Source of the DNA: Candidatus Thalassarchaeaceae archaeon | Lineage (GTDB): Archaea; Thermoplasmatota; Poseidoniia; Poseidoniales; Thalassarchaeaceae | Direction of reading: 5' to 3' | Length of the DNA: 64,000 nt | NCBI GenBank assembly: GCA_023700245.1 | Contig: JAJPRE010000002.1 | Location: 34,363 to 98,362, forward strand | In this document: positions 1 through 64,000 of the stretch, piece by piece | Layout: each line of letters starts with the position of its first letter | How positions within the stretch are numbered: position 1 is the stretch's first letter | Translations under genes and position numbers: made by a program | Notes under the pieces: model-generated | Databases searched by the model: none | What the model was told of the DNA's origin: nothing | What the model saw: only the letters and a program-made list of their open reading frames with translations

Positions 1-1075
1 AGTTTCAGATACTACTCCAGTAAGTACACTCGATACAATTGTGGAGAGAGGATCTATGAAGTGTGGTGTTAAAGAATCCCAATATGGAATGGGCTACTTA
101 GACGCTACTACCGGAGTTCGCTCTGGATTAGATATCGCTTACTGTAGAGCAGTTGCTGCTGCTATTGGCCTAAATCCAGATACTGGAGTGGAATATATCC
201 CAGCATCAGGATCAGATAGGTTCGATAAGTTATCTTCAGCAACTATTGATGTCTTAATCCGTACTACTACTTGGACTACAAGTAGAGATGCAGATTTAAA
301 TGCTGATTTCGCAGGTATGAACTTCTTTGATGGACAAGCTATTCTAGTTCGTGAAAGTGCATTCCCATCCGCCGATGCTAGTAATTCCGCTTTAGGATTA
401 AGCGGCGCTAACATCTGCGTAGGAGTAGGTACAACTACTGAAGGTAATATGCAAGACTATTTCTCTTCTAACATGATAGAGTTCACATCCGTTGGTACTG
501 CAGATGCAGCTGAAGCAACCGATAAATTAATTTCTGGTGAGTGCGATGCATTTACTGGAGACATGTCAGCAATGGTTGCTAAGAAATGGGCACTAGATAC
601 TGATGGATCTATTGAAGGCGGTACATGGATTGCTTCTGAACTTCTTTCAAAGGAACCTCTAGGGGCTGCTACTCGTGATGGCGATTCTGATTTCAAGGAC
701 GTTGTTGCATGGGTATGGTATGGAATGATTACAGCAGAAGAAATGGGCGTAACAGCAGCAAATGCTGCAGATATGGCAACTTCTTCTTGTGCTCTAAATG
801 CTGATGGCGCTACTACTAATCCTGGAATGTGCAGACTGTTAACTGCTAATCTTGGATTAGGTACTACTGCTAATCCATTAGCTGGAACTTGGATGCAAGC
901 TGTATTAGCTGCATCTGGAAACTATGGTGAAGCATATGATGACGCATTCTGCGATGGTACTTATGACGGAACTAGTGGATCAGCTGCTATGGTTGATTGT
1001 TTAATCTCCAGAGTAGGTACTGCAAACGCTCTCGTTTCAGAGGGTGGTCTACAGTATGCACCTCCAATGCGTTAA
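1..1075 (+). CDS. Amino-acid ABC transporter substrate-binding protein (AapJ/BztA-like), 5' partial
   Basis: The frame is open from nt 2 to the window edge. VSTLDTIVERGSMKCGV...GYLD...GLDIAYCRAVAAAIGL...TIDVLIRTTTWTTSRDADLNADFAGMNFFDGQAILV matches the general L-amino-acid binding protein family. It is followed by two permeases and an ATPase. Confidence 0.8.
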   Translation, partial: VSDTTPVSTLDTIVERGSMKCGVKESQYGMGYLDATTGVRSGLDIAYCRAVAAAIGLNPDTGVEYIPASGSDRFDKLSSATIDVLIRTTTWTTSRDADLNADFAGMNFFDGQAILVRESAFPSADASNSALGLSGANICVGVGTTTEGNMQDYFSSNMIEFTSVGTADAAEATDKLISGECDAFTGDMSAMVAKKWALDTDGSIEGGTWIASELLSKEPLGAATRDGDSDFKDVVAWVWYGMITAEEMGVTAANAADMATSSCALNADGATTNPGMCRLLTANLGLGTTANPLAGTWMQAVLAASGNYGEAYDDAFCDGTYDGTSGSAAMVDCLISRVGTANALVSEGGLQYAPPMR

Positions 1076-1110
1076 TTTAGATAACGAATCGCATTGACGG
1101 ATTTACACAA

Positions 1111-1150
1111 ACCTCTAGGGGGGAAAATCTCCTCTAGAGGTCTATTTTTT
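1111..1150 (+). terminator. Hairpin (acctctag/ctagaggt, 8 bp stem) followed by a T-run, 35 nt after the aapJ-like stop
   Basis: The inverted repeat at 1111-1118 and 1134-1141 followed by tatttttt is read directly from the sequence. An oligo-T terminator is the archaeal pattern. Confidence 0.45.
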
Positions 1151-1157
1151 ATATTAT
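1145..1157 (+). promoter_or_regulatory. TATA-like box (ttttttatattat) about 20-25 nt upstream of the permease start
   Basis: AT-rich TATA motif at the archaeal -26 spacing relative to the start codon at 1174, which implies a leaderless mRNA. Confidence 0.4.
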
Positions 1158-1173
1158 TTCTGGATGTATTTTA

Positions 1174-3495
1174 TTGGTAAATTATTTTTCAACATCGCCT
1201 GTTGTAGAAAAAGAAGATGAAAATACATCAGGCACTTCATCTTCTTTTTATAAAATCAAAGATAATTTTATTTTCATACTATCAATCATTTTCTTTTGGT
1301 TTTACTCTAATAAATTCCTCAATTCATCAGCTAAATATGCTACAGATATGTCTAGGGACTTATCATTTGGAGGAGTTCAACAAAATATCTCTTATTATCC
1401 AATAGAAACTCTAATATTATCAATCGGGGGATTCTTATTAATATCATATTTACTAATCCAAAATGAGATAGAAGACGCATTTTCTGAGCCTAATAAAATT
1501 TCATTAAATAATTCACTTTTCAATAATGCTTTTTTTGATAATCTTATTTATTATATCCAAATAATGCCATTATGGATTATTTTTGGTGGATTATCTGGGA
1601 TATCTCTTAATGCTAATTTAACGTCGTTATCAGTCCTTTCATTGATTATTACCTTTGCAAAAGGCTCCGTATTTGGCTTATTTATTGGATTATTCGTCAA
1701 CTTTGCAATAAGGGGTTGTAAATCCTCTTTTTTTGCTATCTCAATGTTTTTACTAACATATCTCCTAATCCCCTTTTTAGATTTATCATCAAGCACGCAA
1801 GTTCCATTTTTCTTTATTGGCGGTGCAGTATTGACATCATCTCTTCTGATGCAAAATAATGTATCAAAATTGTTTAGTCTAAGGCGGCACAATATACTCG
1901 ATAAATTAAAAAATGATATCCAATCATTGTCTTCTTTATTTTCAATTATTATATTCATAATATTGACATTTCAAATTCCACTATTTCCAATTATTTCCGA
2001 TATTTTAATACCTCTATTATCGTTCATATTATTAATTAATGTCGCATATTGGACGTTCACATTGTCAAAGGAGTCTTCACAACCTTCTGTACATGAGCAC
2101 AGGACGGCTTCATTGATATTTATGATCGGTCTACCATTTTTCTTATACTTACTTCTAAGATTTATGTATTTACTACATCACCCAGACACAGTCATGAGAA
2201 ATAGGTGGGAACTAGCATATGATTTCATGGTAGATGGAAATACATTCAGAGTAAATACTTGGCCATTCGAAGTTACTCCTGGTGCAGATTCAAGATGGCT
2301 TTTCTACAAGGCTGCCATAATAAATTCTGCTAGAGTAACATTAGTTAGTATTTTCTTCTGTACGATACTCGGCATAATTGTCGGAGTAACTAGGCTCTCC
2401 TCTAACAAGTTAGCCTCAAATCTCGCTACTATTTATGTTGAAATATTTAGAAATCTTCCTTTAGCCGTTCTTCTTTTCTTGGTTGCAACTCAGATGGGGC
2501 ACCAATTTCCCATGGGTATGAAAAATATTCAAGATATTGGAGGTGGAAGAATTTATTTTAATAATCAAGGAATTTGGTTTGCTACTATTGCTGATTATTC
2601 AAGGTTATTGATTGGAATAATTATTCTCGGATCAGTAAGAATTTTTCTAAGGCACACGTCTAGAGTTGAACCACGCTTACTTTCGGGTGGTGGCAAATAT
2701 AGTTTCTTATCCAGGCCTTTCTCTAAATTGGGTTGGAAATTTGAAACCTTAGTTGCAGATATCTTGATGTTTTCGGGATTATTACTCTTTATTATATTTT
2801 CATATTCATTTTTTACAACTGGAGGGGGAGGATTAATGTGTTTAATAGGCTCATTAATTCTACTAGGGTCATTCTACTTATATACAAATGTTGATGATTC
2901 AGGAATAAATGTATTATTCATAGATGATACTGATGAAGGAATACGTAAAAGATTAACTATTTGGTTAATTTCTATATCTATAGCAGCAGGAATCGCAATA
3001 TCGGGCGGATTCTCTCTTCCGGATCTTTATCAGCCATCAAGCTCCCCTGGGTCATGGAGAATTTTGGATAATACTGGATTTGAAATCACTCCGCCATTTC
3101 TTGCCATGGTCTTAGGCTTGACTCTATTCACGGCATCAGTAGTTGCCGAAATAGTCAGGGGCAGTATTCAATCTCTGCCAAGGGGGCAGGTTGAAGCCGC
3201 TATTTCATTAGGACTTAGTCCATTGCAAAGACTAAGATTAGTAATATTGCCCCAGGCCCTTAGGAGCATGATTCCCCTATTAAATAATCAATTTATGAAT
3301 GTATGGAAAAATTCTAGTCTAGCAATAATTGTTGCATATAATGATATATTTTATCAATTTCTCGTAATGTCAAATAATGTAGGTAAAGTAATTCCATTAT
3401 TCATCCTTCTTTTGATAACTTATCAATTTGGGAGCCTACTAATTTCTGCTATAATGAATTGGTTTAATGCTAGAGTAACGAGTGTGAAGATATGA
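1174..3495 (+). CDS. Amino-acid ABC transporter permease (AapQ/BztB-like) with about 340-aa extra N-terminal polytopic membrane domain
   Basis: The C-terminal 400 aa carry the conserved permease region (EAAISLGLSPLQRLRLVILPQALRSMIPLLNNQF, an EAA-like loop). The TTG start is the one given by the ORF track. A 773-aa open frame in 36% GC DNA is unlikely to be chance. The N-terminal 340 aa are strongly hydrophobic. Confidence 0.75.
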   Translation: MVNYFSTSPVVEKEDENTSGTSSSFYKIKDNFIFILSIIFFWFYSNKFLNSSAKYATDMSRDLSFGGVQQNISYYPIETLILSIGGFLLISYLLIQNEIEDAFSEPNKISLNNSLFNNAFFDNLIYYIQIMPLWIIFGGLSGISLNANLTSLSVLSLIITFAKGSVFGLFIGLFVNFAIRGCKSSFFAISMFLLTYLLIPFLDLSSSTQVPFFFIGGAVLTSSLLMQNNVSKLFSLRRHNILDKLKNDIQSLSSLFSIIIFIILTFQIPLFPIISDILIPLLSFILLINVAYWTFTLSKESSQPSVHEHRTASLIFMIGLPFFLYLLLRFMYLLHHPDTVMRNRWELAYDFMVDGNTFRVNTWPFEVTPGADSRWLFYKAAIINSARVTLVSIFFCTILGIIVGVTRLSSNKLASNLATIYVEIFRNLPLAVLLFLVATQMGHQFPMGMKNIQDIGGGRIYFNNQGIWFATIADYSRLLIGIIILGSVRIFLRHTSRVEPRLLSGGGKYSFLSRPFSKLGWKFETLVADILMFSGLLLFIIFSYSFFTTGGGGLMCLIGSLILLGSFYLYTNVDDSGINVLFIDDTDEGIRKRLTIWLISISIAAGIAISGGFSLPDLYQPSSSPGSWRILDNTGFEITPPFLAMVLGLTLFTASVVAEIVRGSIQSLPRGQVEAAISLGLSPLQRLRLVILPQALRSMIPLLNNQFMNVWKNSSLAIIVAYNDIFYQFLVMSNNVGKVIPLFILLLITYQFGSLLISAIMNWFNARVTSVKI

Positions 3496-5081
3496 GTTCT
3501 AACTATGATAAAGTTTTACGTAGAATTCTAGATCTGGAGGAATCCGTAGTCGGAAAGCCAATGAAGTCATATATTAGCCCCAGGCTTGGTACTTCTTTCT
3601 CTATTATTTCATTTACTTTTTCACTTATGGCCTCTATTTATTTATTTACTAATTACATATTTGTTGAAAGTACTGGCCAATGGGCACCAATTTATGAAAT
3701 TCTTCTTAATTCTTCATTCAGCGTAATTCTATATTCACTATTATCGTCAACAGCATTTTTCTTTTTATCATTCTTTATTATGTCCTCCATTCTAAAATTA
3801 ACATTTATTAGAAATACGGGAACTGCAGGATTGGGAATATTTAGCGCTTGGATAATTTTCTCTGTGATCAGTGGACTTGGACATTTCATATTGATAGAAG
3901 CTGATTGGGATGTTGTATGGCAAGGGCGGCTTTTATTACTATTCGGTCAACAAATGTTTGAAGCAGTTACTCAATCATATTACCCAAATCAAAGTTGGAG
4001 ATTATGGTCCGTATTATATCTCGTATATATCGTTATACCTGCTGCATATGGTACTACTAAAGACAATCCTCTCAAATTCATTATTTCATTTGGAATTTTT
4101 TCATTAATTACAATTTATGCCGCAATCGGCGGTTCTCATGTTTATCCAGATAATTATAATTATATGGGCCCACTTACAAAATTATTGGGTGCAACTGTAG
4201 TTGCATATTTTTCATATTACCAATCTTATAGATATTGTTTAAAATCAGAAGATTATAAGGCAAATAAATTGAGATCATATCTCGGAATAGGCTCAGTTTT
4301 TGTATTTTTTTATTCTATATTTATAATGAATCCCCCGGATTCGATACAATCTTTGTGTGCTAATGTCTTTGGCATATCTGCATCAGAATTACAAGTATCT
4401 CGCTGTGGAGGGGTAGAGGCGTCTCAATGGGGCGGTCTTTTCGTTAACTTACTTGTAGCGACAGCAGGCTGTGTATTGGGTTTCGGCGTCGGAGTAATTT
4501 TAGCATTTGCACGTCAGAGTAAATTACCTTTCTTCAAATATCCCGCAGTCACGCTAATCGAAACTGTCCGTTCAGGACCTCTTATTTGTTGGTTATACTT
4601 TGCTGTGTTTCTTCTCCCAGATATTATAGATCCATTTATGGAAGTAGAAGACATAATACGTTTACTAATGATTTTTGGACTGTTTGGTGGATGTTATATT
4701 GCAGAGGTTCTAAGGGGGGGGTTACAAGCTGTTGATAGTGGCCAAAAAGAAGCAGCACTTGCTCTTGGATTATCTCCAATGCAAACTAAATTACAGGTCG
4801 AATTACCTAATGCAGTACGTACGACACTTCCATCAATTGTCAGTGTTTTCATCGGATTATGGAAGGATACTACACTCCTATTCATAATTAATGTCCTGGA
4901 TTTCTTCAAACTTGCAAAGGACCTCCCAAATACTTCTCCAGGTTATCTGGATGATTTCCTTGAACCATTATATGTCACAGCCTTGATATTTTGGCTATTT
5001 GCTTTCTATCTATCAAGAATATCTATGAGGATAGAAAAAAGTCTAGGTTTGACTAATGAAGGAGGAGGAGAAGTTGCATGA
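3492..5081 (+). CDS. Amino-acid ABC transporter permease (AapM/BztC-like) with N-terminal membrane extension
   Basis: ATGA start/stop overlap with the upstream permease. The EAA-type motif is [34 protein letters not shown]. It is polytopic. Confidence 0.75.
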
Positions 5082-5830
5082 GTACAGATAGTGATGAAGT
5101 AATTATAGAAACAAAAGGCGTGAAAGTAAATTTTGGTGACTTTTGGGCACTAAAAGGAATTGATATGAAAGTTACACGGGGTGAAATAATTGTAGTGTTG
5201 GGCCCATCTGGCTCTGGTAAATCTACATTTATTAGGACCTTAAACAGGCTCCAGCCTCACAGCGCAGGAACTATTGAAGTAGATGGGATAGGAATAGATG
5301 ATGAAACTACAGTAGCCGACTTAAAATACATAAGATCTGAAGTTGGGTTTGTTTTCCAACAATTCAATCTTTTTCCTCACCTAACAATAATGGAAAACAT
5401 TACGCTAGCGCCCATGAAAGTAAAAGGCATGTCAAAACAAGATGCAGAAAAGAAAGCGTTATCGCTTTTGGAGCGTGTCGGAATACCTGAACAAGCTTAC
5501 AAATATCCTAGTGGATTATCTGGAGGCCAACAACAGCGTGTTGCTATTGCGAGGGCATTAGCAATGGATCCTAAAATTATGTTATTCGATGAGCCAACAT
5601 CTGCCCTTGATCCTGAAATGATAAAAGAAGTTCTGGATGTCATGATAGATTTGGCAAAAAGAGATATTACTATGATTGTAGTTACTCATGAGATGGGATT
5701 CGCCAAAGAAGTTGCTGATCGTGTCATATTGTTCGACGAAGGTCTACTAATTGAAGAAAATACACCAGATGTTTTCTTTGATAATCCGCAACACGATAGG
5801 ACAAAATTATTCCTCGAACAAATACTTTGA
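5078..5830 (+). CDS. Amino-acid ABC transporter ATP-binding protein (AapP/GlnQ-like)
   Basis: Walker A is GPSGSGKST, the signature is [15 protein letters not shown], Walker B is [12 protein letters not shown], and the H-loop is VTHEMGFA. It has a 4-nt overlap with the upstream permease. Confidence 0.92.
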
Positions 5831-5835
5831 GATAT

Positions 5836-6726
5836 TCATGATTCTATCCAATGTGCGACTCTGTCGTGTATGGTGCTCCTAAAAGTTAATAATTTTAATT
5901 TAGGTCCATCAAGACTTACTGTAATAATGGAGCCTCTAGCAAAATGAGTTTCTTCCCATCCGTCACTGACTACATATCCTCTATGCATGTCACTTGTCAA
6001 TACAGTTTTCTTGTCTGTCCATGACCAATAAGAACCATCATCCAAACGCTCACTTCTTGGAAGATCTCTTGAGACGAATAGATAACGTTCTCCAATCTCG
6101 TCAATTGGAAATCTCACACCTTCAATATTTGCAACATGCCTAAACCAAGCACCTTGGCCTAAGAATGTAGAAAATAAACATCCAGAAGATCTCTGGACTA
6201 TATCAATCCCATCATTAGTTCTATCTGCAACTCTTTCTATTCTATATTTCGATGGTTGATATTGATGCGTATTCGCTACTAATAAATCATTTAGCGCAGG
6301 ATCAGAAACTAGAATCTTGCCGCTAGGTGTTTCAATTTTAGCTTGTAGTCTTGGAAGTGAATTAATTATTCCCTTTCCTTTTATAACTTCAAGTATATCA
6401 TCTGCAAAGAATTTAGGCTCACTCCCCATATAAAATCCATAAGAGCCATCACTGCTGATTTCCCTGGGGTGGCTATTAACTCCCATGACTGGAGTATTCG
6501 AATCAATGGAATGAACTATCGATGTTAAAGTCCCATCTCCGCCCAATATTATGGCCAAGTCCCTATCTATGAAGTCAGATCTACGGACTGTTTCCCTCAC
6601 TGTATAGTCTACTCTTATGTCTCTTTTTGAAACTAAATTATCCAATACTGCCCTAATGTCTTCAAGGGCTATATCATGAACGTCTTCAAAGTTTTTTTTA
6701 TAGACTACTAAGATGTTAAATGGCAT
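5836..6726 (-). CDS. NAD kinase-like (ATP-NAD/diacylglycerol kinase catalytic fold)
   Basis: It has the GGDGT motif (DLAIILGGDGTLTS), PVMGVN and ALNDLLVANT. The C-terminal half is divergent from the canonical GSTAYSLSAGG. Confidence 0.5.
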   Translation of the reverse strand: MPFNILVVYKKNFEDVHDIALEDIRAVLDNLVSKRDIRVDYTVRETVRRSDFIDRDLAIILGGDGTLTSIVHSIDSNTPVMGVNSHPREISSDGSYGFYMGSEPKFFADDILEVIKGKGIINSLPRLQAKIETPSGKILVSDPALNDLLVANTHQYQPSKYRIERVADRTNDGIDIVQRSSGCLFSTFLGQGAWFRHVANIEGVRFPIDEIGERYLFVSRDLPRSERLDDGSYWSWTDKKTVLTSDMHRGYVVSDGWEETHFARGSIITVSLDGPKLKLLTFRSTIHDRVAHWIES

Positions 6727-6794
6727 CCCAATACACTCCTTATCTCACTCCAATCAGTAATCACATATAGCCACAACGTAAAAAATATAATCAT

Positions 6795-7910
6795 TTGAAT
6801 GCTAATTTATCACATACACTCATCAATAACTTCTCTTTAGGATACCGTATGACGGCAGCATATTTAATGGCGATAATTACTATTTTATCGTTTAGCACAG
6901 GCTGTTTAACTGTGCCTATTTCTGATGTATGCGAGGATGAAAATTGCTTTGACTTCTCAGTAGAATCATTTTCAAATTTATTATCTCAGGAAAATGCATT
7001 TGATATTATTTCATATTCACAGTTATATCCTCAACTCCGTGTAGAGGCGTATTTGGTATCCGAACAACAAAATCAAAGAGGTGAAATATATTGGAATGTG
7101 GCTAAAGATGAAGAATCAGGTTTGAGTTCTATTTCATCTAGATTAGTATTGGGTGAATCAATTATAATAGATAATGAGTATATTGAAGGTAATGAGACTA
7201 ATAATTACAGAGTCGGCAATGAATGGTATCAGGGTAGAGACCAAATAACTAGTCATTCTAATCCATTTATTAAATTGGCACAATCTGCTGCAGAGAACCC
7301 GGATGGATTTTGGCCTCCATTTTCATTTAATACTAATGATATATCTAACCTGGACTGGACTATATCCGTCGATCTCACATCAAACCAATTAGTGGCAACT
7401 GCAATTAATCAAACTCACTCCATATATGTAGAAACTCGCGGCATGCCTCCAGTTATAGTCGCAATTGAAACATACTCAGATAATGATAATTTTATTCTTA
7501 AAGTATCTACTGAAAATGTTTCTATATCTATAAATAATGGGTTAATTAGAGCGCCTGCACCATTTATTCTTAACCCTGACTCTATTATGAATGATGATAA
7601 TATTACTTATTGGTCTGGAATAATTTCAGATACACTTTCTATTGACATCAATCCAGATGAACTAGAAATACATGGTTTATCTACACAGGGAAGTAATGCA
7701 ACTTCAATAATTTCAATGAGATTTGACTTAAAGACTGCAAATTTAACTATGGATGATGGTACTTGGTGGGAATTTAATTGGGTCGACTATCTTGGAGAAA
7801 ACTTAGTATCAAATGGCGACTTATACACCGTAAGAACTAATTCTACTGGCAATTTAAGTATTGCAATCTATGATTTGTGGGCAGATTCTTGGACCGATAT
7901 GGTGTTTTAA
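6795..7910 (+). CDS. Hypothetical secreted protein, probable lipoprotein (lipobox-like LSFSTGC)
   Basis: Hydrophobic N-terminus AAYLMAIITILSFSTGCLTV with a Cys after the signal. It is N/S/T-rich with many N-x-S/T sequons. The true start may be the internal Met at about 6849. Confidence 0.5.
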   Translation: MNANLSHTLINNFSLGYRMTAAYLMAIITILSFSTGCLTVPISDVCEDENCFDFSVESFSNLLSQENAFDIISYSQLYPQLRVEAYLVSEQQNQRGEIYWNVAKDEESGLSSISSRLVLGESIIIDNEYIEGNETNNYRVGNEWYQGRDQITSHSNPFIKLAQSAAENPDGFWPPFSFNTNDISNLDWTISVDLTSNQLVATAINQTHSIYVETRGMPPVIVAIETYSDNDNFILKVSTENVSISINNGLIRAPAPFILNPDSIMNDDNITYWSGIISDTLSIDINPDELEIHGLSTQGSNATSIISMRFDLKTANLTMDDGTWWEFNWVDYLGENLVSNGDLYTVRTNSTGNLSIAIYDLWADSWTDMVF

Positions 7911-7956
7911 ATAATAACACAACTTTATCTATGACATTATCTCTAGAAGGGATTTA

Positions 7957-9444
7957 ATGTTGGGAATATTTAGTTCAAATCTAATACAAATTTTTTTGTC
8001 TATTATGATATTTACAGCTTTAATGTCCGGTTGTTTGTCTTCAAATGATACGGATGGAGATGGATTGTTTGACGATATTGATAATTGTATAGAGGAATCT
8101 AATCCAAGCCAGAAAGATTTTGATGGCGATGACCTAGGTGATGCATGCGATCAAGATGATGATTCAGATGGCGTTATAGACGAATTAGATATATTCCCTT
8201 TTAACTCAGATGAATCTAAAGATTCAGATAATGATGGATATGGCGATAATGAAGATGTATTTCCAAACGACGGGAGTGAATCACATGATTCTGATGGCGA
8301 TGGTTATGGAGATAATATTGATGCTTTTCCTAATTATGATTTAGAATGGTCAGATAATGATGGCGACAATATAGGAGATAACCTTGACGACGATGATGAT
8401 AATGATGGTATTCTAGATATTACTGATCAGTTCACCCTTACTCCGTTCACGACTCTAAACTCAGAAGGGCCATTCAATGTCGGCTCAATGGAACTGTCTT
8501 ACATGTCCCCAAGAGGTCACGAAATCACTATACAGATTTGGTATCCAACAAATGAAAATAAGGGAGATACTGTAGTTTATGATTCTACTTTCGGCGGCTC
8601 TGGATTTGAAGATGCTGTACCCGACTGCTCAGAATTAAGGCCAGTTGCAATGTACAGTCATGGATTTCCAAGCATTAGATGGGGGTCATCTTTCTTAATG
8701 TCCCATTTGGCAAGTCATGGATTTATTTCTGTTGCTCCAGATCATCAACATATGACCATATGGGACATAAATATAGATTACTTCCACCAAGCCATTCTTT
8801 CAATGCCTTCGGATATTAAAGATTCATTTGACTGGTTAACAAGGCAAAATGGTATTTCCGGTGTGTTTGAAAATTGTATATCTCCTGATGAAGGATATGC
8901 AATGATAGGTCAATCGACGGGAGGATACAACTCAATGTTATTGACTGGTGCTGAAATAATAACTTCAGATCTTGAAGGTAGATGTAATCAAGAGGAATTA
9001 ATAATTTGTAAAATCAAAGATAATTTGGAAAATAATCATTCTAATAAAGGAGTAAGTGAATTCAAAGATGAAAGAATATGGGGGTCTTTATTATTATCTC
9101 CATGGAATGGTTCGATACTTGATCAAGGAATTTCAAAAGTTGGAGTGCCTACTATGATTTTATCAGGTAATTTGGATGAAACTACTACAATAACTGAAGT
9201 AAATAATACTGCTGCTTCACTTGGTAAAAGCTTAATCTATTACGCAATATTAAATAATTCTGGACATTATGCATTTGCACCAATAGGTTGTGAGGCATAT
9301 GGTTGTGAAGGTTTACTGGATATTGAAATTTCTACAAAATTTGCCAACCAATCAGCTATAATTTTTCTTGCTGGATTATTGAATTGGCCAAATTCAGATG
9401 AATATTATCTACCTATGGGGGAATTCGCTGAATGGCAAATATGA
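7957..9444 (+). CDS. TSP3-repeat (Ca-binding DxDxDG) alpha/beta-hydrolase, probable lipoprotein esterase/lipase
   Basis: The signal ends in LMSGC (lipobox-like). There are at least 7 D-x-D-x-D-G-x-x-D repeats (DTDGDGLFDD, DFDGDDLGDACD, DSDNDGYGDNED, DSDGDGYGDNID, DNDGDNIGDNLD and others). The C-terminal domain has the nucleophile elbow IGQSTGGY and the overall length of a PAF-acetylhydrolase/chlorophyllase/dienelactone-hydrolase-like fold. Confidence 0.6.
   Translation: MLGIFSSNLIQIFLSIMIFTALMSGCLSSNDTDGDGLFDDIDNCIEESNPSQKDFDGDDLGDACDQDDDSDGVIDELDIFPFNSDESKDSDNDGYGDNEDVFPNDGSESHDSDGDGYGDNIDAFPNYDLEWSDNDGDNIGDNLDDDDDNDGILDITDQFTLTPFTTLNSEGPFNVGSMELSYMSPRGHEITIQIWYPTNENKGDTVVYDSTFGGSGFEDAVPDCSELRPVAMYSHGFPSIRWGSSFLMSHLASHGFISVAPDHQHMTIWDINIDYFHQAILSMPSDIKDSFDWLTRQNGISGVFENCISPDEGYAMIGQSTGGYNSMLLTGAEIITSDLEGRCNQEELIICKIKDNLENNHSNKGVSEFKDERIWGSLLLSPWNGSILDQGISKVGVPTMILSGNLDETTTITEVNNTAASLGKSLIYYAILNNSGHYAFAPIGCEAYGCEGLLDIEISTKFANQSAIIFLAGLLNWPNSDEYYLPMGEFAEWQI
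8040..8430 (+). repeat. Coding tandem array of thrombospondin-type-3-like Ca-binding repeats (GAT/GAC-rich)
   Basis: Periodic gatggNgatgg codons encoding DxDxDG, read directly from the sequence. Confidence 0.6.
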
Positions 9445-9533
9445 GTGTATTCATAAATAAAAACTATCTTAAATCAATTATATTAATGCGGTCCAATGTT
9501 CCATATTTATCTCTTTAAGGCATTAATTTATGA

Positions 9534-9546
9534 TTATATTAAAAAA
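9534..9546 (+). promoter_or_regulatory. TATA-like box (ttatattaaaaaa) about 25 nt upstream of the ABC exporter ATG
   Basis: Spacing to the ATG at 9567 fits an archaeal leaderless promoter. Confidence 0.4.
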
Positions 9547-9566
9547 CATTGTAATTAGCAACGCCT

Positions 9567-11339
9567 ATGGCAGAGTCTAGGCACCCATTGATTCGACTTC
9601 TATCTCACCTTAGGCGACATAGGTCAACCGTAATACTCGCCTCTATTTGTTCAATTTTAAATAAAATATGGGACCTTGCTCCACCATTATTGATTGGGAT
9701 GGCAATCGATGTTGTTGCACTAAAAGAAGAGTCATATTTGGCAACTTGGTATCCAGACCCAAAAGATCAATTTCTGCTGCTAACTGCTGCTACTGCCATC
9801 ATATGGATTTTGGAATCTATTTTTCAATATCTATATGATGTCCTTTGGCGAAATCTTGCTCAAACTGCACAACATGATCTAAGGATGGATGCATATTCTC
9901 ATATTCAAGATTTGGAGATGCAATGGTTCTCAGAGCAAACAACTGGGGGCTTAATGTCAGTAATGAATGATGACGTTAACCAATTAGAAAGATTTTTGGA
10001 TCAAGGTGCTAATGATCTTTTCCAAGTGGCCACTACGGTTTTTGTAGTTGGGGGAATAATGCTATTTTTAGCTCCAGAAGTTGCAATATGGGCTATTTTA
10101 CCTGTTCCTGTTATCGTCGGAGGATCCTTCCTTTTTCAAAGAAAAATAGGGGTAAGGTACTCCAATGTTCGAAAAGAAGTAAGTGATTTAAATGCAACAT
10201 TAAATAATAATTTACAAGGTATTACAACAATAAAATCATTTACTGCAGAGAACAGGGAAATTGAACGAGTTGAAATGGCATCTGCATCATATAGAGATGC
10301 TAATAGGGATGCAATCAAGCTTTCTGCATCCTTTGTTCCTTTAATTAGGATGGCCATCCTATTTGCATTTACTGCAAATATGCTGGTCGGCGGCTGGCTT
10401 GCGCTGGAAGGAGAATTAAGCCTTGGAGCATATTCGGTAATTGTATTCATTACTCAACGCCTATTATGGCCATTAACTAGATTGGGTCAAACTTTTGATC
10501 TTTACCAAAGAGCTATGGCTTCAACAACACGTGTACTTGATTTACTTGATACAAAAGTAGGGATTGTTGAGGGAAATCACTCATTAGAATCTATTCAAGG
10601 AGATATCAATTTTAAAAATATTGACTTTGCTTATTCCAATAGGGAAGATGTATTAAAGAATCTTAATTTATCTATTCCTTCAGGTTCAACAGTAGGCCTT
10701 GTGGGTGCTACCGGTTCGGGTAAAACAACATTGATTAGATTATTATTACGTTTTCATGATTCCTCAAATGGGATAATATCTATAGATGGATTTGATGTTC
10801 GTAATCTAACATTAAATTCTTTACGTAAATCTATTGGCTTAGTTAGTCAGAATACTACTTTATTTCCAGGTTCTGTCCGTGAAAATATTTTGTATGGCAA
10901 CCCAGATGCTAGTCAAGATGAAATTATCAATGCAGCTAAAGTTGGTGAGGCATTAGCCTTTATAGAAGAATTACCAAATAAGTGGGACACCAATATTGGT
11001 GAAGATGGGCATAAACTTTCTGGAGGGCAAAGACAACGGCTTGCTATAGCTAGAGCAGTGTTAAAGAATGCTCCAATTTTAATTCTAGATGAGGCTACAA
11101 GCAATGTGGACAATGAAACAGAGGCGGCATTACAAAGATCCATTGAGAAAATATCTGAAAATAGGACAACTTTAATTATCGCCCATAGGCTATCTACTGT
11201 CAGAAATGCAGATATAATTGCAGTAATAGAAGGAGGCCAAGTATCTGAATCCGGTACTCACGATTCCCTGTTAAGAAATGATGGACTATACTCCCGGCTA
11301 TGGAAGGTTCAAACAGGCGAATTACAAATCGTTAATTAG
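9567..11339 (+). CDS. ABC exporter, fused permease-ATPase (MsbA/MDR type)
   Basis: Six-TM N-terminal domain, then Walker A GATGSGKTT, signature LSGGQRQRLAIARAV, Walker B ILILDEATSNVD and the H-loop IIAHRL. Confidence 0.88.
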   Translation: MAESRHPLIRLLSHLRRHRSTVILASICSILNKIWDLAPPLLIGMAIDVVALKEESYLATWYPDPKDQFLLLTAATAIIWILESIFQYLYDVLWRNLAQTAQHDLRMDAYSHIQDLEMQWFSEQTTGGLMSVMNDDVNQLERFLDQGANDLFQVATTVFVVGGIMLFLAPEVAIWAILPVPVIVGGSFLFQRKIGVRYSNVRKEVSDLNATLNNNLQGITTIKSFTAENREIERVEMASASYRDANRDAIKLSASFVPLIRMAILFAFTANMLVGGWLALEGELSLGAYSVIVFITQRLLWPLTRLGQTFDLYQRAMASTTRVLDLLDTKVGIVEGNHSLESIQGDINFKNIDFAYSNREDVLKNLNLSIPSGSTVGLVGATGSGKTTLIRLLLRFHDSSNGIISIDGFDVRNLTLNSLRKSIGLVSQNTTLFPGSVRENILYGNPDASQDEIINAAKVGEALAFIEELPNKWDTNIGEDGHKLSGGQRQRLAIARAVLKNAPILILDEATSNVDNETEAALQRSIEKISENRTTLIIAHRLSTVRNADIIAVIEGGQVSESGTHDSLLRNDGLYSRLWKVQTGELQIVN

Positions 11340-11350
11340 GGGAAATTAGT

Positions 11351-11770
11351 TTGAGTATTGAGGATAAAAGTGTTCCAAAAATTTCTGTTCTAGCGGAATC
11401 TATGGGGATTAAATTAATTAATTTTCAAGAAGGAACATGTTCTGTTTATGCAAAGATATTGCCTCTTCACCTTAATGCCGGAGGAGTTGCTCATGGAGGG
11501 CTACATGCAACTATGCTAGATACTGCACTTGGTAGTGCACTGGTATCTACAATAAATAAAGATGAATGGTGCGCAACTGCACAACTCGATATTTCATATA
11601 TTGAACCAGGTTATGAAGGGGAGGAATTAATTGCTAATGGTTTTGTAATGAGAAGGGGAAGGACGCTAGCACACTGTGAAGGTACAATATCTGATTCAGA
11701 GGGTAAATTAATTGCAACTGGAAAGGGAACATGGATTATTTGGCAAATCAAACCAAAGAATTTACTTTAG
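11351..11770 (+). CDS. PaaI/hotdog-fold thioesterase
   Basis: NAGGVAHGGLHATMLDTALGSA is the PaaI-family core, and the length of about 139 aa fits. Confidence 0.75.
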   Translation: MSIEDKSVPKISVLAESMGIKLINFQEGTCSVYAKILPLHLNAGGVAHGGLHATMLDTALGSALVSTINKDEWCATAQLDISYIEPGYEGEELIANGFVMRRGRTLAHCEGTISDSEGKLIATGKGTWIIWQIKPKNLL

Positions 11771-11803
11771 TGTAATCATGACGGGCACATATTCATTAGG
11801 CAC

Positions 11804-12166
11804 ATGTCTTCACCCGATAACATGGCTAGAACAGATTCTATGATTTGGTTTATACTTGGTTTTGCCCAATTAATAGTTGCTAATTTAAATTATGGCGACG
11901 GAATACTTCAGATATTGGAAATCTTTCTCAATGTTTCAGGAGGGAGTTCTGTCATGGTGGGCCTTTATGTCTTATTGTTCATGGCTAAACACAGTCAAGA
12001 CTTCTCCGATGTTTATACTAAATATGAGAAAAGTGAAGTCATAAGATCAGATGAAGGCAACCTCGTAATTACTGATGGAGACTCCGTAGTAGCAAAAGGA
12101 ATGGGTATCATAGTTCCAGCAATACTTTCAGTATGTGCCGCGATTTATTGGCTAGCGTCAAATTAA
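11804..12166 (+). CDS. Hypothetical membrane protein
   Basis: Two or three hydrophobic helices and no recognisable motif. The long open frame in AT-rich DNA supports a coding call. Confidence 0.4.
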   Translation: MSSPDNMARTDSMIWFILGFAQLIVANLNYGDGILQILEIFLNVSGGSSVMVGLYVLLFMAKHSQDFSDVYTKYEKSEVIRSDEGNLVITDGDSVVAKGMGIIVPAILSVCAAIYWLASN

Positions 12167-12182
12167 AGGATGTGCACCTTTC

Positions 12183-12440
12183 TTGGAAGATAATCCAAAA
12201 GAATCTATTGTAGATAAAGTAGTAAATAATCCTGCATATGATTTATTGGGAGGATATCAATTATTCCTTAGGAGAGTCACAATTCCAATTTTACTTACAT
12301 TATTTTTATTACTATCATATACAATTTTTCTAAATTTTACTAATTCAAGTAATTCTTTCATACTTTCTTTTGGTTTCACTGGACTTATGTTAGGACCAGT
12401 TCTTAATTTAGATAGATTCATTGCAGAATTATTAAAATGA
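12183..12440 (+). CDS. Hypothetical small membrane protein
   Basis: Hydrophobic core PILLTLFLLLSYTIFL. It lies immediately upstream of the NfeD/flotillin pair. Confidence 0.35.
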   Translation: MEDNPKESIVDKVVNNPAYDLLGGYQLFLRRVTIPILLTLFLLLSYTIFLNFTNSSNSFILSFGFTGLMLGPVLNLDRFIAELLK

Positions 12441-12507
12441 CAGTTTTTTAATATTTTTTTATAATTTCGCCGAATATATCAAGTGTCATGACTCCTAGCA
12501 AGGGTTA

Positions 12508-13104
12508 ATGGCGCTAATAGATGAACTAATATTCGATTTATTTGGACTTTCGGCACCTACTGGCATAGAAATAATATTTGCTGGATCCGCAGTGATTGGG
12601 GGGGCTCTATTCTTATTTTGGTTTGCACTAATGATGATTGGAGGCATAACTGCCGACTTATTTGATGGTTTACTTGGTACTGACATCGATGCAATTGGGG
12701 CAGATGCATCATTTAAAGCATTGACTTTTCAAGGAATTATGGTTTTTATGATGTTTTTTGGTCTAGGTGGACTTTTTGTTCTTAAATCAGATGGAGGTAA
12801 CTCAATTGCAGTATTCGTCGGAGGAGTTTGTGGATTTGTATCGATGTATGGGACTGGAAAAATGTTTGAATTTTTTGTAGGCTTACAAGCCGATGGCACA
12901 GTGGACATCTCCCAGTCTATAGGTGCAAAAGGTACTGTTTATCTAGGAATAACCGAAGGTGAAGTTGGTCAAGTCCAGGTTGAGGTTGATGGGACAATGC
13001 GCACATACCCTGCCCGATGTCTAAATAAAAATGCGATTGATTATGGTGTGTTAATTCAAGTAAAAGAAGTCGTGGCTGGTACATTATTAGTTGAAAGAAT
13101 TTAG
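12508..13104 (+). CDS. NfeD-like (short form) membrane protein with C-terminal OB-fold
   Basis: N-terminal TM helices followed by a C-terminal beta-barrel-like segment (GAKGTVYLGITEGEVGQVQVEVDGTMRTYPARC...VVAGTLLVERI). It sits directly upstream of flotillin, the canonical NfeD-SPFH operon arrangement. Confidence 0.65.
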   Translation: MALIDELIFDLFGLSAPTGIEIIFAGSAVIGGALFLFWFALMMIGGITADLFDGLLGTDIDAIGADASFKALTFQGIMVFMMFFGLGGLFVLKSDGGNSIAVFVGGVCGFVSMYGTGKMFEFFVGLQADGTVDISQSIGAKGTVYLGITEGEVGQVQVEVDGTMRTYPARCLNKNAIDYGVLIQVKEVVAGTLLVERI

Positions 13105-13195
13105 TATTTTTTTTTGTATTTTCTATTATTTATGATGTCAGGCCGGCGAAGCATTCATCACTGACTGCTATCTCATACATGTCGGAGAAGTTGAT

Positions 13196-14638
13196 ATGTC
13201 GGTATATGAGACAATGCAGGAAAGCAATAGTGGTACTGATGGTGGTGCAATATTAACAATAATGTTATTTGCAATAATGTTGGTTTTTGCTGGGACAATA
13301 ATGTTCTTTGCTCAAAGGTATAAGAGATGCCCTCCTGATAAAATTATGGTAGTATATGGTAGAACTGAAAAAGGTAGGGCTTCAAAAACAATTCATGGTG
13401 GTGCAACCTTAGTGTGGCCACTGATTCAAGATTATGCCTTTCTTCCATTGACTCCAATTACAATTTCCATACCACTTGAAAATGCACTATCTAAACAAAA
13501 TATTAGGATAAGTATTCCAAGTACCTTTACTGTTGCTATAAGTACCGAACCACCTGTTATGTCTAATGCTGCTAACCGCCTATTGGGACTTAATATTGCA
13601 GATATTGAATCTATGGCTGCGGATATAATTTTAGGTCAATTACGTTTAACAGTTGCATCACTTACTATCGAACAAATAAATCAAGATAGGGAAGCATTTC
13701 TTTTTGAAATTCAGAAAAACGTTGATACTGAACTCCTAAAAATAGGATTATATCTCATAAATGTGAATTTGGTTGATATTACTGATGACTCAATGTACAT
13801 AGACAGTATAGGGAAGAAAGCTGCCGCAACTGCTGTTAATAATGCATTAGTGGATGTTTCAAATGCTGAAAGGGATGGTGCAATCGGATCATCCTTAGCT
13901 AGAAGAGAAAAAGAAATCCAAGTTGCAGATAACAATGCACAAGCAGTAAAGGGGCAGAAGCAAGCAGAAGCAGATAGACGTACTTTCGTAGAAGAGCAAG
14001 AAGCATTTGCTATCACAGGAGAAAATACCGCAAAGGAATCAATTGCTAGATCTAATGCCCAATTGGAAATAGCACAAGCGTCGGCAAAACAAGATGCAGA
14101 AGTTGCAAAGGCCAACGCTGAAGCATCCATTCAACGTGCTAAATATGATGAGGCAGAAGAAACACTAAAGGCACAAGAAATCGTGCGTGAGGAAATTCAA
14201 AAGCAACAGATTGAAATTGCAGCAAATGCCGAAGCGCAACGTATCCGTCTCGTAGCACAAGGTGAAGCAGATGGACTATTGGCTAAGTATAAAGCTGAAG
14301 CTGAAGGTATTCAACAATTATTGGAGGCCAAAGCTACAGGTTATGCTAAGCTTGTTTCCAGTGCATCTGGTGATGCTAAGGCTGCCGCAACCCTACTTAT
14401 GGTTGAGAAAATTGAATCTATGGTTTCAGCCCAAGTGGAAGCAATACGCAACTTGAAAATTGATAAAATCACTGTCTGGGATGGAGGAAATGCATCGGGC
14501 GATGGTACATCTGCAACAAGTAATTTCGTCAGTAGTTTAGTACAGAGTTTACCTCCAATACATGATGTTGCAAAGATGGCAGGCGTAGATTTGCCGGATT
14601 ATTTGGGGTCACTAAATCAGCCTTCTGATGATTCTTGA
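13196..14638 (+). CDS. Flotillin / SPFH (band 7) family protein
   Basis: N-terminal TM, an SPFH domain and a long EA-rich coiled-coil flotillin region (AQASAKQDAEVAKANAEASIQRAKYDEAEE...AEAQRIRLVAQGEADG). Confidence 0.85.
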   Translation: MSVYETMQESNSGTDGGAILTIMLFAIMLVFAGTIMFFAQRYKRCPPDKIMVVYGRTEKGRASKTIHGGATLVWPLIQDYAFLPLTPITISIPLENALSKQNIRISIPSTFTVAISTEPPVMSNAANRLLGLNIADIESMAADIILGQLRLTVASLTIEQINQDREAFLFEIQKNVDTELLKIGLYLINVNLVDITDDSMYIDSIGKKAAATAVNNALVDVSNAERDGAIGSSLARREKEIQVADNNAQAVKGQKQAEADRRTFVEEQEAFAITGENTAKESIARSNAQLEIAQASAKQDAEVAKANAEASIQRAKYDEAEETLKAQEIVREEIQKQQIEIAANAEAQRIRLVAQGEADGLLAKYKAEAEGIQQLLEAKATGYAKLVSSASGDAKAAATLLMVEKIESMVSAQVEAIRNLKIDKITVWDGGNASGDGTSATSNFVSSLVQSLPPIHDVAKMAGVDLPDYLGSLNQPSDDS

Positions 14639-14687
14639 TATCCTTAGATAGTTAGACTCATGAACGCCACCCCCCCGATGGGGCATC

Positions 14688-15935
14688 ATGGACATGGAAG
14701 ACGTAGTTATTATTGGAGGGGCCAGAACTCCATTTTGTGAGTGGCTAGGCGGTAAAAGAGGAGATGGAATCACCGGAGGAAGACTGTCAGAAATTTCAGC
14801 AGAAGACTTAGGTTCCATAGCAATAAAAGGCGCTTTAGATATTACAAATACGGATCCACAATCAGTAAATCATGTTGTTATGGGTCACGCACTTCAAACT
14901 TCAGATCAAGCAATTTTTGGCGCTAGACATTCAGGTCTCAAAGCAGGAATACCTCAAGAGGTTCCAATGTTGACATTAAATCGCCTGTGTGGAAGCGGTG
15001 CCCAATCAATTATTTATGGCGCTCAATTGATTATGCTAGGAGAAGCAGAAGTAGTTATTTCAGGAGGAATGGAAAACCTTAGTCAAGCCCCTCATGTCCT
15101 TAGGGGGATGAGGGATACCTACAAATTAGGCCGTCCTCCAAAAGAGGGTTTTGAACTACCAAAGGATATGGAAGATTATCTATTCACAAATTTAAAGGAT
15201 AATGTTCCTGGCTATTTTATGGCCCAAACTAGTGATGAGTTGTGCTCACGGATGAATATTACACGCCAAGAAGCAGACTCATTCGCAGTCCTCAGCCACC
15301 AGCGTACAGAATTAAGTATTGATAAAGGTATTTTTAAAGAAGAAATCATTAATGTGGATACTCCAAATGGATTAGTGACATCATCTGACGAAGATCATTT
15401 TGTACGAGGGACTTCACTGGAATCTCTCTCAAAACTCAGAGCCCATTTTGGTCCCAAATCTTTAGTTACTGCTGGAAATGCATCCGGCGTTGTTGACGGT
15501 GCCGCTGCTGTAGTTCTAAAATCTGCAAGCAGGGCTGCTAAAGATGGCGATATCCCCATTGCTAAAATAATTTCATGGGGAATAGTTGGCCTAGAGCCCG
15601 CTATTATGGCATATGGGCCCGTTCCCAGTAGTAGATTGGCACTAAAGAAAGCAGGCTTAAAAGTAGATGATATAGATAGATGGGAGATTAATGAAGCCTT
15701 TTCAGGGCAACTTGTAGCGTGCGTTAAAGAATTAAATTTAGATATCTCAAAAGTTAACGTAAATGGCGGTGCTGTAGGACTTGGCCACCCACTTGCAGCA
15801 ACCGGAACTCGCTTAATTCTGACACTTGCTCATGAATTAAAGCGATGCGGAGGAAGATATGGGGTAGCAACTGCATGCATAGGAGGCGGTCAAGGAATTG
15901 CAGTTTTAATAGAATCCATTTCTAATAATAACTAA
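14688..15935 (+). CDS. Acetyl-CoA C-acetyltransferase (thiolase)
   Basis: Active-site Cys context NRLCGSG, a C-terminal GHPLAATG and the terminal CIGGGQG motif. Confidence 0.9.
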   Translation: MDMEDVVIIGGARTPFCEWLGGKRGDGITGGRLSEISAEDLGSIAIKGALDITNTDPQSVNHVVMGHALQTSDQAIFGARHSGLKAGIPQEVPMLTLNRLCGSGAQSIIYGAQLIMLGEAEVVISGGMENLSQAPHVLRGMRDTYKLGRPPKEGFELPKDMEDYLFTNLKDNVPGYFMAQTSDELCSRMNITRQEADSFAVLSHQRTELSIDKGIFKEEIINVDTPNGLVTSSDEDHFVRGTSLESLSKLRAHFGPKSLVTAGNASGVVDGAAAVVLKSASRAAKDGDIPIAKIISWGIVGLEPAIMAYGPVPSSRLALKKAGLKVDDIDRWEINEAFSGQLVACVKELNLDISKVNVNGGAVGLGHPLAATGTRLILTLAHELKRCGGRYGVATACIGGGQGIAVLIESISNNN

Positions 15936-16740
15936 ATATATCTATACTATATCTTATTAGGCTTAGTATAATTGCAACTAAGAATGGATAAATTAAGAAA
16001 TCCTGTGGAATGATTTTTATTGCTGTCTTGGCCCCTAACCATGAAGATAAAAATACAATAAATCCAATAAATAATATCCATAATCCTATTTCATCAAATA
16101 ACTCCGGGCCACTCTGATCTATAATTAAATGAGATATTATCCCAACAGGAACAATCCATGTTTCTATTATGTATGAAGTTCCTGCAGCCTTATGTGGTTT
16201 CCAATTGAATAATGCTCTATGAAAAGTAACAAATAGCATACCTCCTCCTATTCCCAAAGCACCAGATGTGGTCCCTCCAAAAAAACATAATAATTTATAT
16301 TTTTTAGATGAATTTATTGTCATTAGTTCTAAATTCAAAATATCATTTTCAACATTTTCATCTTTAAATATATTATTTACAGTACTAATAATCACCCATA
16401 TTAATAAAAATGAAGCTGCCAATTTAATTACTAAATCTCCAAAATAATCTATCAATTTAGAGCTAATGACTGTACCACAGATTACTCCTATTAATGCAAA
16501 GGGTATTCCAATTTTTGCAACATCTTTGTCAGCATATCCTCCTTTTACATGTGCCATCCTACTACCTATTGATACGGTTAAGACCAATGATATTGAACCC
16601 AATATAGCTAAATGAATTTCCCATTCTAATAAATATAAGAAAATTGGTAAATAGAATATCCCTCCTCCTAATCCTAAGGGGGAAAACATAAATGCAGTCA
16701 ATAGAATTAAAATAACTGCTATTATTGATATAATTTCCAT
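15922..16740 (-). CDS. TauE/SafE (TSUP) family sulfite/anion exporter
   Basis: Two repeated 4-TM halves with GGG motifs (LGLGGGIFYLP, GALGIGGGMLFV). Confidence 0.75.
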   Translation of the reverse strand: MEIISIIAVILILLTAFMFSPLGLGGGIFYLPIFLYLLEWEIHLAILGSISLVLTVSIGSRMAHVKGGYADKDVAKIGIPFALIGVICGTVISSKLIDYFGDLVIKLAASFLLIWVIISTVNNIFKDENVENDILNLELMTINSSKKYKLLCFFGGTTSGALGIGGGMLFVTFHRALFNWKPHKAAGTSYIIETWIVPVGIISHLIIDQSGPELFDEIGLWILFIGFIVFLSSWLGAKTAIKIIPQDFLIYPFLVAIILSLIRYSIDIFSYY

Positions 16741-16758
16741 ATAAAAACCTACTTTTTA

Positions 16759-17802
16759 TTATGATAACAATATTATTACGATATAACTTGAAAACAACAT
16801 TATTGATGTAGCAATAATTCCGAGTATTAGGATTGGCCCTCCCGCCTTTCTCATACTTTCCTTTGTAATGAAGAAACCAACTGATGCAAGAAGGGGCAGT
16901 AACAAATATTTTCCAAGAGTCGTTAGAAATTCAGAAATTCCAAATGGAAGGAAAAATGTGGATAAAAAGGAGGAAATGATGAATCCAGGTATGAAGTATG
17001 GTATACTTCCAATTTTTGCAGGACTTTGTTCTCCATCACTTATTTTATTTCCAATTATTAAACAAATTGGGACTAATATGATTAATAAGCTAACTCTAGA
17101 AAGCTTAATTGCAGTTGTAATTGCAATTGCTTCGCCTCCAATTGCCTCACCTGCAGCAATTGCTTGCGGGACTGCATGAATGGTGGCTCCTGCCCAAATG
17201 CCTGCTTGTTGTTCCGTTAATCCAAGAAAAGAGGATAGTATTGGTATTATCAAGAATGTTATCAATCCTAATATATTGATTATTGCCAATATCACTCCCA
17301 CATTATCCTCTTTTAATTTAAGTCCTGGTGAGACCGCAATTACGGCACTATTTCCACAAACTGCACCCCCAGTTCCTAGTGCTATGCATGTGGCCAAATC
17401 TATATTCATATATTTCCCAATTATATAGCATATTCCAAAACTACTAATGGCAGTAGCAATAATCGTAAATAATCCAATTAATCCTATTTTTGGATCAAGG
17501 AATGATGTTAGATTTAGTCCAAATCCTAAGAATATTATTGTTACCGGCATTATCTTGCTAATCATCCATTTACCCCCCTTTGCAATGTCAGAAATAAAAA
17601 GTGCAGAGATTGATCCAAAAATTAAAGCAATAGTACTGGCACCTATACTAAATTTAATCGGAATATGAGGGAATAGGAGAGAATTAACCAGATAAGCAAT
17701 TAATGCTATAGTGAATGCTATATTTATCCCCTTAGTTTCTTGCATAATAAATCCCATCATATTCCAAGAACTAGACTCACTATTCCTGCAGCGCCAAGCC
17801 AT
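16759..17802 (-). CDS. Putative YeiH/UPF0324-family membrane transporter
   Basis: About 10 TM helices with Gly-rich helices. The true start is probably an internal Met (MQETKG), because the 5' end overlaps the stop of the TraB gene. Confidence 0.55.
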   Translation of the reverse strand: MAWRCRNSESSSWNMMGFIMQETKGINIAFTIALIAYLVNSLLFPHIPIKFSIGASTIALIFGSISALFISDIAKGGKWMISKIMPVTIIFLGFGLNLTSFLDPKIGLIGLFTIIATAISSFGICYIIGKYMNIDLATCIALGTGGAVCGNSAVIAVSPGLKLKEDNVGVILAIINILGLITFLIIPILSSFLGLTEQQAGIWAGATIHAVPQAIAAGEAIGGEAIAITTAIKLSRVSLLIILVPICLIIGNKISDGEQSPAKIGSIPYFIPGFIISSFLSTFFLPFGISEFLTTLGKYLLLPLLASVGFFITKESMRKAGGPILILGIIATSIMLFSSYIVIILLS

Positions 17803-18986
17803 GCACCAATTGAAGAACCGATATTGCCGAAAACAGTAACTAATAGAACTTTTCCAACGTTATTTTTCCAAAACACTGAAACTTTATCCATTATTAAAAA
17901 TTCTTTAGCATCTCTGCCTGTGGGGGGTGCCATCTTGAACTGCGTATATCCTGCAAACCATCCAGCAGCTATCGTCGGATTTAAGGAAGTTATTGGTGAA
18001 GCAATTGCCCCCACGATAACTGAAATTGGGTGCCCCCTTGCTAAAATTATGCCTAACCCTGCAAAAATCATATTCAATAGGATCCAAGTTTTAGCAACTT
18101 CTAATACCGCGGTAAATTCTCCTTTATATGCCAACCAGCCTATTGCAGAAAAAATAATCAAAGGAACAATCATCATAATTAATTTAGGTAATTTAGATTT
18201 ATTTGGAATTTCATTTAATTCATTTAAAATTGAACTTGAATCATTATCGAGGTTTGTCAAATTCTTTTTAATTCCTTCAACATGCCCTGCACCAACGACA
18301 GCCAGAATTTTCCCTTTGCTCCGTATTTGCCGAATTCGTTCCGATAAATATATGTCTCGCTCATCAATCAAAGCAATTCCTGCTCCTGGGGCAATATTAC
18401 GCGCCTCTTCTAGCATATTGCTTAGCATGTCGGAATCTTCCAGTAGGTCATCTATTTGTAATTCATCATCATCATCTTCTGACCATAGCATTGCATACAT
18501 TACTTTACATTTTTCAACAAATTTCATTTTCGCCCATGCTCTTCTTAAAGTTATTATTACATCTCTATCAATCAACTCAATTGGAATATCATTATCTTCT
18601 GAAGCCTTAACAGCTGCCAATAATTCTGCTCCTGGCTTTTCACCAGTGGTTAACCCCATTCTTCTCTGCTCTGCCGATAAAGCAGATTGCAACAATACCA
18701 TTGGCGCCTTACCATCATTGATGATTTTAAGCAAAGTCTCTGATTCTAATGAATCAGGCTCTTTAAGTGATTTTAATCTTGATTTGCACAATTCTATGGC
18801 AACTATGTCGGGCCCCCACTCTTTAATTTGTAATTCTACAGTAGCAATCGATTTCTTACTAATGTGCGCAGTTCCGATTATCCTTAGATTATGATCAATT
18901 TGATGAACATCACTAGATAAATATTCGGGCATAATATCACTTAATTGCTCCCATTGCGAGATATAGGTCATTATGTTCTGCAACAT
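17757..18986 (-). CDS. TraB/GumN family protein
   Basis: N-terminal HISKKS...VAIELC...R and later GAGHVEGI motifs of the TraB family, with C-terminal TM helices. Confidence 0.7.
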   Translation of the reverse strand: MLQNIMTYISQWEQLSDIMPEYLSSDVHQIDHNLRIIGTAHISKKSIATVELQIKEWGPDIVAIELCKSRLKSLKEPDSLESETLLKIINDGKAPMVLLQSALSAEQRRMGLTTGEKPGAELLAAVKASEDNDIPIELIDRDVIITLRRAWAKMKFVEKCKVMYAMLWSEDDDDELQIDDLLEDSDMLSNMLEEARNIAPGAGIALIDERDIYLSERIRQIRSKGKILAVVGAGHVEGIKKNLTNLDNDSSSILNELNEIPNKSKLPKLIMMIVPLIIFSAIGWLAYKGEFTAVLEVAKTWILLNMIFAGLGIILARGHPISVIVGAIASPITSLNPTIAAGWFAGYTQFKMAPPTGRDAKEFLIMDKVSVFWKNNVGKVLLVTVFGNIGSSIGAWLGAAGIVSLVLGI

Positions 18987-19884
18987 CGTGAACTCTGATT
19001 ATATCTACTTCTTTTGATGGTGCCATTGCTGCAACTCCTAATGTGCCTGCGAGTCTGTCTATATTTTCATCTCTTCCTAAAAGATCTGCAAATAATTTCT
19101 TTCTACTGACCCCCCACATTAATGAAATTTCTCTATCTGGTAATATTTCTCTTCCTGCTGATAGAAGTTGAAGATTATGCTCAAGTAATTTACCAAAACC
19201 TATTCCTGGATCATTAATTATATATTTTGTTTCAATTCCAAATTCCACTAACTCTCTGTTTTTACTTTCAAAGAAATAATTTACATCTTTAATTACATTT
19301 TCATAACTTGGATTATTTTGCATATTTCCTGGTAAACCCTTCATGTGCATAATACAAATGGGACACTTACTATCCAAGACAGTACTCTTCATTTCTGAAT
19401 CTGATAATCCAGAAACATCATTTATCATGTCTGCACCATTTATAATCGCCTCTTTTGCAACTACTGATTTTCGAGTATCTATTGATATTCCAATATCTGG
19501 TAATGCATCCCGAACATACTCAATTGCTTTAGAAATTCTAAGAAGTTCTGTTTCGGGAGATACAAATCCTGCTCCCGGCCTAGTCGATTCTCCACCTATA
19601 TCTATCCAATCCGCACCATTATCGGCCATGTGAATTGCTCTTTCTACAATTAAATCTATATTATTAAGTCGCGAATTCTTAAAAAACGAATCAGGAGTCA
19701 AATTTATGATCCCCATTATTCTCGGAAATCCATTTTTTCGGCGTTTCATAATAGGTCGCCAGTCAGCCATATTGTACTTCCATTCTGCGTATCCTTTATG
19801 ATGTGACGGAGAGACAAGACGTATATGGCAATCGGAGAGGGCATCGATGATGAAGTCCCACAGAATCAAATTGGGGGTGACCAT
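18937..19884 (-). CDS. folP: Dihydropteroate synthase
   Basis: GIINLTPDSFF, DIGGESTRPG and the C-terminal IIRVHDV are classic DHPS motifs. The start is probably the internal MADWRPIM. Confidence 0.85.
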   Translation of the reverse strand: MVTPNLILWDFIIDALSDCHIRLVSPSHHKGYAEWKYNMADWRPIMKRRKNGFPRIMGIINLTPDSFFKNSRLNNIDLIVERAIHMADNGADWIDIGGESTRPGAGFVSPETELLRISKAIEYVRDALPDIGISIDTRKSVVAKEAIINGADMINDVSGLSDSEMKSTVLDSKCPICIMHMKGLPGNMQNNPSYENVIKDVNYFFESKNRELVEFGIETKYIINDPGIGFGKLLEHNLQLLSAGREILPDREISLMWGVSRKKLFADLLGRDENIDRLAGTLGVAAMAPSKEVDIIRVHDVAEHNDLYLAMGAIK

Positions 19885-20472
19885 AGTAATTCTCCCGATA
19901 ACGAGACTTTATTTATTATGGATTCAATAATTCAGAGATTAAAGCCAAAAGATTCTCATCATGTAAAGGAAATGATTAACCAAAGAGGACTAGCATCCGG
20001 TGCACTTTTGATGACTAGTCTATTATTCTGGTGGATTTCTATAAAAAAAGGTGGCGATCAAGTTAATGACTCTAATATCCCCGTTTCTATGATTGGCCAA
20101 TTTGAATTTGAAACTTTAAGTATTGTAGTTGCAATAATAATATTCATGGCTACATTAGTCATGATAATGGGAAGAGAAAAGGGGAATGCAACAATTTCTA
20201 ATTTGGGCGGATTATTGATTGTACTTGGAATTTTTTATATTCTTGAACCACTGATATTAAATTTTGAAGAACTGGGTGCCGAATCTGCAATTTTTGCATC
20301 CGGACGCCTCTTTGGCCTTGCAACAATGATTTTCCTTTCTTCTAAGTTTTTCTTTGATGCACTATTACTTCAATGGGTTAGTTCAAGTATGGTCAATATG
20401 GGTATCGATGTCTTGTCTAAAAATAATTATGAGGATAATATAAGCCCCAATGAAGAAGAAAATTCATATTAA
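19825..20472 (+). CDS. Hypothetical membrane protein
   Basis: 4-5 hydrophobic helices. TAATG stop/start overlap with the downstream aTrm56 gene. The real start is probably MDSIIQRL. Confidence 0.4.
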   Translation: MAIGEGIDDEVPQNQIGGDHSNSPDNETLFIMDSIIQRLKPKDSHHVKEMINQRGLASGALLMTSLLFWWISIKKGGDQVNDSNIPVSMIGQFEFETLSIVVAIIIFMATLVMIMGREKGNATISNLGGLLIVLGIFYILEPLILNFEELGAESAIFASGRLFGLATMIFLSSKFFFDALLLQWVSSSMVNMGIDVLSKNNYEDNISPNEEENSY

Positions 20473-21032
20473 TGGGAAGATCGGACAAGATGAATACTTC
20501 AATATCAGTACTTAGACTAGGTCATAGACGAGAGAGGGATAAGCGAATAACTTCTCATCTAGGGCTTACTGCCAGAGCATTTGGTGCGGATGAAATAATA
20601 CTATCAGGAGAAGAAGATCCATCTCCTCTTCTGACTTGGAACTCAGTCTCAAATCGTTTTGGAGGAGAATTCATTTGCCGTTATGAATCTAAGCCACTAC
20701 GCTTACTTCGTAAAACTGCAAAAGATAAAAATACATTAATAGTTCATTTGACGATGTACGGAGAAAAGATGGAAGATATATTCGATAAATTTCCTTTTGA
20801 TGAGTCAATATTGATAGTTGTTGGAGGTACCAAAGTTCCAGGAGAAGTTTATGGATTAGCAGATTATAATATTTCAATAGGAAGTCAACCACATTCCGAG
20901 GTAGCAGCATTAGCAATTTTTCTTAATAATTATGTTGATATTGACTCATTAAATAATAAATTTTCCGGAGGAGAAATTAAAGTAGTGCCGACCAAAAGAG
21001 GGAAAAAAATATTGACACTAGAAGAAGAATAA
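20472..21032 (+). CDS. tRNA (cytidine56-2'-O)-methyltransferase aTrm56 (SPOUT)
   Basis: VLRLGHRRERDKRITSHLGLTARAFGADEIIL ... HLTMYG ... VGGTKVPGEVYGLADYNISIGSQPHSEVAALAIFL follows the archaeal Trm56 family pattern along its full length. Confidence 0.88.
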   Translation: MGRSDKMNTSISVLRLGHRRERDKRITSHLGLTARAFGADEIILSGEEDPSPLLTWNSVSNRFGGEFICRYESKPLRLLRKTAKDKNTLIVHLTMYGEKMEDIFDKFPFDESILIVVGGTKVPGEVYGLADYNISIGSQPHSEVAALAIFLNNYVDIDSLNNKFSGGEIKVVPTKRGKKILTLEEE

Positions 21033-21069
21033 TCATATCTAATGCTGCTTTTTATTCATATTATTCTCA

Positions 21070-22428
21070 ATGATTAATAGTCGTAGTTTGGCAGCAATAC
21101 TGATGTCAGACTCGGAAATTACGCGAGGCTTCTGTCCCGGCGCTTCTGGAATAGATGTAAAATCTCCTCCCATCTTTGCCGATGCTACTGATTTATTGAT
21201 CGATCATGATTCACGGCAACCACCTTCAGGTTCAAAAGGTGTTCTTATTTTGGCAGACGGGTCGAGGTATGAAGGAATTTTATTTGGCTTTGAAAGCATT
21301 ACTGAGGGTGAACTGGTTTTCAATACTGCTATGTCCGGCTATCAAGAAAGTATGACAGATCCATCATTTGCAGGTCAAATTTTGACATTTACCTGGCCAC
21401 TATTGGGAAATTATGGTATAATTCCTGGCATATCTGAATCTTCTAGAGTTCATCCAAGGGGGATTATATGCCGGCAAGCCATGAAGATTCCCGACCATAG
21501 GAATAGTATTGGGAGCATCCATGATTTTCTTTTTGCTCACCAAGTTCCAGGAATTGAAGGCATAGATACACGGTCATTAACAAAAAAAGTTAGGGAATTT
21601 GGGACACTATTATGTGCATTTGGCCCAATTGATAAAGAAAATGAAGTAAAAAATAGAATAAATAAAATGGTACATCCCGATACAGAAGACTTGGTCGCTT
21701 CTGTTACTTGTCAGGAATCCATAATTTTAAATCCAGGTGTTAAAAATATCGATGGAAATAAATTACCTAGATTAGTAGTTATCGATTGTGGGATAAAATA
21801 TAATATTCTTCGAGAACTATGTGCAAGATTTGAAGTCGTCTGGTGCCCGGCTTCAACCAAATTTAATAAAATAATTGAAAAATGGAATCCAGATGCTATA
21901 TTTGCATCAAATGGCCCCGGTGATCCTGCTCATTATGGAGATGCTAAGATAGCTCGTAATACTTTATCATCTGCAGTTAAGGCCGATATCCCAGTTATGG
22001 GAATATGTCTTGGACATCAATTAATGGGTCTTGCTGCTGGATTAAGGACATATAAATTAAGATACGGGCATAGAGGAGTTAATCAACCAGTTATTGATTT
22101 AGAAACGGGGAAAGTACACATAACGAGTCAAAATCATGGATATGCAGTTGAAGATCCGAATAAAGGCATGATAGGCCCTCATCCATCGGGGATGCATTCT
22201 GAGGCATCAAATAATACTCTCGGAGCAGATTTTAAGGTCCGTCATATTAATGCTAATGATCAAACAGTGGAGGGATTAGATTTGATTGATAAACCAGTAT
22301 TCACGGTCCAATTCCATCCTGAAGCTTGCCCAGGGCCACATGATGCATCTCTATTATTCAATAGGTTTTCAGCCATGGTTCAATTGTTTCTAAATTCGAA
22401 CATAATTATTGATGGAAGTGAGGTTTAA
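21070..22428 (+). CDS. carA: Carbamoyl-phosphate synthase small (glutaminase) subunit, with about 40-aa N-terminal extension
   Basis: FNTAMSGYQESMTDPSFAGQIL...GNYGI, the GATase Cys in GICLGHQL and the His in FHPEA. Confidence 0.9.
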   Translation: MINSRSLAAILMSDSEITRGFCPGASGIDVKSPPIFADATDLLIDHDSRQPPSGSKGVLILADGSRYEGILFGFESITEGELVFNTAMSGYQESMTDPSFAGQILTFTWPLLGNYGIIPGISESSRVHPRGIICRQAMKIPDHRNSIGSIHDFLFAHQVPGIEGIDTRSLTKKVREFGTLLCAFGPIDKENEVKNRINKMVHPDTEDLVASVTCQESIILNPGVKNIDGNKLPRLVVIDCGIKYNILRELCARFEVVWCPASTKFNKIIEKWNPDAIFASNGPGDPAHYGDAKIARNTLSSAVKADIPVMGICLGHQLMGLAAGLRTYKLRYGHRGVNQPVIDLETGKVHITSQNHGYAVEDPNKGMIGPHPSGMHSEASNNTLGADFKVRHINANDQTVEGLDLIDKPVFTVQFHPEACPGPHDASLLFNRFSAMVQLFLNSNIIIDGSEV

Positions 22429-25400
22429 TGCCTAGAAGAAACGATATCAAGAAAATTGCCATCCTTGGTAGTGGCCCTATTCGTATAGGGCAAGCTGCAG
22501 AATTTGATTTCTCTGGTTCTCAAGCATGCCGTGCCCTGAGGGATGATGGATATGAAATTGTAATAATAAATTCTAATCCAGCAACCATACAAAATGATCC
22601 TGAAATGGCAGATAAAATATATATTGAACCCTTGTTGCCTGAAGTGGTCAAAAGAATTTTAGAAATTGAAAAACCTGATGCATTACTTGCAGGAATGGGA
22701 GGCCAAACAGCATTAAATTTGGCATCAGCATTGGCACATGATGGATCCTTAGATCAACTAGGCGTTGAATTAATCGGTTGTGATTTAGTTTCTATTGATG
22801 AAGCTGAAGACAGAGATTTGTTTAAGAAGACATGTGAAGAAATAGGTTTACCTGTTTGCAAAGGCATAGCATGTTCCACTATAGAAGAAGTGATGTCCGC
22901 ATCAAATAAACTAGGTGGATTCCCGCTATTGATAAGGCCTGCATTTACACTGGGTGGCCTGGGTGGAGGAACTGCATTCAATACAGGGCAATTAGTAGAA
23001 ATTGCAAGTCAAGGAATTCTTCATTCTGCGATTGGACAGGTTTTAGTTGAAGAAAGTATTCTTGGGTGGCAAGAGCATGAATACGAAGTTATGAGGGACG
23101 ATGCTGATAACGCAATTATTGTGTGCACCATGGAAAACCTTGATCCCATGGGAGTCCATACCGGTGAATCTATTGTAGTCGCCCCTCAGCAAACACTTTC
23201 TGATCAGGATCACCAAATGCTTAGAGATGCAGCTCTTAAATTAATCAGACGATTAAATATCAAGGGCGGTTGTAATGTTCAATTTGCATTTGATCAATCT
23301 AGTGGAGATTTTCGCGTCATAGAAGTCAATCCACGAGTCTCGCGATCTTCTGCATTAGCATCAAAAGCTACTGGATATCCAATTGCTAGAATGGCAGCAT
23401 TGATTGCTGTTGGATATACCTTGGATGAATTGCCAAATCCAATAACCGGAGAAGGCACTACTGCCGCTTTTGAGCCAACATTGGACTATTGCGTAGTTAA
23501 AATCCCGAGATGGCCATTTGATAAATTTAGAACTGCCGATAGGACTATTGGAACATCTATGAAATCTACGGGTGAAGTAATGGCAATAGGACGTACTTTC
23601 GAAGAAGCGTGCCTAAAAGCATGGTCTAGTTTAGAATACGGTAGACCTTATCCTAGGCCACTAACTAATAACGAATCTTCGGATGGTGCCACGGAAGATG
23701 AAAACCAACCCTTGTCTACGGCTATATTGGAAGATTGGCTAAGAGTTCCAACTGACAGAAGGATAACTGCAATTTTTGAAGCATTTCGTCGAGGCTATAA
23801 TGTTGAAGATGTGAGGGATTTAACAGGAGGTATAACTCGTTGGTTTCTACATAGATTTGAAAGCATGGCATCTACGGAATTACAAATTAGGGCATCAGGA
23901 GAGATGGGCTTAAAACCATCTTTAATCTCAGAATTAGAATTAAGAAATTGGAAAGGTCAAGGATTTTCTGATATATATATTGCAGATGCACTTTCAGGTT
24001 TCCCCGATGGAGGGATATCTAATATCCCTGTTGGAGAGGGTGAATTTGCCGTAACATCTCGAAGGCATGAGTTAGGATTGCATCCTAAATATAGGATGGT
24101 GGACTCATGTGCAGCAGAATTTGCAGCAGTCACGCCATATTATTATTCTACTTATGAAGGAGGTAATACAAAAATTGGTATAGATCAGACGCCGATTGAT
24201 AAAAATAATGGTAAAAAGAGAATTGTTGTAGTTGGATCGGGGCCAATTAGAATAGGGCAAGGAATAGAATTTGATTACGCATGCGTACATGCAGCAGGAG
24301 CGATTCAAGATTTAGGGCATGAGGCAATAATAATAAATAACAATCCTGAGACAGTTTCTACTGATTTTGATACTAGTGATAGATTGTATTTTGATCCATT
24401 GTCATTGGAATCAGTCTCTGAAATATTATTAAGGGAATCTGCCGATGGGATATTATTACAATTTGGGGGGCAAACTGCTATAAATTTAGCATTACCATTA
24501 TCAGAAAATTTAAATCATTTGAGAAAATTTGGAATTAATACTGTCATTCAAGGAACTCCTCCATCTGCCATTGACGAAGCTAGTGATAGAGATCTTTTCG
24601 AAAAATTTGCATCAAGAAATGATTTAAGGATGCCAAATGGTATGATGGCATCATCGCCAAAAGAAGTATATAATTGTGTTTCAAATATTGGATATCCGGT
24701 TTTAATTAGGCCATCATATGTTTTAGGTGGAAGAGGGATGGAAATCTTGTCATCTGATGAACAACTGGAGACATACATGAAAGAAGCATATATAGCTAGA
24801 GATCGCCCATTATTGATTGATGATTATTTGGGGAATGCAGTTGAGCTAGATGTCGATGCAGTTTGCGACGGTAACGAGGTTTTAATCGGAGCAATAATGG
24901 AACATTTGGAAGAAGCGGGAATACATTCTGGTGACTCTACCTGTTTTATTCCGCCTCAGAATATATCTAAAAAAATAATTTCCCAAGTGGAGGAATGGAC
25001 AAGAATAATTGGGTTAAAATTGGGAATTATAGGCTGTTATAATATTCAATTTGCCATATGTGAGGAGATTCTATATGTTTTAGAGGTTAATCCAAGAGGT
25101 TCTCGAACATTCCCATTCGTCGCCAAATCAACAGGGATACCTTTAGCCAGAATTGCTGCAAGAATAGCATTAGGGGATAAAATCAAAGATTTACCAATTC
25201 CTTTACCTCAAAAAGATATAGTATGCGTAAAAGCTCCTGTTTTTCCATTCATAAAATTAAGAGGATTAGATCCCGCACCGGGTCCAGAAATGAAATCAAC
25301 AGGAGAGGTAATGGGTTCACATGTCAGGGCATCAGCTGCATATCTAAAGGCTAGATTAGCTACAGAATTACCAGTTCCAATAGAAGGAGGAGTTTATATT

Positions 25401-25802
25401 ACTGTCAAAGATAAGGATAAATTTGAAGTCATAAATCAAGCAAAAGCATTGCATAAAATGGGATTTAATTTATTCGCAACAAGTGGAACTTCAAATATTC
25501 TAAGAGATACTGGAAAATTAGATGTGACTACGTGCTATAGGATATCAGAAAGAAAATCCCCAGATGCACTAGATTTAATGAGACAAGGTAAAATTCACCT
25601 CATAATAAATACTCCTAGTTCTACTGGTGGTGCTGTTCTAGATGGTAATATGATGAGGAGGTTAGCAGTAGAACTCAATATCCCATTTGTCACTACCATG
25701 GCAGGTGCTAAAATGGAAGTTGAAGCCATTCTTGAAGCTCAGCATGGAATTCCTGAACCAAGATTATTAGATATATCGCCATTAGGAAAGATTGTAATAT
25801 AA
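22428..25802 (+). CDS. carB: Carbamoyl-phosphate synthase large subunit
   Basis: Duplicated ATP-grasp halves (GSGPIRIGQAAEFDFSG and GSGPIRIGQGIEFDY) and a C-terminal MGS-like domain. It overlaps carA by 1 nt. Confidence 0.95.
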   Translation: MPRRNDIKKIAILGSGPIRIGQAAEFDFSGSQACRALRDDGYEIVIINSNPATIQNDPEMADKIYIEPLLPEVVKRILEIEKPDALLAGMGGQTALNLASALAHDGSLDQLGVELIGCDLVSIDEAEDRDLFKKTCEEIGLPVCKGIACSTIEEVMSASNKLGGFPLLIRPAFTLGGLGGGTAFNTGQLVEIASQGILHSAIGQVLVEESILGWQEHEYEVMRDDADNAIIVCTMENLDPMGVHTGESIVVAPQQTLSDQDHQMLRDAALKLIRRLNIKGGCNVQFAFDQSSGDFRVIEVNPRVSRSSALASKATGYPIARMAALIAVGYTLDELPNPITGEGTTAAFEPTLDYCVVKIPRWPFDKFRTADRTIGTSMKSTGEVMAIGRTFEEACLKAWSSLEYGRPYPRPLTNNESSDGATEDENQPLSTAILEDWLRVPTDRRITAIFEAFRRGYNVEDVRDLTGGITRWFLHRFESMASTELQIRASGEMGLKPSLISELELRNWKGQGFSDIYIADALSGFPDGGISNIPVGEGEFAVTSRRHELGLHPKYRMVDSCAAEFAAVTPYYYSTYEGGNTKIGIDQTPIDKNNGKKRIVVVGSGPIRIGQGIEFDYACVHAAGAIQDLGHEAIIINNNPETVSTDFDTSDRLYFDPLSLESVSEILLRESADGILLQFGGQTAINLALPLSENLNHLRKFGINTVIQGTPPSAIDEASDRDLFEKFASRNDLRMPNGMMASSPKEVYNCVSNIGYPVLIRPSYVLGGRGMEILSSDEQLETYMKEAYIARDRPLLIDDYLGNAVELDVDAVCDGNEVLIGAIMEHLEEAGIHSGDSTCFIPPQNISKKIISQVEEWTRIIGLKLGIIGCYNIQFAICEEILYVLEVNPRGSRTFPFVAKSTGIPLARIAARIALGDKIKDLPIPLPQKDIVCVKAPVFPFIKLRGLDPAPGPEMKSTGEVMGSHVRASAAYLKARLATELPVPIEGGVYITVKDKDKFEVINQAKALHKMGFNLFATSGTSNILRDTGKLDVTTCYRISERKSPDALDLMRQGKIHLIINTPSSTGGAVLDGNMMRRLAVELNIPFVTTMAGAKMEVEAILEAQHGIPEPRLLDISPLGKIVI

Positions 25803-25830
25803 TTCTTGATTATAAAATAGTAAAAAGAAT

Positions 25831-27411
25831 TTAAAATGATGAATCTATTAAAGATGTCATATGGTCTATTCCGACTTCAGATATTATTGATGCAATCCTT
25901 GGCCCGTTATGCTTTCCTAACATTAACCAATAAAGCGATGCATAACATTCCTTAGCACTAATTCCAGACTCTTTAGAAATACTCCTAATAAAATTACCTA
26001 TTTCCTTTTCATTCCACGCGCAATCATTTATTTTTTTTCTAAATAATATTATGAATTCTATTTGATTTGAATTTATATTTTTAACAGCTTCTGCTGTTAT
26101 AGTTTTATGAATCACTATCTTAGAATTTTCAGGAAAATGAGGGCCATCTATCCAATGTCTCATACGTTCTAATCTTTCAATTAATATTTTATTTGGGTTA
26201 TTATCAATATGTCCACTATTCTTCAGTGATTTCCAAACATCCTCATCTTTACTTTTTATCTGAGCAAGTAATGATAGATGCCTAAAAGATACCCCTCCAA
26301 ATGATTCTTGAGGATTTTCTCCTCTATTTATTTGACTAAGATTCAATGCACCAATATTGGTTTCCTTTGCTATTTTTTGCCTTCTAGTCAATCCATCAAT
26401 TTCATCTGTAGTCGTTTCAGACAATAATCTTTCATATTCATCTGCTGTATCAAATAATGTGGCGCCAGTATCAAAATCAATATGCCGATTTACCTTACTT
26501 CTAGCAATGACATATCTTAATATCTCTGGAGGGACTAAATTTAATGCTTCAACTGGACCTATTGTTACTCCTTTTGAGCTTGACATTGGCCCCATGCCCT
26601 TCAACTGAATCCATTCATAAACCATCTTTTTTGGTGGCTCACTACCTAATAATTTACAAATTGGGATTCCAGTATCATAACTTCCTCCGGCCGAACCGTG
26701 ATCTTTGCCAGCAGGTTCAGAAGTTATTGCATGTATGCCCCAACGAGCCGCCCAATCAATCCTCCAGGGTAATTTTCCTTCTGCCTTCATGATATTTGAT
26801 TTCCCCTCAATTCCTAACCTGTCTGTCCAGTAAACATATGGTTTTTCATATCTAGTCACCTTTACCCCGTCCATACTGCCGTCTGAGCCAATTGGACTAT
26901 AGGGAAACCAGTCATCTTGTAGTTCCCTGCCTGAAATATTTTCAATTATCTCCCTTATGTGTTCTTTTTGTATTATTGCTGCGTCTATCTTTTCTGCAAA
27001 TCTCCCATCTGCATATACTTGATGATTCATTACGATTTCAGGAAATACTCCTATTTTTTTTAATGATTCTAAAAATGGATTAAGAAAATATTCTGCATAA
27101 CTTTTTCCATTTTTATCTGGATCTCCATTTTTATCTGGGGCAGGAATAAAGGCCAATGGTGTACCAATATATTTTTCATAGCTTGGAGATAAGAAATCAT
27201 ACACCCTTCTCAGAGGATCCATTGAATCAACGATAAAAATATATTTTGATTCAAGCCCTATGTCAAGGCATGCCCGATGAATCATTTCCGCTGTTAATAT
27301 TTCTCTTATGTGGCCAATATGGAAATCTCCGGACGGAGTGATTCCAGACGCACAAACTTGTGATGCATTATTTTCACTCAGTTTCTGAGCAGCGTGATGG
27401 GCCCAATGCAT
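25831..27411 (-). CDS. lysK: Lysyl-tRNA synthetase, class I (archaeal type)
   Basis: HIGH motif (PSGDFHIGHIREIL) and KMSKS-like MSSSKG, at the length of class I LysRS. Confidence 0.85.
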   Translation of the reverse strand: MHWAHHAAQKLSENNASQVCASGITPSGDFHIGHIREILTAEMIHRACLDIGLESKYIFIVDSMDPLRRVYDFLSPSYEKYIGTPLAFIPAPDKNGDPDKNGKSYAEYFLNPFLESLKKIGVFPEIVMNHQVYADGRFAEKIDAAIIQKEHIREIIENISGRELQDDWFPYSPIGSDGSMDGVKVTRYEKPYVYWTDRLGIEGKSNIMKAEGKLPWRIDWAARWGIHAITSEPAGKDHGSAGGSYDTGIPICKLLGSEPPKKMVYEWIQLKGMGPMSSSKGVTIGPVEALNLVPPEILRYVIARSKVNRHIDFDTGATLFDTADEYERLLSETTTDEIDGLTRRQKIAKETNIGALNLSQINRGENPQESFGGVSFRHLSLLAQIKSKDEDVWKSLKNSGHIDNNPNKILIERLERMRHWIDGPHFPENSKIVIHKTITAEAVKNINSNQIEFIILFRKKINDCAWNEKEIGNFIRSISKESGISAKECYASLYWLMLGKHNGPRIASIISEVGIDHMTSLIDSSF

Positions 27412-27420
27412 ATCAAAGCC

Positions 27421-28002
27421 TCAAACAGAAACTACTCTAATCAAGCCTCTCAGAGAAACTCCTTCTAATTCATCAGCAGTTGATTTATTGGCTAATACTA
27501 GGCATAATTGAACATCTGCACCAAGAGATTTAAGATTATTTATAGTTTTCTTCATGGTGGTTCCGGAAGATATGACATCATCAACAATTACGACTTTTTT
27601 TCCTCTAACATCGGCATAAACATCTGAAATATGGCCATTTCCATTATCATGTATACTTCTACTTATGGATATCTCTAAATCCATCATGCTTGCTATCGAT
27701 TGAGCAAAAACAATACCATTAAGACTTATTCCTACGACTACTTCTATGGCATCCCCGCACTCTTCTTCTATTATGTCACAAAATATAGATGAAATTGCTT
27801 CAATTCTTGAGCCCTTGACTGCTATTGATCTCCAGCCAATTCGAATATCTTTTGGTGGTTCTTCTATGGTTTCTTTTGCTGATAGCCACATCACCGTAGT
27901 CTGTGAAAGTGACATCTCATCAGCAATTTGTTGAGTGCTTAATCCATCTGAACGATAACTCTCTACCTGGGCTCTAAGTTCATCAATACTCATTTGCATC
28001 AT
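27421..28002 (-). CDS. HTH-PRTase fusion regulator (GfcR / PyrE-like transcriptional regulator)
   Basis: N-terminal HTH (LSTQQIADEMSLSQTTV) plus the type-I PRTase PRPP-binding loop VVIVDDVISSGTTM. Confidence 0.65.
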   Translation of the reverse strand: MMQMSIDELRAQVESYRSDGLSTQQIADEMSLSQTTVMWLSAKETIEEPPKDIRIGWRSIAVKGSRIEAISSIFCDIIEEECGDAIEVVVGISLNGIVFAQSIASMMDLEISISRSIHDNGNGHISDVYADVRGKKVVIVDDVISSGTTMKKTINNLKSLGADVQLCLVLANKSTADELEGVSLRGLIRVVSV

Positions 28003-28073
28003 GCTTGCCGAGTGCTTGAGTGCTATGAATCCACCGATAATATATTGTAATTATTGCATAAAAATCAATTTTT

Positions 28074-28643
28074 TTAAAATTTACCAGTACTGCCGAAGCC
28101 ACCATGTCCTCTTTCCGTTATGCCCAAATCATCAATACTGACCTCGGTAAAATAAACTTCTGGTATAGGAGAAATAAGTAATTGTGCAATTCTTTCCCCT
28201 TCAGTTATGGTGTATGAATCATGTTGGCCAATCCAAGTCATAAGAACAAATAATTCTCCTCTATAGTCAGAATCAATTGTACCTATACTATGTGGGAGTA
28301 TTAGGCCCTTTTTTCCCAAAGATGAACGTGCCCTGACTTGACCCTCGAACCCATTGGGAATAGCAACATGTATTCCTGTTCTGACTTTTACACTTTTTCG
28401 AAATGGAACAACAGTATCTTCTATTGCATATAGGTCCCAACCAGCGGCATAAATACTACCTTTTGTTGGAATTTTTGCTTTTGGATCTACTGCAGAAACT
28501 CTAACTTCTACTGGTTCACTCATATATATTGGAAAGACCCAGTACTTTTCACACTTGGTGATAATGTCTTTCCGGTGACGTGAAAAAGGAGATGCCACTG
28601 GGACGTCCAATGACTGACTACGAATCTCTTCTTGATAGAGCAA
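28074..28643 (-). CDS. dut: dUTP diphosphatase (dUTPase)
   Basis: Motifs PTKGSIYAAGWDLYA and GTIDSDYRGE. The real start is probably MSEPVEV at about 28527, because the ORF-track start overlaps the aIF2-beta gene. Confidence 0.8.
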   Translation of the reverse strand: MLYQEEIRSQSLDVPVASPFSRHRKDIITKCEKYWVFPIYMSEPVEVRVSAVDPKAKIPTKGSIYAAGWDLYAIEDTVVPFRKSVKVRTGIHVAIPNGFEGQVRARSSLGKKGLILPHSIGTIDSDYRGELFVLMTWIGQHDSYTITEGERIAQLLISPIPEVYFTEVSIDDLGITERGHGGFGSTGKF

Positions 28644-29014
28644 GAGATAGAATTCCTAAGGATATTAGCGAAAGATCAAGATGGACTATGCCTGAACCTG
28701 ATGTCCTTATAGAAGGGAGTCAAACAATTCTGAGAAACTTTTCAGATATTGTTGATTCTATGGATAGGGATTCAAATCATGTTTACCAATATTTATTGAA
28801 CGAACTTGGAACTTCTGGGACACGAGAAAAAGTACGAATTATGTTCAAGGGCAGAGTCCCTCCTAAAAGAATAAAGGAGAAAATTGTTTCTTATGTTAAA
28901 TCTTATGTGATATGTAGCCAATGCCGTGCACCTGATACTAGTTTCATAAAAGAAGCTAGAACCACCTTGCTCAAGTGCCAAGCATGCGGAGCTACTCGTC
29001 CAGTCAGGCTTTAA
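28580..29014 (+). CDS. Translation initiation factor 2 beta subunit (aIF2-beta)
   Basis: DYESLLDRARDRIP, the RVPPKRI core and a C4 zinc ribbon (CSQCRAPDT...CQACGA). The likely start is MTDYESLL at about 28610. Confidence 0.8.
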   Translation: MKKEMPLGRPMTDYESLLDRARDRIPKDISERSRWTMPEPDVLIEGSQTILRNFSDIVDSMDRDSNHVYQYLLNELGTSGTREKVRIMFKGRVPPKRIKEKIVSYVKSYVICSQCRAPDTSFIKEARTTLLKCQACGATRPVRL

Positions 29015-29017
29015 CTT

Positions 29018-30043
29018 TCATATTGGAGAAAAATCTAATAATATCTTCCCGCGATTCTTTCTGTTATGCATATGAATATGAGCCTCAGAAACTTTTTCAA
29101 ATCTCCAAACTGAATCAATAATTGGATTAATTGCTTTTTTACTCATTAGTTCACTAAGCACCAATAGATGATTTCTAAATATCTCTTCATCTTTTATTCT
29201 GCCCATATGGACTCCAAATATGGATTTATTGGAATTCATCATATCAAGTGCATTAAATTTTGGAGTCGTCTTTATCATTTTAAGTGCAGCAAAAATTGAT
29301 CTGGTCTTACGTGGAACGGCAGATGACGCACCGAAAATATGCAATTTACCACCATTTCTTAATGATTTATATGATTTTAATAAATGTTTTCCAGCAACCG
29401 GATCTAGCGCTTGATGAACTCCAAGGCCATTAGTTAATCCTTTACAAATATCTACAAAATCTTCTTTATCTTTATCAATAAAATACATTCCTAATGATTC
29501 TACAAATTCCTTTTTGGATTCAGAAGCTGTTCCTATTATCATTCCTGCGCCATGAGTCTGGCATATTTGCGCCGCTGCAGTCCCAACTCCTCCGGCTGCA
29601 TGATGAATCAATATGGAATCTCCCTTTTGTAAATTACCTAAATAAATCAGCATATGATATGCCGTACAATATGTGACGGGAATAGCCGCAGCTTGATCAA
29701 AACTAACATTATCAGGTATTGGCATAACTCTCATGGAATCAATTATTACTTCTTCTGAATATCCTCCAAAACCAGTTAATCCAATTACTCGTTGATCAAT
29801 TTGAAGATTTTTTACTTCTGGGCCTAACTCACTTATCACTCCTGAGACCTCATATCCTGGAGTAAATGGAAATTCTGGAGCCGAACCATACAATCCCTGC
29901 CTCATCATTAGATCAGCAAAATTTATCCCAGCTCTATGTACCCTTATTCTAACTTGATTTTCGCTAATTTTCTTATGTTTTATCTCAACAATTTTAATTG
30001 ATTCCGGGCCACCAACTTTGGGATAAATTATTTTTTTCATCAA
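29018..30043 (-). CDS. Zn-independent MDR-family NADPH:quinone oxidoreductase
   Basis: GINFADLMMRQGLY and GAAGGVGTAAAQI Rossmann motif, at QOR-like length. Confidence 0.8.
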   Translation of the reverse strand: MMKKIIYPKVGGPESIKIVEIKHKKISENQVRIRVHRAGINFADLMMRQGLYGSAPEFPFTPGYEVSGVISELGPEVKNLQIDQRVIGLTGFGGYSEEVIIDSMRVMPIPDNVSFDQAAAIPVTYCTAYHMLIYLGNLQKGDSILIHHAAGGVGTAAAQICQTHGAGMIIGTASESKKEFVESLGMYFIDKDKEDFVDICKGLTNGLGVHQALDPVAGKHLLKSYKSLRNGGKLHIFGASSAVPRKTRSIFAALKMIKTTPKFNALDMMNSNKSIFGVHMGRIKDEEIFRNHLLVLSELMSKKAINPIIDSVWRFEKVSEAHIHMHNRKNRGKILLDFSPI

Positions 30044-30061
30044 AATACTTCCTTATGCTCA

Positions 30062-30631
30062 TCAAGGCAAATAAAATCTAATCCCAGATATTGATTTTTT
30101 CTTACGCTCTGGAATGATTTCTGGATAGCCCACCCTTATGAATCCGATAATACGCTCTTTTTCACTTGAGATATTAAGAGCCCGATAACTCATTTCATGC
30201 CTAGTTATTGATCCTGTGCTCCATTGTGATCCTATGCCTTGTTCCCACATAGATAATACGAAATTATGCAATGCGCAAACAGTTGCTGCATAATCTTCCT
30301 CGTCTCTAAATGCATCATTGATATTTATTGACGTAGTCACCGCAATTAATTCTGGGGCATCTTTAATTTTTGAAATTGCTTTATTAATTCCAAATTCAAC
30401 ATCTTCTTTACTATTCAATGCCTTTTCTCTTGCCATTAATTCTACAATAGGAATAATTTTATTTCTTGTCTCTTTTCCCATTATATAAAATTTCCAAGGA
30501 TGTGTCTGTTTATGACAGGGTGCGTGCCTTGCCGCTTCAAACCCTGTTTCTAGATAATTATGTTCAATACTCCTGTTTGAAAATCTATATATTGATCTTC
30601 TTGTTAATAAATTATTTTGAACTTTTGACAT
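30062..30631 (-). CDS. Nitroreductase-family flavoprotein
   Basis: About 190 aa with the RRS.R N-terminal motif (LTRRSIYRF) and the overall nitroreductase pattern. Confidence 0.65.
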   Translation of the reverse strand: MSKVQNNLLTRRSIYRFSNRSIEHNYLETGFEAARHAPCHKQTHPWKFYIMGKETRNKIIPIVELMAREKALNSKEDVEFGINKAISKIKDAPELIAVTTSININDAFRDEEDYAATVCALHNFVLSMWEQGIGSQWSTGSITRHEMSYRALNISSEKERIIGFIRVGYPEIIPERKKKSISGIRFYLP

Positions 30632-30642
30632 AATCGGTCTTC

Positions 30643-30984
30643 CTAATCCAAAGTATCAAATTTCGCAGCTAGGATAAAATCAGATTCAGTTAAACCATCT
30701 ATTTTATGAGTGTAGATAATTGCCTTCACTCTTCCCCATCCAATTTCAAAGTCTGCATGATGATTCTCTTCTTCACAAATTGCACCAAGTTTTACGGCAT
30801 GATCAAGTGCATTTTGAAAGTTATCAAACTTCCAATTTCTCTCTAAATGATGAACCAATATTACTTCCCAACTATTATCTAAAGACATTAATAATTCATC
30901 ACATTCTTTCTCTTCTAGGGCAGGTACCCCTCCCTCACAAGGTATGCATCTTTTATTTTTTAATTCCATCTTAATCAATCCCAA
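30643..30984 (-). CDS. Pterin-4a-carbinolamine dehydratase (PCD/DCoH)-like
   Basis: About 113 aa. EENHHADFEIGWGRVKAIIYTHKIDGLTESDFILAAKFD matches the PCD [EH]HHP..W...TH..GL..D..LA..D pattern. Confidence 0.6.
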   Translation of the reverse strand: MGLIKMELKNKRCIPCEGGVPALEEKECDELLMSLDNSWEVILVHHLERNWKFDNFQNALDHAVKLGAICEEENHHADFEIGWGRVKAIIYTHKIDGLTESDFILAAKFDTLD

Positions 30985-31427
30985 ATGTGACTATCTATAC
31001 GTCCTTCGGCTTGTTTTTCTGCCATTTCCTGAACGTTCGTCCTTCTTTTTATATCTTCCTTTTCAAATTTTAGTAACTCTTCATCTTCTAAATATGTCCT
31101 TCTCATGTGGATGACTAGTTTAATCTCTATAATTACATCCCTTGATATGGCTCTAAAATGCCCATTATTATCCAATATATCTACGGAATTTCTAGATGTG
31201 CCAATTAACATCCCACCAATTCTATTTGATTCTCCATTTTTTAAAACTCTATTATCTATTATAATTTCTACTAAATCATCTTTCCTTAGTCCATAACGTC
31301 TATCTATCAAAGGACCATGAAATATATCAACAGTATTTTTTAAATTTGGAGATCCATGTTTTTCATATATTTGTCTAGCCCAATCAGGTATTTTGTTAAT
31401 ATTACTTAACCCCCCTTCGCTTACCAT
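30975..31427 (-). CDS. Hypothetical protein (possible small beta-barrel RNA-binding fold)
   Basis: No confident motif. It is divergent from the NOG1 GTPase gene. Confidence 0.35.
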   Translation of the reverse strand: MVSEGGLSNINKIPDWARQIYEKHGSPNLKNTVDIFHGPLIDRRYGLRKDDLVEIIIDNRVLKNGESNRIGGMLIGTSRNSVDILDNNGHFRAISRDVIIEIKLVIHMRRTYLEDEELLKFEKEDIKRRTNVQEMAEKQAEGRIDSHIWD

Positions 31428-31544
31428 ATCCGACTCGCCAGCGTGTTTATAAAAAAAGAAGACGGGTATATATTCGTCTTTGGCTCATAAATTGACTAAT
31501 GATTTCAAGTGTTATGCGTGTGACCACTCATATGAGGGAGTCAT

Positions 31545-32639
31545 ATGGCATCAGTTGAATGGCGATCTATACCTACTGTATTATACCCTCAAGAAATTCT
31601 CGATAAAGCTTTCTCTAGAGCGAGCAAACAAGCTGATATGGTAGAGGATCCTGATAAATATCATCGTGTAAGAAAACAAATGAATAGAATGATTCAATCT
31701 GCATCCGATGTGATATCTTCAACACTTCTTGCTTACGTTTCTAAATGGCCTAGTCTGAATGCATTGTCTGATTTTGATCAAGCATTAGTTGATGCGGCAG
31801 TAGGTTCAGATGATTATAAGAAGAATTTAGCAGCCTTGCAATGGGCATCAGAAAAAGTCATCAAAATTTCATTAGATTCTCAACGGAATATATTACATCT
31901 CAGGGACATTGATGGATTTCATAAATCAAGAAGGCATGCCTATGGTCGCTTTTCTTCCATTATTGATCAAATTGCTTCTCCGATAGTGTGGTTAGGAGAT
32001 GCAAGAAATGTTTTAAGAAAATTACCGGCAATAGATTCTCTAGAACCATGTATCGTAGTTGCTGGATCTCCAAACGTTGGGAAATCTGCTATGATTAATG
32101 CCCTTTCATCAGGTGAACCTGAAGTTGCATCATACCCATTTACTACTAAGCAATTACATCTAGGTCATTTTTATCATCGTAGACGGGCTTATCAGATAGT
32201 AGATACTCCTGGTTTACTGGATAGACCAATGTATGAGAGGAACAATATTGAGATGCAAGCAATAGCGGCTTTAGAAAATGTGGGTAATTTATTATTATTC
32301 CTAATTGATGCAACTGAAAATGCAACAACTCCTCTAGAGGAACAATTAAATTTATTGAAAGAAGTAAAAAGAGCAATATCTGGAAAGCCATTATTGATAA
32401 TACATACAAAAATAGATCTTTTTGATGTAATTCCCGATAATTTTGAATATTGCATAAGTGCCGAATCAGGCATAGGAATTAAAGAACTAAAGTCGCAAAT
32501 AATAAAAGAAATAGGCGCAGATATAATTCCTAACCCATTAGAATTACCAGAACATTGGCATAGGCAAGACGACTCCATTAAACCATTAGGTTCAACACAA
32601 GAAATTCTTCGCCGTTATGATGAAGATAAGTATTTATAA
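31545..32639 (+). CDS. NOG1-family GTPase
   Basis: G1 is GSPNVGKSAMINALS, G2 is YPFTT, G3 is DTPGLLDRP, and the N-terminal NOG1-type helical domain is present. Confidence 0.8.
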   Translation: MASVEWRSIPTVLYPQEILDKAFSRASKQADMVEDPDKYHRVRKQMNRMIQSASDVISSTLLAYVSKWPSLNALSDFDQALVDAAVGSDDYKKNLAALQWASEKVIKISLDSQRNILHLRDIDGFHKSRRHAYGRFSSIIDQIASPIVWLGDARNVLRKLPAIDSLEPCIVVAGSPNVGKSAMINALSSGEPEVASYPFTTKQLHLGHFYHRRRAYQIVDTPGLLDRPMYERNNIEMQAIAALENVGNLLLFLIDATENATTPLEEQLNLLKEVKRAISGKPLLIIHTKIDLFDVIPDNFEYCISAESGIGIKELKSQIIKEIGADIIPNPLELPEHWHRQDDSIKPLGSTQEILRRYDEDKYL

Positions 32640-32753
32640 AATTCTCCAATTATGGCCACATGTGGTACAAAATATTTGATAGCCACCTACGGATCTATCT
32701 AGGCCACTTATCTCTTTTTTACTTCCACAGTTCGGACAATTATGTACGACCAT
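32634..32753 (-). CDS. Unannotated 39-aa CPxCG zinc-finger protein (MVVHNCPNCGSKKEISGLDRSVGGYQIFCTTCGHNWRIL)
   Basis: Manual translation of the minus strand. It has two CxxC knuckles (CPNCG...CTTCG). A TATA-like tatattaa lies on the minus strand at 32789-32796, about 35 nt upstream. The ORF is below the 60-aa cutoff of the supplied track. Confidence 0.5.
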   Translation of the reverse strand: MVVHNCPNCGSKKEISGLDRSVGGYQIFCTTCGHNWRIL

Positions 32754-32802
32754 GTCATACCCACTGTGAATTAGTTATTCAAAGGTGCTATATTAACAAA
32801 AA

Positions 32803-33384
32803 TTAAGTATTCCTAAATTTTTCAAACCACTTTTTTATCGGAAATGCCATTTCGGTAGCGCCAATGAATAGAAATAGCCCAACTGCAGCTAGTAAGAGCT
32901 CTATTATTGAATTTAATGAAACTTTGATATCTAAAGTTACATCTTGATTACTAATTGTTGAACCATCCTTGCCTCCAGTTATGAATCTATATTCATTTGG
33001 GTACATATCAAATTTCAAATTACCTTCAGAATCCGATCCTCCTGCTATTATGAATCCTTCAAAATCATCTTCAGTGCAGTTAGTTAATCCATTACTATCC
33101 GGTTCACAGATCTCTGGATATTTATTTATTACTCCAAACCAACTTCTATCGGGTTCTCCCCAATTTATATCAACTTCAATTTGCAATAATTTGAATGCAT
33201 TTGGGACATTGATGTCCGAACTTGTCATCCCAATTCTGCAACCTATATCCTCATCATCGCTACAGGGAACTATAGGTATGTCATTTATTTTTTCTTGATG
33301 GGAAAATCCAATTATGCTTCCCAATAATATTAATATACATATTGCTCCTACAAATCCTGGTAATATGGATAATATTTTCATCAT
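32803..33384 (-). CDS. Hypothetical secreted protein with C-terminal TM anchor
   Basis: N-terminal signal/TM (ILSILPGFVGAICILILLG), a Cys-rich ectodomain and a C-terminal hydrophobic helix followed by KKWFEKFR. Confidence 0.45.
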   Translation of the reverse strand: MMKILSILPGFVGAICILILLGSIIGFSHQEKINDIPIVPCSDDEDIGCRIGMTSSDINVPNAFKLLQIEVDINWGEPDRSWFGVINKYPEICEPDSNGLTNCTEDDFEGFIIAGGSDSEGNLKFDMYPNEYRFITGGKDGSTISNQDVTLDIKVSLNSIIELLLAAVGLFLFIGATEMAFPIKKWFEKFRNT

Positions 33385-33398
33385 ATTATGTCCCCGTA

Positions 33399-33695
33399 TT
33401 AGTTAGTTTGTTGCATATTTAAGATTAAGAAAAATATTGCAATCGCTGGAAATAGATACATCATTATTGTCAACCTCTTTCGTGCTTTATCCTTCTTAAT
33501 CCATGAATTAGAACATTTATCGGCATTACATACTGGAGGATCCCTTTCCAATGGGACGGGTTTCCAACAAATTGAGCAATGTCTATGGGGCGATATACTT
33601 CCTTCATCTTTCATTTTCATTTTTCTAGAAGCATTATTTCTAGCTTCCTTAGCAGTTCTTTGTGCTGCTCTTAAAATAGTATCTTTACGACTCAA
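33399..33695 (-). CDS. Hypothetical zinc-ribbon protein with C-terminal TM helix
   Basis: HCSICWKPV...CNADKC and a C-terminal LFPAIAIFFLIL. It lies between pyrH and the secreted protein on the same strand. Confidence 0.4.
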   Translation of the reverse strand: MSRKDTILRAAQRTAKEARNNASRKMKMKDEGSISPHRHCSICWKPVPLERDPPVCNADKCSNSWIKKDKARKRLTIMMYLFPAIAIFFLILNMQQTN

Positions 33696-33699
33696 AAAC

Positions 33700-34431
33700 T
33701 CACCAACTTACTATTGTGCCTTCAAAATTACTTCCTTCCATTGAATTTTTTAAATTATTTATTTTTCTACCATCTAAAATATTTAATTCCATCTTATTAA
33801 CTATTGCACACTCAACTCCAATTGGATCAACAACTTGTGAATCTCCTGCTCGAGAATGTTCAGGAGGGCCAACTATATTTTGTAAATCGACCAATGATAA
33901 AGAATCAAATGAACGGGCATCCGAACTCTTTCTCGGATCTTTATCATATACTTTCGATACATTCGTTGCAATGATACATTTTGATGAATTAGTTGCAACA
34001 GCCAATTTTATGGCTACATTATCGGTTGTATGCCCAGGTTGTGTGCCTCCCATTACTACTACGTCAAAATCCATCATCAAATTAACTGCCACTTCGATAG
34101 AATCTGGAACTGTACTGCAAGTTGAAATTCCCGCCTCAATAAGAACTTCTTTAATTATAGTTGCATTTAAACGCGTGGCTGCTATTCCAATTTTATCTAA
34201 TGCATTAACATCACTGATTAATGGCTTTACTAAATCAATGCTTTCTCTGGCCGGACTACCTCCGCCAACCACGAGGCCTATTTTTGTCCCATTATTGACT
34301 ATTTTACCTATGATGTCAACTAATTCAGTAAGCCAGATTTGACGCATTTCAATTTCTGGGCGCAATAAACTTCCTCCCAATGCAGCCACGATGGTCGCCA
34401 TTAGATGAGGGAAGAAGATACTCCCTTTCAA
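33700..34431 (-). CDS. pyrH: Uridylate (UMP) kinase, archaeal type
   Basis: Amino-acid-kinase fold with LGGSLL and VVGGGSPAR. The likely start is MATIVAAL. Confidence 0.8.
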   Translation of the reverse strand: MKGSIFFPHLMATIVAALGGSLLRPEIEMRQIWLTELVDIIGKIVNNGTKIGLVVGGGSPARESIDLVKPLISDVNALDKIGIAATRLNATIIKEVLIEAGISTCSTVPDSIEVAVNLMMDFDVVVMGGTQPGHTTDNVAIKLAVATNSSKCIIATNVSKVYDKDPRKSSDARSFDSLSLVDLQNIVGPPEHSRAGDSQVVDPIGVECAIVNKMELNILDGRKINNLKNSMEGSNFEGTIVSW

Positions 34432-34463
34432 GTTCTATGCTCTAAATAGGCTGAAGGGTTGAA

Positions 34464-35750
34464 ATGCATTCCCCCACGACATTTCACGGAGGGGCGTCTA
34501 TGGCTGAAGATTTAGAAACACAACAGCGCAGATTAAAACTTAAAAAAACCCTTGAAGAACTTTCACAGATGAAGGGCATGGGAACTGAATTAGTAACAGT
34601 TATCATACCTCCTGATAAGATGATAAGTGATGTAAGGCATCAACTATCTCAAGAGGCCGGTCAAGCAGCCAATATTAAATCTAAATCTACAAAAAAACAT
34701 GTTACCGATGCAATAGAATCTGCGTTGTCTACTCTTAACAGATACAAGACACCCGGCATAAGTGGAATTGCAATATTTGTTGGACACGTAATTGTGGGAA
34801 ATAATAAAACTCGATTAATTTCTACAGTAATTGATGATCCTCATGAACCATTCACTTCTTCCAGATATAGATGCGACTCATCCTTTGAAGTTAGTCAACT
34901 TGAAGAAATGTTAATCGATAGGACGGCATATGGTTTGTTTGTGATAGATCGTTCCGAAGCCGCATATGGATTAGCATCTGGAAAAAGATTACATTGTCAA
35001 GAACATGTGACTTCCTTGGTCCCTTCAAAACATGGAAGAGGAGGGCAATCTGCTCAAAGATTCGAAAGATTAATCGAAGAAGCAGCACATAAATTCTTCA
35101 AAAAATCTGCTGAAAGGGCGTGTGCTTATTGGTTACCTATGATTGATAATTTGAAAGGAATAATAATTGGGGGCCCAGGGGCTACAAAAGATTTTGTAAT
35201 TAGAAATGATTACTTCCACCATGAGATTACAAAACTTATCAGAGAGCCTTATTTTGATGTAGGGTATTCCAATGAAAGTGGCCTGAGGGAACTCATACAA
35301 AGGGCAGGAGGACTAATGGACCAGATAGAATTGGATGTCGAAAGAAAATTAGTAGATAATTTTCTCAGGGAAGTAATGCAAACTAATCCAAAAGCAACTT
35401 ATGGAGAAGTAATGATTCGTTCAGCATTAGAACAAGGCGCAGTTGAAACATTACTTCTGTCTGAAGCATTATCAAAGCGTAGAGTAGAATGGTCATGTAA
35501 AAAGTGTAAAGAAATCTGGGAATCTACTCAAAATAATCGATCTGAGATTCCTAAATGCCCTAAATGTAAATCCTCAGATGATGTCATCAATAATCCTGAT
35601 AAAACTATCGATTTAATAGATGAACTTTCTCTTTTAGCGGCACGTACTTCTTCCAAAGTTAGGTTAGTATCCTTAGATACTGAAGAAGGGGCAACTCTAA
35701 ATGCAGCATTTGGGGGTATAGCAGCCCTCTTAAGATATTCATGGTCGTGA
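34464..35750 (+). CDS. prf1: Peptide chain release factor aRF1
   Basis: GGQ motif (KHGRGGQSAQRFERL) and a NIKS-like motif (ANIKSKST). The likely start is MAEDLET at 34500. Confidence 0.9.
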   Translation: MHSPTTFHGGASMAEDLETQQRRLKLKKTLEELSQMKGMGTELVTVIIPPDKMISDVRHQLSQEAGQAANIKSKSTKKHVTDAIESALSTLNRYKTPGISGIAIFVGHVIVGNNKTRLISTVIDDPHEPFTSSRYRCDSSFEVSQLEEMLIDRTAYGLFVIDRSEAAYGLASGKRLHCQEHVTSLVPSKHGRGGQSAQRFERLIEEAAHKFFKKSAERACAYWLPMIDNLKGIIIGGPGATKDFVIRNDYFHHEITKLIREPYFDVGYSNESGLRELIQRAGGLMDQIELDVERKLVDNFLREVMQTNPKATYGEVMIRSALEQGAVETLLLSEALSKRRVEWSCKKCKEIWESTQNNRSEIPKCPKCKSSDDVINNPDKTIDLIDELSLLAARTSSKVRLVSLDTEEGATLNAAFGGIAALLRYSWS

Positions 35751-35759
35751 GGAATTTTT

Positions 35760-37502
35760 TTGCAAATATTGATAAAAGAAATCTTTCCATTTTTTGAGGA
35801 GGTATTTTCTAAACTAGGTGTAGAAGAAAATAATTGGATCAATCTTCTCGCTTCGGCTACAAAAGAAGGCCATGCCGATGTTGCACTGCCCTGTCATTCT
35901 TTATCTAAAATTCTTAAAAAATCACCTCTTCAAATATCATCAGATGTAATTGATTTACTTTCTAATGATTTATCGGAAATTGCTAAAATCTCATGTATGA
36001 ATGGTTTCATTAACGTTCAAGCCACAAATGATTGGATGGGGTCAAAACTTCAGGAAATATCATCTGACTCAAGATTGGGAATTCCTGAGGAAGCCAATCG
36101 TAAAATAGTAGTTGACTATTCTGCACCTAATGTTGCTAAAGAAATGCATGTAGGTCATCTTCGTTCCACTGTTATAGGTGATTCAATAGTTAGGATATTA
36201 TTATTCAAAGGCCATACTGTCATTAGGGAGAATCATATTGGTGATTGGGGTACTCCATTTGGCATGCTAATAGAGCATCTTTTGGATATGGGCGAAGGTG
36301 AAGCAGCAAATGAACTCAATGTTGGTGATTTAGATGGATTTTATAAACAAGCCAGATCTAAGTTTAATTCCTCAAATGATTTTGCAAAAAGATCCAGAAA
36401 TAGAGTTGTACTATTGCAAAGTGGTGATTCTGGCACATTGAGATTATGGAAAATTTTGGTTTCTGAGTCAATGCGATATTTTAATGAAGTATATTCAATG
36501 TTGAATGTTTTACTTATTGATGAGGATATCAAAGGTGAATCCTCTTATCATGATTTATTGCCAGTTGTAATTGAACGACTTAAGGACACCAATATTCTAG
36601 TGGAAAGTGATGGTGCAGAAGTCGTTTTTCCTCGGAAAAAATGGATTAATAGGGAAGGTAAAGAAATGCCAATGATAATTCGAAAAGGCGACGGAGGATA
36701 TAATTATTCAGCTACTGATTTGGCTTGCATCATAGATAGGGCTGAAAATTTAAGAATTAATGATTTTCTTTATGTTGTAGGGACTCCTCAAAAACAACAT
36801 TTCGAAATGGTTTTTGATATTGCTGAAATGGCAGGCTTGATTAACGAAAATCATAATTTGGTACATATAAATTTTGGTTCAGTACTCGGACCGGATGGAA
36901 AAATATTCAAAAGTAGAGAGGGCAATACTATCAAATTAGTTGATCTATTATTGGAATCAATTTCAAGGGCAGAGGCCACAATAAAAGAAAAAAATCCTTC
37001 ATTAAAATCTAATGAACGTAATAAAGTAGCTAAAATGATAGGCATAGGTGCAGTCAAATATGCTGATTTATCTACCGAAAGATCCAAAGATTATATTTTC
37101 AATTGGGACAAAATGTTATCCTTCGAGGGCAATACATCGCCTTATTTACAATACGCACATGCTAGAATTTGTAGTATATTTGCTAAATCAAATATATCCA
37201 GAAATGTTTCCCGTAATTCTAAATTTAATATTTTTGAGAAAGAAGAACAACTTCTTTCTAGGAGGCTAATTGCATTTTCTAGCCATTTGGAAGAGACTAT
37301 GGCTAATTATTCTCCTCATAGATTATGTAATTATTTATACTCATTAGCATCATCTTTTGCTTCATTTTATGAAAATTGCCAGGTTTTAAAATCTGAAAAC
37401 ATAGAAATCATGCACAGTAGGTTGGCACTATGTGATTTAACTGCTAGGACTTTAAATTTAGGAATGGAATTGTTGGGAATCGAATGCCCCGAAGAAATGT
37501 AG
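35760..37502 (+). CDS. argS: Arginyl-tRNA synthetase
   Basis: HIGH-like motif in SAPNVAKEMHVGHLRS, the C-terminal anticodon-binding DALR region, and length. Confidence 0.9.
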   Translation: MQILIKEIFPFFEEVFSKLGVEENNWINLLASATKEGHADVALPCHSLSKILKKSPLQISSDVIDLLSNDLSEIAKISCMNGFINVQATNDWMGSKLQEISSDSRLGIPEEANRKIVVDYSAPNVAKEMHVGHLRSTVIGDSIVRILLFKGHTVIRENHIGDWGTPFGMLIEHLLDMGEGEAANELNVGDLDGFYKQARSKFNSSNDFAKRSRNRVVLLQSGDSGTLRLWKILVSESMRYFNEVYSMLNVLLIDEDIKGESSYHDLLPVVIERLKDTNILVESDGAEVVFPRKKWINREGKEMPMIIRKGDGGYNYSATDLACIIDRAENLRINDFLYVVGTPQKQHFEMVFDIAEMAGLINENHNLVHINFGSVLGPDGKIFKSREGNTIKLVDLLLESISRAEATIKEKNPSLKSNERNKVAKMIGIGAVKYADLSTERSKDYIFNWDKMLSFEGNTSPYLQYAHARICSIFAKSNISRNVSRNSKFNIFEKEEQLLSRRLIAFSSHLEETMANYSPHRLCNYLYSLASSFASFYENCQVLKSENIEIMHSRLALCDLTARTLNLGMELLGIECPEEM

Positions 37503-37504
37503 TT

Positions 37505-39226
37505 TTAATTATACGACAAATATCTTACAAAGCTACCATAAATAATTCCCGATAATGCTAAACTTTCTTCGTTAAATCTATCCATTGTATCTAAATAGGT
37601 GTGATACTCTGATGAACCAGAGCCATAACAAACCAAAGAATTCCCAAATTTATCTTCACTAATTTCATAAACAAACGGGGCATGATCTGAATTCTTGGGC
37701 ATTTCTTCAGAATCTAAAAGCATTACATTAATTTTGTATTTATCATATAAGTTACTATATTCATCCCTAAAGGTCTTAACAATTTTATTGATGTGGGATA
37801 TGTCATTATTGTTATTTCCGAATAAAGTTACCCCATTATTTCTTTCTAAGTCTACGTGATTCATATCCAAATTGATATACAGTCTGAGATCTTTTTCTAA
37901 TCTATTCTGATGTTTTTTTACCCATTCGCTTGACCCCAACAACCCTTCTTCTTCGCCTCCCCAAGTACAGAACCACAAGGTATATTCAGGCTCACCGTGT
38001 TCATTTAATATTTCACTAAATTGTCTAGATATTTCTTGAAGCGTAGCGGCCCCTGCAGTATTATCAATTGCTCCCTGGCCATTATAGACTGTGTCGTGAT
38101 GTGCACCAAAAATAATTAATTTATCCGTTTTACCTTGTATTATCCCACAAGGGACATATATTGTCCCAGTTCCTTGATTTTGAACATCAACAATCATTTG
38201 TATCCTTGAATTCCCATTAACTACTTCATTTACAATATACTCTCCAATACTTTTTGATGCCATTAAGAAACCAATGCTTTCTGGAAGATTACTAAAAGAT
38301 TCCACATTTAATGATTTAAAATATGGCACACAATCGTTTTCTATCAATTCTCCACAATTTGTTTTGTCATTAATTAAAATTAATCCTGATAATTGATTTT
38401 CTTGAGCTCTTAAAAACAATACTGTGTTATTTTCAGTTGCAGACTCATTATTTATTGAATCCCTAAGCCATACTAACCCTATTCCCTGTGATGCCGTGCC
38501 CCAATTTTTATCAGCACTTCCTACGCCTAAATCGATAACATTAGTTTCACTTGCATATCTGACGTCCATTGAACCACTGTATCCTTGAATTACATAATCT
38601 TCAGTATGTGTAAATTCTATTATATCTCTATTTACATCTGCAATTGAACATGGCGTAGGACCTGCTAAAATTCCTCCTATGTCTCCTGGAGTACATAATG
38701 ACAATTCAAATTGATTTCCCATTTCAAACATGGGGACTTCAAATTCTTCAATCGTTGAAGGTATATTCATTTCTGAGAAATTATATTTTATCGATTCAGC
38801 AGTATTTTTTTCTTCAATAGTTCCTGATAATCTTCCTCCCCAGTCTGGATGTCCGAGGTTAACCAGAGTTTGCGCGTACTCTCTAGATTGGTTTATATCA
38901 AAGTCTATTAAAATATAATCTTCTTCTCCGCCTATGATATCTAATATCCTATCTGAATTCAATAGTGCACCTCCAGACATGCCGATTATTACAATTACTA
39001 TTATCGATAACGTTGTGAATTGAATCGACTTTGTGTAATTATATTTGTCAGTAATGAAATTCATTATATGATATTTATTTTTTTTATCCTCTACAATCTC
39101 TGCATCAGTAAATATTTCACCCTCTAGTCTTTTTATGAGTTGGGCCTTATTTCCTGTATGAGGTAAATTATTATTTTTTAATTCGTATTTTAGTTCCTTA
39201 ATGGTCATATCATGCCAATTTTTCAT
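37505..39226 (-). CDS. M28-family aminopeptidase with PA domain, membrane-anchored
   Basis: N-terminal TM, M28 metal-ligand motifs (GAHHDTVYNGQGAIDNTAGAATLQE and WGGEEEGLLGSSEWV). Confidence 0.7.
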   Translation of the reverse strand: MKNWHDMTIKELKYELKNNNLPHTGNKAQLIKRLEGEIFTDAEIVEDKKNKYHIMNFITDKYNYTKSIQFTTLSIIVIVIIGMSGGALLNSDRILDIIGGEEDYILIDFDINQSREYAQTLVNLGHPDWGGRLSGTIEEKNTAESIKYNFSEMNIPSTIEEFEVPMFEMGNQFELSLCTPGDIGGILAGPTPCSIADVNRDIIEFTHTEDYVIQGYSGSMDVRYASETNVIDLGVGSADKNWGTASQGIGLVWLRDSINNESATENNTVLFLRAQENQLSGLILINDKTNCGELIENDCVPYFKSLNVESFSNLPESIGFLMASKSIGEYIVNEVVNGNSRIQMIVDVQNQGTGTIYVPCGIIQGKTDKLIIFGAHHDTVYNGQGAIDNTAGAATLQEISRQFSEILNEHGEPEYTLWFCTWGGEEEGLLGSSEWVKKHQNRLEKDLRLYINLDMNHVDLERNNGVTLFGNNNNDISHINKIVKTFRDEYSNLYDKYKINVMLLDSEEMPKNSDHAPFVYEISEDKFGNSLVCYGSGSSEYHTYLDTMDRFNEESLALSGIIYGSFVRYLSYN

Positions 39227-39282
39227 AATAATTCCTACATTTAAATTTCAATAATGGGGAAGCTAAATTTATAATAAACAGA

Positions 39283-39882
39283 TTATTTATTGACTTCAGT
39301 TCCATCCCATCTTTTACCTAAATTATGTTCTATGTCTAGTTGATCTAGTATTCTAGCCACTACAAAATCTATCAATTCTTCTATTGAAGTAGGATTATGA
39401 TAAAATCCTGGGCTCGCTGGTAGAATTATAACGCCCCAGGAAGACATCTTTGCCATTGCTTCTAAATGGACAGTCGCGAAAGGAGTCTCTCGTGGAACTA
39501 AAATCAATTTTCTACCTTCTTTTAATGCTACTAGTGCACTCCTTGTAGCTAAATTATCTGAAATTCCAGCGGCAATTTTGCCAATTGTAGTTCCACTTGT
39601 TGGACATATTATGTATGCATCGAATTTAGCAGATCCGGATGCCGGTCTCGCAGCTAAATTCTTGTTATTATGTAATGTTACTCCTTCAACATTGGCTAAT
39701 TCTTCAGGGGTAATGGAGCATTCTAGTTTTAGATTTATTGCACCTGCATTTGTAACTATCAAATCTATTTTCCAATTAGCATCTAATAATGCCCTAACTA
39801 AACGGACTGCATATTGAGCCCCAGATGCCCCTGTTATTGCAACAACTGCTTTGGCCATGTTTATTGCGTACATAGTATACAT
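39283..39882 (-). CDS. ubiX: Flavin prenyltransferase UbiX
   Basis: VVAITGASGAQYAVRLVRALL at the N-terminus, and a length of about 190 aa. Confidence 0.85.
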   Translation of the reverse strand: MYTMYAINMAKAVVAITGASGAQYAVRLVRALLDANWKIDLIVTNAGAINLKLECSITPEELANVEGVTLHNNKNLAARPASGSAKFDAYIICPTSGTTIGKIAAGISDNLATRSALVALKEGRKLILVPRETPFATVHLEAMAKMSSWGVIILPASPGFYHNPTSIEELIDFVVARILDQLDIEHNLGKRWDGTEVNK

Positions 39883-40025
39883 TTTGAACTATTGCTTGTA
39901 TTCTCTGAAACAAATAGTTGCGATAACTGGCAATTATACCCAATTTAATTATTATATTTTTTTTTTAATAATCATATATTGCCTCCATAGGGCTCTAGTA
40001 TGAGTAATATATTTGAAGTTAATAG

Positions 40026-40703
40026 TTATATTTTTTGATCAATATTCCAAGGCAATATATCTTTTACTTTCCTTTCTAAAGTTTTTTCAATATTGGAAAT
40101 TATGGCTTCTTCTAATCTTAAACGATCTATTTTAAAGCCTTCCTTGTCATGAGTGTGTCCTAATTTATCTAATGACGTAGTTGTCCCTTTTTCCAAGCCA
40201 CAACATAAGAGTTCCTCTATTCTATTTCCAGGAGTTGCGTAATTTATAGCCAATCCATGTCTACTGACCCATTGTAGAAATGCCAAGCCAATCGAACAAA
40301 TCTTTTTTCCGTCTATCCAAACTCCCATCATCTCTGGATTACGATATGCACTCAAACCGCAATCTAATAATGAACTAATTACTAATTGTTCAAATTTTCC
40401 TATTATTTTTCTGATACTTTGCTCCTTAGTTCCCCATTTAATTATTGGATATACTACTAATTGCCCGGGTCCATGCCAAGTAATTCCTCCGCCCCTATCA
40501 ACGTTTACTTTCTTGTAGTCACTACTTATTTGTACTTCCTCTCGTCTTGATTTAGCCCCAATTGTAACAATTTCTGGATGTTCGACAATAATTATAGTAT
40601 CAATTATTTCATCATTTATCCTCTTTTTTTGCATTACTTTCATAAAATCGGAAACTATGTTATGTTCAATTATTCCCGCCCTAAGGACTTGAACTTCATC
40701 CAA
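40026..40703 (-). CDS. lipB: Octanoyltransferase LipB (lipoate-protein ligase B)
   Basis: VEHPEIVTIG, RGGGITWHGPGQLVVYPI and KKICSIGLAF (catalytic Lys). It terminates the 2-oxoacid dehydrogenase operon. Confidence 0.7.
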   Translation of the reverse strand: MDEVQVLRAGIIEHNIVSDFMKVMQKKRINDEIIDTIIIVEHPEIVTIGAKSRREEVQISSDYKKVNVDRGGGITWHGPGQLVVYPIIKWGTKEQSIRKIIGKFEQLVISSLLDCGLSAYRNPEMMGVWIDGKKICSIGLAFLQWVSRHGLAINYATPGNRIEELLCCGLEKGTTTSLDKLGHTHDKEGFKIDRLRLEEAIISNIEKTLERKVKDILPWNIDQKI

Positions 40704-40716
40704 AAAGATTCCTCAC

Positions 40717-42165
40717 CTATGCTGAATGAATTGCATGACCGAGAGTTTTCATAACACTTTCATGGAATGATTCCGTCATTGTTGGATGTGCATGGACCGT
40801 ATCTGCAATATCTTCCAATAATGCACCCATCTCTAAAGCTAAAATAAATTCCCCACTTAATTCTGCTACGTGACTCCCTACGGCTTGAATTCCTAGTATC
40901 ACATGATCCTCTTTTCTCGCTACTACTCGTACAAAGCCTCCAGTTTTTTCCGCCTCAAGAGTCAATGCTCTTCCATTGGCGGCTAAGGGGAATTTGCCTA
41001 TTATTACATTTTCGCCTCTATTTTTGGCTTGTTCTGGATCCAGTCCCACAGAAACAATTTCAGGTTCTGTAAAAACTATTGCTGGAATGGCAATTTTATC
41101 GAATGCTCTATTTTTTCCAGCAATAATTTCTGCCACCATTTCTCCTTGTGCACTTGCTTTATGCGCCAACATTGGTTCTCCTGCTACATCTCCAATTGCA
41201 TAAACTCCAGGGGCGGAGGTCCGGCATTGTCTATCAATCCTGATGAAATTTCCAGATGTATCCATTCTAATTCCCATATTTTCTATTCCCCAACCTTTTG
41301 AATTAGGCCTTCTACCTACTGTGACCAATATTTTATCTACTTTTAATGTATAATTCTTATCATTTTTATCAAAATTAAGATTTACTTTTCTCGATGCCCC
41401 CTTTCCTTTTATTTCTGCACCCCTTGCTAACGCATTAGTATGAATTGTGACTTTATGCCTTTTAAGCCATATTTCCAATGGGCGTCGAATTTCTTTATCC
41501 ATAATTGACAGTATATTATCCATTCCTTCTACTATTGTTACTTCCGAACCCAATTTAGTTAATGCACAACCTAATTCTAATCCTATATATCCTCCTCCAA
41601 CGATTGCAACACTCTTCGGTAGTTTATTCAAACTTAGTGCACCACTCGAAGAGAGTATGAATTCTTCATCACATGGCATAAATGGTAGGTCTATGTGGCT
41701 TGATCCAGTTGCAATGATAATATTTTCTGCTTCTATGGTAATTTCACCATCTTCCGTATCGACTATGCATCTCTTTGCTTCAGTAAATTTTGCCCAACCT
41801 TTGATTACTTCCACTCCTGCATTCTTGAGCAGAGCATCGACTCCATTGGTTAATTTATTTACTATGGCATCTTTCCAATTTGTTAATTCAGCCATATCTA
41901 ATTTTGCAGTTCCTTCTACTGTTAATCCCATATGACCTTCTTTTACACTATGTTTTTGAAGTGACTCAAATCTTTCTGCAGCATGAATTATTGCCTTACT
42001 TGGTATGCAACCGACATTTAAACAAACACCTCCTGCCCTATTTCCCTCAATTATTATGGTATCTAGGCCCAATTGACCTGCTCTAATTCCTGCAACATAT
42101 CCTCCAGGGCCCGCTCCAATTATTAGGACTTTACATTTACGAATTTCCGCCATATTATCCCTCAT
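40717..42165 (-). CDS. lpdA: Dihydrolipoyl dehydrogenase (E3)
   Basis: GAGPGGYVAGIRAGQLG (FAD), redox-active GGVCLNVGCIPSK, and the C-terminal His-Pro-Glu region HAHPTMTE. Confidence 0.92.
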   Translation of the reverse strand: MRDNMAEIRKCKVLIIGAGPGGYVAGIRAGQLGLDTIIIEGNRAGGVCLNVGCIPSKAIIHAAERFESLQKHSVKEGHMGLTVEGTAKLDMAELTNWKDAIVNKLTNGVDALLKNAGVEVIKGWAKFTEAKRCIVDTEDGEITIEAENIIIATGSSHIDLPFMPCDEEFILSSSGALSLNKLPKSVAIVGGGYIGLELGCALTKLGSEVTIVEGMDNILSIMDKEIRRPLEIWLKRHKVTIHTNALARGAEIKGKGASRKVNLNFDKNDKNYTLKVDKILVTVGRRPNSKGWGIENMGIRMDTSGNFIRIDRQCRTSAPGVYAIGDVAGEPMLAHKASAQGEMVAEIIAGKNRAFDKIAIPAIVFTEPEIVSVGLDPEQAKNRGENVIIGKFPLAANGRALTLEAEKTGGFVRVVARKEDHVILGIQAVGSHVAELSGEFILALEMGALLEDIADTVHAHPTMTESFHESVMKTLGHAIHSA

Positions 42166-43487
42166 ATAAATATTAAAGCAGGATTTTCTAACATTCTCTT
42201 CAAATGTTGAATCAATGATGCGCCATCTGCTCCATCTACAACTCTGTGATCAAATGAACTAGAAACATTCATGATTCTTCTGATAATTATCTGCCCATTC
42301 ATAACTACTGGCATTTCTCTTGCTTTATGGACTCCTAATATTGCTACTTCTGGATGATTAATTATCGGAGTAGCACCTAAACCTCCATCTCTTCCTAAAC
42401 TAGTGATAGTAAAGGTTGATCCTCCTAACTCGTCTAAGCTAGCAGTTCCTTTTCGGGCAGCTCCAGATACTCTTTGCATTTCCGATGCAGTGGTCCAAAT
42501 ATCCATGGTTTCAACATTTTTCACAACTGGCACATATAAACCTCTGTCTGTTTGGGTTGCAATTCCTAAATTTATTCCACTATGCCTACTTACAATATTT
42601 ACATTATCATCGAATATTGCATTACATTCTGGATGATCTGGCATTATTTTAGATAACGCCATCATTATGAATGGTAAGTATGTTAATTTAGGTTGAGTAT
42701 CATCTCTGGAGTGATTTAAATTATTTCTTAATTCTTCTAATTGAGTTACATCAATTTCTTCAAAATATGAAAAATGAGGTATCGTTCTTTTACTAATTAC
42801 CATTTGTTCAGCAATCTTCCGTCTTAATCCTACAATTTTGACTTCAGTTATTGCTTCTCTTTTAGTATTATGATTATTATTAATGAAGCCAGATGTTACT
42901 CCTTTAGTAGCGATATTTACATCTAAATCTGCATGCCTTATTCTTCCAGCGGGGCCGGATCCAATGATATTTACTAAATTTATCCCTGCCTCTCTTGCCC
43001 TCCGTCTCACTGCCGGACTTGCCAAAATTCTCTCATTATATCTCACATCATTTGGAATTTCAGATTCTACTGAATTTACTCTTGCTGGTGATATAGTCTC
43101 AGTTTTAGGTAAAACTTCAGGTTCCGGTAAAACTTCAGGTTCCGGTAAAACTTCAGGTTCCGATTCATCCGTAGGTCCTGTTGTGGAATCTCCCTCCAAA
43201 TTTTCATCAGAATTTTCTGAATCAAAACTTATCAACGTAGTTCCAACTGGCACCATATCTCCAATGTCTCCACTCAATGATAATACTGTTCCATCCACTG
43301 GAGATGGTATAGTAACAGTTGCTTTATCTGTCATGATATCTACAACTGGATCATCTTCCTTTACTGCATCTCCAATTGATACATGCCACTCAACTATTTC
43401 TCCTTCAACTACTCCTTCTCCTATATCGGGAAGTTTAAATTCATATTTCGCCATATCATTCCTCCTGTGTTTTTTTAATCGCGTCAA
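42162..43487 (-). CDS. Dihydrolipoamide acyltransferase (E2)
   Basis: Lipoyl domain with TDKATV, a PE-rich linker, a peripheral subunit-binding domain (ASPAVRRRAREAGINL) and the catalytic domain DHRVVDGA. Confidence 0.9.
   Translation of the reverse strand: MTRLKKHRRNDMAKYEFKLPDIGEGVVEGEIVEWHVSIGDAVKEDDPVVDIMTDKATVTIPSPVDGTVLSLSGDIGDMVPVGTTLISFDSENSDENLEGDSTTGPTDESEPEVLPEPEVLPEPEVLPKTETISPARVNSVESEIPNDVRYNERILASPAVRRRAREAGINLVNIIGSGPAGRIRHADLDVNIATKGVTSGFINNNHNTKREAITEVKIVGLRRKIAEQMVISKRTIPHFSYFEEIDVTQLEELRNNLNHSRDDTQPKLTYLPFIMMALSKIMPDHPECNAIFDDNVNIVSRHSGINLGIATQTDRGLYVPVVKNVETMDIWTTASEMQRVSGAARKGTASLDELGGSTFTITSLGRDGGLGATPIINHPEVAILGVHKAREMPVVMNGQIIIRRIMNVSSSFDHRVVDGADGASLIQHLKRMLENPALIFI
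43108..43161 (-). repeat. 3 x 18-bp perfect tandem repeat encoding the (PEPEVL)n linker of E2
   Basis: ggtaaaacttcaggttcc occurs three times in tandem, read directly from the sequence. On the minus strand it encodes PEPEVLPEPEVLPEPEVLP. Confidence 0.85.
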
Positions 43488-44466
43488 TTATTCGTGCCGG
43501 ACTAGGCATATAATCCCACTCTGTAGTATGAGGGAAAGGGGTATCCCACCCTGCTACTCTTTCTATGGGGCTTTCCAAATTGTAAAAACATCTTTCTTGT
43601 ATTGATGCCGATATTTCAGACCCAAAACCACTGGTCTTAGGGGCTTCATGAACTATGACGCATCTGCCGGTTTTCTTTACAGAATTTACTATAGTTTCCT
43701 TATCCCATGGAATAAGGGTCTGTAGATCTATCAATTCACAACTAATTCCTGAATCTTTAATTGCCTTTTCTGCTACATGCACCATCGTCCCCCATGCTAT
43801 TACGGTACAATCAGTCCCTTCTTTTGCAATTCTAGCCTGACCCAGTGGAATCTTATAGTGCGTCTCAGGAACTTCGGCTTCCGAGTGTCCTTTCCACGTA
43901 GGTACATTATGGGGGTCGCCATAAAATGGCCCCCGATAGCATCGTTTTGGTTCAAAAAATATTACTGGGTCATTGGATTCAATGGCGCTAATTAATAATC
44001 CTTTTGAGTTATATGGCGTGGAGCAATAGACTACTTTTAATCCCGGTGTATGAGTAAACTGTGATTCCGGTGACTGAGAGTGGTGATGTCCTCCTCTAAT
44101 CCCTCCACCTGCTGGTGTGCGAAATGTAACTGGGCACCAAAATTCTCCACCCGACCTATGTCTAACTTTTGCTATTTCATTAACTATTTGGTCATAAGCA
44201 GGGAATATATAATCTGCAAACTGAATTTCTACTACTGGCCTTAATCCATTTATCCCCATTCCAAATGCTGTTGCAGCTATGCCTCCCTCTGATAATGGTG
44301 AATCAAAAACTCTATGTTTCCCAAATTTACTTTGCAACCCATCACTTGTTCTAAAAACGCCACCAAAATATCCTATGTCTTCGCCAAATAAAATCACATC
44401 TGAATCTTTTTCTAGCATATTACTAAGTGCGCTATTAACTGATTGTACCATGTTCATTTCAACCAA
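43456..44466 (-). CDS. 2-oxoacid dehydrogenase E1 beta subunit
   Basis: Transketolase-like pyrimidine-binding and C-terminal domains (FGEDIGYFGGVFRTSDGL, SPLSEGGIAATAFGMGINGLRPVVEIQFADY). Confidence 0.9.
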   Translation of the reverse strand: MVEMNMVQSVNSALSNMLEKDSDVILFGEDIGYFGGVFRTSDGLQSKFGKHRVFDSPLSEGGIAATAFGMGINGLRPVVEIQFADYIFPAYDQIVNEIAKVRHRSGGEFWCPVTFRTPAGGGIRGGHHHSQSPESQFTHTPGLKVVYCSTPYNSKGLLISAIESNDPVIFFEPKRCYRGPFYGDPHNVPTWKGHSEAEVPETHYKIPLGQARIAKEGTDCTVIAWGTMVHVAEKAIKDSGISCELIDLQTLIPWDKETIVNSVKKTGRCVIVHEAPKTSGFGSEISASIQERCFYNLESPIERVAGWDTPFPHTTEWDYMPSPARIIDAIKKTQEE

Positions 44467-45711
44467 CTATTCCACCTTCCATTTATTCATTTCATCCCAT
44501 TGTTCTTGCAAGTGCCATGGTACACTTTCATAAACTTCTGTAAAGATTGTATCTGATGATGGATATGGGCCATTAGCCAAATCTCCATGTTTAACGGCTT
44601 CTTTGTATGCTAAAATGACTTCTGCATCTATCTCATTCTCTAATTGTAAATGCTTTTTATCTGTCCAATCATAATTTTTTATTAGGTGTAATTTTAATCT
44701 TTCTATTGGATCTCCACCGGGCCAAAATTCATGTTCATTTGAGGGGCGATATCTAGACGGGTCATCACTACTACTATGCGCCCCAGCCCTATATGTCAAA
44801 ATTTCAATGTGTGTTGCACCTAATCCGATTTTGGCTCGTTCTCTGGCCCACTTAGTAACCGAATATAATGCCAAAAAGTCATTTCCATCTACTCTGAAGC
44901 AGGGTATCTCATATGCAAGTCCTCTACTAGCAAAATTTGTTGAGCCACTCGCCATATTATAGTGAGTAGAAATCGCCCAATGATTATTTACTACATTTAA
45001 GATAACTGGTGCTTTATAGACACTAGCAAAATTAAGTCCGTAGTGATAATCGCCTTCTGCAGAAGCACCATCGCCAATCCAAGTAATAGTAACTTCATTC
45101 AATTGTTTATATTTTGATGCAAGAGCTACTCCAACTGCCTGACTAAATTGAGTACCTACTGGGCTAGAAATTGAAATAAATCTACCCTTTTTGTAAGTAT
45201 AATGAACTGGCATCTGCCTACCCTTTACATTATCTTCAACATTACCAATACAATGGCATATCATGCTAACCATACTTCTACCTCTAACAAATTGAGCACC
45301 TGGCTGCCTGTAAGTTGGAAATATCCAGTCTTGCTCCTCTAACGCCATAGTTTGTGCTATTGCTATACATTCTTCCCCCAATGATTGCATGTAAAAAGAT
45401 AATTTTCCAGTTCTCTGCATTTTCATCATTCTATCGTCAAAAATACGTAATCTCACCATATGTTTTAATCCTTGTAATATTTCTTTGTAATCCAGATTTG
45501 GATCCCAATCTCCATATGCCATTCCTTCGTCATCTATTACTCGAACTAGCCCTCTGGCATGGGCAGATGTTTCTTCTGATTCACAGTCAATTGGGGGTTT
45601 TTTCAGATCTCCAGGAGTCCATTTCCATTTATCAAAAACTGGATTATCTCCAGGTCTAAATGGGGCATCAGGAATATGAATGGTGATATTTCCTTCCTCC
45701 TCGCTTGACAT
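44467..45711 (-). CDS. 2-oxoacid dehydrogenase E1 alpha subunit (TPP-binding)
   Basis: GDGASAEGDYH TPP motif and the phosphorylation-loop-like YRAGAHSSSDDPSRYR. Confidence 0.9.
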   Translation of the reverse strand: MSSEEEGNITIHIPDAPFRPGDNPVFDKWKWTPGDLKKPPIDCESEETSAHARGLVRVIDDEGMAYGDWDPNLDYKEILQGLKHMVRLRIFDDRMMKMQRTGKLSFYMQSLGEECIAIAQTMALEEQDWIFPTYRQPGAQFVRGRSMVSMICHCIGNVEDNVKGRQMPVHYTYKKGRFISISSPVGTQFSQAVGVALASKYKQLNEVTITWIGDGASAEGDYHYGLNFASVYKAPVILNVVNNHWAISTHYNMASGSTNFASRGLAYEIPCFRVDGNDFLALYSVTKWARERAKIGLGATHIEILTYRAGAHSSSDDPSRYRPSNEHEFWPGGDPIERLKLHLIKNYDWTDKKHLQLENEIDAEVILAYKEAVKHGDLANGPYPSSDTIFTEVYESVPWHLQEQWDEMNKWKVE

Positions 45712-45754
45712 ATACTAACCCCAGCCTCTTAGTTATAATATATTCTTTGGAAAA

Positions 45755-46882
45755 CTAATTTCCAAATTGACCCTCATAAAGAACATTACTTATTGCTGAT
45801 CCGTTTTTATCCAAAGTTGATACGCGTCCTCTTCCTTCCGATTCTTCCCATTGTAAACCTGCCCTGTAGGAAGATCTTACTAATGGGCCACTCGCAACAG
45901 CAGAAAAACCCATTTTTCTCGCTTCATAATCATATTTTGCAAATTGACTAGGGTTAGGAAATCGGGATACAGGTAGATGTTTGATACTAGGCTGAAGATA
46001 CTGCCCAAGAGTAATCATATCTACTCCAATATTTCTTAATTCCTTCATTGCTTCGATAACTTCATCATCATTCTCGCCCAATCCAACCATTATACTCGTT
46101 TTGATTTTAATATCAGGTCGTAATTTTCTTGCCTCAGAAAGTATTTTTAGTGATTGTGAAAAAGATGCTCGAGGATCTCTAACTTTGGAATCTAGGCGTC
46201 GTACGCACTCTACATTATGAGCAAAAACTTTGATCGGCAATTCATCTAATAACATATTTAATGCCTTTAAATTACCATCTAAGTCAGAACATAAAAGTTC
46301 CAATCCTACATTCGGAGTAGTATTTTTTACTGAAATTATGCAGTCTCTGTAGTGATTTGCACCTCCATCTTCTAAATCATCTCTATTGACAACAGTGATA
46401 ACTGCATAATCTAGATCCATTCTTCTAATGGCATCTGCCAATTCTCGTGGTTCGTCTTTATTTAATTTTTCAGGATTTTTTACTGTGCCAACTGCACAAA
46501 ATTTACATCCTCTAGTACAAACTTCTCCAGCCACCATAAATGTGGCAGTACCTCTGCCCCAACAATCATGAATATTAGGGCATCTAGCTTCCTCACAAAC
46601 TGTATTCAAACCATGCTCACGAACATTATTTCTAGCCTCATTAAATCTTTCTTGAGCCTTCCCTACAGGTAATGAGGTCTTGAACCATTCAGGAAGTCTT
46701 TTTCTATTCATTTTCCTTCTTTCTAATGCAGTAAGATTAGATTTATCTAGGACTAATATGTCTTCTGATGTTTGCGACTCAATTGTTGGTAGTCGCGGCA
46801 CCATTGTTGTGTCGAGTAGACGTTGAAAGTTAACCATTATCATATCTATTCTATGAATTAAACTAAAAGTAGTAAAAAGCAA
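45755..46882 (-). CDS. lipA: Lipoyl synthase
   Basis: Two Cys clusters: CEEARCPNIHDCW (auxiliary) and radical-SAM CTRGCKFC. The start is probably an internal Met (MVPRLP). Confidence 0.9.
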   Translation of the reverse strand: MLFTTFSLIHRIDMIMVNFQRLLDTTMVPRLPTIESQTSEDILVLDKSNLTALERRKMNRKRLPEWFKTSLPVGKAQERFNEARNNVREHGLNTVCEEARCPNIHDCWGRGTATFMVAGEVCTRGCKFCAVGTVKNPEKLNKDEPRELADAIRRMDLDYAVITVVNRDDLEDGGANHYRDCIISVKNTTPNVGLELLCSDLDGNLKALNMLLDELPIKVFAHNVECVRRLDSKVRDPRASFSQSLKILSEARKLRPDIKIKTSIMVGLGENDDEVIEAMKELRNIGVDMITLGQYLQPSIKHLPVSRFPNPSQFAKYDYEARKMGFSAVASGPLVRSSYRAGLQWEESEGRGRVSTLDKNGSAISNVLYEGQFGN

Positions 46883-46899
46883 CTGATACTCGGTAAACT

Positions 46900-47661
46900 A
46901 TGGAAAGAGGTACAGTATTAATTACGGGGGCATCAAAAAGAATTGGCAGGGCCATTTCCTTAATGCTTGCATCCGAAGGATATTCAATCGCAATTCATTA
47001 CAATAATTCACATCAAGCAGCACTTGAATTATCAAATAAGATAAAATTTGAAGGAGGTAATTCTGAAATTTTTCATGCCGATCTTTCGAATTCAGACTCT
47101 GCATCAAATCTAATTAATGATGTTAAATCTAGACTTGGTACAATTTCCGGGTTAGTTAATAATGCATCTATGTTTATTTATGATGATATCTCAAATTTAA
47201 CCTCAAATTTATGGGATTCGCATATGAATATTAATGCCAAAGCGCCTGCTTTACTCATTAAAGAACTATCAAAAGCAACTCAAAATGATAAAAGAGCATC
47301 GGTCGTAAACATCCTCGATCAGAAGATTGCTAACCCATCTGCGGACCACATATCATATACTGCATCTAGATATGCATTATTGGGGTTAACTGATGCTCTT
47401 GCTCGTGGCCTAGCCCCTAATATAAGAATCAATGCAGTAGCTCCTGGGCATACGATGCCTAGTGATGATCAATCTACAATTGGCTTTAATAAAGCTCAAA
47501 ATGAGTCTCCTTTAGGTTTTGGGCCAAGCCCAAATGATATAGCTGATGCAGTATCATTTTTAATAAATGCAAGGGCAATAACTGGTCAAATTATCTACGT
47601 GGATTGTGGAGAAAGATTCTTGTCAAGGAAGCGAGATGTTCTATTTGAAACGGAGGATTAA
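46900..47661 (+). CDS. SDR-family reductase, pteridine reductase / FolM-like
   Basis: TGASKRIGRAIS cofactor motif and the catalytic YTASRYAL (YxxxK-like; here Y...R). It is co-located with folB. Confidence 0.65.
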   Translation: MERGTVLITGASKRIGRAISLMLASEGYSIAIHYNNSHQAALELSNKIKFEGGNSEIFHADLSNSDSASNLINDVKSRLGTISGLVNNASMFIYDDISNLTSNLWDSHMNINAKAPALLIKELSKATQNDKRASVVNILDQKIANPSADHISYTASRYALLGLTDALARGLAPNIRINAVAPGHTMPSDDQSTIGFNKAQNESPLGFGPSPNDIADAVSFLINARAITGQIIYVDCGERFLSRKRDVLFETED

Positions 47662-47663
47662 TT

Positions 47664-48059
47664 GTGATAAAGAATAAAATATTTACACATAATATTAGCG
47701 ATGATGAATCATATGATATAATTTTCATGGAAGATGTAATAAGAAATATTGATATTGGAATACACGATTATGAAAAAGGTGTTCTTCAGAGAGTGAGCTT
47801 TGACCTATATGTTAAGATATCTATGTCAAATAATATATTTGATGATGATATTAATAATGTTCTTAATTACGAATATCTTATAAAAATATTAGATTCAATA
47901 ATTGATAATAATAGATTTTCTCTTCTTGAGACTTTGGGCAAATGCATTATGGACGAAGTATTGTCTCCTAATCAAGTCCAAGGTGCTACGTTAGTAATAT
48001 CAAAAATAGATATTTTAAAATCTGGAAAAATAGGATATTCCATGTCTAGAAATAAGTAA
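47664..48059 (+). CDS. folB: Dihydroneopterin aldolase-like (FolB)
   Basis: About 130 aa. GIHDYEKGVLQRVSFDLYV and LLETLGKCIMDEV match the FolB E..Q/LlE.la pattern. The 3-nt spacing to the upstream SDR suggests coupling. Confidence 0.6.
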   Translation: MIKNKIFTHNISDDESYDIIFMEDVIRNIDIGIHDYEKGVLQRVSFDLYVKISMSNNIFDDDINNVLNYEYLIKILDSIIDNNRFSLLETLGKCIMDEVLSPNQVQGATLVISKIDILKSGKIGYSMSRNK

Positions 48060-48071
48060 TTATTCATAAAA

Positions 48072-48156
48072 TGGTGCTGGGAGTGGGATTTGAACCCACG
48101 AAGGCCTTGCCACCGGAGCTTAAGTCCGGCCCCTTTGACCGCTCGGGTATCCCAGC
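48072..48156 (-). tRNA. tRNA-Leu (anticodon UAA) with long variable arm and encoded CCA
   Basis: Hand-folded. The acceptor GCTGGGA pairs with TCCCAGC. The anticodon stem is CCGGA/TCCGG with loop CTTAAGC. The T-arm is GTGGG-TTCAAAT-CCCAC. A 15-nt variable arm and discriminator A+CCA complete it. Confidence 0.85.
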
Positions 48157-48272
48157 AGGCTTAGCGCCGAGGCTTCCTGCTTTGAATCGAACTGATAATT
48201 TAATGCAATATTTGATGCATATGTAGTACTATTGTCCCGAACGTTTTAACAATCTGATTATATCGGACAGGT

Positions 48273-51209
48273 ATGGAGAACTATTACACATCAGTTGAAC
48301 GTAACAAAAGTACTCTAATTGCTGTTTTTCTCGCATTATTAATTTTAGCGCCGATTTATATCGCCTCAACCTCTAATTTAGAACTCCATAACAAAGAAAA
48401 CAAGAAATTTGAAAACTCTCAAGATACTAATTTGTATAGATTATATTTTGCGGAAAATGATAATAATGGCTCCTCCGATGGTGATGGACTAATTACGACT
48501 AAAATTCCTGAAGATGGAGGGCAAGCAACTGCTAATGCATTAGATAACACAATTCAATTCTCTACGGCCAAACTTAGGTCCGCCTTGGACTTTACAACAC
48601 GTAGTTTACAAGGTAATAATGATTATTATATCCCATTAAATTTATTCTTAAGGGCCTCGGGACCTAGCGGCTCTACTGTAGATTGGACAGTCACTATGAA
48701 AGCATCTGGCTCCTCGATAGGTTCTGTTACTTTGACTTTCGATGCCTGCAATTCTGGAATAGGTAGTAGTTGTGACGATTTCGATTATGAGGTGTTTGAA
48801 GTAAGTGTTGGATCTAGGGAGCAATTTTCTGTTTCTAAAGATGAAAGATTAGAAATTATCATAGAAGCATCAATGGATAATTGCGATGGTGGAGGTCTTT
48901 TCTCCTCTTGTGAAGCTGAAATTGCATGGAATGAAATTGATGGTGACGGCAATAGATTTTCAAGTATGGAAGTTAATGCCAATGCAATAGCTGATAGTTT
49001 AGTTCTTTTACAAAGAGAAGGGTCTGAATTAGTTGAAGGACCGGAATTAGAATGGTATCCTAATGATATATTTTCTGAGAGGACAATGCAATTTACATTT
49101 GATGTAAAAAGTGCCTTTGGAAGATATGACATTGCCGATGTTCAACTTTTGATGAGGGATCCAAATGGCGTTTATCGTATTGATAAAGAAATCCAAAGTC
49201 AAAATAATGAGGATATTGAAGATACTAGTGCAGGAATATTTGGAAAATATATTTGGACGTATCCGAGTGGCCTCCCATCGGGAGATTACTCAATCGAATT
49301 AGAAGTCTCTGACATTCAAGGTAATACCATTGTTGTTGAGCATGAAACAATAAAAATGTTACAATGGGGGGTAGCAGTAAATCATCGATTTGATAATTAT
49401 ATTGAATTTATAGCACCAGGTGAGACTACACCCATTCCTCTTCAGTTAGTCCACAGAGGGGACTCAACTAAATCTATGCAAGTTGAAATGGAAGTTATTA
49501 CAAATTTAGGAAGCTCATGGCTTGTAGAATTTGACTCTCCTGGTGGTTATACATTAAGCCAAGGGGGTGATGTATTAAATCCAATTCTATCAATTACTGC
49601 ACCTGATGATCTAAGCACTACGCCGGGCAAGATAAAAATAAGGGCGATTGCAGAAGCAACAGTGGAAGGAGTTCTAACAGTTGTCCATCAAGACACTCTT
49701 GAATTGGATTTGGAAAAAATCGATGTTTACCAACCTCCTGAAATTTCCCTTTGGTCTGAAGAACATGATGTTGCAATAGCAAATTCAACCAGAGGCGATG
49801 CAATTGATCAAGATATACCAAGATATGTGGAATATGGTGAATTTAATCCATTCTTGTTGGAGATTTTTAATACTGGTTTTGATGCAGACTCATTTAGAAT
49901 AGATATTCTAAAACGTTCGAAAGCCATTTTTCAACTATTCGATAATGATACGGGAGAACGGATACTAGAGGATGAAGGGGATGGAACCTTTCACATATCA
50001 TTATTGGAAAGGCACTCTACTCAAATTCTAAAATTTAGTGTAAAACCCTCTGACGATAGGGAAGATTCAGATATTGGGCAGATAGAATTGGAAATAATCA
50101 GTGAAGGCAATGCGTCGTTGAGATCTACTATAGTTTTCACTATTCAGAGAACATTTGGCATAAGGGCTGAAATCTCACAAGATTGCGACGGAACTCCCTT
50201 GGGGCACATCGAAGTTTCCTTATGCGCACCAGATATGGATAAACCAACTGTGGATTTAAGGGCCAGAATTCTTAATACTATGGAAAATGATCAACCATCT
50301 ACTCTTTGGAGAATTCAAAATCCAGCATCATTAAATAAAAATTTAGATTTAAATCCACTTTATGGCCAGTGGCAATTTACAATCAAAGATAAAGATGGCA
50401 ACTCTGTCCCGAGAATCACTCTTGGACCTAATGATTATACTGAAGTATTTGTAACGATAACATTGACAAATCAGGTAGAAGTAGGTAATCATACTGTTTA
50501 TCTCAGAATAATAGAGGATACTGAGGATGAAAATCCTCGTTATTTTGATTTGCCTATGACGTTTGAGGTTGAAGCTTCAGATCCAAATCTTGAGATAGTC
50601 CAAGTATCGCCCGTATCTCGTTTTATACCTGGGGAATCATATTCGATTCAGATGAAGGTCAGAAATAGGGCCAATACTCCAATGACTGTATTATTAAATT
50701 CTGAAATCGAAGCCACTGGTTGGATTGTCTCAATAGAAGGCAAATCTGGATCTCCACTCATGGAACTAGGGGCTTTCGAAGAAGAGACTTTTACAATTGA
50801 TATAACGGTCCCTATTAACTCCAATAATGGCGATAATATACCAATCATAATTTCTGCATCTCCTCTTGATACTCAGCAAAGTTTTTCTGATGATTATACA
50901 GCTAAATTTACTCTAGATGCAGTTATTGAAATTTCTTCAGTAACTGAAATAATACTAAATGAATTGACTCATCCGAGATTATCAACTATGATTTTAGGTC
51001 TAGTCGGAGTTTTACTATTATTCGCAGGTGTTCAAAGCCGTATGAACAAAAGAAAATGGGCTGCTCAAATGGCATACTTGGAGATGATATCCGCTACAGA
51101 AAATAATAATGCTGAAGTGGATCAAATTCCCGAAATTCCAGAACCAGTTTTGGAGATAATTGATAACTCGGTAGATAGATATGAGGAAGAAGACATCGAA
51201 CTTGTGTAA
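48273..51209 (+). CDS. Large (978 aa) type-I membrane surface protein, beta-sandwich repeat ectodomain
   Basis: N-terminal signal anchor (LIAVFLALLILAPIYIAS), about 900 aa of Cys-poor, N-x-S/T-rich repeats, a C-terminal TM (MILGLVGVLLLFAGV) plus RMNKRK, and a short acidic tail. Confidence 0.6.
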   Translation: MENYYTSVERNKSTLIAVFLALLILAPIYIASTSNLELHNKENKKFENSQDTNLYRLYFAENDNNGSSDGDGLITTKIPEDGGQATANALDNTIQFSTAKLRSALDFTTRSLQGNNDYYIPLNLFLRASGPSGSTVDWTVTMKASGSSIGSVTLTFDACNSGIGSSCDDFDYEVFEVSVGSREQFSVSKDERLEIIIEASMDNCDGGGLFSSCEAEIAWNEIDGDGNRFSSMEVNANAIADSLVLLQREGSELVEGPELEWYPNDIFSERTMQFTFDVKSAFGRYDIADVQLLMRDPNGVYRIDKEIQSQNNEDIEDTSAGIFGKYIWTYPSGLPSGDYSIELEVSDIQGNTIVVEHETIKMLQWGVAVNHRFDNYIEFIAPGETTPIPLQLVHRGDSTKSMQVEMEVITNLGSSWLVEFDSPGGYTLSQGGDVLNPILSITAPDDLSTTPGKIKIRAIAEATVEGVLTVVHQDTLELDLEKIDVYQPPEISLWSEEHDVAIANSTRGDAIDQDIPRYVEYGEFNPFLLEIFNTGFDADSFRIDILKRSKAIFQLFDNDTGERILEDEGDGTFHISLLERHSTQILKFSVKPSDDREDSDIGQIELEIISEGNASLRSTIVFTIQRTFGIRAEISQDCDGTPLGHIEVSLCAPDMDKPTVDLRARILNTMENDQPSTLWRIQNPASLNKNLDLNPLYGQWQFTIKDKDGNSVPRITLGPNDYTEVFVTITLTNQVEVGNHTVYLRIIEDTEDENPRYFDLPMTFEVEASDPNLEIVQVSPVSRFIPGESYSIQMKVRNRANTPMTVLLNSEIEATGWIVSIEGKSGSPLMELGAFEEETFTIDITVPINSNNGDNIPIIISASPLDTQQSFSDDYTAKFTLDAVIEISSVTEIILNELTHPRLSTMILGLVGVLLLFAGVQSRMNKRKWAAQMAYLEMISATENNNAEVDQIPEIPEPVLEIIDNSVDRYEEEDIELV

Positions 51210-51252
51210 AAAATCACCAACTGTCCGAACGACGCTCCATTCTTCTTAAAAC

Positions 51253-51262
51253 CATTATATAA
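51253..51262 (+). promoter_or_regulatory. TATA-like box (cattatataa) about 25-30 nt upstream of the giant ORF ATG
   Basis: Sits in the 77-nt gap between the 978-aa and 2980-aa genes, which implies an independent, leaderless transcript. Confidence 0.4.
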
Positions 51263-51286
51263 CCCCCCAGAAATGAGGATAGCATC

Positions 51287-54200
51287 ATGAATAGGATTTT
51301 ATTAAATTCTGATGCAAATATAACCAACAGAAAAAAGAAATCAGCAGTATTTTTTAGCATTATAATGGTTTTTTCAAGTTTTCTCGCCATGGAATATGGT
51401 ATATGGGAGGCTATGGCAACCACTGATCAAGATGGCGATGGGTTGAGTTATGGTATTGAATTTTTTATTAATACTCAGCCACAAGATTTTGATACTGATA
51501 ATGATGGTTTACCTGATGGTTGGGAATGGCAATATGGACTTGACCCATTATCTTCAGTAGGAAACAATGGGTCTACAGGAGATCCAGATTTAGATTCCTT
51601 GACTAATTTAAATGAGTATTTATATTCAATTCCTTCAAATTGGGATTTTTCAGGTACTCCAAATGTATTGGATAATGGCGTATGGTGGAATGGCACCGTT
51701 CCCGTTAGTAATTGGGATGAAGAAAGCGCAATGCAACTTCTACAAGGGTCTGGTAGTGATGGGTTTGATGAAGATCCAATGGGGAATATTTGCACCGACT
51801 CTTTTGATAATGATAAGGATGGTTTAGTCGATTCTTTTGATAATGATAATGATGGAGATGCTGATTGTTCATCTGATGACGATGACGGAGATGGACTAAT
51901 AGATGAAGATAGAAATGGCTGGGATACTGATGGAGATGGAATGCCCGATGGGTGGGAGGTTGCACACAACTTAGATCCAACTTCAAACTCAAATATGGAC
52001 GGTACTTTTGGAGATCCGGATAATGATGGTTTGATTAATTTGTATGAATATGTAAACCCTGCTTGGAATACTAGGAACGGATCAACATTCCCTCCAACTC
52101 AATATTTTAGACCAGGGCCTGACAATATGTCGTTTACAACGTCTCCTTGTAATCCAATGCTGGAACTGGGGCCGGGGGGGTGTCAATTTCTGACTGCAGA
52201 GGTTGATGGAATAACGCAAACCGACCCTCAAAGTAATGATACTGATTTAGATGGATTAAATGATTCCTATGAAGCTTTGATTTTACTTACAGATCCAACA
52301 TCACCAGACACAGATGGAGATGGAATAAATGATGGTATTGAAGTAAATGGCCAGTATGGAGATCCAGAACAAGGGTCCAATCCGCTTGACAATAATACTG
52401 ATGGGGATTACCTCGAAGATGGCGAAGAAGATCTAAATGGAAATGGGCTGATCGACGTCGGAGAAACAGATCCTACTCGGATAGAGGATGATGGCGATTT
52501 CGATGGCGATGGATTACAAAATTGGGAAGAAAATCTAACTTGTACATTATGGAATTTAGCTGATAGCGATGGAGGAGGTGCCACCGATGGAGAAGAACTT
52601 GATTTCATGAGGGCTACAAATCCATGCATGTCATATGTGAATTTAGAATTTTCAATATTAAATTATGATATATCTACAAAAGAACTAACTCTTAATTCCA
52701 CTGATGGGATTAATCCAAATCCAATTGACTGGAGGCAAACAGATTATCCAATGGCATATTATAATAATACTTCAGGTGACTTAACGGGATTTAGATTCGT
52801 AAGTATTTTTGGTAATAGTCTTAGAGGTATTGATTTAGATATGCCATTAGGAACTTCAACTATAATTATTACTAATGGATCATGGTGTTGGAATGCTACT
52901 GTTGGGGCAATCAATGATCCTCATTGCGATGACGATTACTCTGATTTAGATTCAGATGGATTGGCAGATTGGGAAGAACTAGTTGGAACTTGGGGATACA
53001 TCTCAAATATAAATATGTCAGATTCGGATGGAGATGGAGTAAATGATTTATCTGAAATACAAAATTTAACAGATCCTTTGGAGCCCTGCGACAATATATT
53101 GGATTCAGATATGGATGGATTAAATAATTATTTTGAAAATAACACTGGCTGCAGTTTGTCGTTTGGAATTACTCAAGGAAATTTGACCCAAGATAGTTAT
53201 ATTACTCTTTGGAATCAATCTGATTCCGACAGTGGAGGAGTTACTGATGGTCAAGAATACCTCGATGGCACTAATCCTCAAAATAATCCTAATGATGATA
53301 TTAATCCAACAGATACAGATGGTGATGGAATTCCAGATACTATTGAACAAGATATAGGAACAAATTGGCTAGATCCGGATACTGATGGCGGCGGCATTCC
53401 TGATGGCCAAGAGTGTCCTGAATCTTTTTGGATTAATGATTGTGTAGATGCACCCACGGATCCTTTTAATTCTTCAGATGATATCTTATATAATTCATTA
53501 TTCTTTTCAGCATATAATCTCTCATCAGGCCTTGACACAGGCATGAAACATTACTGGAGATGGCACACATATGATAGTTATACGGGAGTTTCTTGGGGGG
53601 TAAATTCAAGCCTCATCGGAAATACTCTTATTACTCCCTCATCGAACATAAGTCAAGGTGTAGCAGATTCTTCATTTTGGAACTCTTCTTCTGCTCTTGA
53701 CTGGCAATTAGTTTATCAAGATGGAATTATGGCCCCAGGAATTGAATTAATATCTCCATATAATTCATATGAATTTGACAGTTGGTCTGATGCTTCTGCA
53801 GGATTAAATTTTTCAAATTATACTCGTGATATCATTATTGACAATTCTAATATTGAAAACTTATATGTTTCGGCACCAGAAATAATATTGGGCCCTCAAA
53901 TAAGAGATAATTCGACAATTTTTTCTGGAAGTAGTTATGCCACATCTTTACCAGAATCATACTTGAATGATTATGGCATTCAAGTAAATAATATAACTCA
54001 GCAAATAATAAATAACTCCGGAGCTGTTTCAGCATGGGATAAAATTATTGCTATTCAAGATTTTATAATTAATGGTAATGAAACTATAACATTTTTACGT
54101 AACCATGATGGCTCTTCTAGGCCCAATAATGCCGGGATAGATAGCGATATTTCAAATTGGATTTTAACTTCTTCATTTGAAGGAAGTTGTGATGAATTTA

Positions 54201-57200
54201 CATCTCTATTTACAGTTATGTTACGCCATGCAGGAATGCCAACTAGAAAAGTTACGGGATTCTCAGGAGGAGAATGGACTGGCAAATCATATGACGTCTA
54301 CGGAGGTGATTTTACATGGTGGGCAGAAGTACATCTACAAACTAATCAAAATCAAGGAAACTTAGATCTGGGTTGGATACCCTTTGAAGCGTGTCCGCCG
54401 TTGTCCTTGGTTGAGGTCTTGGATGTATCATGGTCTCCAGATGTTCTTGGACGGGATTTGAATATTGGCCAAAATATTTCTGTTCAAGGGACATTGCAAT
54501 TTGTTACCAACTCTACTTCCGTATCTGATATAACACTCTCATTATACTTGGTTTCCCCGCTGGATATATCTGATATACCTGGATCTGCTGCAATTCCTGA
54601 ACATCTTGTCGCAACTACAACATCTGATTCAAACGGATTTTTTAATTTATCTGGATTACCAGCCGAAATTCTCAGTCCCGGCTATGCCTCTTTAGTCATT
54701 CAAACTTCAAAGAAAAATTATGTTGGAAACCAAGGAATCTCATTTTCTTGGATGATTAATATAACAGATGATGTTAATTTATCTATTCTTGATCCATTCC
54801 CAGTTGATCAACCAATGATAGGCGTTGGAGTCAATACAACCATTTCTGGTCAAATGTCTTGGAAAAACGATCCTAAAATCGATCCAACTACAGTTGATAA
54901 TCTACAATTAGAATTAATTTATTCTACTTCATTAGATGGTAATGTAGAATTAATTAGTGACGTAGGACCAGGGGGATATTTTGAATTTATAATCTCATTA
55001 CAAGACCAAGAGCCCTTAGGGCTAATTAATGCTTCATTGGAGTTTTCAGGATGGCATCAAGATGATTTGAATAATGACTCCAATCCAACATATCATGCAA
55101 TGCCCAATATATATTCATTCATGTTTGAAGTAACTCCATCTCCGAATATGACAGTAGTTTTAGAAAGTAAAAATTCTAACAACTCTATCATTGATATCGA
55201 CTCAAATATATTTTTAAATGGGTCAGTATTAAGTAGAGGATTAAGTCAAGATGCACTGAATGGAACTGTTTATCTAGATATGCGCAAATCCAATTTTAAT
55301 GGCCCGTTTATCGGTATTAAATCATGGCAACTAAACAATTCTTCTTGGATCGATGATCCCGGTAATTTTTCAATTAATTGGCTATTTAATGCCTCAGAAG
55401 TTCCAATACCCGCTGGACCAGTCGAAGTAAGAATTAGATTTGACGCCGATATTTTAACTTCTAATGACCAGGAAATATTTACCGATATTTATGGGATAAG
55501 GAGTAATATATTCTTCAATTATTCTCTTGCTTCAAAAATGAGAGGTATAGCTGCAGAAGTAGATGTAATATTGACTGATCATACAGGTACTTCACTTGCA
55601 AACTTTGAAGGCAATTATAGATTAGAATTTAATGGCGAAGAAGTTTGGAATATTACTGACCCAATTAACCCTAAGTTACTAGTAAGTTGGACGCCCGCTC
55701 TTGCCACTATTCCGGATGATTATAATTGGTCATTGTTCTATAATGGTTCAAAATGGTTAAATCCAAATAATTCTATTGATGAAATAAGGATAAAGGGAAG
55801 AGGTAATGTTACTACGAATTTGGGCTTCGAATGGTCACAAGGAGGCAACCTATCTTCTCAAAATTGGGTCAGAGGTTTTACTAATGATATAATGTCCAAT
55901 AATCCAATTATTGGAAATAACTCCTCCATAACTTTGTCACTACATGTTCCAACAGATTTACCCCCTACTCCTGATGGTTTTCCTTCTCCTCCAACTATAT
56001 ATGTCTTATCTAGCGACTGGATAGATGTGCAAACAGGTGAATATAATTTATCTTTCATAATGCCGGGAGATGTTGGTTCAGGAGCTTATGAATTATACTT
56101 AGAATTAGATTTTAATCTAAATCCCCCTCCTGGAGGTATATTTTACCAAGACACATCACCCGTCTTAGTAAATGCTGGAATACAAACTGAATTCATCGTT
56201 GAATTAAATTCTTCTGTAGCCATAGTCACCGCAGGGAATACTCTCAACTTAAATGCATCAATCAGTGATTTTGCCGATTCATCACGACTAGGTGATATTA
56301 CTGTAGAATTATATTTTGACTGGGGAGGTAACTCTCAACAATTACTTGATTCTACTATTTCAAATTCCGATGGTGATGCACTATTTGACCCAATAATTCC
56401 TGTTAATACATTACCAGGTTATTATCAAATTCGAATTTTAGCACCTGATGATATAGATGATAATTTGTCTGATATTGGTGCAGGAAGATGGCTTGAAGGT
56501 GAAGATTTTGCTAACTTAACCGTCCGAGTCGGAAGTGTAATTGAAATAGATTCAATACCTGCTGAAGTCACTGCTCTACAATATTTTACAGTTTCCGGTA
56601 GAGTGATGGATTCTGTTGATGCAAACAGGACTGTACAGGGCCCCGTTGAAATAGAAATTTTCTTTTTAGATGATCCGAATGAAATTTTAATTACTGATTT
56701 CACCACCAGTAATAATGGTAGTTTTACCGTTTCGGTTCCTACGGATGTATTGGGTAACGGCGTAACTAGCGGGGTCAGAACTCTAATTATTAGTGTAGTA
56801 AACGACTCCAGTCCATTCTATTTATCTGGAACTGGTGATACTAGCATATTAGTTCGGGGAATTCCTAATTTTATAGAAACTACTCCTTTAATTAATACAG
56901 TTATAGATAGGGGGACATCTGTAACAATAGGCGGAAGACTTGTGGAATTTAGCGATAATAATATTAATTTAAACGGCCTTCAAGTAGCCGCTAAATTTCA
57001 TGAAACTTGGTTGGATAATAATATTACTGATAATCAAGGGAATGTAAATTTTGATTTCCTTATACCAAATGATCACCCTTTAGGGCTTGTAAATGTAACT
57101 CTGTTTTTTAATGGTTCAAGTACTTTAAACTCTATATTTGAAATAATTAATACAATTTCTATCAGATCATCAACGTCTATTCAAATATATCCAATAACTG

Positions 57201-60200
57201 CAAATCCATTGCCTGGGGATTTCTTTAACGTTACTGGTTCATTAATTTCTAGTAATGGAAGCTCGGTAGTAAATAGGCAGGGAGCATTATTATCTCCTGC
57301 ATTAACATTTTCAATAAATGATGAATCAGATACCTTTACTGTTTCTTCACTATCCTTTTCAGATGATGGTAACTGGAGTGGAATTATCAGATTAGATTTG
57401 ACATTTTCCCGTGGAGTTAATGAAATAATGGTGATTTACACTCCAGATGTTAACTATTATGACTCTAGTGAAAATACCTCTATATTTAGTAGTAGGGGAT
57501 ACTCATTGCTCACAATTTTGGATCCTTCAGATCTAGATTCAGATAGTAGGACAATTAGGGGAGAATCAGTTGCTATAAATATGTCAATAATTGATAATGC
57601 GGGTAACCCAGTTCCATCTGTTCCTTATGATGTAAGTATTGAAGGATTACTGATAAGTTCATCTAATACTGATTTAGAAGGGCTATCGACTACCATTTTA
57701 AATATAGATCAATTCACAAAGGTTGGCCCTGTGAAAATAACTGTTTCATTTAATGGGATAAATAGTACTATTGGACTACTTGGAGATGAAGCATGGACAA
57801 GAATAATAATTTTGGCACCAACTAACTTGAATGCATTGATAGTGGAAGGAGAATTTATAGCCGGTGAGAAAATTACATTTTCAGGAATTCTTACCGACGA
57901 ACATTCAGATAGTCTATTTACTGATGTATCTCCATCGGGAGGAATCATACATCTATTCATCGATGATATTGACGCAGGACCACTCTATACAACTCAATCA
58001 AATGGAACTACAAGATCATGGAGTATTGTATATGATATTCCTGAAGATATGAATTACGGTTTACATACGGCTACAATGAAATTTCTGGGAGGCTTTACTT
58101 GGGTCAATCCAATGGGCCAGGGGGACTCCTTAAATCCTGAATATTACTTACCTTCATCGGATATAATGGAATTTAATATATCTCAAGTATCAAAGGTTAT
58201 TATTACAACGTCAATTACAGACGTCGATCGTAACGATCTCGTCTTGATCGAGGGGCAATTCACTGATCTAGTTAGCAGACCAATTCCCGATAGGCCTTTA
58301 AATGCATATATTGACGAATATTTGTTGACAGAATTATTTGTAAATGAGACAGGATTTTTTAGTATATATGTCCCCATTTCTCCAAATATGAAATTAGGGC
58401 CACGCATAATTTCCGTAGAATTCATGGGTGAAGAATTTATACTTCCATCAAATTCATCAACTGTATTCATTGTTCATGGACCAGTATATCCAATTGTTAA
58501 TTCACTAAATCCCATCGCAGTTGGAGACATTTTAGAAATTAGTGGTTTGGTTAAAGATAACCTTCAGGATGGCTTTCTCCCTAATCATACATTGGAATTA
58601 TTTGTAGATGATGTATTAATTGGCATAACTACATCTACTGACGAAGGATATTGGTATTATGACTATATCATTCCTGAAACTTTAGAAATTGGAAATCATA
58701 CATTCACGGTATTAAGCCCAGAACAAGGTTACCACCGTCAAGGAAATTTTGATACTAATCTTACCGTAGCATATCATACTAAAATTTCATTATCAATAGG
58801 TTCTCAATATGCAACGAGAGGAGATAACTGGAACTTCACAGGCAGACTTTATGAAGATGATACTCAATTTCAAATGGGACTTCAAGGAAGAAATATATTG
58901 GTACTTCTGGATGGTATTGAAATTTCCACTATTACATCAAATGACGATGGGACATTCAATTATAATCATACTCTGGGATATCAAATTTCTCGAGGAATGC
59001 ATGAATTCAAGTTTTCATTTGTTGGCGAATTATTTTATCTAGCATCAAATACAAATATTACTACTTTTGTTAATTCTGATATCCAAATAGAAATCTTACC
59101 AATTACTCATACCATAGTACGAAGTTCAAGTACTCAGCCTATTAAAATTCAGGGCTTTGCTAGAGAAATAGGTGGGCAATTCAGTATATTCGAGAATTTA
59201 TCAATAAATCTATTTTGGGAAAATAGCAATTTACCACTTAAATCTGATCCTTGGGCCAACTCCGGAACATTAAATTTTCAAATTATTTCTACCGCTCGAC
59301 AGTTTATGTTACCAGGAATAAATACTCTTGATTTAATTATTGAATCTGATGAAAATAGATATCTAAATGGTGCATCTATAGAAATTGATGTATTGGTTCT
59401 TGTCCAAATAGACTTTGATTTCTCTGATCTCGGCCTAGTTAATGGTCAGAGGATTTTGCAAGGTTCTGTGAATCTAACAGCTAATGATACGGGTGAAATG
59501 TTACCTGGAGTCTCTATGTCTGCTTTATTATTGAATGGTTCAACAACTCATTTTTCATCTACAAAACTAACTGATGAAAATGGGAGATTTAACTTTGAAT
59601 TTAAAGCTCTTTCGCCCTTACCGCCTTTATCGGATAAATTAATTTGGGGAGATTTAAATGTACAAATTAGTTCTAATTCAATATTTATTGATCCAATCAG
59701 CCTATCCAACTTAGCATTACAAGGGCACATGGAAATTATTTATGAAGAACCAGATTCTGAATATATTTTTGGCCCATTTATGTTGATAATAGGATCTATA
59801 TTGATCGTATCTCTACTGATAACTTCCTTCATATTATATGGTCGGCGTAAAAAATCTGAGTTATCGGAAATTGCAAATATTTTTAGTTATGCATCAGAAC
59901 TTTTAGCCGCAGGTGATGAAGTACGTTCTTCAATTTTTATCTGTTATCAAAACCTTTGTGAAGTACTGATGCAAAGAGGATTTTTAAGGAGAGGATTTGA
60001 AACTGTTAGGGAATTTGAATTAGCTATTAGAACAGCTTTACCTGAAATACGCGAAGAATCACTAATTGCGTTAGATCGTATTTTCGAAGAAGCCAGATAT
60101 TCAAGCCATATTTTGGGTGAAAATCATCGAAGTAATGCAACACTTGCACTGACCTCTGTAGTAAATGAAATCAACTCTCTTGAGGAAATACCAAATCGGG

Positions 60201-60229
60201 AAAATGAAATAGTTTCGGACATTAAGTAA
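51287..60229 (+). CDS. Giant (2980 aa) surface protein: signal anchor, TSP3-like Ca-binding repeats, transglutaminase-like core, Ig-like repeats, TM, and a cytoplasmic DUF4129-like tail
   Basis: Uninterrupted 8.9-kb frame. DxDxDG(L/I)PDGWE repeats span aa 45-720. The TGase core has GSCDEFTSLFTVMLRHAGMPTRKVTGF (Cys968) and FTWWAEVHL (His1016). About 1,900 aa of roughly 100-aa repeats follow. The TM is FMLIIGSILIVSLLITSFILYGRRKK. The tail contains TVREFELAIRTALPEIRE and IFEEARYSS. Confidence 0.75.
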   Translation: MNRILLNSDANITNRKKKSAVFFSIIMVFSSFLAMEYGIWEAMATTDQDGDGLSYGIEFFINTQPQDFDTDNDGLPDGWEWQYGLDPLSSVGNNGSTGDPDLDSLTNLNEYLYSIPSNWDFSGTPNVLDNGVWWNGTVPVSNWDEESAMQLLQGSGSDGFDEDPMGNICTDSFDNDKDGLVDSFDNDNDGDADCSSDDDDGDGLIDEDRNGWDTDGDGMPDGWEVAHNLDPTSNSNMDGTFGDPDNDGLINLYEYVNPAWNTRNGSTFPPTQYFRPGPDNMSFTTSPCNPMLELGPGGCQFLTAEVDGITQTDPQSNDTDLDGLNDSYEALILLTDPTSPDTDGDGINDGIEVNGQYGDPEQGSNPLDNNTDGDYLEDGEEDLNGNGLIDVGETDPTRIEDDGDFDGDGLQNWEENLTCTLWNLADSDGGGATDGEELDFMRATNPCMSYVNLEFSILNYDISTKELTLNSTDGINPNPIDWRQTDYPMAYYNNTSGDLTGFRFVSIFGNSLRGIDLDMPLGTSTIIITNGSWCWNATVGAINDPHCDDDYSDLDSDGLADWEELVGTWGYISNINMSDSDGDGVNDLSEIQNLTDPLEPCDNILDSDMDGLNNYFENNTGCSLSFGITQGNLTQDSYITLWNQSDSDSGGVTDGQEYLDGTNPQNNPNDDINPTDTDGDGIPDTIEQDIGTNWLDPDTDGGGIPDGQECPESFWINDCVDAPTDPFNSSDDILYNSLFFSAYNLSSGLDTGMKHYWRWHTYDSYTGVSWGVNSSLIGNTLITPSSNISQGVADSSFWNSSSALDWQLVYQDGIMAPGIELISPYNSYEFDSWSDASAGLNFSNYTRDIIIDNSNIENLYVSAPEIILGPQIRDNSTIFSGSSYATSLPESYLNDYGIQVNNITQQIINNSGAVSAWDKIIAIQDFIINGNETITFLRNHDGSSRPNNAGIDSDISNWILTSSFEGSCDEFTSLFTVMLRHAGMPTRKVTGFSGGEWTGKSYDVYGGDFTWWAEVHLQTNQNQGNLDLGWIPFEACPPLSLVEVLDVSWSPDVLGRDLNIGQNISVQGTLQFVTNSTSVSDITLSLYLVSPLDISDIPGSAAIPEHLVATTTSDSNGFFNLSGLPAEILSPGYASLVIQTSKKNYVGNQGISFSWMINITDDVNLSILDPFPVDQPMIGVGVNTTISGQMSWKNDPKIDPTTVDNLQLELIYSTSLDGNVELISDVGPGGYFEFIISLQDQEPLGLINASLEFSGWHQDDLNNDSNPTYHAMPNIYSFMFEVTPSPNMTVVLESKNSNNSIIDIDSNIFLNGSVLSRGLSQDALNGTVYLDMRKSNFNGPFIGIKSWQLNNSSWIDDPGNFSINWLFNASEVPIPAGPVEVRIRFDADILTSNDQEIFTDIYGIRSNIFFNYSLASKMRGIAAEVDVILTDHTGTSLANFEGNYRLEFNGEEVWNITDPINPKLLVSWTPALATIPDDYNWSLFYNGSKWLNPNNSIDEIRIKGRGNVTTNLGFEWSQGGNLSSQNWVRGFTNDIMSNNPIIGNNSSITLSLHVPTDLPPTPDGFPSPPTIYVLSSDWIDVQTGEYNLSFIMPGDVGSGAYELYLELDFNLNPPPGGIFYQDTSPVLVNAGIQTEFIVELNSSVAIVTAGNTLNLNASISDFADSSRLGDITVELYFDWGGNSQQLLDSTISNSDGDALFDPIIPVNTLPGYYQIRILAPDDIDDNLSDIGAGRWLEGEDFANLTVRVGSVIEIDSIPAEVTALQYFTVSGRVMDSVDANRTVQGPVEIEIFFLDDPNEILITDFTTSNNGSFTVSVPTDVLGNGVTSGVRTLIISVVNDSSPFYLSGTGDTSILVRGIPNFIETTPLINTVIDRGTSVTIGGRLVEFSDNNINLNGLQVAAKFHETWLDNNITDNQGNVNFDFLIPNDHPLGLVNVTLFFNGSSTLNSIFEIINTISIRSSTSIQIYPITANPLPGDFFNVTGSLISSNGSSVVNRQGALLSPALTFSINDESDTFTVSSLSFSDDGNWSGIIRLDLTFSRGVNEIMVIYTPDVNYYDSSENTSIFSSRGYSLLTILDPSDLDSDSRTIRGESVAINMSIIDNAGNPVPSVPYDVSIEGLLISSSNTDLEGLSTTILNIDQFTKVGPVKITVSFNGINSTIGLLGDEAWTRIIILAPTNLNALIVEGEFIAGEKITFSGILTDEHSDSLFTDVSPSGGIIHLFIDDIDAGPLYTTQSNGTTRSWSIVYDIPEDMNYGLHTATMKFLGGFTWVNPMGQGDSLNPEYYLPSSDIMEFNISQVSKVIITTSITDVDRNDLVLIEGQFTDLVSRPIPDRPLNAYIDEYLLTELFVNETGFFSIYVPISPNMKLGPRIISVEFMGEEFILPSNSSTVFIVHGPVYPIVNSLNPIAVGDILEISGLVKDNLQDGFLPNHTLELFVDDVLIGITTSTDEGYWYYDYIIPETLEIGNHTFTVLSPEQGYHRQGNFDTNLTVAYHTKISLSIGSQYATRGDNWNFTGRLYEDDTQFQMGLQGRNILVLLDGIEISTITSNDDGTFNYNHTLGYQISRGMHEFKFSFVGELFYLASNTNITTFVNSDIQIEILPITHTIVRSSSTQPIKIQGFAREIGGQFSIFENLSINLFWENSNLPLKSDPWANSGTLNFQIISTARQFMLPGINTLDLIIESDENRYLNGASIEIDVLVLVQIDFDFSDLGLVNGQRILQGSVNLTANDTGEMLPGVSMSALLLNGSTTHFSSTKLTDENGRFNFEFKALSPLPPLSDKLIWGDLNVQISSNSIFIDPISLSNLALQGHMEIIYEEPDSEYIFGPFMLIIGSILIVSLLITSFILYGRRKKSELSEIANIFSYASELLAAGDEVRSSIFICYQNLCEVLMQRGFLRRGFETVREFELAIRTALPEIREESLIALDRIFEEARYSSHILGENHRSNATLALTSVVNEINSLEEIPNRENEIVSDIK
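51420..53460 (+). repeat. Coding array of TSP3-like DxDxDG calcium-binding repeats within the giant ORF
   Basis: Recurrent gatggNgatgg... codons encoding DQDGDGL, DTDNDGLPDGWEW, DNDKDGLVD, DTDGDGMPDGWEV, DPDNDGLINLYEY, DTDLDGLND, DTDGDGINDGIE, DSDGDGVNDLSE, DTDGDGIPDTIE and DTDGGGIPDGQE. Confidence 0.7.
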
Positions 60230-60236
60230 CTGATTC

Positions 60237-60746
60237 CTAATTACTCAATTCTAGCGTACCTTGGGACCAAACTCCTTTACTAATTTTAATGCTATCATTG
60301 ATCAAGAATTCCTCAATATTACCTCCGAATGTATTCGGTACAATAATTCTTAGATGGGTACGTTTTTCGTTAATTTCAACGATTATATCCTTTGGAGAAT
60401 TTGATTCTAAAGGAATTAAAAAATTAGATTTAAATTCTATAGATTTTGAAATATCCTCAAATATACTTAAATTACGTATTTGTTTTAAAGATTCTTTTTT
60501 GTCTTCCATTGAATCTGATAATTTTGATATCATTTTATTATGGCTAGATTTAACCTCATTTAAATGAGTTAATCCATTTAGAAATGAATCATGCATTTTT
60601 TCTGCGTTGTTATCTAATCCAAAATCTTCATTACTACCCGGGCCATATCTATCTTGTTCTGATTCTAAAATTGATATTTCCAGTCTTTCCCAATCCATGT
60701 TATCAACTTGGCCCACAGGTTCGATGTGCATTAACTCATTGTTCAA
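60237..60746 (-). CDS. Hypothetical acidic 169-aa protein, translationally coupled to XPD
   Basis: ATGA start/stop overlap with the upstream helicase (60743-60746). Acidic N-terminal half with a beta-rich C-terminal half. No confident motif. Confidence 0.45.
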   Translation of the reverse strand: MNNELMHIEPVGQVDNMDWERLEISILESEQDRYGPGSNEDFGLDNNAEKMHDSFLNGLTHLNEVKSSHNKMISKLSDSMEDKKESLKQIRNLSIFEDISKSIEFKSNFLIPLESNSPKDIIVEINEKRTHLRIIVPNTFGGNIEEFLINDSIKISKGVWSQGTLELSN

Positions 60747-62821
60747 TATTTCTTAATTGCAGGTTCTGGAAAATGCTCAAAAAATGATTTTGTAAATTTT
60801 TCAGTTCTTAGATAATTGCTAGTTTGTCTTATTTGTAATGAATTAGGCATACATATTTTATAATTTCTGTTAAGTAACCTGTTTTCTAATAGTACTACAA
60901 GTGCCCTATCTTCTCCTTTTCTAATTGGTCTGCCGATTGCCTGCATCAGGCTATTAACTGCTGGCTGAGAGCTAGAATAACGCCATGCCAAGATACTTCC
61001 AAATCTTTTTTCATAATATGACTTTAATGCATTTTGCCTTGCACTTGGAGGGGCGAGAGGAAGGCCAACGCAAATAACTGCATCCAATATATTTTCAGGA
61101 TAATCTACTCCTTCTGAGAATTTTCCCCCCAATACTCCTATAAGTATACATCTTTCTCCTTTTTTTCTACTTTCATGCAATTTATTTACCTTCTTTCCAA
61201 CCTCTCCTTTGGACATCATTCTCCTCTCGATAATATGGTGAGTTATGGACCATGGAATCCAAGAAGAACCCTCATGATTAACGATATTGTCCAACATCAT
61301 ATAGCTAGGAAAAAATAATGCTATATTCCCATTTGTATTATCTAATACTGATTTAATGTGCATCCTTATATTGTGAGAATTATTCATTCCTCTGTCCGTA
61401 AATTTTGTAGTGACATCCCTTGCAATTAAAATTGGTCGCCTATTTGACAAAAAATCTGATTTGTATTCTTTAGCAATAACTTCTCTATCCTCGGGAATTT
61501 GTAAGATATCTGAATACATCCCAGGAGGATAAAGTGTACCTGACATAATTATTGCCCCACTCGTTTTTTCAAATAATGGTCCACTCACTACTCCCGGATC
61601 TAGTAAAAAACTTCGAACTATTATTTTCTCTCGTTCGCCTATTTTATCTATTACAAGAGCCAATGCTGAACTATTCATGTATTCTAAACAAGTATCTAAC
61701 ATTTCTCCAAGTCTTGAACATGCCGTGGTTTCATCTCCTTCTGAATCTATTGAATCATCATTTTCAACTTTAACTATTGATAATTGATTTATCATTTTTC
61801 TTAGTACGGCAAAATTTTTATTATTTTTAAATTCCAAAGATTCCATTAAAATAGAATTAATTTCTCCCAAAAAATCATCCGTTTCAATTTTCATATCCTT
61901 TTCATTTTTTAATAATCCTTCTTTAGAGTTAAACCATTTTTTCATCTCTTTTCTTAGTTTATTCAGTTGTTTTGTAGTACTTCTTATATCTTCAATTTCC
62001 TTATTTCCGTATGGATTATCTACTTCTATTTGTTTTAATTTATTCTCTTTATTACCTAAGAATTCTTCTAATTCGCTATATGCGTCTTCAAATGTCCTGT
62101 GTTCGACGATTCTCTCTAGGCCATTCCTTATCCTATCTGGTAAATTATGAGCTTCATCAACAATTAATATAGTATTTTCTAATTCAACTCCCATCGCCGG
62201 AAGAGATAATTCCATTACATTTTCGATAAATACATGATTATAATCACAGACTATGACTCTAGCCCCTTTGGCCGCAAATCTTGCAGCAGCCCAAGGGCAA
62301 GACTCAACCTTTTCTGCTAATTCTATAATTTCCTCAACATGCATTGGACTTTCTAAAATTCTATTTGCTAACCTTATCCTTCTAGATTTTCTAGATCCTT
62401 CTTCTATATTTACCTCACAAGAACACTCACCGGTTAGTGGTTGAATATTTTTACACATTCCTTCTCTGCCAATTATGTCTACTAATTTTATATCAGGTAT
62501 AGTCGAAATTTCACGTTCATTTAATGACTTTATGGTATCAACTACGATTTTGTGTTGAGATTGCCGACCTGTTAAAAACAGTATTTTTTTATCATTAACC
62601 GAATCGTATGAAATTTTTAATGCAGCAGCCAATGATGCAGCTGTTTTTCCTATTCCAGTTGGGGCCGCGGCTAGCAAAAATCCATTTTCTCTTAATGTAT
62701 TTATGCCATCTTCTAGCATCTCCTTTTGTGAAGGTCTAAGGGTATCATGGGCAAAAAATTTCATGTTGGTTGACATTTCTTCCTCACCCACCTTTTTTGA
62801 TGCTGGCAATAGAACGACCAA
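60743..62821 (-). CDS. xpd: XPD/Rad3-family 5'-3' DNA helicase (Fe-S, DEAH)
   Basis: Walker A AAPTGIGKTAASL, four Cys in the FeS domain (CKN...GECSCE...SCPW), DEAH box IVDEAHNL, an Arch-domain-length insertion, and C-terminal helicase motifs V/VI (GKFSEGVDYP...QAIGRPIRKGEDRA). The likely start is MKFFAHD. Confidence 0.85.
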   Translation of the reverse strand: MVVLLPASKKVGEEEMSTNMKFFAHDTLRPSQKEMLEDGINTLRENGFLLAAAPTGIGKTAASLAAALKISYDSVNDKKILFLTGRQSQHKIVVDTIKSLNEREISTIPDIKLVDIIGREGMCKNIQPLTGECSCEVNIEEGSRKSRRIRLANRILESPMHVEEIIELAEKVESCPWAAARFAAKGARVIVCDYNHVFIENVMELSLPAMGVELENTILIVDEAHNLPDRIRNGLERIVEHRTFEDAYSELEEFLGNKENKLKQIEVDNPYGNKEIEDIRSTTKQLNKLRKEMKKWFNSKEGLLKNEKDMKIETDDFLGEINSILMESLEFKNNKNFAVLRKMINQLSIVKVENDDSIDSEGDETTACSRLGEMLDTCLEYMNSSALALVIDKIGEREKIIVRSFLLDPGVVSGPLFEKTSGAIIMSGTLYPPGMYSDILQIPEDREVIAKEYKSDFLSNRRPILIARDVTTKFTDRGMNNSHNIRMHIKSVLDNTNGNIALFFPSYMMLDNIVNHEGSSWIPWSITHHIIERRMMSKGEVGKKVNKLHESRKKGERCILIGVLGGKFSEGVDYPENILDAVICVGLPLAPPSARQNALKSYYEKRFGSILAWRYSSSQPAVNSLMQAIGRPIRKGEDRALVVLLENRLLNRNYKICMPNSLQIRQTSNYLRTEKFTKSFFEHFPEPAIKKY

Positions 62822-62903
62822 TAAGATTGGCCTTTAATGAAAGTATAAAAAATTCTATAATTTATAATTATATATCAATTATAGTAATAGATAACTGATT
62901 ATT

Positions 62904-63140
62904 TTATCTGTACTTATTTCCAAAACTAATTCCATATTTATTATCTGCGACAATCCCGCGAGTAATCCGTGGTGCTTCTTTTGCGTCATAACCAACAGCA
63001 TTGGATAATTTTGCTCTTTTGACTACTCCTCTAAGTCCAATCATTGGCTTAACTCCATTTGTGTGATGTTTGGCGAGGGAGCGTCCCCTTCGCTCCCCCG
63101 CATTTTTTTTGTGCATCCCATCTTTGCTCATTTCTCTCAC
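62904..63140 (-). CDS. Hypothetical small basic protein (78 aa)
   Basis: Lys/Arg-rich. It lies 4 nt downstream of the RHH gene on the same strand. No motif recognised. Confidence 0.35.
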   Translation of the reverse strand: MREMSKDGMHKKNAGERRGRSLAKHHTNGVKPMIGLRGVVKRAKLSNAVGYDAKEAPRITRGIVADNKYGISFGNKYR

Positions 63141-63144
63141 CTAT

Positions 63145-63528
63145 TTATTGAGCGTTCGAATCGTTATTATAATGCGCACGAACTTCTTCCATTCGCGCTG
63201 AAAGTATATTGTCTATAGTCACTCCATCTAAAGTGTCTTTTCGAATATATTCCTTTGCTCCCTGCTTCAATACATTTTCGGCAGAATCTGAATGTAAATC
63301 ACAATAATTCTTCATCCTAATCGTAAGGTCTGGCCCTAAATTAACTTCTACCTTTTCATTTATTGTTGAAAGTGGAGATGAAATAAATTTTCTAATTGCC
63401 TCTCTTATTACGTCTGATCTATTCCTTGACCCATCTAAACCAATTCTTTGATCCAATTCCAAAAGATAGTCTTCAGGTATTCTAAGTGATACCATGGGAC
63501 TGTTACCGGCTAATCTCGGACTCTTCAT
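63145..63528 (-). CDS. Ribbon-helix-helix (CopG/NikR-N-like) DNA-binding protein
   Basis: MVSLRIPEDYLLELDQRIGLDGSRNRSDVIREAIRKFI is a canonical RHH beta-strand plus two helices. The likely start is MVSL at about 63495. Confidence 0.6.
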   Translation of the reverse strand: MKSPRLAGNSPMVSLRIPEDYLLELDQRIGLDGSRNRSDVIREAIRKFISSPLSTINEKVEVNLGPDLTIRMKNYCDLHSDSAENVLKQGAKEYIRKDTLDGVTIDNILSARMEEVRAHYNNDSNAQ

Positions 63529-63677
63529 TGTATCTTCGAGATAGCATTAAGCATATAAATATAATGCAATTGAAAGACAAATGTATTACAATTTTGCATT
63601 TTTTATTCTTTTAATATTTATTTTTAATAGTTTAATTCAAATCAGAGCATTGTTTCGGCAATAATGGAGGAGTATAT

Positions 63678-64000
63678 GTGAAAATCATAAATGATACAAT
63701 TCATGGACAATTTAATATTTCTGGTGTAAGGGAAGAATTACTCAAAACTCCTGAGATGAATAAACTTAGTCATATTAAGCAATTAGGACTTGCCCATCTA
63801 GTTTTCCCTGGAGCGCATCATACACGTTTTGAACACTCTCTTGGAGTATCTCACGTAGCTGGGATGATGGCAAACTCATTAAATCTAGATGAACATGAAA
63901 AACTGACTGTGGAAGTCGCGGGAATGTTACATGATGTAGGTCATGGCCCATATTCTCACACATTGGAACACATTCTTCATGAACAAGGAGGTTTAGATCA
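63678..64000 (+). CDS. HD-domain phosphohydrolase, 3' partial (GTG start)
   Basis: Manual translation: VKIINDTIHGQFNIS...RFEHSLGVSHVAGMMANSL...VAGMLHDVGHGPYSHTLEH, with the H...HD...H metal-ligand pattern. GGAGG lies 6 nt upstream of the GTG. It is absent from the ORF track because there is no stop codon inside the window. Confidence 0.7.
   Translation, partial: MKIINDTIHGQFNISGVREELLKTPEMNKLSHIKQLGLAHLVFPGAHHTRFEHSLGVSHVAGMMANSLNLDEHEKLTVEVAGMLHDVGHGPYSHTLEHILHEQGGLD

Follow-up and report, generated by a model that had tools for sequence, protein, structure and literature searches.

A giant surface protein conserved across Poseidoniales carries a TgpA-like module lacking the canonical catalytic His and Asp and probably serves as an envelope fibre or adhesin, not as an enzyme

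The window analysed here, a 64-kb stretch of DNA from a Candidatus Thalassarchaeaceae archaeon, contains a giant gene at 51287..60229 (+) encoding 2,980 aa plus a stop codon. The ORF list and translation gave one uninterrupted frame, as the original prediction of a single 2,980-aa ORF had stated. A homologue search returned >2,000 clusters; the best 120 homologues were 2,660–3,017 aa long (all but one 2,937–3,017 aa), with 39–97% identity and 89–100% query coverage. Orthologues were near-constant in size (2,937–3,088 aa) at about 38–97% identity and occurred in MGIIb and MGIIa MAGs, i.e. in both Poseidoniales families; all Marine Group II (Poseidoniales) archaea examined carried one.

Directly upstream and in the same orientation lies UP978 (48273..51209, +), a predicted 978-aa bitopic, all-beta, COG1470-like surface protein, characterised by synteny, AF2, Foldseek and UniRef. 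Its TM helices fall at aa ~11–30 and ~903–925 and its C-terminal tail is acidic. The AF2 model (pLDDT 71.7) was all beta, with no alpha/beta vWA-like region; Foldseek gave generic tandem beta-sandwich matches only, and the UniRef label was 'COG1470 family protein'. UP978, the giant gene and XPD were contiguous in 10/10 blastp-tested loci, including MGIIa, and gene calls gave the same order at locus L065, where the UP978 position is taken by a gene of ~981 aa that matches NPCBM_assoc faintly. The order PDH E1/LipA/SDR - UP978 - giant - XPD/RHH was seen at all loci long enough to show it, and UP978 identity tracked giant-protein identity across loci. The earlier claim that the giant protein has no partners was therefore not upheld, as a co-oriented ~980-aa surface-protein gene sits directly upstream in every tested orthologous locus; judging by this strict synteny, its product is probably a working partner. 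The claimed absence of MoxR and DUF58 did hold: neither AAA_3/MoxR nor DUF58 was found among the window's ORFs with a length of 120 aa or more, nor in the orthologous loci inspected.

Hydropathy and sequence placed a putative signal peptide or signal anchor, also foreseen originally, at aa 1–44 (51287..51418, +), where a hydrophobic segment (aa 20–36) is preceded by a KKK n-region and followed by AMA|T. Next comes an acidic, putatively Ca-binding head (aa 45–725; 51419..53461, +), recognised by motif counts and a Pfam TSP3_bac match (28.5 bits on the giant protein; gathering cut-off 25). At least 10 TSP3-type Ca-binding repeats had been proposed, and we counted 13 strict D.D.DG..[DN] motifs at aa 69–684, against 0.09 ± 0.31 when that region was shuffled 2,000 times, as well as ~19 loose DxDxDG motifs in the head. 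A scan of the whole giant protein found no strict motif outside aa 69–684. The head contains six conserved sequential Cys pairs; in the protein as a whole 16/16 Cys were conserved and arranged as sequential pairs. A second TSP3-tagged secreted hydrolase is encoded in the same window.

At the other end, Pfam and repeat profiles delineated a sequon-rich stalk of about 1,780 aa (aa 1046–2824; 54422..59758, +) comprising roughly 17 beta-sandwich (Ig-like) domains. Units at aa ~1630–2650 are interrelated (internal profile E-values down to 6e-13); Pfam matches in the stalk were weak (CarboxypepD_reg, Big_1), and orthologues matched Big_3_5, MG2, bMG3 and MG4. N-x-S/T sequons were enriched about twofold in the ectodomain (85 vs 40.8 ± 5.5 in shuffles), with one in the tail, in agreement with the N-glycosylation-rich beta-sandwich repeats anticipated from the first reading. 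The stalk leads into a single predicted C-terminal transmembrane helix (aa ~2825–2851; 59759..59839, +; hydropathy) followed by RRKK; positive-inside residues flank the N-terminal and C-terminal hydrophobic segments alike. The remaining 129 aa (aa 2852–2980; 59840..60226, +), containing TVREFE and FEEARYS, form a predicted cytoplasmic DUF4129 tail. This helix and tail had been expected, and the DUF4129 assignment stood in hhalign comparison with classical TgpA-like tails (probability 96.1%, E 3.5e-9) but not by the Pfam cut-off, with a DUF4129 score of 21 bits (E 3.6e-4) slightly below 24.8. PF13559 is annotated among the precomputed matches of many orthologues, and the profile comparison establishes homology between this tail and those of classical TgpA.

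Between head and stalk lies a TgpA-like ectodomain (53462..54421, +), consisting of a beta-sandwich N-domain (aa 726–900) and a transglutaminase-fold core (aa 901–1045). The Pfam check of this region recovered Transglut_core, as anticipated, at aa 953–1035 (E 5.9e-11, 43 bits vs a cut-off of 23). Because this core match is accompanied by the 96% hhalign probability of the tail, sequence similarity shows that the Poseidoniales module descends from the TgpA family. Cys968 and His1016 had been described as a textbook catalytic pair. Cys968 (54188..54190, +) does occupy the canonical nucleophile position and was invariant (121/121), but His1016 is not at the canonical position: in the alignment with TgpA (PDB 6g49), the catalytic His of 'DAHAWVE' falls on Thr1010 of 'DFTWWAE' (54314..54316, +). 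Column counts over 121 orthologues gave T72/S18/A13/D8/G4 at position 1010, with His in 0/121, and H94/R15/Q9/K2/N1 at position 1016. The canonical Asp position, Glu1034, was variable (E64/D34/Q12/N7/K2) and is followed by Ala1035 and the invariant Cys1036 (together 54386..54394, +). No invariant His was found in aa 726–1060 of the 121 sequences, and classical ~730-aa relatives from the same profile search retain C...HxWxE...FDP[ST]P. These alignments show that the module has lost two of three catalytic residues (His and Asp) order-wide. Since Cys968 and Cys1036 are both invariant in the 121 sequences and are the sole Cys of aa 726–2824 (~2,100 extracellular residues) in 76/121 orthologues, they suggest a Cys968-Cys1036 disulfide; Cys counts were even in 112/121. 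The loss of the catalytic His and Asp makes a structural or binding envelope protein more likely than a surface enzyme, although retained unconventional chemistry would also fit the invariant Cys968, the WxE motif and several core Arg/Asp.

Pseudomonas aeruginosa TgpA (PA2873; TgpA_N + Transglut_core + DUF4129) shares with the giant protein the profile-matched Transglut_core, a nucleophile Cys in a common helix-N-terminal context, and an extracytoplasmic TGase module followed by a TM helix and a cytoplasmic DUF4129 tail. The TGase domain of TgpA is periplasmic and its C-terminus comes after the sixth TM helix (PMC3507681), so the shared modules have the same topology and the architecture is not 'inverted' as first described. 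It is expanded, as claimed: TgpA is smaller by a factor of about 4.3. The polytopic TgpA_N is absent, replaced by the signal/anchor segment and ~680-aa TSP3 head, and an insertion of ~1,780 aa, made up of Ig-like repeats, separates the core from the TM helix. In addition to losing the catalytic His and Asp, the Poseidoniales protein has an additional invariant Cys at Asp+2, and it is accompanied by a conserved ~980-aa all-beta surface partner instead of a moxR-DUF58 operon. The notion that TGase-DUF4129 proteins always sit in such operons and had no archaeal counterpart was not supported. Haloarchaea (Natrinema sp. 74, L024; Haloferacaceae archaeon DSL9, L039) carry classical AAA_3-DUF58-TgpA_N/Transglut_core/DUF4129 operons; their TgpA proteins, likewise archaeal with Transglut_core and DUF4129, are 778–918 aa stop-to-stop, with TgpA_N and with AAA_3 (MoxR) and DUF58 upstream, all of which the Poseidoniales protein lacks.

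Other giant proteins combining TGase, Ig-like repeats, TM helix and DUF4129 are also common in databases. The metagenomic P0129, P0132, P0138 and P0140 (2,800–3,250 aa), P0150, P0192, P0213 and P0159 share this order of TGase-fold, Ig-like repeats, TM and DUF4129, but have 2–7 TGase modules, most with a canonical C/H/D triad, and often bear HEAT repeats together with a polytopic domain at the N-terminus. P0159 (3,310 aa) also resembles the Poseidoniales protein in its TSP3 head and in having TGase-like domains that are degenerate and non-catalytic, but its genomic context differs, with WD40 beta-propeller genes on its flanks. Non-catalytic transglutaminase folds also occur in erythrocyte protein 4.2 and Rad4/XPC, which are eukaryotic and cytoplasmic or nuclear; protein 4.2 lacks the Cys, whereas the Poseidoniales module keeps it and has lost His and Asp.

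Taken together, these results make the giant protein a probable envelope fibre or adhesin without catalytic function. The reading we prefer, at a probability of roughly 0.55, is a constitutive giant surface fibre, anchored in the membrane near its C-terminus and heavily N-glycosylated, that has an envelope role and whose TgpA-like module is non-catalytic. From the membrane outward, the layout would be DUF4129 tail, TM helix, ~17-domain stalk of fixed length, TgpA-like module and a distal, disulfide-knotted, Ca2+-binding TSP3 head. Cys968 would probably be locked to Cys1036, making the module most likely a structural or ligand-binding pseudo-enzyme, neither transglutaminase nor protease. The fibre probably acts together with the UP978 product, although the giant gene's own candidate TATA-like and SD-like signals weigh against this. 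Its tail might link the fibre to some cytoplasmic partner, a place that the MoxR/DUF58 machinery may fill in classical systems.

In a possible but less probable alternative, the protein would be a niche adhesin that attaches to particles, phytoplankton or other cells. The TSP3 head and pseudo-TGase would then bind external ligands in a Ca-dependent manner and the stalk would only project them, the protein having no part in envelope construction. Tandem Ig-like repeat stalks are typical of giant adhesins, and the head resembles the DxDxDG TSP3 runs of the Myxococcus cell-surface adhesion proteins CglD and MtsD; these NCBIfam matches were partial, TSP3-driven and sub-threshold (86 and 44 bits; cut-offs 400 and 800), and the remaining architecture is unrelated. 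TSP3 genes of Poseidoniales have already been interpreted as adhesion-related (PMC6461757), and the TSP3-tagged hydrolase in the window points the same way. However, adhesins are usually accessory and variable in copy and repeat number, whereas the giant gene occurs as a single copy in strict synteny amid housekeeping genes, and its length is almost constant over order-level divergence, including deep-water and mostly free-living lineages. A place in the core genome, synteny as a single copy and a length that barely changes all point to a housekeeping protein that would serve envelope architecture, spacing or surface binding dependent on Ca; sequence alone cannot separate envelope architecture from adhesion.

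Still less likely is the surface enzyme originally proposed, namely a transglutaminase or cysteine protease that is active outside the cell and would cross-link or cleave S-layer, prey or particle proteins, tuned by the Ca repeats and coupled to DUF4129. The above-threshold Transglut_core match, the TgpA fold and the invariant nucleophile position are compatible with activity, and TgpA itself has TGase activity in vitro (PMC3507681). This proposal is nevertheless doubtful because the order as a whole has lost the canonical His and Asp: T, S, A, D or G replaces the His in 121/121 orthologues, the Asp position is unconserved, and the domain is without any invariant His, His1016 lying six residues further along the same strand and being R/Q/K/N in 27/121. 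A lone extracellular thiol in oxic seawater beside a second invariant Cys would be more simply explained by a disulfide. Selection is also strongest elsewhere, with positions conserved at ≥95% making up 39% of the TSP3 head and 33% of the DUF4129 tail but 12% of the TGase core, which is among the less conserved regions.

An artefact of annotation or assembly (for instance fused genes or a pseudogene) with fortuitous TGase and DUF4129 similarities was rejected as extremely improbable, as its one point of support, the slightly sub-threshold DUF4129 score of the query, is set against same-size full-length orthologues on >100 independent contigs from many samples, the intact frame and the 96% tail match. 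The giant ORF is a real gene, and it may possess its own expression signals (51254..51279), namely a candidate TATA-like 'attatataa' (51254-51262, +) and a candidate SD-like 'gagga' (51275-51279, +), both read from the sequence 5' of the ATG at 51287.

The giant gene (51287..60229, +) was a single uninterrupted ORF of 2,980 aa in the ORF list and its translation, and a search of 5.8 billion proteins recovered more than 2,000 homologue clusters. The best 120 of these shared 39–97% identity with the query over 89–100% of its length and were 2,660–3,017 aa long, all but one falling between 2,937 and 3,017 aa. Homologue clusters of such near-constant length led us to reject an assembly accident as the origin of the ORF, and the original prediction of one giant protein with the listed parts was largely correct as an observation. 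Where homologues were named, they were called 'transglutaminase domain-containing protein' or 'hypothetical protein', and where a source was given it was Candidatus Thalassarchaeaceae, Marine Group II (MGII) or Thermoplasmatota. The taxonomic spread was taken from a scan of genome contigs and is a lower bound (at least the genomes listed). The window has a GC content of 32–42% and contains housekeeping archaeal genes identified by Pfam (class I LysRS, aRF1, aTrm56 and XPD), which fits a Poseidoniales chromosome. A literature search returned no paper describing the giant protein and none combining Marine Group II with transglutaminase, and Orellana 2019 contained nothing on it.

The protein begins with a predicted Sec signal peptide or signal anchor (aa 1–44), comprising KKK, a hydrophobic stretch at aa 20–36 and AMA followed by T. 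This is followed by an acidic head (aa 45–725; 22% D+E) containing about 19 loose and 13 strict D.D.DG..[DN] motifs, compared to 0.09 ± 0.31 strict motifs expected from 2,000 shuffles; no strict motif was found in the remainder of the protein. TSP3_bac (PF18884) matched four stretches of the head at 28.5 bits (cut-off 25), and the repeated DxDxDGxxD loops correspond to predicted Ca-binding repeats of the thrombospondin type 3 (TSP3) kind (PF18884 TSP3_bac / PF02412). NCBIfam matches of the head to the myxobacterial adhesion proteins CglD and MtsD were sub-threshold and driven by the repeats. A TgpA-like module (aa 726–1045) comes next, as supported by Pfam and an AF2 model. As had been anticipated for aa 900–1060, Transglut_core (PF01841) matched aa 953–1035 at 43 bits (gathering score 23, E 5.9e-11), and precomputed PF01841 matches were present in all orthologues. 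The AF2 model of aa 730–1100, built on 40 orthologues (pLDDT 88.7, pTM 0.88), had the two-domain extracytoplasmic fold of PDB 6g49/6g4h.

Between this module and the membrane lies a beta-sandwich stalk (aa 1046–2824), defined by Pfam and internal repeat profiles. Pfam gave weak CarboxypepD_reg and Big_1 matches in the query and Big_3_5, MG2, bMG3 and MG4 matches in orthologues; we took the faint MG2, bMG3 and MG4 matches as generic beta-sandwich similarity and not as a sign of an alpha2-macroglobulin-like protein. Profiles of 120-aa windows matched one another across aa ~1630–2650 (E down to 6e-13), which indicates roughly 17 Ig-like domains. A long Ig-like array thus connects the TM anchor with the TSP3 head at the far end, as in giant fibres and adhesins. 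The sole strong TM helix (aa ~2825–2851) is followed by RRKK and a predicted cytoplasmic tail (aa 2852–2980). The query tail alone scored just below the cut-off for DUF4129 (PF13559; 21.0 bits compared to 24.8, E 3.6e-4), and many orthologues carried precomputed PF13559 matches. In hhalign, a profile of nine giant-protein tails and one built from ten classical tails (TgpA-like proteins of ~730 aa) aligned with a probability of 96.1% (E 3.5e-9). Profile-level homology therefore places the tail in DUF4129, as predicted. Hydropathy, the positive-inside rule (satisfied at both hydrophobic segments), the distribution of sequons (85 outside, compared to 40.8 ± 5.5 expected, and one in the tail) and 16 Cys residues, all conserved and in sequential pairs, point to a surface topology in which the large N-terminal part would be outside and the tail inside.

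Directly upstream of the giant gene, and co-oriented with it in 10/10 loci tested by blastp from both Poseidoniales families, is the gene for a 978-aa surface protein, UP978 (48273..51209, +; ~966–1,095 aa across loci). In a further orthologous locus, L065, the gene in this position encodes ~981 aa and matches NPCBM_assoc faintly. Gaps between the two genes were short, with both frames abutting or overlapping in one locus (L018), and identities of UP978 and the giant protein to the window copies ran in parallel (73/70, 56/57, 43/45 and 32/38%, respectively). The cassette always lay between PDH-E1/LipA/SDR(/FolB) and XPD/RHH, a core-genome position; in the window, a tRNA-Leu(TAA) gene (48072..48156, −) separates folB from the cassette. 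A TATA-like 'attatataa' and GAGGA occur just upstream of the giant gene, so it may not be co-transcribed with UP978. UP978 has a TM helix near either terminus and matches NPCBM_assoc and FixG_C weakly, and one orthologue is named 'COG1470 family protein' in UniRef. We considered whether UP978 was a cryptic, vWA-like DUF58 protein and rejected this, since it had no Pfam DUF58 match, its AF2 model (pLDDT 71.7) was all-beta with no alpha/beta vWA-like region, and Foldseek returned only generic tandem beta-sandwich arrays (TM-scores 0.1–0.17). A second neighbour, a 169-aa acidic ORF downstream (60237..60746, −), is probably not a partner: it lies on the opposite strand to the giant gene, matches no family and evolves fast, with a small ORF in the same position in gene-called orthologous loci showing 19–40% or undetectable identity. 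Its 4-nt overlap with the end of the XPD helicase gene makes it a probable member of the XPD operon.

Overall, the giant protein is conserved across the order, in a syntenic position and at constant length. We infer that it would act as a constitutive envelope fibre, in which a glycosylated stalk of fixed length projects the predicted Ca-binding head; it would work with UP978, and its DUF4129 tail may engage a conserved cytoplasmic partner. A serious rival to this reading is that the protein is a niche adhesin, and the widespread 'thrombospondin genes' of Poseidoniales were noted by Rinke et al. as a hint of adhesion (PMC6461757). Constant length and core-genome synteny argue instead for envelope architecture, making a niche adhesin somewhat unlikely. 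Its occurrence as a single copy throughout the order, at constant length and with a conserved partner, makes the giant protein a strong candidate for one of the main components of the envelope or of attachment. Marine Group II archaea, which rank among the most abundant surface-ocean microbes, are uncultured, and next to nothing is known of their cell envelope; the giant protein thus provides a defined object for metaproteomics and cryo-ET and for cell sorting based on antibodies or FISH.

The original prediction was of a surface transglutaminase or protease with Cys968 and His1016 in textbook contexts. In the HMMER alignment to TgpA (6g49), 'GFCAHYA' was placed over 'GSCDEFT', which puts Cys968 at the nucleophile position, and 'DAHAWVE' over 'DFTWWAE', which puts the catalytic His position at Thr1010 rather than His1016. 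His1016 is on the same strand, six residues beyond the canonical position. Residues were counted in a MAFFT alignment of the query and 120 orthologues (n = 121). Cys968 was invariant (121/121), as was Cys1036, two residues after the canonical Asp position. Position 1010 was Thr in 72 sequences, Ser in 18, Ala in 13, Asp in 8 and Gly in 4, and never His; position 1034, that of the canonical Asp (Glu1034 here), was Glu in 64, Asp in 34, Gln in 12, Asn in 7 and Lys in 2. His1016, the His of the proposed pair, was present in 94 sequences and replaced by Arg in 15, Gln in 9, Lys in 2 and Asn in 1. No invariant His was found in aa 726–1060 among the 121 sequences, and thus neither the conserved Cys-His dyad in canonical geometry of active papain-like or transglutaminase-fold enzymes nor the Cys-His-Asp triad of the TgpA family, of which only the Cys is kept. 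MGIIa orthologues from GTDB genomes showed the same residue pattern.

Two of the three triad residues have been lost across the order. In 76/121 orthologues, Cys968 and Cys1036 were the only Cys between aa 726 and 2824, and Cys counts were even in 112/121. In animal transglutaminases, the second residue beyond the catalytic Asp forms part of the wall of the active-site tunnel, which makes a Cys968-Cys1036 disulfide plausible. These residue patterns suggest that the module has become a pseudo-enzyme, which this putative disulfide would stabilise. Selection, as judged from the alignment, is not strongest on the transglutaminase core, where 12% of positions were ≥95% conserved compared to 39% in the head and 33% in the tail. 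An active but unconventional enzyme would accommodate the invariant Cys968; with the canonical His and Asp missing and the core so weakly conserved, we consider it quite improbable. A covalent adhesin of the thioester (Cys-Gln) type acting through the lone Cys was dropped because the domain has no invariant Gln.

The giant protein descends from the TgpA family, with which it shares Transglut_core, the two-domain fold and a TM helix with a DUF4129 tail; its description as TgpA-like, expanded (2,980 aa) and DUF4129-coupled was upheld. TgpA of P. aeruginosa, an essential protein, spans the inner membrane with six TM helices and is transcribed together with PA2875 and PA2874; its periplasmic domain (aa 180–544) is a transglutaminase active in vitro without Ca2+ (PMC3507681). 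The TGase module of TgpA is thus also outside the membrane, and nothing in the giant protein is 'inverted', as had been proposed. In contrast to the polytopic TgpA_N of TgpA (PF11992, former DUF3488; six TM helices in PA2873), the giant protein has one N-terminal hydrophobic segment and no TgpA_N match, whereas haloarchaeal and Hydrogenophaga proteins, used as positive controls, did match. The moxR (AAA_3)-DUF58-tgpA neighbourhood is also absent: neither MoxR nor DUF58 was found in the 64-kb window by motif regex or by Pfam on presumed coding ORFs of ≥120 aa, without overlapping shadow ORFs, nor AAA_3 or DUF58 in the gene-called orthologous loci L001–L003 and L065; for the remaining orthologous loci, the comparison was solely with proteins encoded in the window. 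The absence of MoxR and DUF58 was thus borne out, while UP978 contradicts the absence of partners altogether.

The classical operon exists in archaea too, as Natrinema sp. 74 and a Haloferacaceae genome encode AAA_3, then DUF58, then a protein with TgpA_N, Transglut_core and DUF4129. In the Hydrogenophaga flava locus L041, the ORF between AAA_3 (MoxR) and tgpA (7614..8660), where DUF58 was expected, had no Pfam match at E ≤ 1e-3; it was read stop-to-stop, and the frame may be wrong in this high-GC genome.

A paper that mentions DUF4129 gives no mechanism for it. That the tail is under strong selection despite loss of the triad and of MoxR/DUF58 suggests that DUF4129 may have a function independent of both. 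The giant protein is therefore a natural experiment on a poorly understood family, and a handle on DUF4129 function and on the envelope of an abundant, uncultured archaeal order, rather than a new kind of system. Two bolder proposals are, taken together, a long shot: that the cassette is the main MGII envelope scaffold, or that Cys968/Cys1036 form a redox-gated, His-independent catalytic centre. The scaffold would be a glycosylated, Ca2+-stabilised canopy of fixed length, with the pseudo-TgpA module and DUF4129 tail as a MoxR-independent transmembrane link between surface and cytoplasm. If true, the former would concern the ocean's most abundant planktonic archaea and the latter would be new chemistry for the transglutaminase fold.

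Searching 1.84 billion representatives with a profile yielded 23,893 matches; many are 1,200–3,300 aa long and combine 2–7 TGase modules and Ig repeats with a TM helix and a DUF4129 tail. Gigantism is thus not unique to the Poseidoniales protein. Classical TgpA-like proteins from this search retained C...H-x-W-x-E...F-D-P-[ST]-P. In the archaeal protein P0159 (L066 8001..17933; 3,310 aa), a TSP3 head is combined with seven TGase-like stretches, of which the two that were read had neither the catalytic Cys nor the catalytic His. P0159 also has a TM helix and a DUF4129 tail, with a long charged extension at the C-terminus; its genomic context, with WD40 beta-propeller genes on the flanks, differs from that of the Poseidoniales giant. 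Particular to the latter is a combination of five features, all conserved order-wide: a single TgpA-like module that has lost His and Asp and kept Cys, alongside a further invariant Cys; a head of TSP3 repeats; a stalk fixed at roughly 17 domains; the lack of TgpA_N, MoxR and DUF58; and a dedicated all-beta partner.

Four other matches (P0129, P0132, P0138 and P0140; 2,800–3,250 aa) have an undescribed multi-TGase architecture: the N-terminus is polytopic and TgpA_N-like, HEAT-repeat regions lie between the 3–4 canonical TGase domains, and there are also Ig-like repeats, a TM helix and a DUF4129 tail.

Elsewhere in the window, a second TSP3-tagged extracellular protein (7957..9444, +; 495 aa, secreted) has both a chlorophyllase-like alpha/beta-hydrolase domain and a TSP3 repeat (PF02412, 35.9 bits). 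A 198-aa membrane protein without a Pfam match is followed by a Band_7/flotillin protein (12508..14638, +); flotillin has been discussed as aggregation-related in Poseidoniales (PMC6461757). An M28 peptidase (37505..39226, −) has an N-terminal SAP domain and then a hydrophobic segment, an unusual pairing of SAP with an apparently membrane-anchored aminopeptidase. Two ABC permease genes (1174..5081, +; 773 and 529 aa) encode long polytopic N-terminal extensions before BPD_transp_1.

Follow-up and report, generated by a model that had tools for sequence, protein, structure and literature searches.

A conserved C-terminal DUF4129 domain, probably cytoplasmic, on a giant membrane-anchored surface protein of a Marine Group IIb archaeon

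Introduction

The type example of a protein combining a transglutaminase core, a transmembrane (TM) helix and a C-terminal DUF4129 domain is TgpA (PA2873) of Pseudomonas aeruginosa, an essential protein that is co-transcribed with PA2875 and PA2874, two genes that we take to be the MoxR and DUF58 genes. Conserved TxxE and ARY motifs are part of the family description of DUF4129; to our knowledge, its function is uncharacterised and its structure unsolved. TgpA has been described as having six TM helices, with a periplasmic domain (180-544) that is followed by the last TM helix and the C-terminal part (PMC3507681). MoxR, DUF58 and transglutaminase genes also stand together in the Bifidobacterium PFNA cluster (pkb2-fn3-aaa-atp-duf58-tgm), where a large surface adhesion protein, a MoxR ATPase, a DUF58 protein and a membrane transglutaminase-like protein are encoded in one conserved cluster (PMC8430577). 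The paper on this cluster does not mention DUF4129, and the roles that it proposes are speculative (PMC8430577). In Poseidoniales, thrombospondin genes have been listed as adhesion factors by Rinke et al. (PMC6461757).

Here we describe a giant protein encoded in a 64-kb stretch of DNA (the window, i.e., the whole stretch that was analysed) from a Marine Group IIb (Ca. Thalassarchaeaceae) archaeon, with emphasis on its C-terminal tail.

Architecture of the giant protein and comparison with known systems

The main features of the giant protein outside its tail are the following:

51287..60229, + strand: open reading frame (ORF) of the giant protein, 2980 aa (ORF list and translation; Pfam), with its stop codon at 60227-60229
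51341..51403, + strand: N-terminal hydrophobic segment, aa 19-39, SAVFFSIIMVFSSFLAMEYGI, preceded by RKKK (Kyte-Doolittle scan)
54143..54391, + strand: transglutaminase-like core, aa 953-1035 (Pfam PF01841, E=5.9e-11; alignment to TgpA 6G49)
59768..59842, + strand: single C-terminal TM helix, aa 2828-2852, FGPFMLIIGSILIVSLLITSFILYG (Kyte-Doolittle peak 2.71)
59843..59854, + strand: RRKK, stop-transfer or positive-inside signal (from the sequence; tail residue R2 does not vary among orthologues)

Pfam matches were obtained for Transglut_core (aa 953-1035), TSP3_bac and DUF4129 (aa 2886-2950, after the TM helix at aa 2828-2852). The protein thus runs from an N-terminal segment, read as a signal peptide or an N-in anchor, through an ectodomain of about 2780 aa (300 kDa) with Asp-rich TSP3 repeats and Ig-like arrays, to one TM helix and the DUF4129 tail. 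Its full-length orthologues measure 2943-3088 aa.

The Kyte-Doolittle scan found only two hydrophobic segments in all 2980 aa, and N-glycosylation sequons number 85 in the 2782-aa middle part versus 1 in the tail. The giant protein therefore passes the membrane once near its C-terminus, with the large, sequon-rich part outside. The tail is placed in the cytoplasm because the positive charges lie on the same side of both hydrophobic segments, because the sequons and the Asp-rich TSP3 repeats are found in the middle part, and because the layout parallels that of TgpA (PMC3507681). The preliminary description, which put the tail inside the cell and the rest outside, is in this respect supported by the hydrophobic segments, their flanking charges and the sequon counts.

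TgpA and the giant protein share an extracytoplasmic transglutaminase-like core, a last TM helix and a cytoplasmic C-terminal DUF4129 domain. They differ, however, in size (668 aa versus 2980 aa) and at the N-terminus, where TgpA has five TM helices (DUF3488) and the giant protein one hydrophobic segment and no PF11992 match, as well as in the TSP3 repeats and Ig-like arrays of the giant protein and in the gene neighbourhood, since no MoxR-type ATPase or DUF58 gene adjoins the giant gene. The PFNA cluster is bacterial and, unlike in the giant protein, its adhesin and its transglutaminase are separate proteins. The N-terminal Asp-rich TSP3 repeats also match the models of Myxococcus CglD and MtsD, far below the cut-offs, but this likeness is limited to the repeats and says nothing on the tail.

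Among PDB sequences, the transglutaminase-like core is closest to the periplasmic domain of TgpA, but only weakly so (6G49, E=0.056). The core keeps its Cys (GSCDEF), present in 63/63 orthologues from Marine Group II (MGII), while the position aligned to the TgpA His is Thr (DFTWWAEV; T, S or K in 64/64 MGII orthologues) and that aligned to the Asp is Glu (IPFEA; Glu in 64/64), in contrast to the intact active Cys-His-Asp triad of TgpA. The preliminary description had spoken of a surface enzyme; the core is indeed present, but since the catalytic His and Asp are missing in 64/64 orthologues, the enzyme is doubtful, and activity of this domain should not be assumed.

The tail is a DUF4129 domain

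Four features define the tail:

59843..60226, + strand: tail of 128 aa, very probably cytoplasmic (AlphaFold2; 39 invariant columns)
59942..60136, + strand: Pfam DUF4129 (PF13559) match, aa 2886-2950, profile positions 1-63 of 69
59978..60043, + strand: invariant block GFLRRGFETVREFELAIRTALP, loop and predicted helix 3, with the DUF4129 TxxE motif (alignments A1 and A2)
60071..60109, + strand: invariant block LDRIFEEARYSSH, end of predicted helix 4, with the DUF4129 ARY motif (alignments)

The order of TM helix, RRKK and tail was confirmed, the tail being 128 aa in all, where about 120 had been estimated, and the peptide quoted for it matches the translation exactly. The tail itself is real, but the start first given for it, 59860, lies 17 nt inside it and one base off the codon phase, so that a naive translation of 59860-60229 would be out of frame.

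The DUF4129 assignment, first made from remembered hallmarks, holds in an HMM search of the tail alone, which scored 27.1 bits (E=4.4e-6) against PF13559, above the curated gathering threshold of 24.8 bits. When the full-length protein is searched, this match reaches 21.0 bits and falls under the cut-off, which fits the label of the protein's own 90% cluster, "hypothetical protein" in every public record; clusters related to it already carry the name "DUF4129 domain-containing transglutaminase family protein". A profile made from the orthologous tails retrieved 2360 representative protein clusters, and 42/43 tested distant relatives found with it matched PF13559 (best E=2.7e-15; 49 bits for the relative P0079). 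A precomputed PF13559 match is also on record for nearly all orthologous tails. As the relatives match the tail profile at positions of about 1-112, the conserved module extends beyond the limits of the Pfam model.

Both hallmarks quoted in the preliminary description were found, as T-V-R-E-F within ETVREFE and as F-E-E-A-R-Y-S; in tail numbering, TxxE corresponds to T54-V-R-E57 and ARY to A84-R85-Y86. Among 20 orthologues, T54, A84, R85 and Y86 are invariant and E57 is at least 90% conserved. We consider the DUF4129 identity of the tail and its cytoplasmic location highly probable. Neither the domain nor its place in the architecture is new, and the architecture resembles that of TgpA.

Conservation and predicted fold of the tail

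The tail is among the best-conserved stretches of the giant protein. In the 20 orthologues, 39/128 of its positions are invariant, and in four distant orthologues its best 65-aa window has a mean identity of 70%, versus 37% for the whole protein; in the most distant of these (32% identical) this window ranks top of the whole protein. The constraint on the tail is therefore much stronger than on most of the ectodomain, and its conservation among orthologues, on which the earlier reading depended, is borne out. The invariant charged residues include R49, R50, E53, R56, E59, R63, D78, E82, E83 and R85. The 43 more distant relatives all keep T, E, Y and S of the two motifs, and also E, Y, S and H of the LDRIFEEARYSSH block; substitutions within RYSxH occur in some members of the family (N, E or T for H; K or D for R).

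AlphaFold2, run on the tail with alignment A2 (mean pLDDT 84.1, pTM 0.75), predicts a compact bundle of five helices that runs on from the TM helix (in tail numbering, H1 2-22, H2 27-44, H3 55-65, H4 71-86 and H5 93-112), with the last ten or so residues disordered. The Thr of TxxE would lie just ahead of predicted helix 3, in the manner of an N-capping box. This predicted N-cap position, together with the replacement of the R and H of RYSxH in some members, speaks for a non-catalytic tail. No solved relative was found by sequence-profile search of the PDB, and Foldseek gave no significant fold match.

Gene neighbourhoods in MGII and in other Thermoplasmatota

Two genes flank the giant gene:

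48273..51209, + strand: upstream surface protein, 978 aa, with TM segments at both ends (translation)
60237..60746, - strand: convergent ORF, 169 aa, acidic, no family (ORF list, family search)

The upstream protein had no Pfam match; it shows a weak choice-of-anchor T match, and one member of its cluster is named COG1470. A counterpart of 980/981 aa lies directly upstream of the giant gene in three other loci (L001, L002 and L096), the last being that of the 32%-identical orthologue. This surface protein of the 980-aa type is the conserved gene partner of the giant protein throughout MGII, and its only conserved co-directional neighbour. The convergent ORF ends 7 nt from the stop of the giant gene and shares 4 nt with the XPD gene, to whose transcription unit, and not to that of the giant gene, it belongs; an ORF is also found at the convergent position in L096 (147 aa), L001 and L002. 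MoxR, DUF58 and DUF4350 genes were absent from the 64-kb window and, in 80 MGII genomes, from the first 10 kb that follow the tail, and profile searches with DUF4350 and DUF58, a method of limited sensitivity in which most matches were nameless, returned no protein named Poseidoniales.

Elsewhere in the Thermoplasmatota the number of TM helices before this tail is one or four, and in 40 relatives the end of the TM helix coincides with the start of the tail match. Some relatives, e.g., UCH89093.1 of a Thermoplasmata archaeon, likewise consist of a signal or anchor, a large beta-rich ectodomain, one TM helix and the tail, sharing roughly 110 aa of it with ETxREFE and EEARYSxH, and one of 2612 aa (P0122) also has Transglut_core and TSP3 repeats. 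Others are small four-TM proteins in N-in orientation, with MoxR-DUF58 neighbours. The transglutaminase core is detectable in only 6/43 relatives. The outer parts are very different, yet the DUF4129 module always stands immediately behind a TM helix, in the cytoplasm.

Many of these Thermoplasmatota genes lie directly upstream of DUF4350-DUF58, with or without MoxR, whereas the MGII genes do not. The gene for the tail is adjoined by DUF4350 and DUF58 in L003 and L088, by DUF4350, MoxR and DUF58 in L090, and by MoxR and DUF58 in L094 and L091, although L091 is not an independent sample because it was reached through its DUF58 gene. In 3/8 contexts reached from tail-profile matches these neighbours were missing; another context, L093, is too short to judge them.

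Possible roles of the tail

On balance, we favour an intracellular, membrane-proximal DUF4129 domain with a docking or assembly role, on a giant membrane-anchored surface protein, as the probable overall explanation; the docking or assembly role taken by itself is an even call. The tail, which may serve partner binding or signalling, would then be a protein-docking or assembly module rather than an enzyme, through which a cytoplasmic or membrane-associated factor could handle the surface protein in its assembly, positioning, turnover or activation. The likeliest class of partner would be a MoxR AAA+ ATPase with DUF58 (vWA-like) and DUF4350 proteins, because these are encoded beside DUF4129-tailed proteins in other Thermoplasmatota and, for MoxR and DUF58, also because TgpA is co-transcribed with PA2875 and PA2874. 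The MoxR and DUF58 genes beside a transglutaminase gene in the bifidobacterial PFNA cluster point the same way (PMC8430577). For MGII specifically, a partner of the MoxR/DUF58 type appears doubtful; it would have to act in trans or have been replaced. The many invariant charged residues of the tail could equally serve ligand binding or catalysis, which counts against docking.

Alternatively, the bundle might only stabilise the single-pass anchor of the 300-kDa ectodomain or make the giant protein self-associate in the membrane, possibly with the upstream 980-aa protein, with no dedicated cytoplasmic partner. The lack of MoxR, DUF58 or DUF4350 neighbours in MGII fits this reading, as do a sole conserved co-directional neighbour that is itself a membrane-anchored surface protein and the simplicity of a helical bundle that runs on from the TM helix. 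However, a TM helix and a few basic residues suffice for anchoring, and the module also occurs on small four-TM proteins that have no large ectodomain and stand beside MoxR-DUF58. Moreover, many of the 39 invariant positions are charged and lie in loops (GFLRRxFET, EEARYS), as if they formed a surface for specific recognition. We regard this alternative as rather unlikely.

It is quite improbable that the MGII DUF4129 tail, and not the degenerate transglutaminase-like domain, is the functional core of the protein and acts as a transmembrane coupling device, which would have been detached from an ancestral DUF4350-MoxR-DUF58 operon and paired with the 980-aa surface protein. If so, the cell would control or sense the state of a 300-kDa adhesin from inside, similar to integrin-type inside-out or outside-in signalling, or, in an extreme version with a HEPN domain, through an Ire1-like RNase output.

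The tail as a divergent HEPN-like output domain, possibly an RNase or a nucleotide-binding switch, with the giant protein as an Ire1-like transmembrane sensor, has very little probability. HEPN structures account for seven of the top 32 Foldseek PDB matches (best 2hsb, "prob" 0.99), and the last two helices enclose a conserved R...H pair (RYSxH). However, all Foldseek E-values are 0.075 or higher and the TM-scores of 0.36-0.47 are at the level of generic helical bundles, with cytochrome oxidase III, FAT and talin bundles scoring alike. The HEPN motif is Rx4-6H, whereas the tail has an Rx3H spacing (R-Y-S-x-H) whose H or R is substituted in some members, and the profile search of PDB sequences found no HEPN.

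Finally, the Pfam match might be suspected of being a chance one, just over the cut-off and caused by the charged, low-complexity character of a tail that holds no real domain, given the mere 27.1 bits of the tail alone, the 21.0 bits in the full-length protein and the "hypothetical protein" label. This reading is refuted by the invariant columns, the 2360 clusters retrieved and the 42/43 PF13559 matches with E-values down to 2.7e-15, and the confident structure prediction also speaks against it.

Significance

MGII archaea are among the most abundant archaea of the surface ocean, and a role in attachment to particles and algae has been ascribed to their giant surface proteins; we know of no cultured member. 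What is gained here is a well-founded annotation, and the system is not of a new kind: a "hypothetical" giant protein is given a defensible topology and domain annotation, and its intracellular tail is singled out as one of its most constrained parts. The link of DUF4129 to MoxR, DUF58 and DUF4350 genes recurs across archaea and bacteria and yields a hypothesis that is open to test in organisms that can be grown, P. aeruginosa among them.

Topology of the giant protein

The giant gene is the longest ORF of the window, and a Kyte-Doolittle scan of the whole protein revealed two hydrophobic segments only:

51287..60229, + strand: giant ORF, 2980 aa, with the tail at its 3' end
aa 19-39, + strand: N-terminal hydrophobic segment, immediately preceded by RKKK
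59768-59842, + strand: C-terminal hydrophobic segment (aa 2828-2852), FGPFMLIIGSILIVSLLITSFILYG, with RRKK immediately after
59843-60226, + strand: tail, from RRKK to the stop, 128 aa

The 2782 residues separating both segments are acidic, poor in Lys/Arg and carry 85 N-x-S/T sequons, and this middle part contains bacterial TSP3, Ig-like and CarboxypepD_reg-like repeats together with a transglutaminase-like core, whereas the tail is Glu- and Arg-rich and has a single sequon. The positive-inside rule places the middle part outside the cell and the tail in the cytoplasm, which, together with the number of hydrophobic segments and the contrast in sequons and charge, confirms the cytoplasmic tail on an otherwise extracellular protein proposed in the preliminary description. 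The interval assigned there to the tail (59860-60229) is one base out of phase and translates full of stops, although the quoted peptide is exact in the ORF frame.

At the tail end (60191-60226, + strand) a conserved I-P-x-R motif, in which P and R are invariant, was found in an alignment of orthologous tails (A1). Eleven of the 29 aligned orthologues stop exactly at its R, whereas about 9-14 extra acidic residues follow in the window protein and in relatives closer to it. The sequence could represent a C-terminal short linear motif.

DUF4129 identity of the tail

Scanned alone against Pfam, the last 153 aa match DUF4129 (PF13559; E=4.4e-6) with 27.1 bits, above the gathering score of 24.8 bits; aa 2886-2950 align with positions 1-63 of the 69-position profile. 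Inside the full-length giant protein the same match reaches 21.0 bits, below threshold, which is probably why every named member of its own 90%-identity cluster is called “hypothetical protein”. Precomputed PF13559 matches are present on nearly all orthologous tails. An exhaustive search with a profile of 20 tails (A2) retrieved 2360 representative clusters at E <= 0.001, and 42 of 43 relatives of 600-1500 aa match PF13559 (best E=2.7e-15). The two motifs from which DUF4129 had been recognized in the preliminary description were both found, as ETVREFE and FEEARYS, inside invariant or near-invariant blocks of the orthologues; the 43 distant relatives likewise show no variation at the E, Y, S and H of EEARYSxH or at the T of ETxREFE. 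A spurious DUF4129 hit, matching by chance, is already refuted and of negligible probability, and the DUF4129 assignment is secure at family level. The 269-aa DUF4129-type protein of L091, a locus of another genome, has no Pfam match on record and is found by the MGII (Marine Group II) tail HMM with E=1e-19, so the Pfam model under-detects the family.

Conservation among orthologues

The window comes from a Ca. Thalassarchaeaceae (MGIIb) genome, and the tail encoded there is 98% identical to those of the MAGs JBKEHQ01 and UBA557. A relative of the tail is encoded in 442 species-representative genomes, almost all of them Poseidoniales among the 80 listed. Full-length orthologues (2943-3088 aa) share 32-59% identity overall with the giant protein. 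Over four distant orthologues the best 65-aa tail window averages 70% identity vs 37% overall and by this mean ranks top in the protein; it is also top in the most distant orthologue, P0070 (71% vs 32% overall). The sole comparably conserved region consists of the Asp-rich TSP3 repeats. A tail not conserved among orthologues, named at the outset as refuting the DUF4129 reading, is clearly not what these values describe.

All 55 matches of the first homology search were short (84-268 aa). A stand-alone small gene for the tail was rejected, the short matches being contig-end fragments or frameshift pieces of the giant gene. In two other genomes (L001, L002), tblastn of the giant protein traced one continuous orthologue across frames, through 5-7 called genes. 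In these pilon-polished long-read (nanopore) assemblies frameshifts split both the giant gene and the XPD gene next to it (L001 1627-10564, L002 1812-10780). Split giant genes therefore populate protein databases with spurious small “DUF4129 proteins”. Fragments on short contigs are in some cases misnamed, such as P0015 (“nitrate reductase beta subunit”) and P0038 (“predicted deacylase”). One contig binned as “Chloroflexota bacterium SP4360” (L054, PBAZ01000027.1) encodes an MGII-type tail (62% identity over 126 aa) and is probably mis-binned.

Predicted structure of the tail

AlphaFold2 on A2 predicted a five-helix bundle (mean pLDDT 84.1, pTM 0.75), with helices at tail positions 2-22, 27-44, 55-65, 71-86 and 93-112 and a disordered end of 8-10 residues. 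Of this bundle the Pfam model takes in no more than the stretch from the latter half of helix 2 to the start of helix 5; as relatives match tail positions about 1-112, the conserved module comprises ~110 aa. T54 of the TxxE hallmark directly precedes predicted helix 3 and E57 follows three residues later, a pattern suggesting that the hallmark may be structural, as a helix N-capping box.

Neither the single tail sequence nor its profile retrieved a solved relative from the PDB sequences, the only matches being chance ones to the G-beta N-terminal helix, and Foldseek of the model against the PDB returned nothing at E <= 0.001. HEPN domains headed the Foldseek list (2hsb, E=0.075, TM 0.43) beside other generic helical bundles, which would point to an HEPN-like output domain. 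These scores are weak, the conserved RYSxH corresponds to Rx3H whereas the HEPN motif is Rx4-6H, and its R or H is substituted in some family members. The lead was dropped on motif spacing and scores, and such a domain is highly improbable.

Transglutaminase-like core

The core lies in the extracellular part:

54143-54391, + strand: transglutaminase-like core (PF01841, E=5.9e-11)

Among PDB sequences it is most similar to TgpA of Pseudomonas aeruginosa (6G49, E=0.056), in which the His (...DAHAWVE) lies opposite a Thr of the giant protein (...DFTWWAE). Across MGII loci the Cys is retained in 63/63, the His position is occupied by T (56), S (7) or K (1) in 64 loci, and the Asp position is Glu in 64/64. 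With Cys kept and both His and Asp replaced, the canonical triad is therefore missing clade-wide. The “surface enzyme” of the preliminary description is doubtful: an active transglutaminase cannot be assumed. Judged from these residues, the core may be non-catalytic or may possess an unorthodox site, an option kept open by the strict conservation of the Cys. In 51/64 orthologues a His is present six residues downstream of the His position (AEVH).

The MGII locus

The gene order in MGII comprises a 980-aa surface protein and the giant protein, followed on the opposite strand by a small ORF, an XPD helicase and an RHH protein, and it is maintained even at the giant orthologue with 32% identity. 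In the window the genes flanking the giant gene are:

48273-51209, + strand: upstream surface protein, 978 aa, TM segments at both ends, no Pfam family
60237-60746, - strand: small acidic ORF, 169 aa, no family match, convergent to the giant gene

The 978-aa gene is co-directional with the giant gene and directly upstream of it (77-nt gap), and the pair is conserved to the 32%-identical orthologue (L096, L001, L002), making its product a candidate functional partner. One member of its cluster is named “COG1470 family protein”; a reading of the 978-aa protein as a divergent DUF4350 was rejected, as no similarity was found. The 169-aa ORF lies 7 nt from the stop codon of the giant gene and shares 4 nt with the XPD helicase gene, and a 147-aa ORF takes its position in L096. 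Its true start may differ, since the exact TTG-start sequence is absent from the protein collection.

A 2-oxoacid dehydrogenase cluster with all of its components (E1 alpha, E1 beta, E2, E3) lies at 40026-46882 (- strand), accompanied by lipoyl synthase and LipB; as lipoyl synthase and an SDR gene are also upstream of the giant gene in L096, this block represents conserved synteny. The window also encodes a 495-aa thrombospondin type-3 repeat and chlorophyllase-like hydrolase protein (7957-9444, + strand) and a flotillin (Band 7 + Flot; 13196-14638, + strand), gene types discussed as Poseidoniales adhesion/surface factors (PMC6461757).

Neither Pfam/NCBIfam scans of every ORF >= 150 aa nor tblastn with example proteins identified MoxR, DUF58 or DUF4350 in the window, and in 80 MGII loci tblastn found none in the 10 kb that follow the tail downstream. 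Profile searches for MGII copies of DUF4350 and DUF58 elsewhere gave no match named Poseidoniales, with limited sensitivity and sparse naming. The one DUF58 match named “Euryarchaeota archaeon” (L091) is from a genome not close to that of the window, its XPD being only 25% identical.

DUF4129-tailed proteins and their gene neighbours outside MGII

Tail-profile matches fall into three groups: (i) the MGII giants (2943-3088 aa); (ii) Thermoplasmatota surface proteins, mostly of 1000-1400 aa (maximum 2653 aa), in which a signal/anchor and Ig-like, MG2 or CarboxypepD_reg arrays precede a single TM helix and the tail starts at the helix end; and (iii) proteins of ~310 aa in which the tail follows four TM helices. 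A transglutaminase core is detectable in only 6/43 proteins of the second group, so the DUF4129 module is bound not to transglutaminase but to a cytoplasmic position immediately following a TM helix.

Neighbourhoods were examined for nine tail-profile matches outside the MGII orthologues, of which L093 was too short to judge, and for one DUF58 match:

L003, L088: DUF4350 then DUF58 next to the DUF4129-tailed gene
L090: two tandem DUF4129 proteins, then DUF4350, MoxR and DUF58
L094: 4-TM DUF4129 protein (5339-6271), small protein, MoxR, DUF58
L091: arrangement as in L094, reached reciprocally from the DUF58 match; DUF4129 protein at 7688-8497
L004/L005, L086/L087, L095: without DUF4350, MoxR or DUF58 neighbours

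The L088 protein (P0122) combines Transglut_core, TSP3 and DUF4129, a make-up shared with the window protein. In L091 and L094 the small 4-TM DUF4129-tailed proteins are encoded two genes upstream of MoxR-DUF58. The TgpA gene is co-transcribed with PA2875 and PA2874, which we take to be MoxR and DUF58. A MoxR-DUF58-transglutaminase cluster has been reported in bifidobacteria (PMC8430577). The literature on DUF4129 yielded sparse, uninformative mentions, including AopN with a weak KEGG motif, and none linking MGII to transglutaminase was found.

Proposed role of the tail

The tail is a DUF4129 domain that is conserved, cytoplasmic and juxtamembrane, and it is predicted to form a helical bundle. 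We propose that it would act as a docking/assembly module, giving a cytoplasmic or membrane factor the means to handle the surface protein. The gene neighbourhoods of its relatives suggest MoxR, DUF58 and DUF4350 as the best-supported partner class. Alternatively, a self-contained anchoring or clustering domain is conceivable, if rather unlikely. For a docking module, the partner in MGII may act in trans or have been replaced.

The combination of a transglutaminase-like core, TM helix and DUF4129 is an already known context of the Pfam family, and a sister cluster (58% identity) already bears the name [quoted passage not shown]. What is added here is an annotation for a “hypothetical” cluster, a measured conservation of the tail and a degenerate triad, as well as the contrast in gene neighbourhoods between MGII and other Thermoplasmatota.
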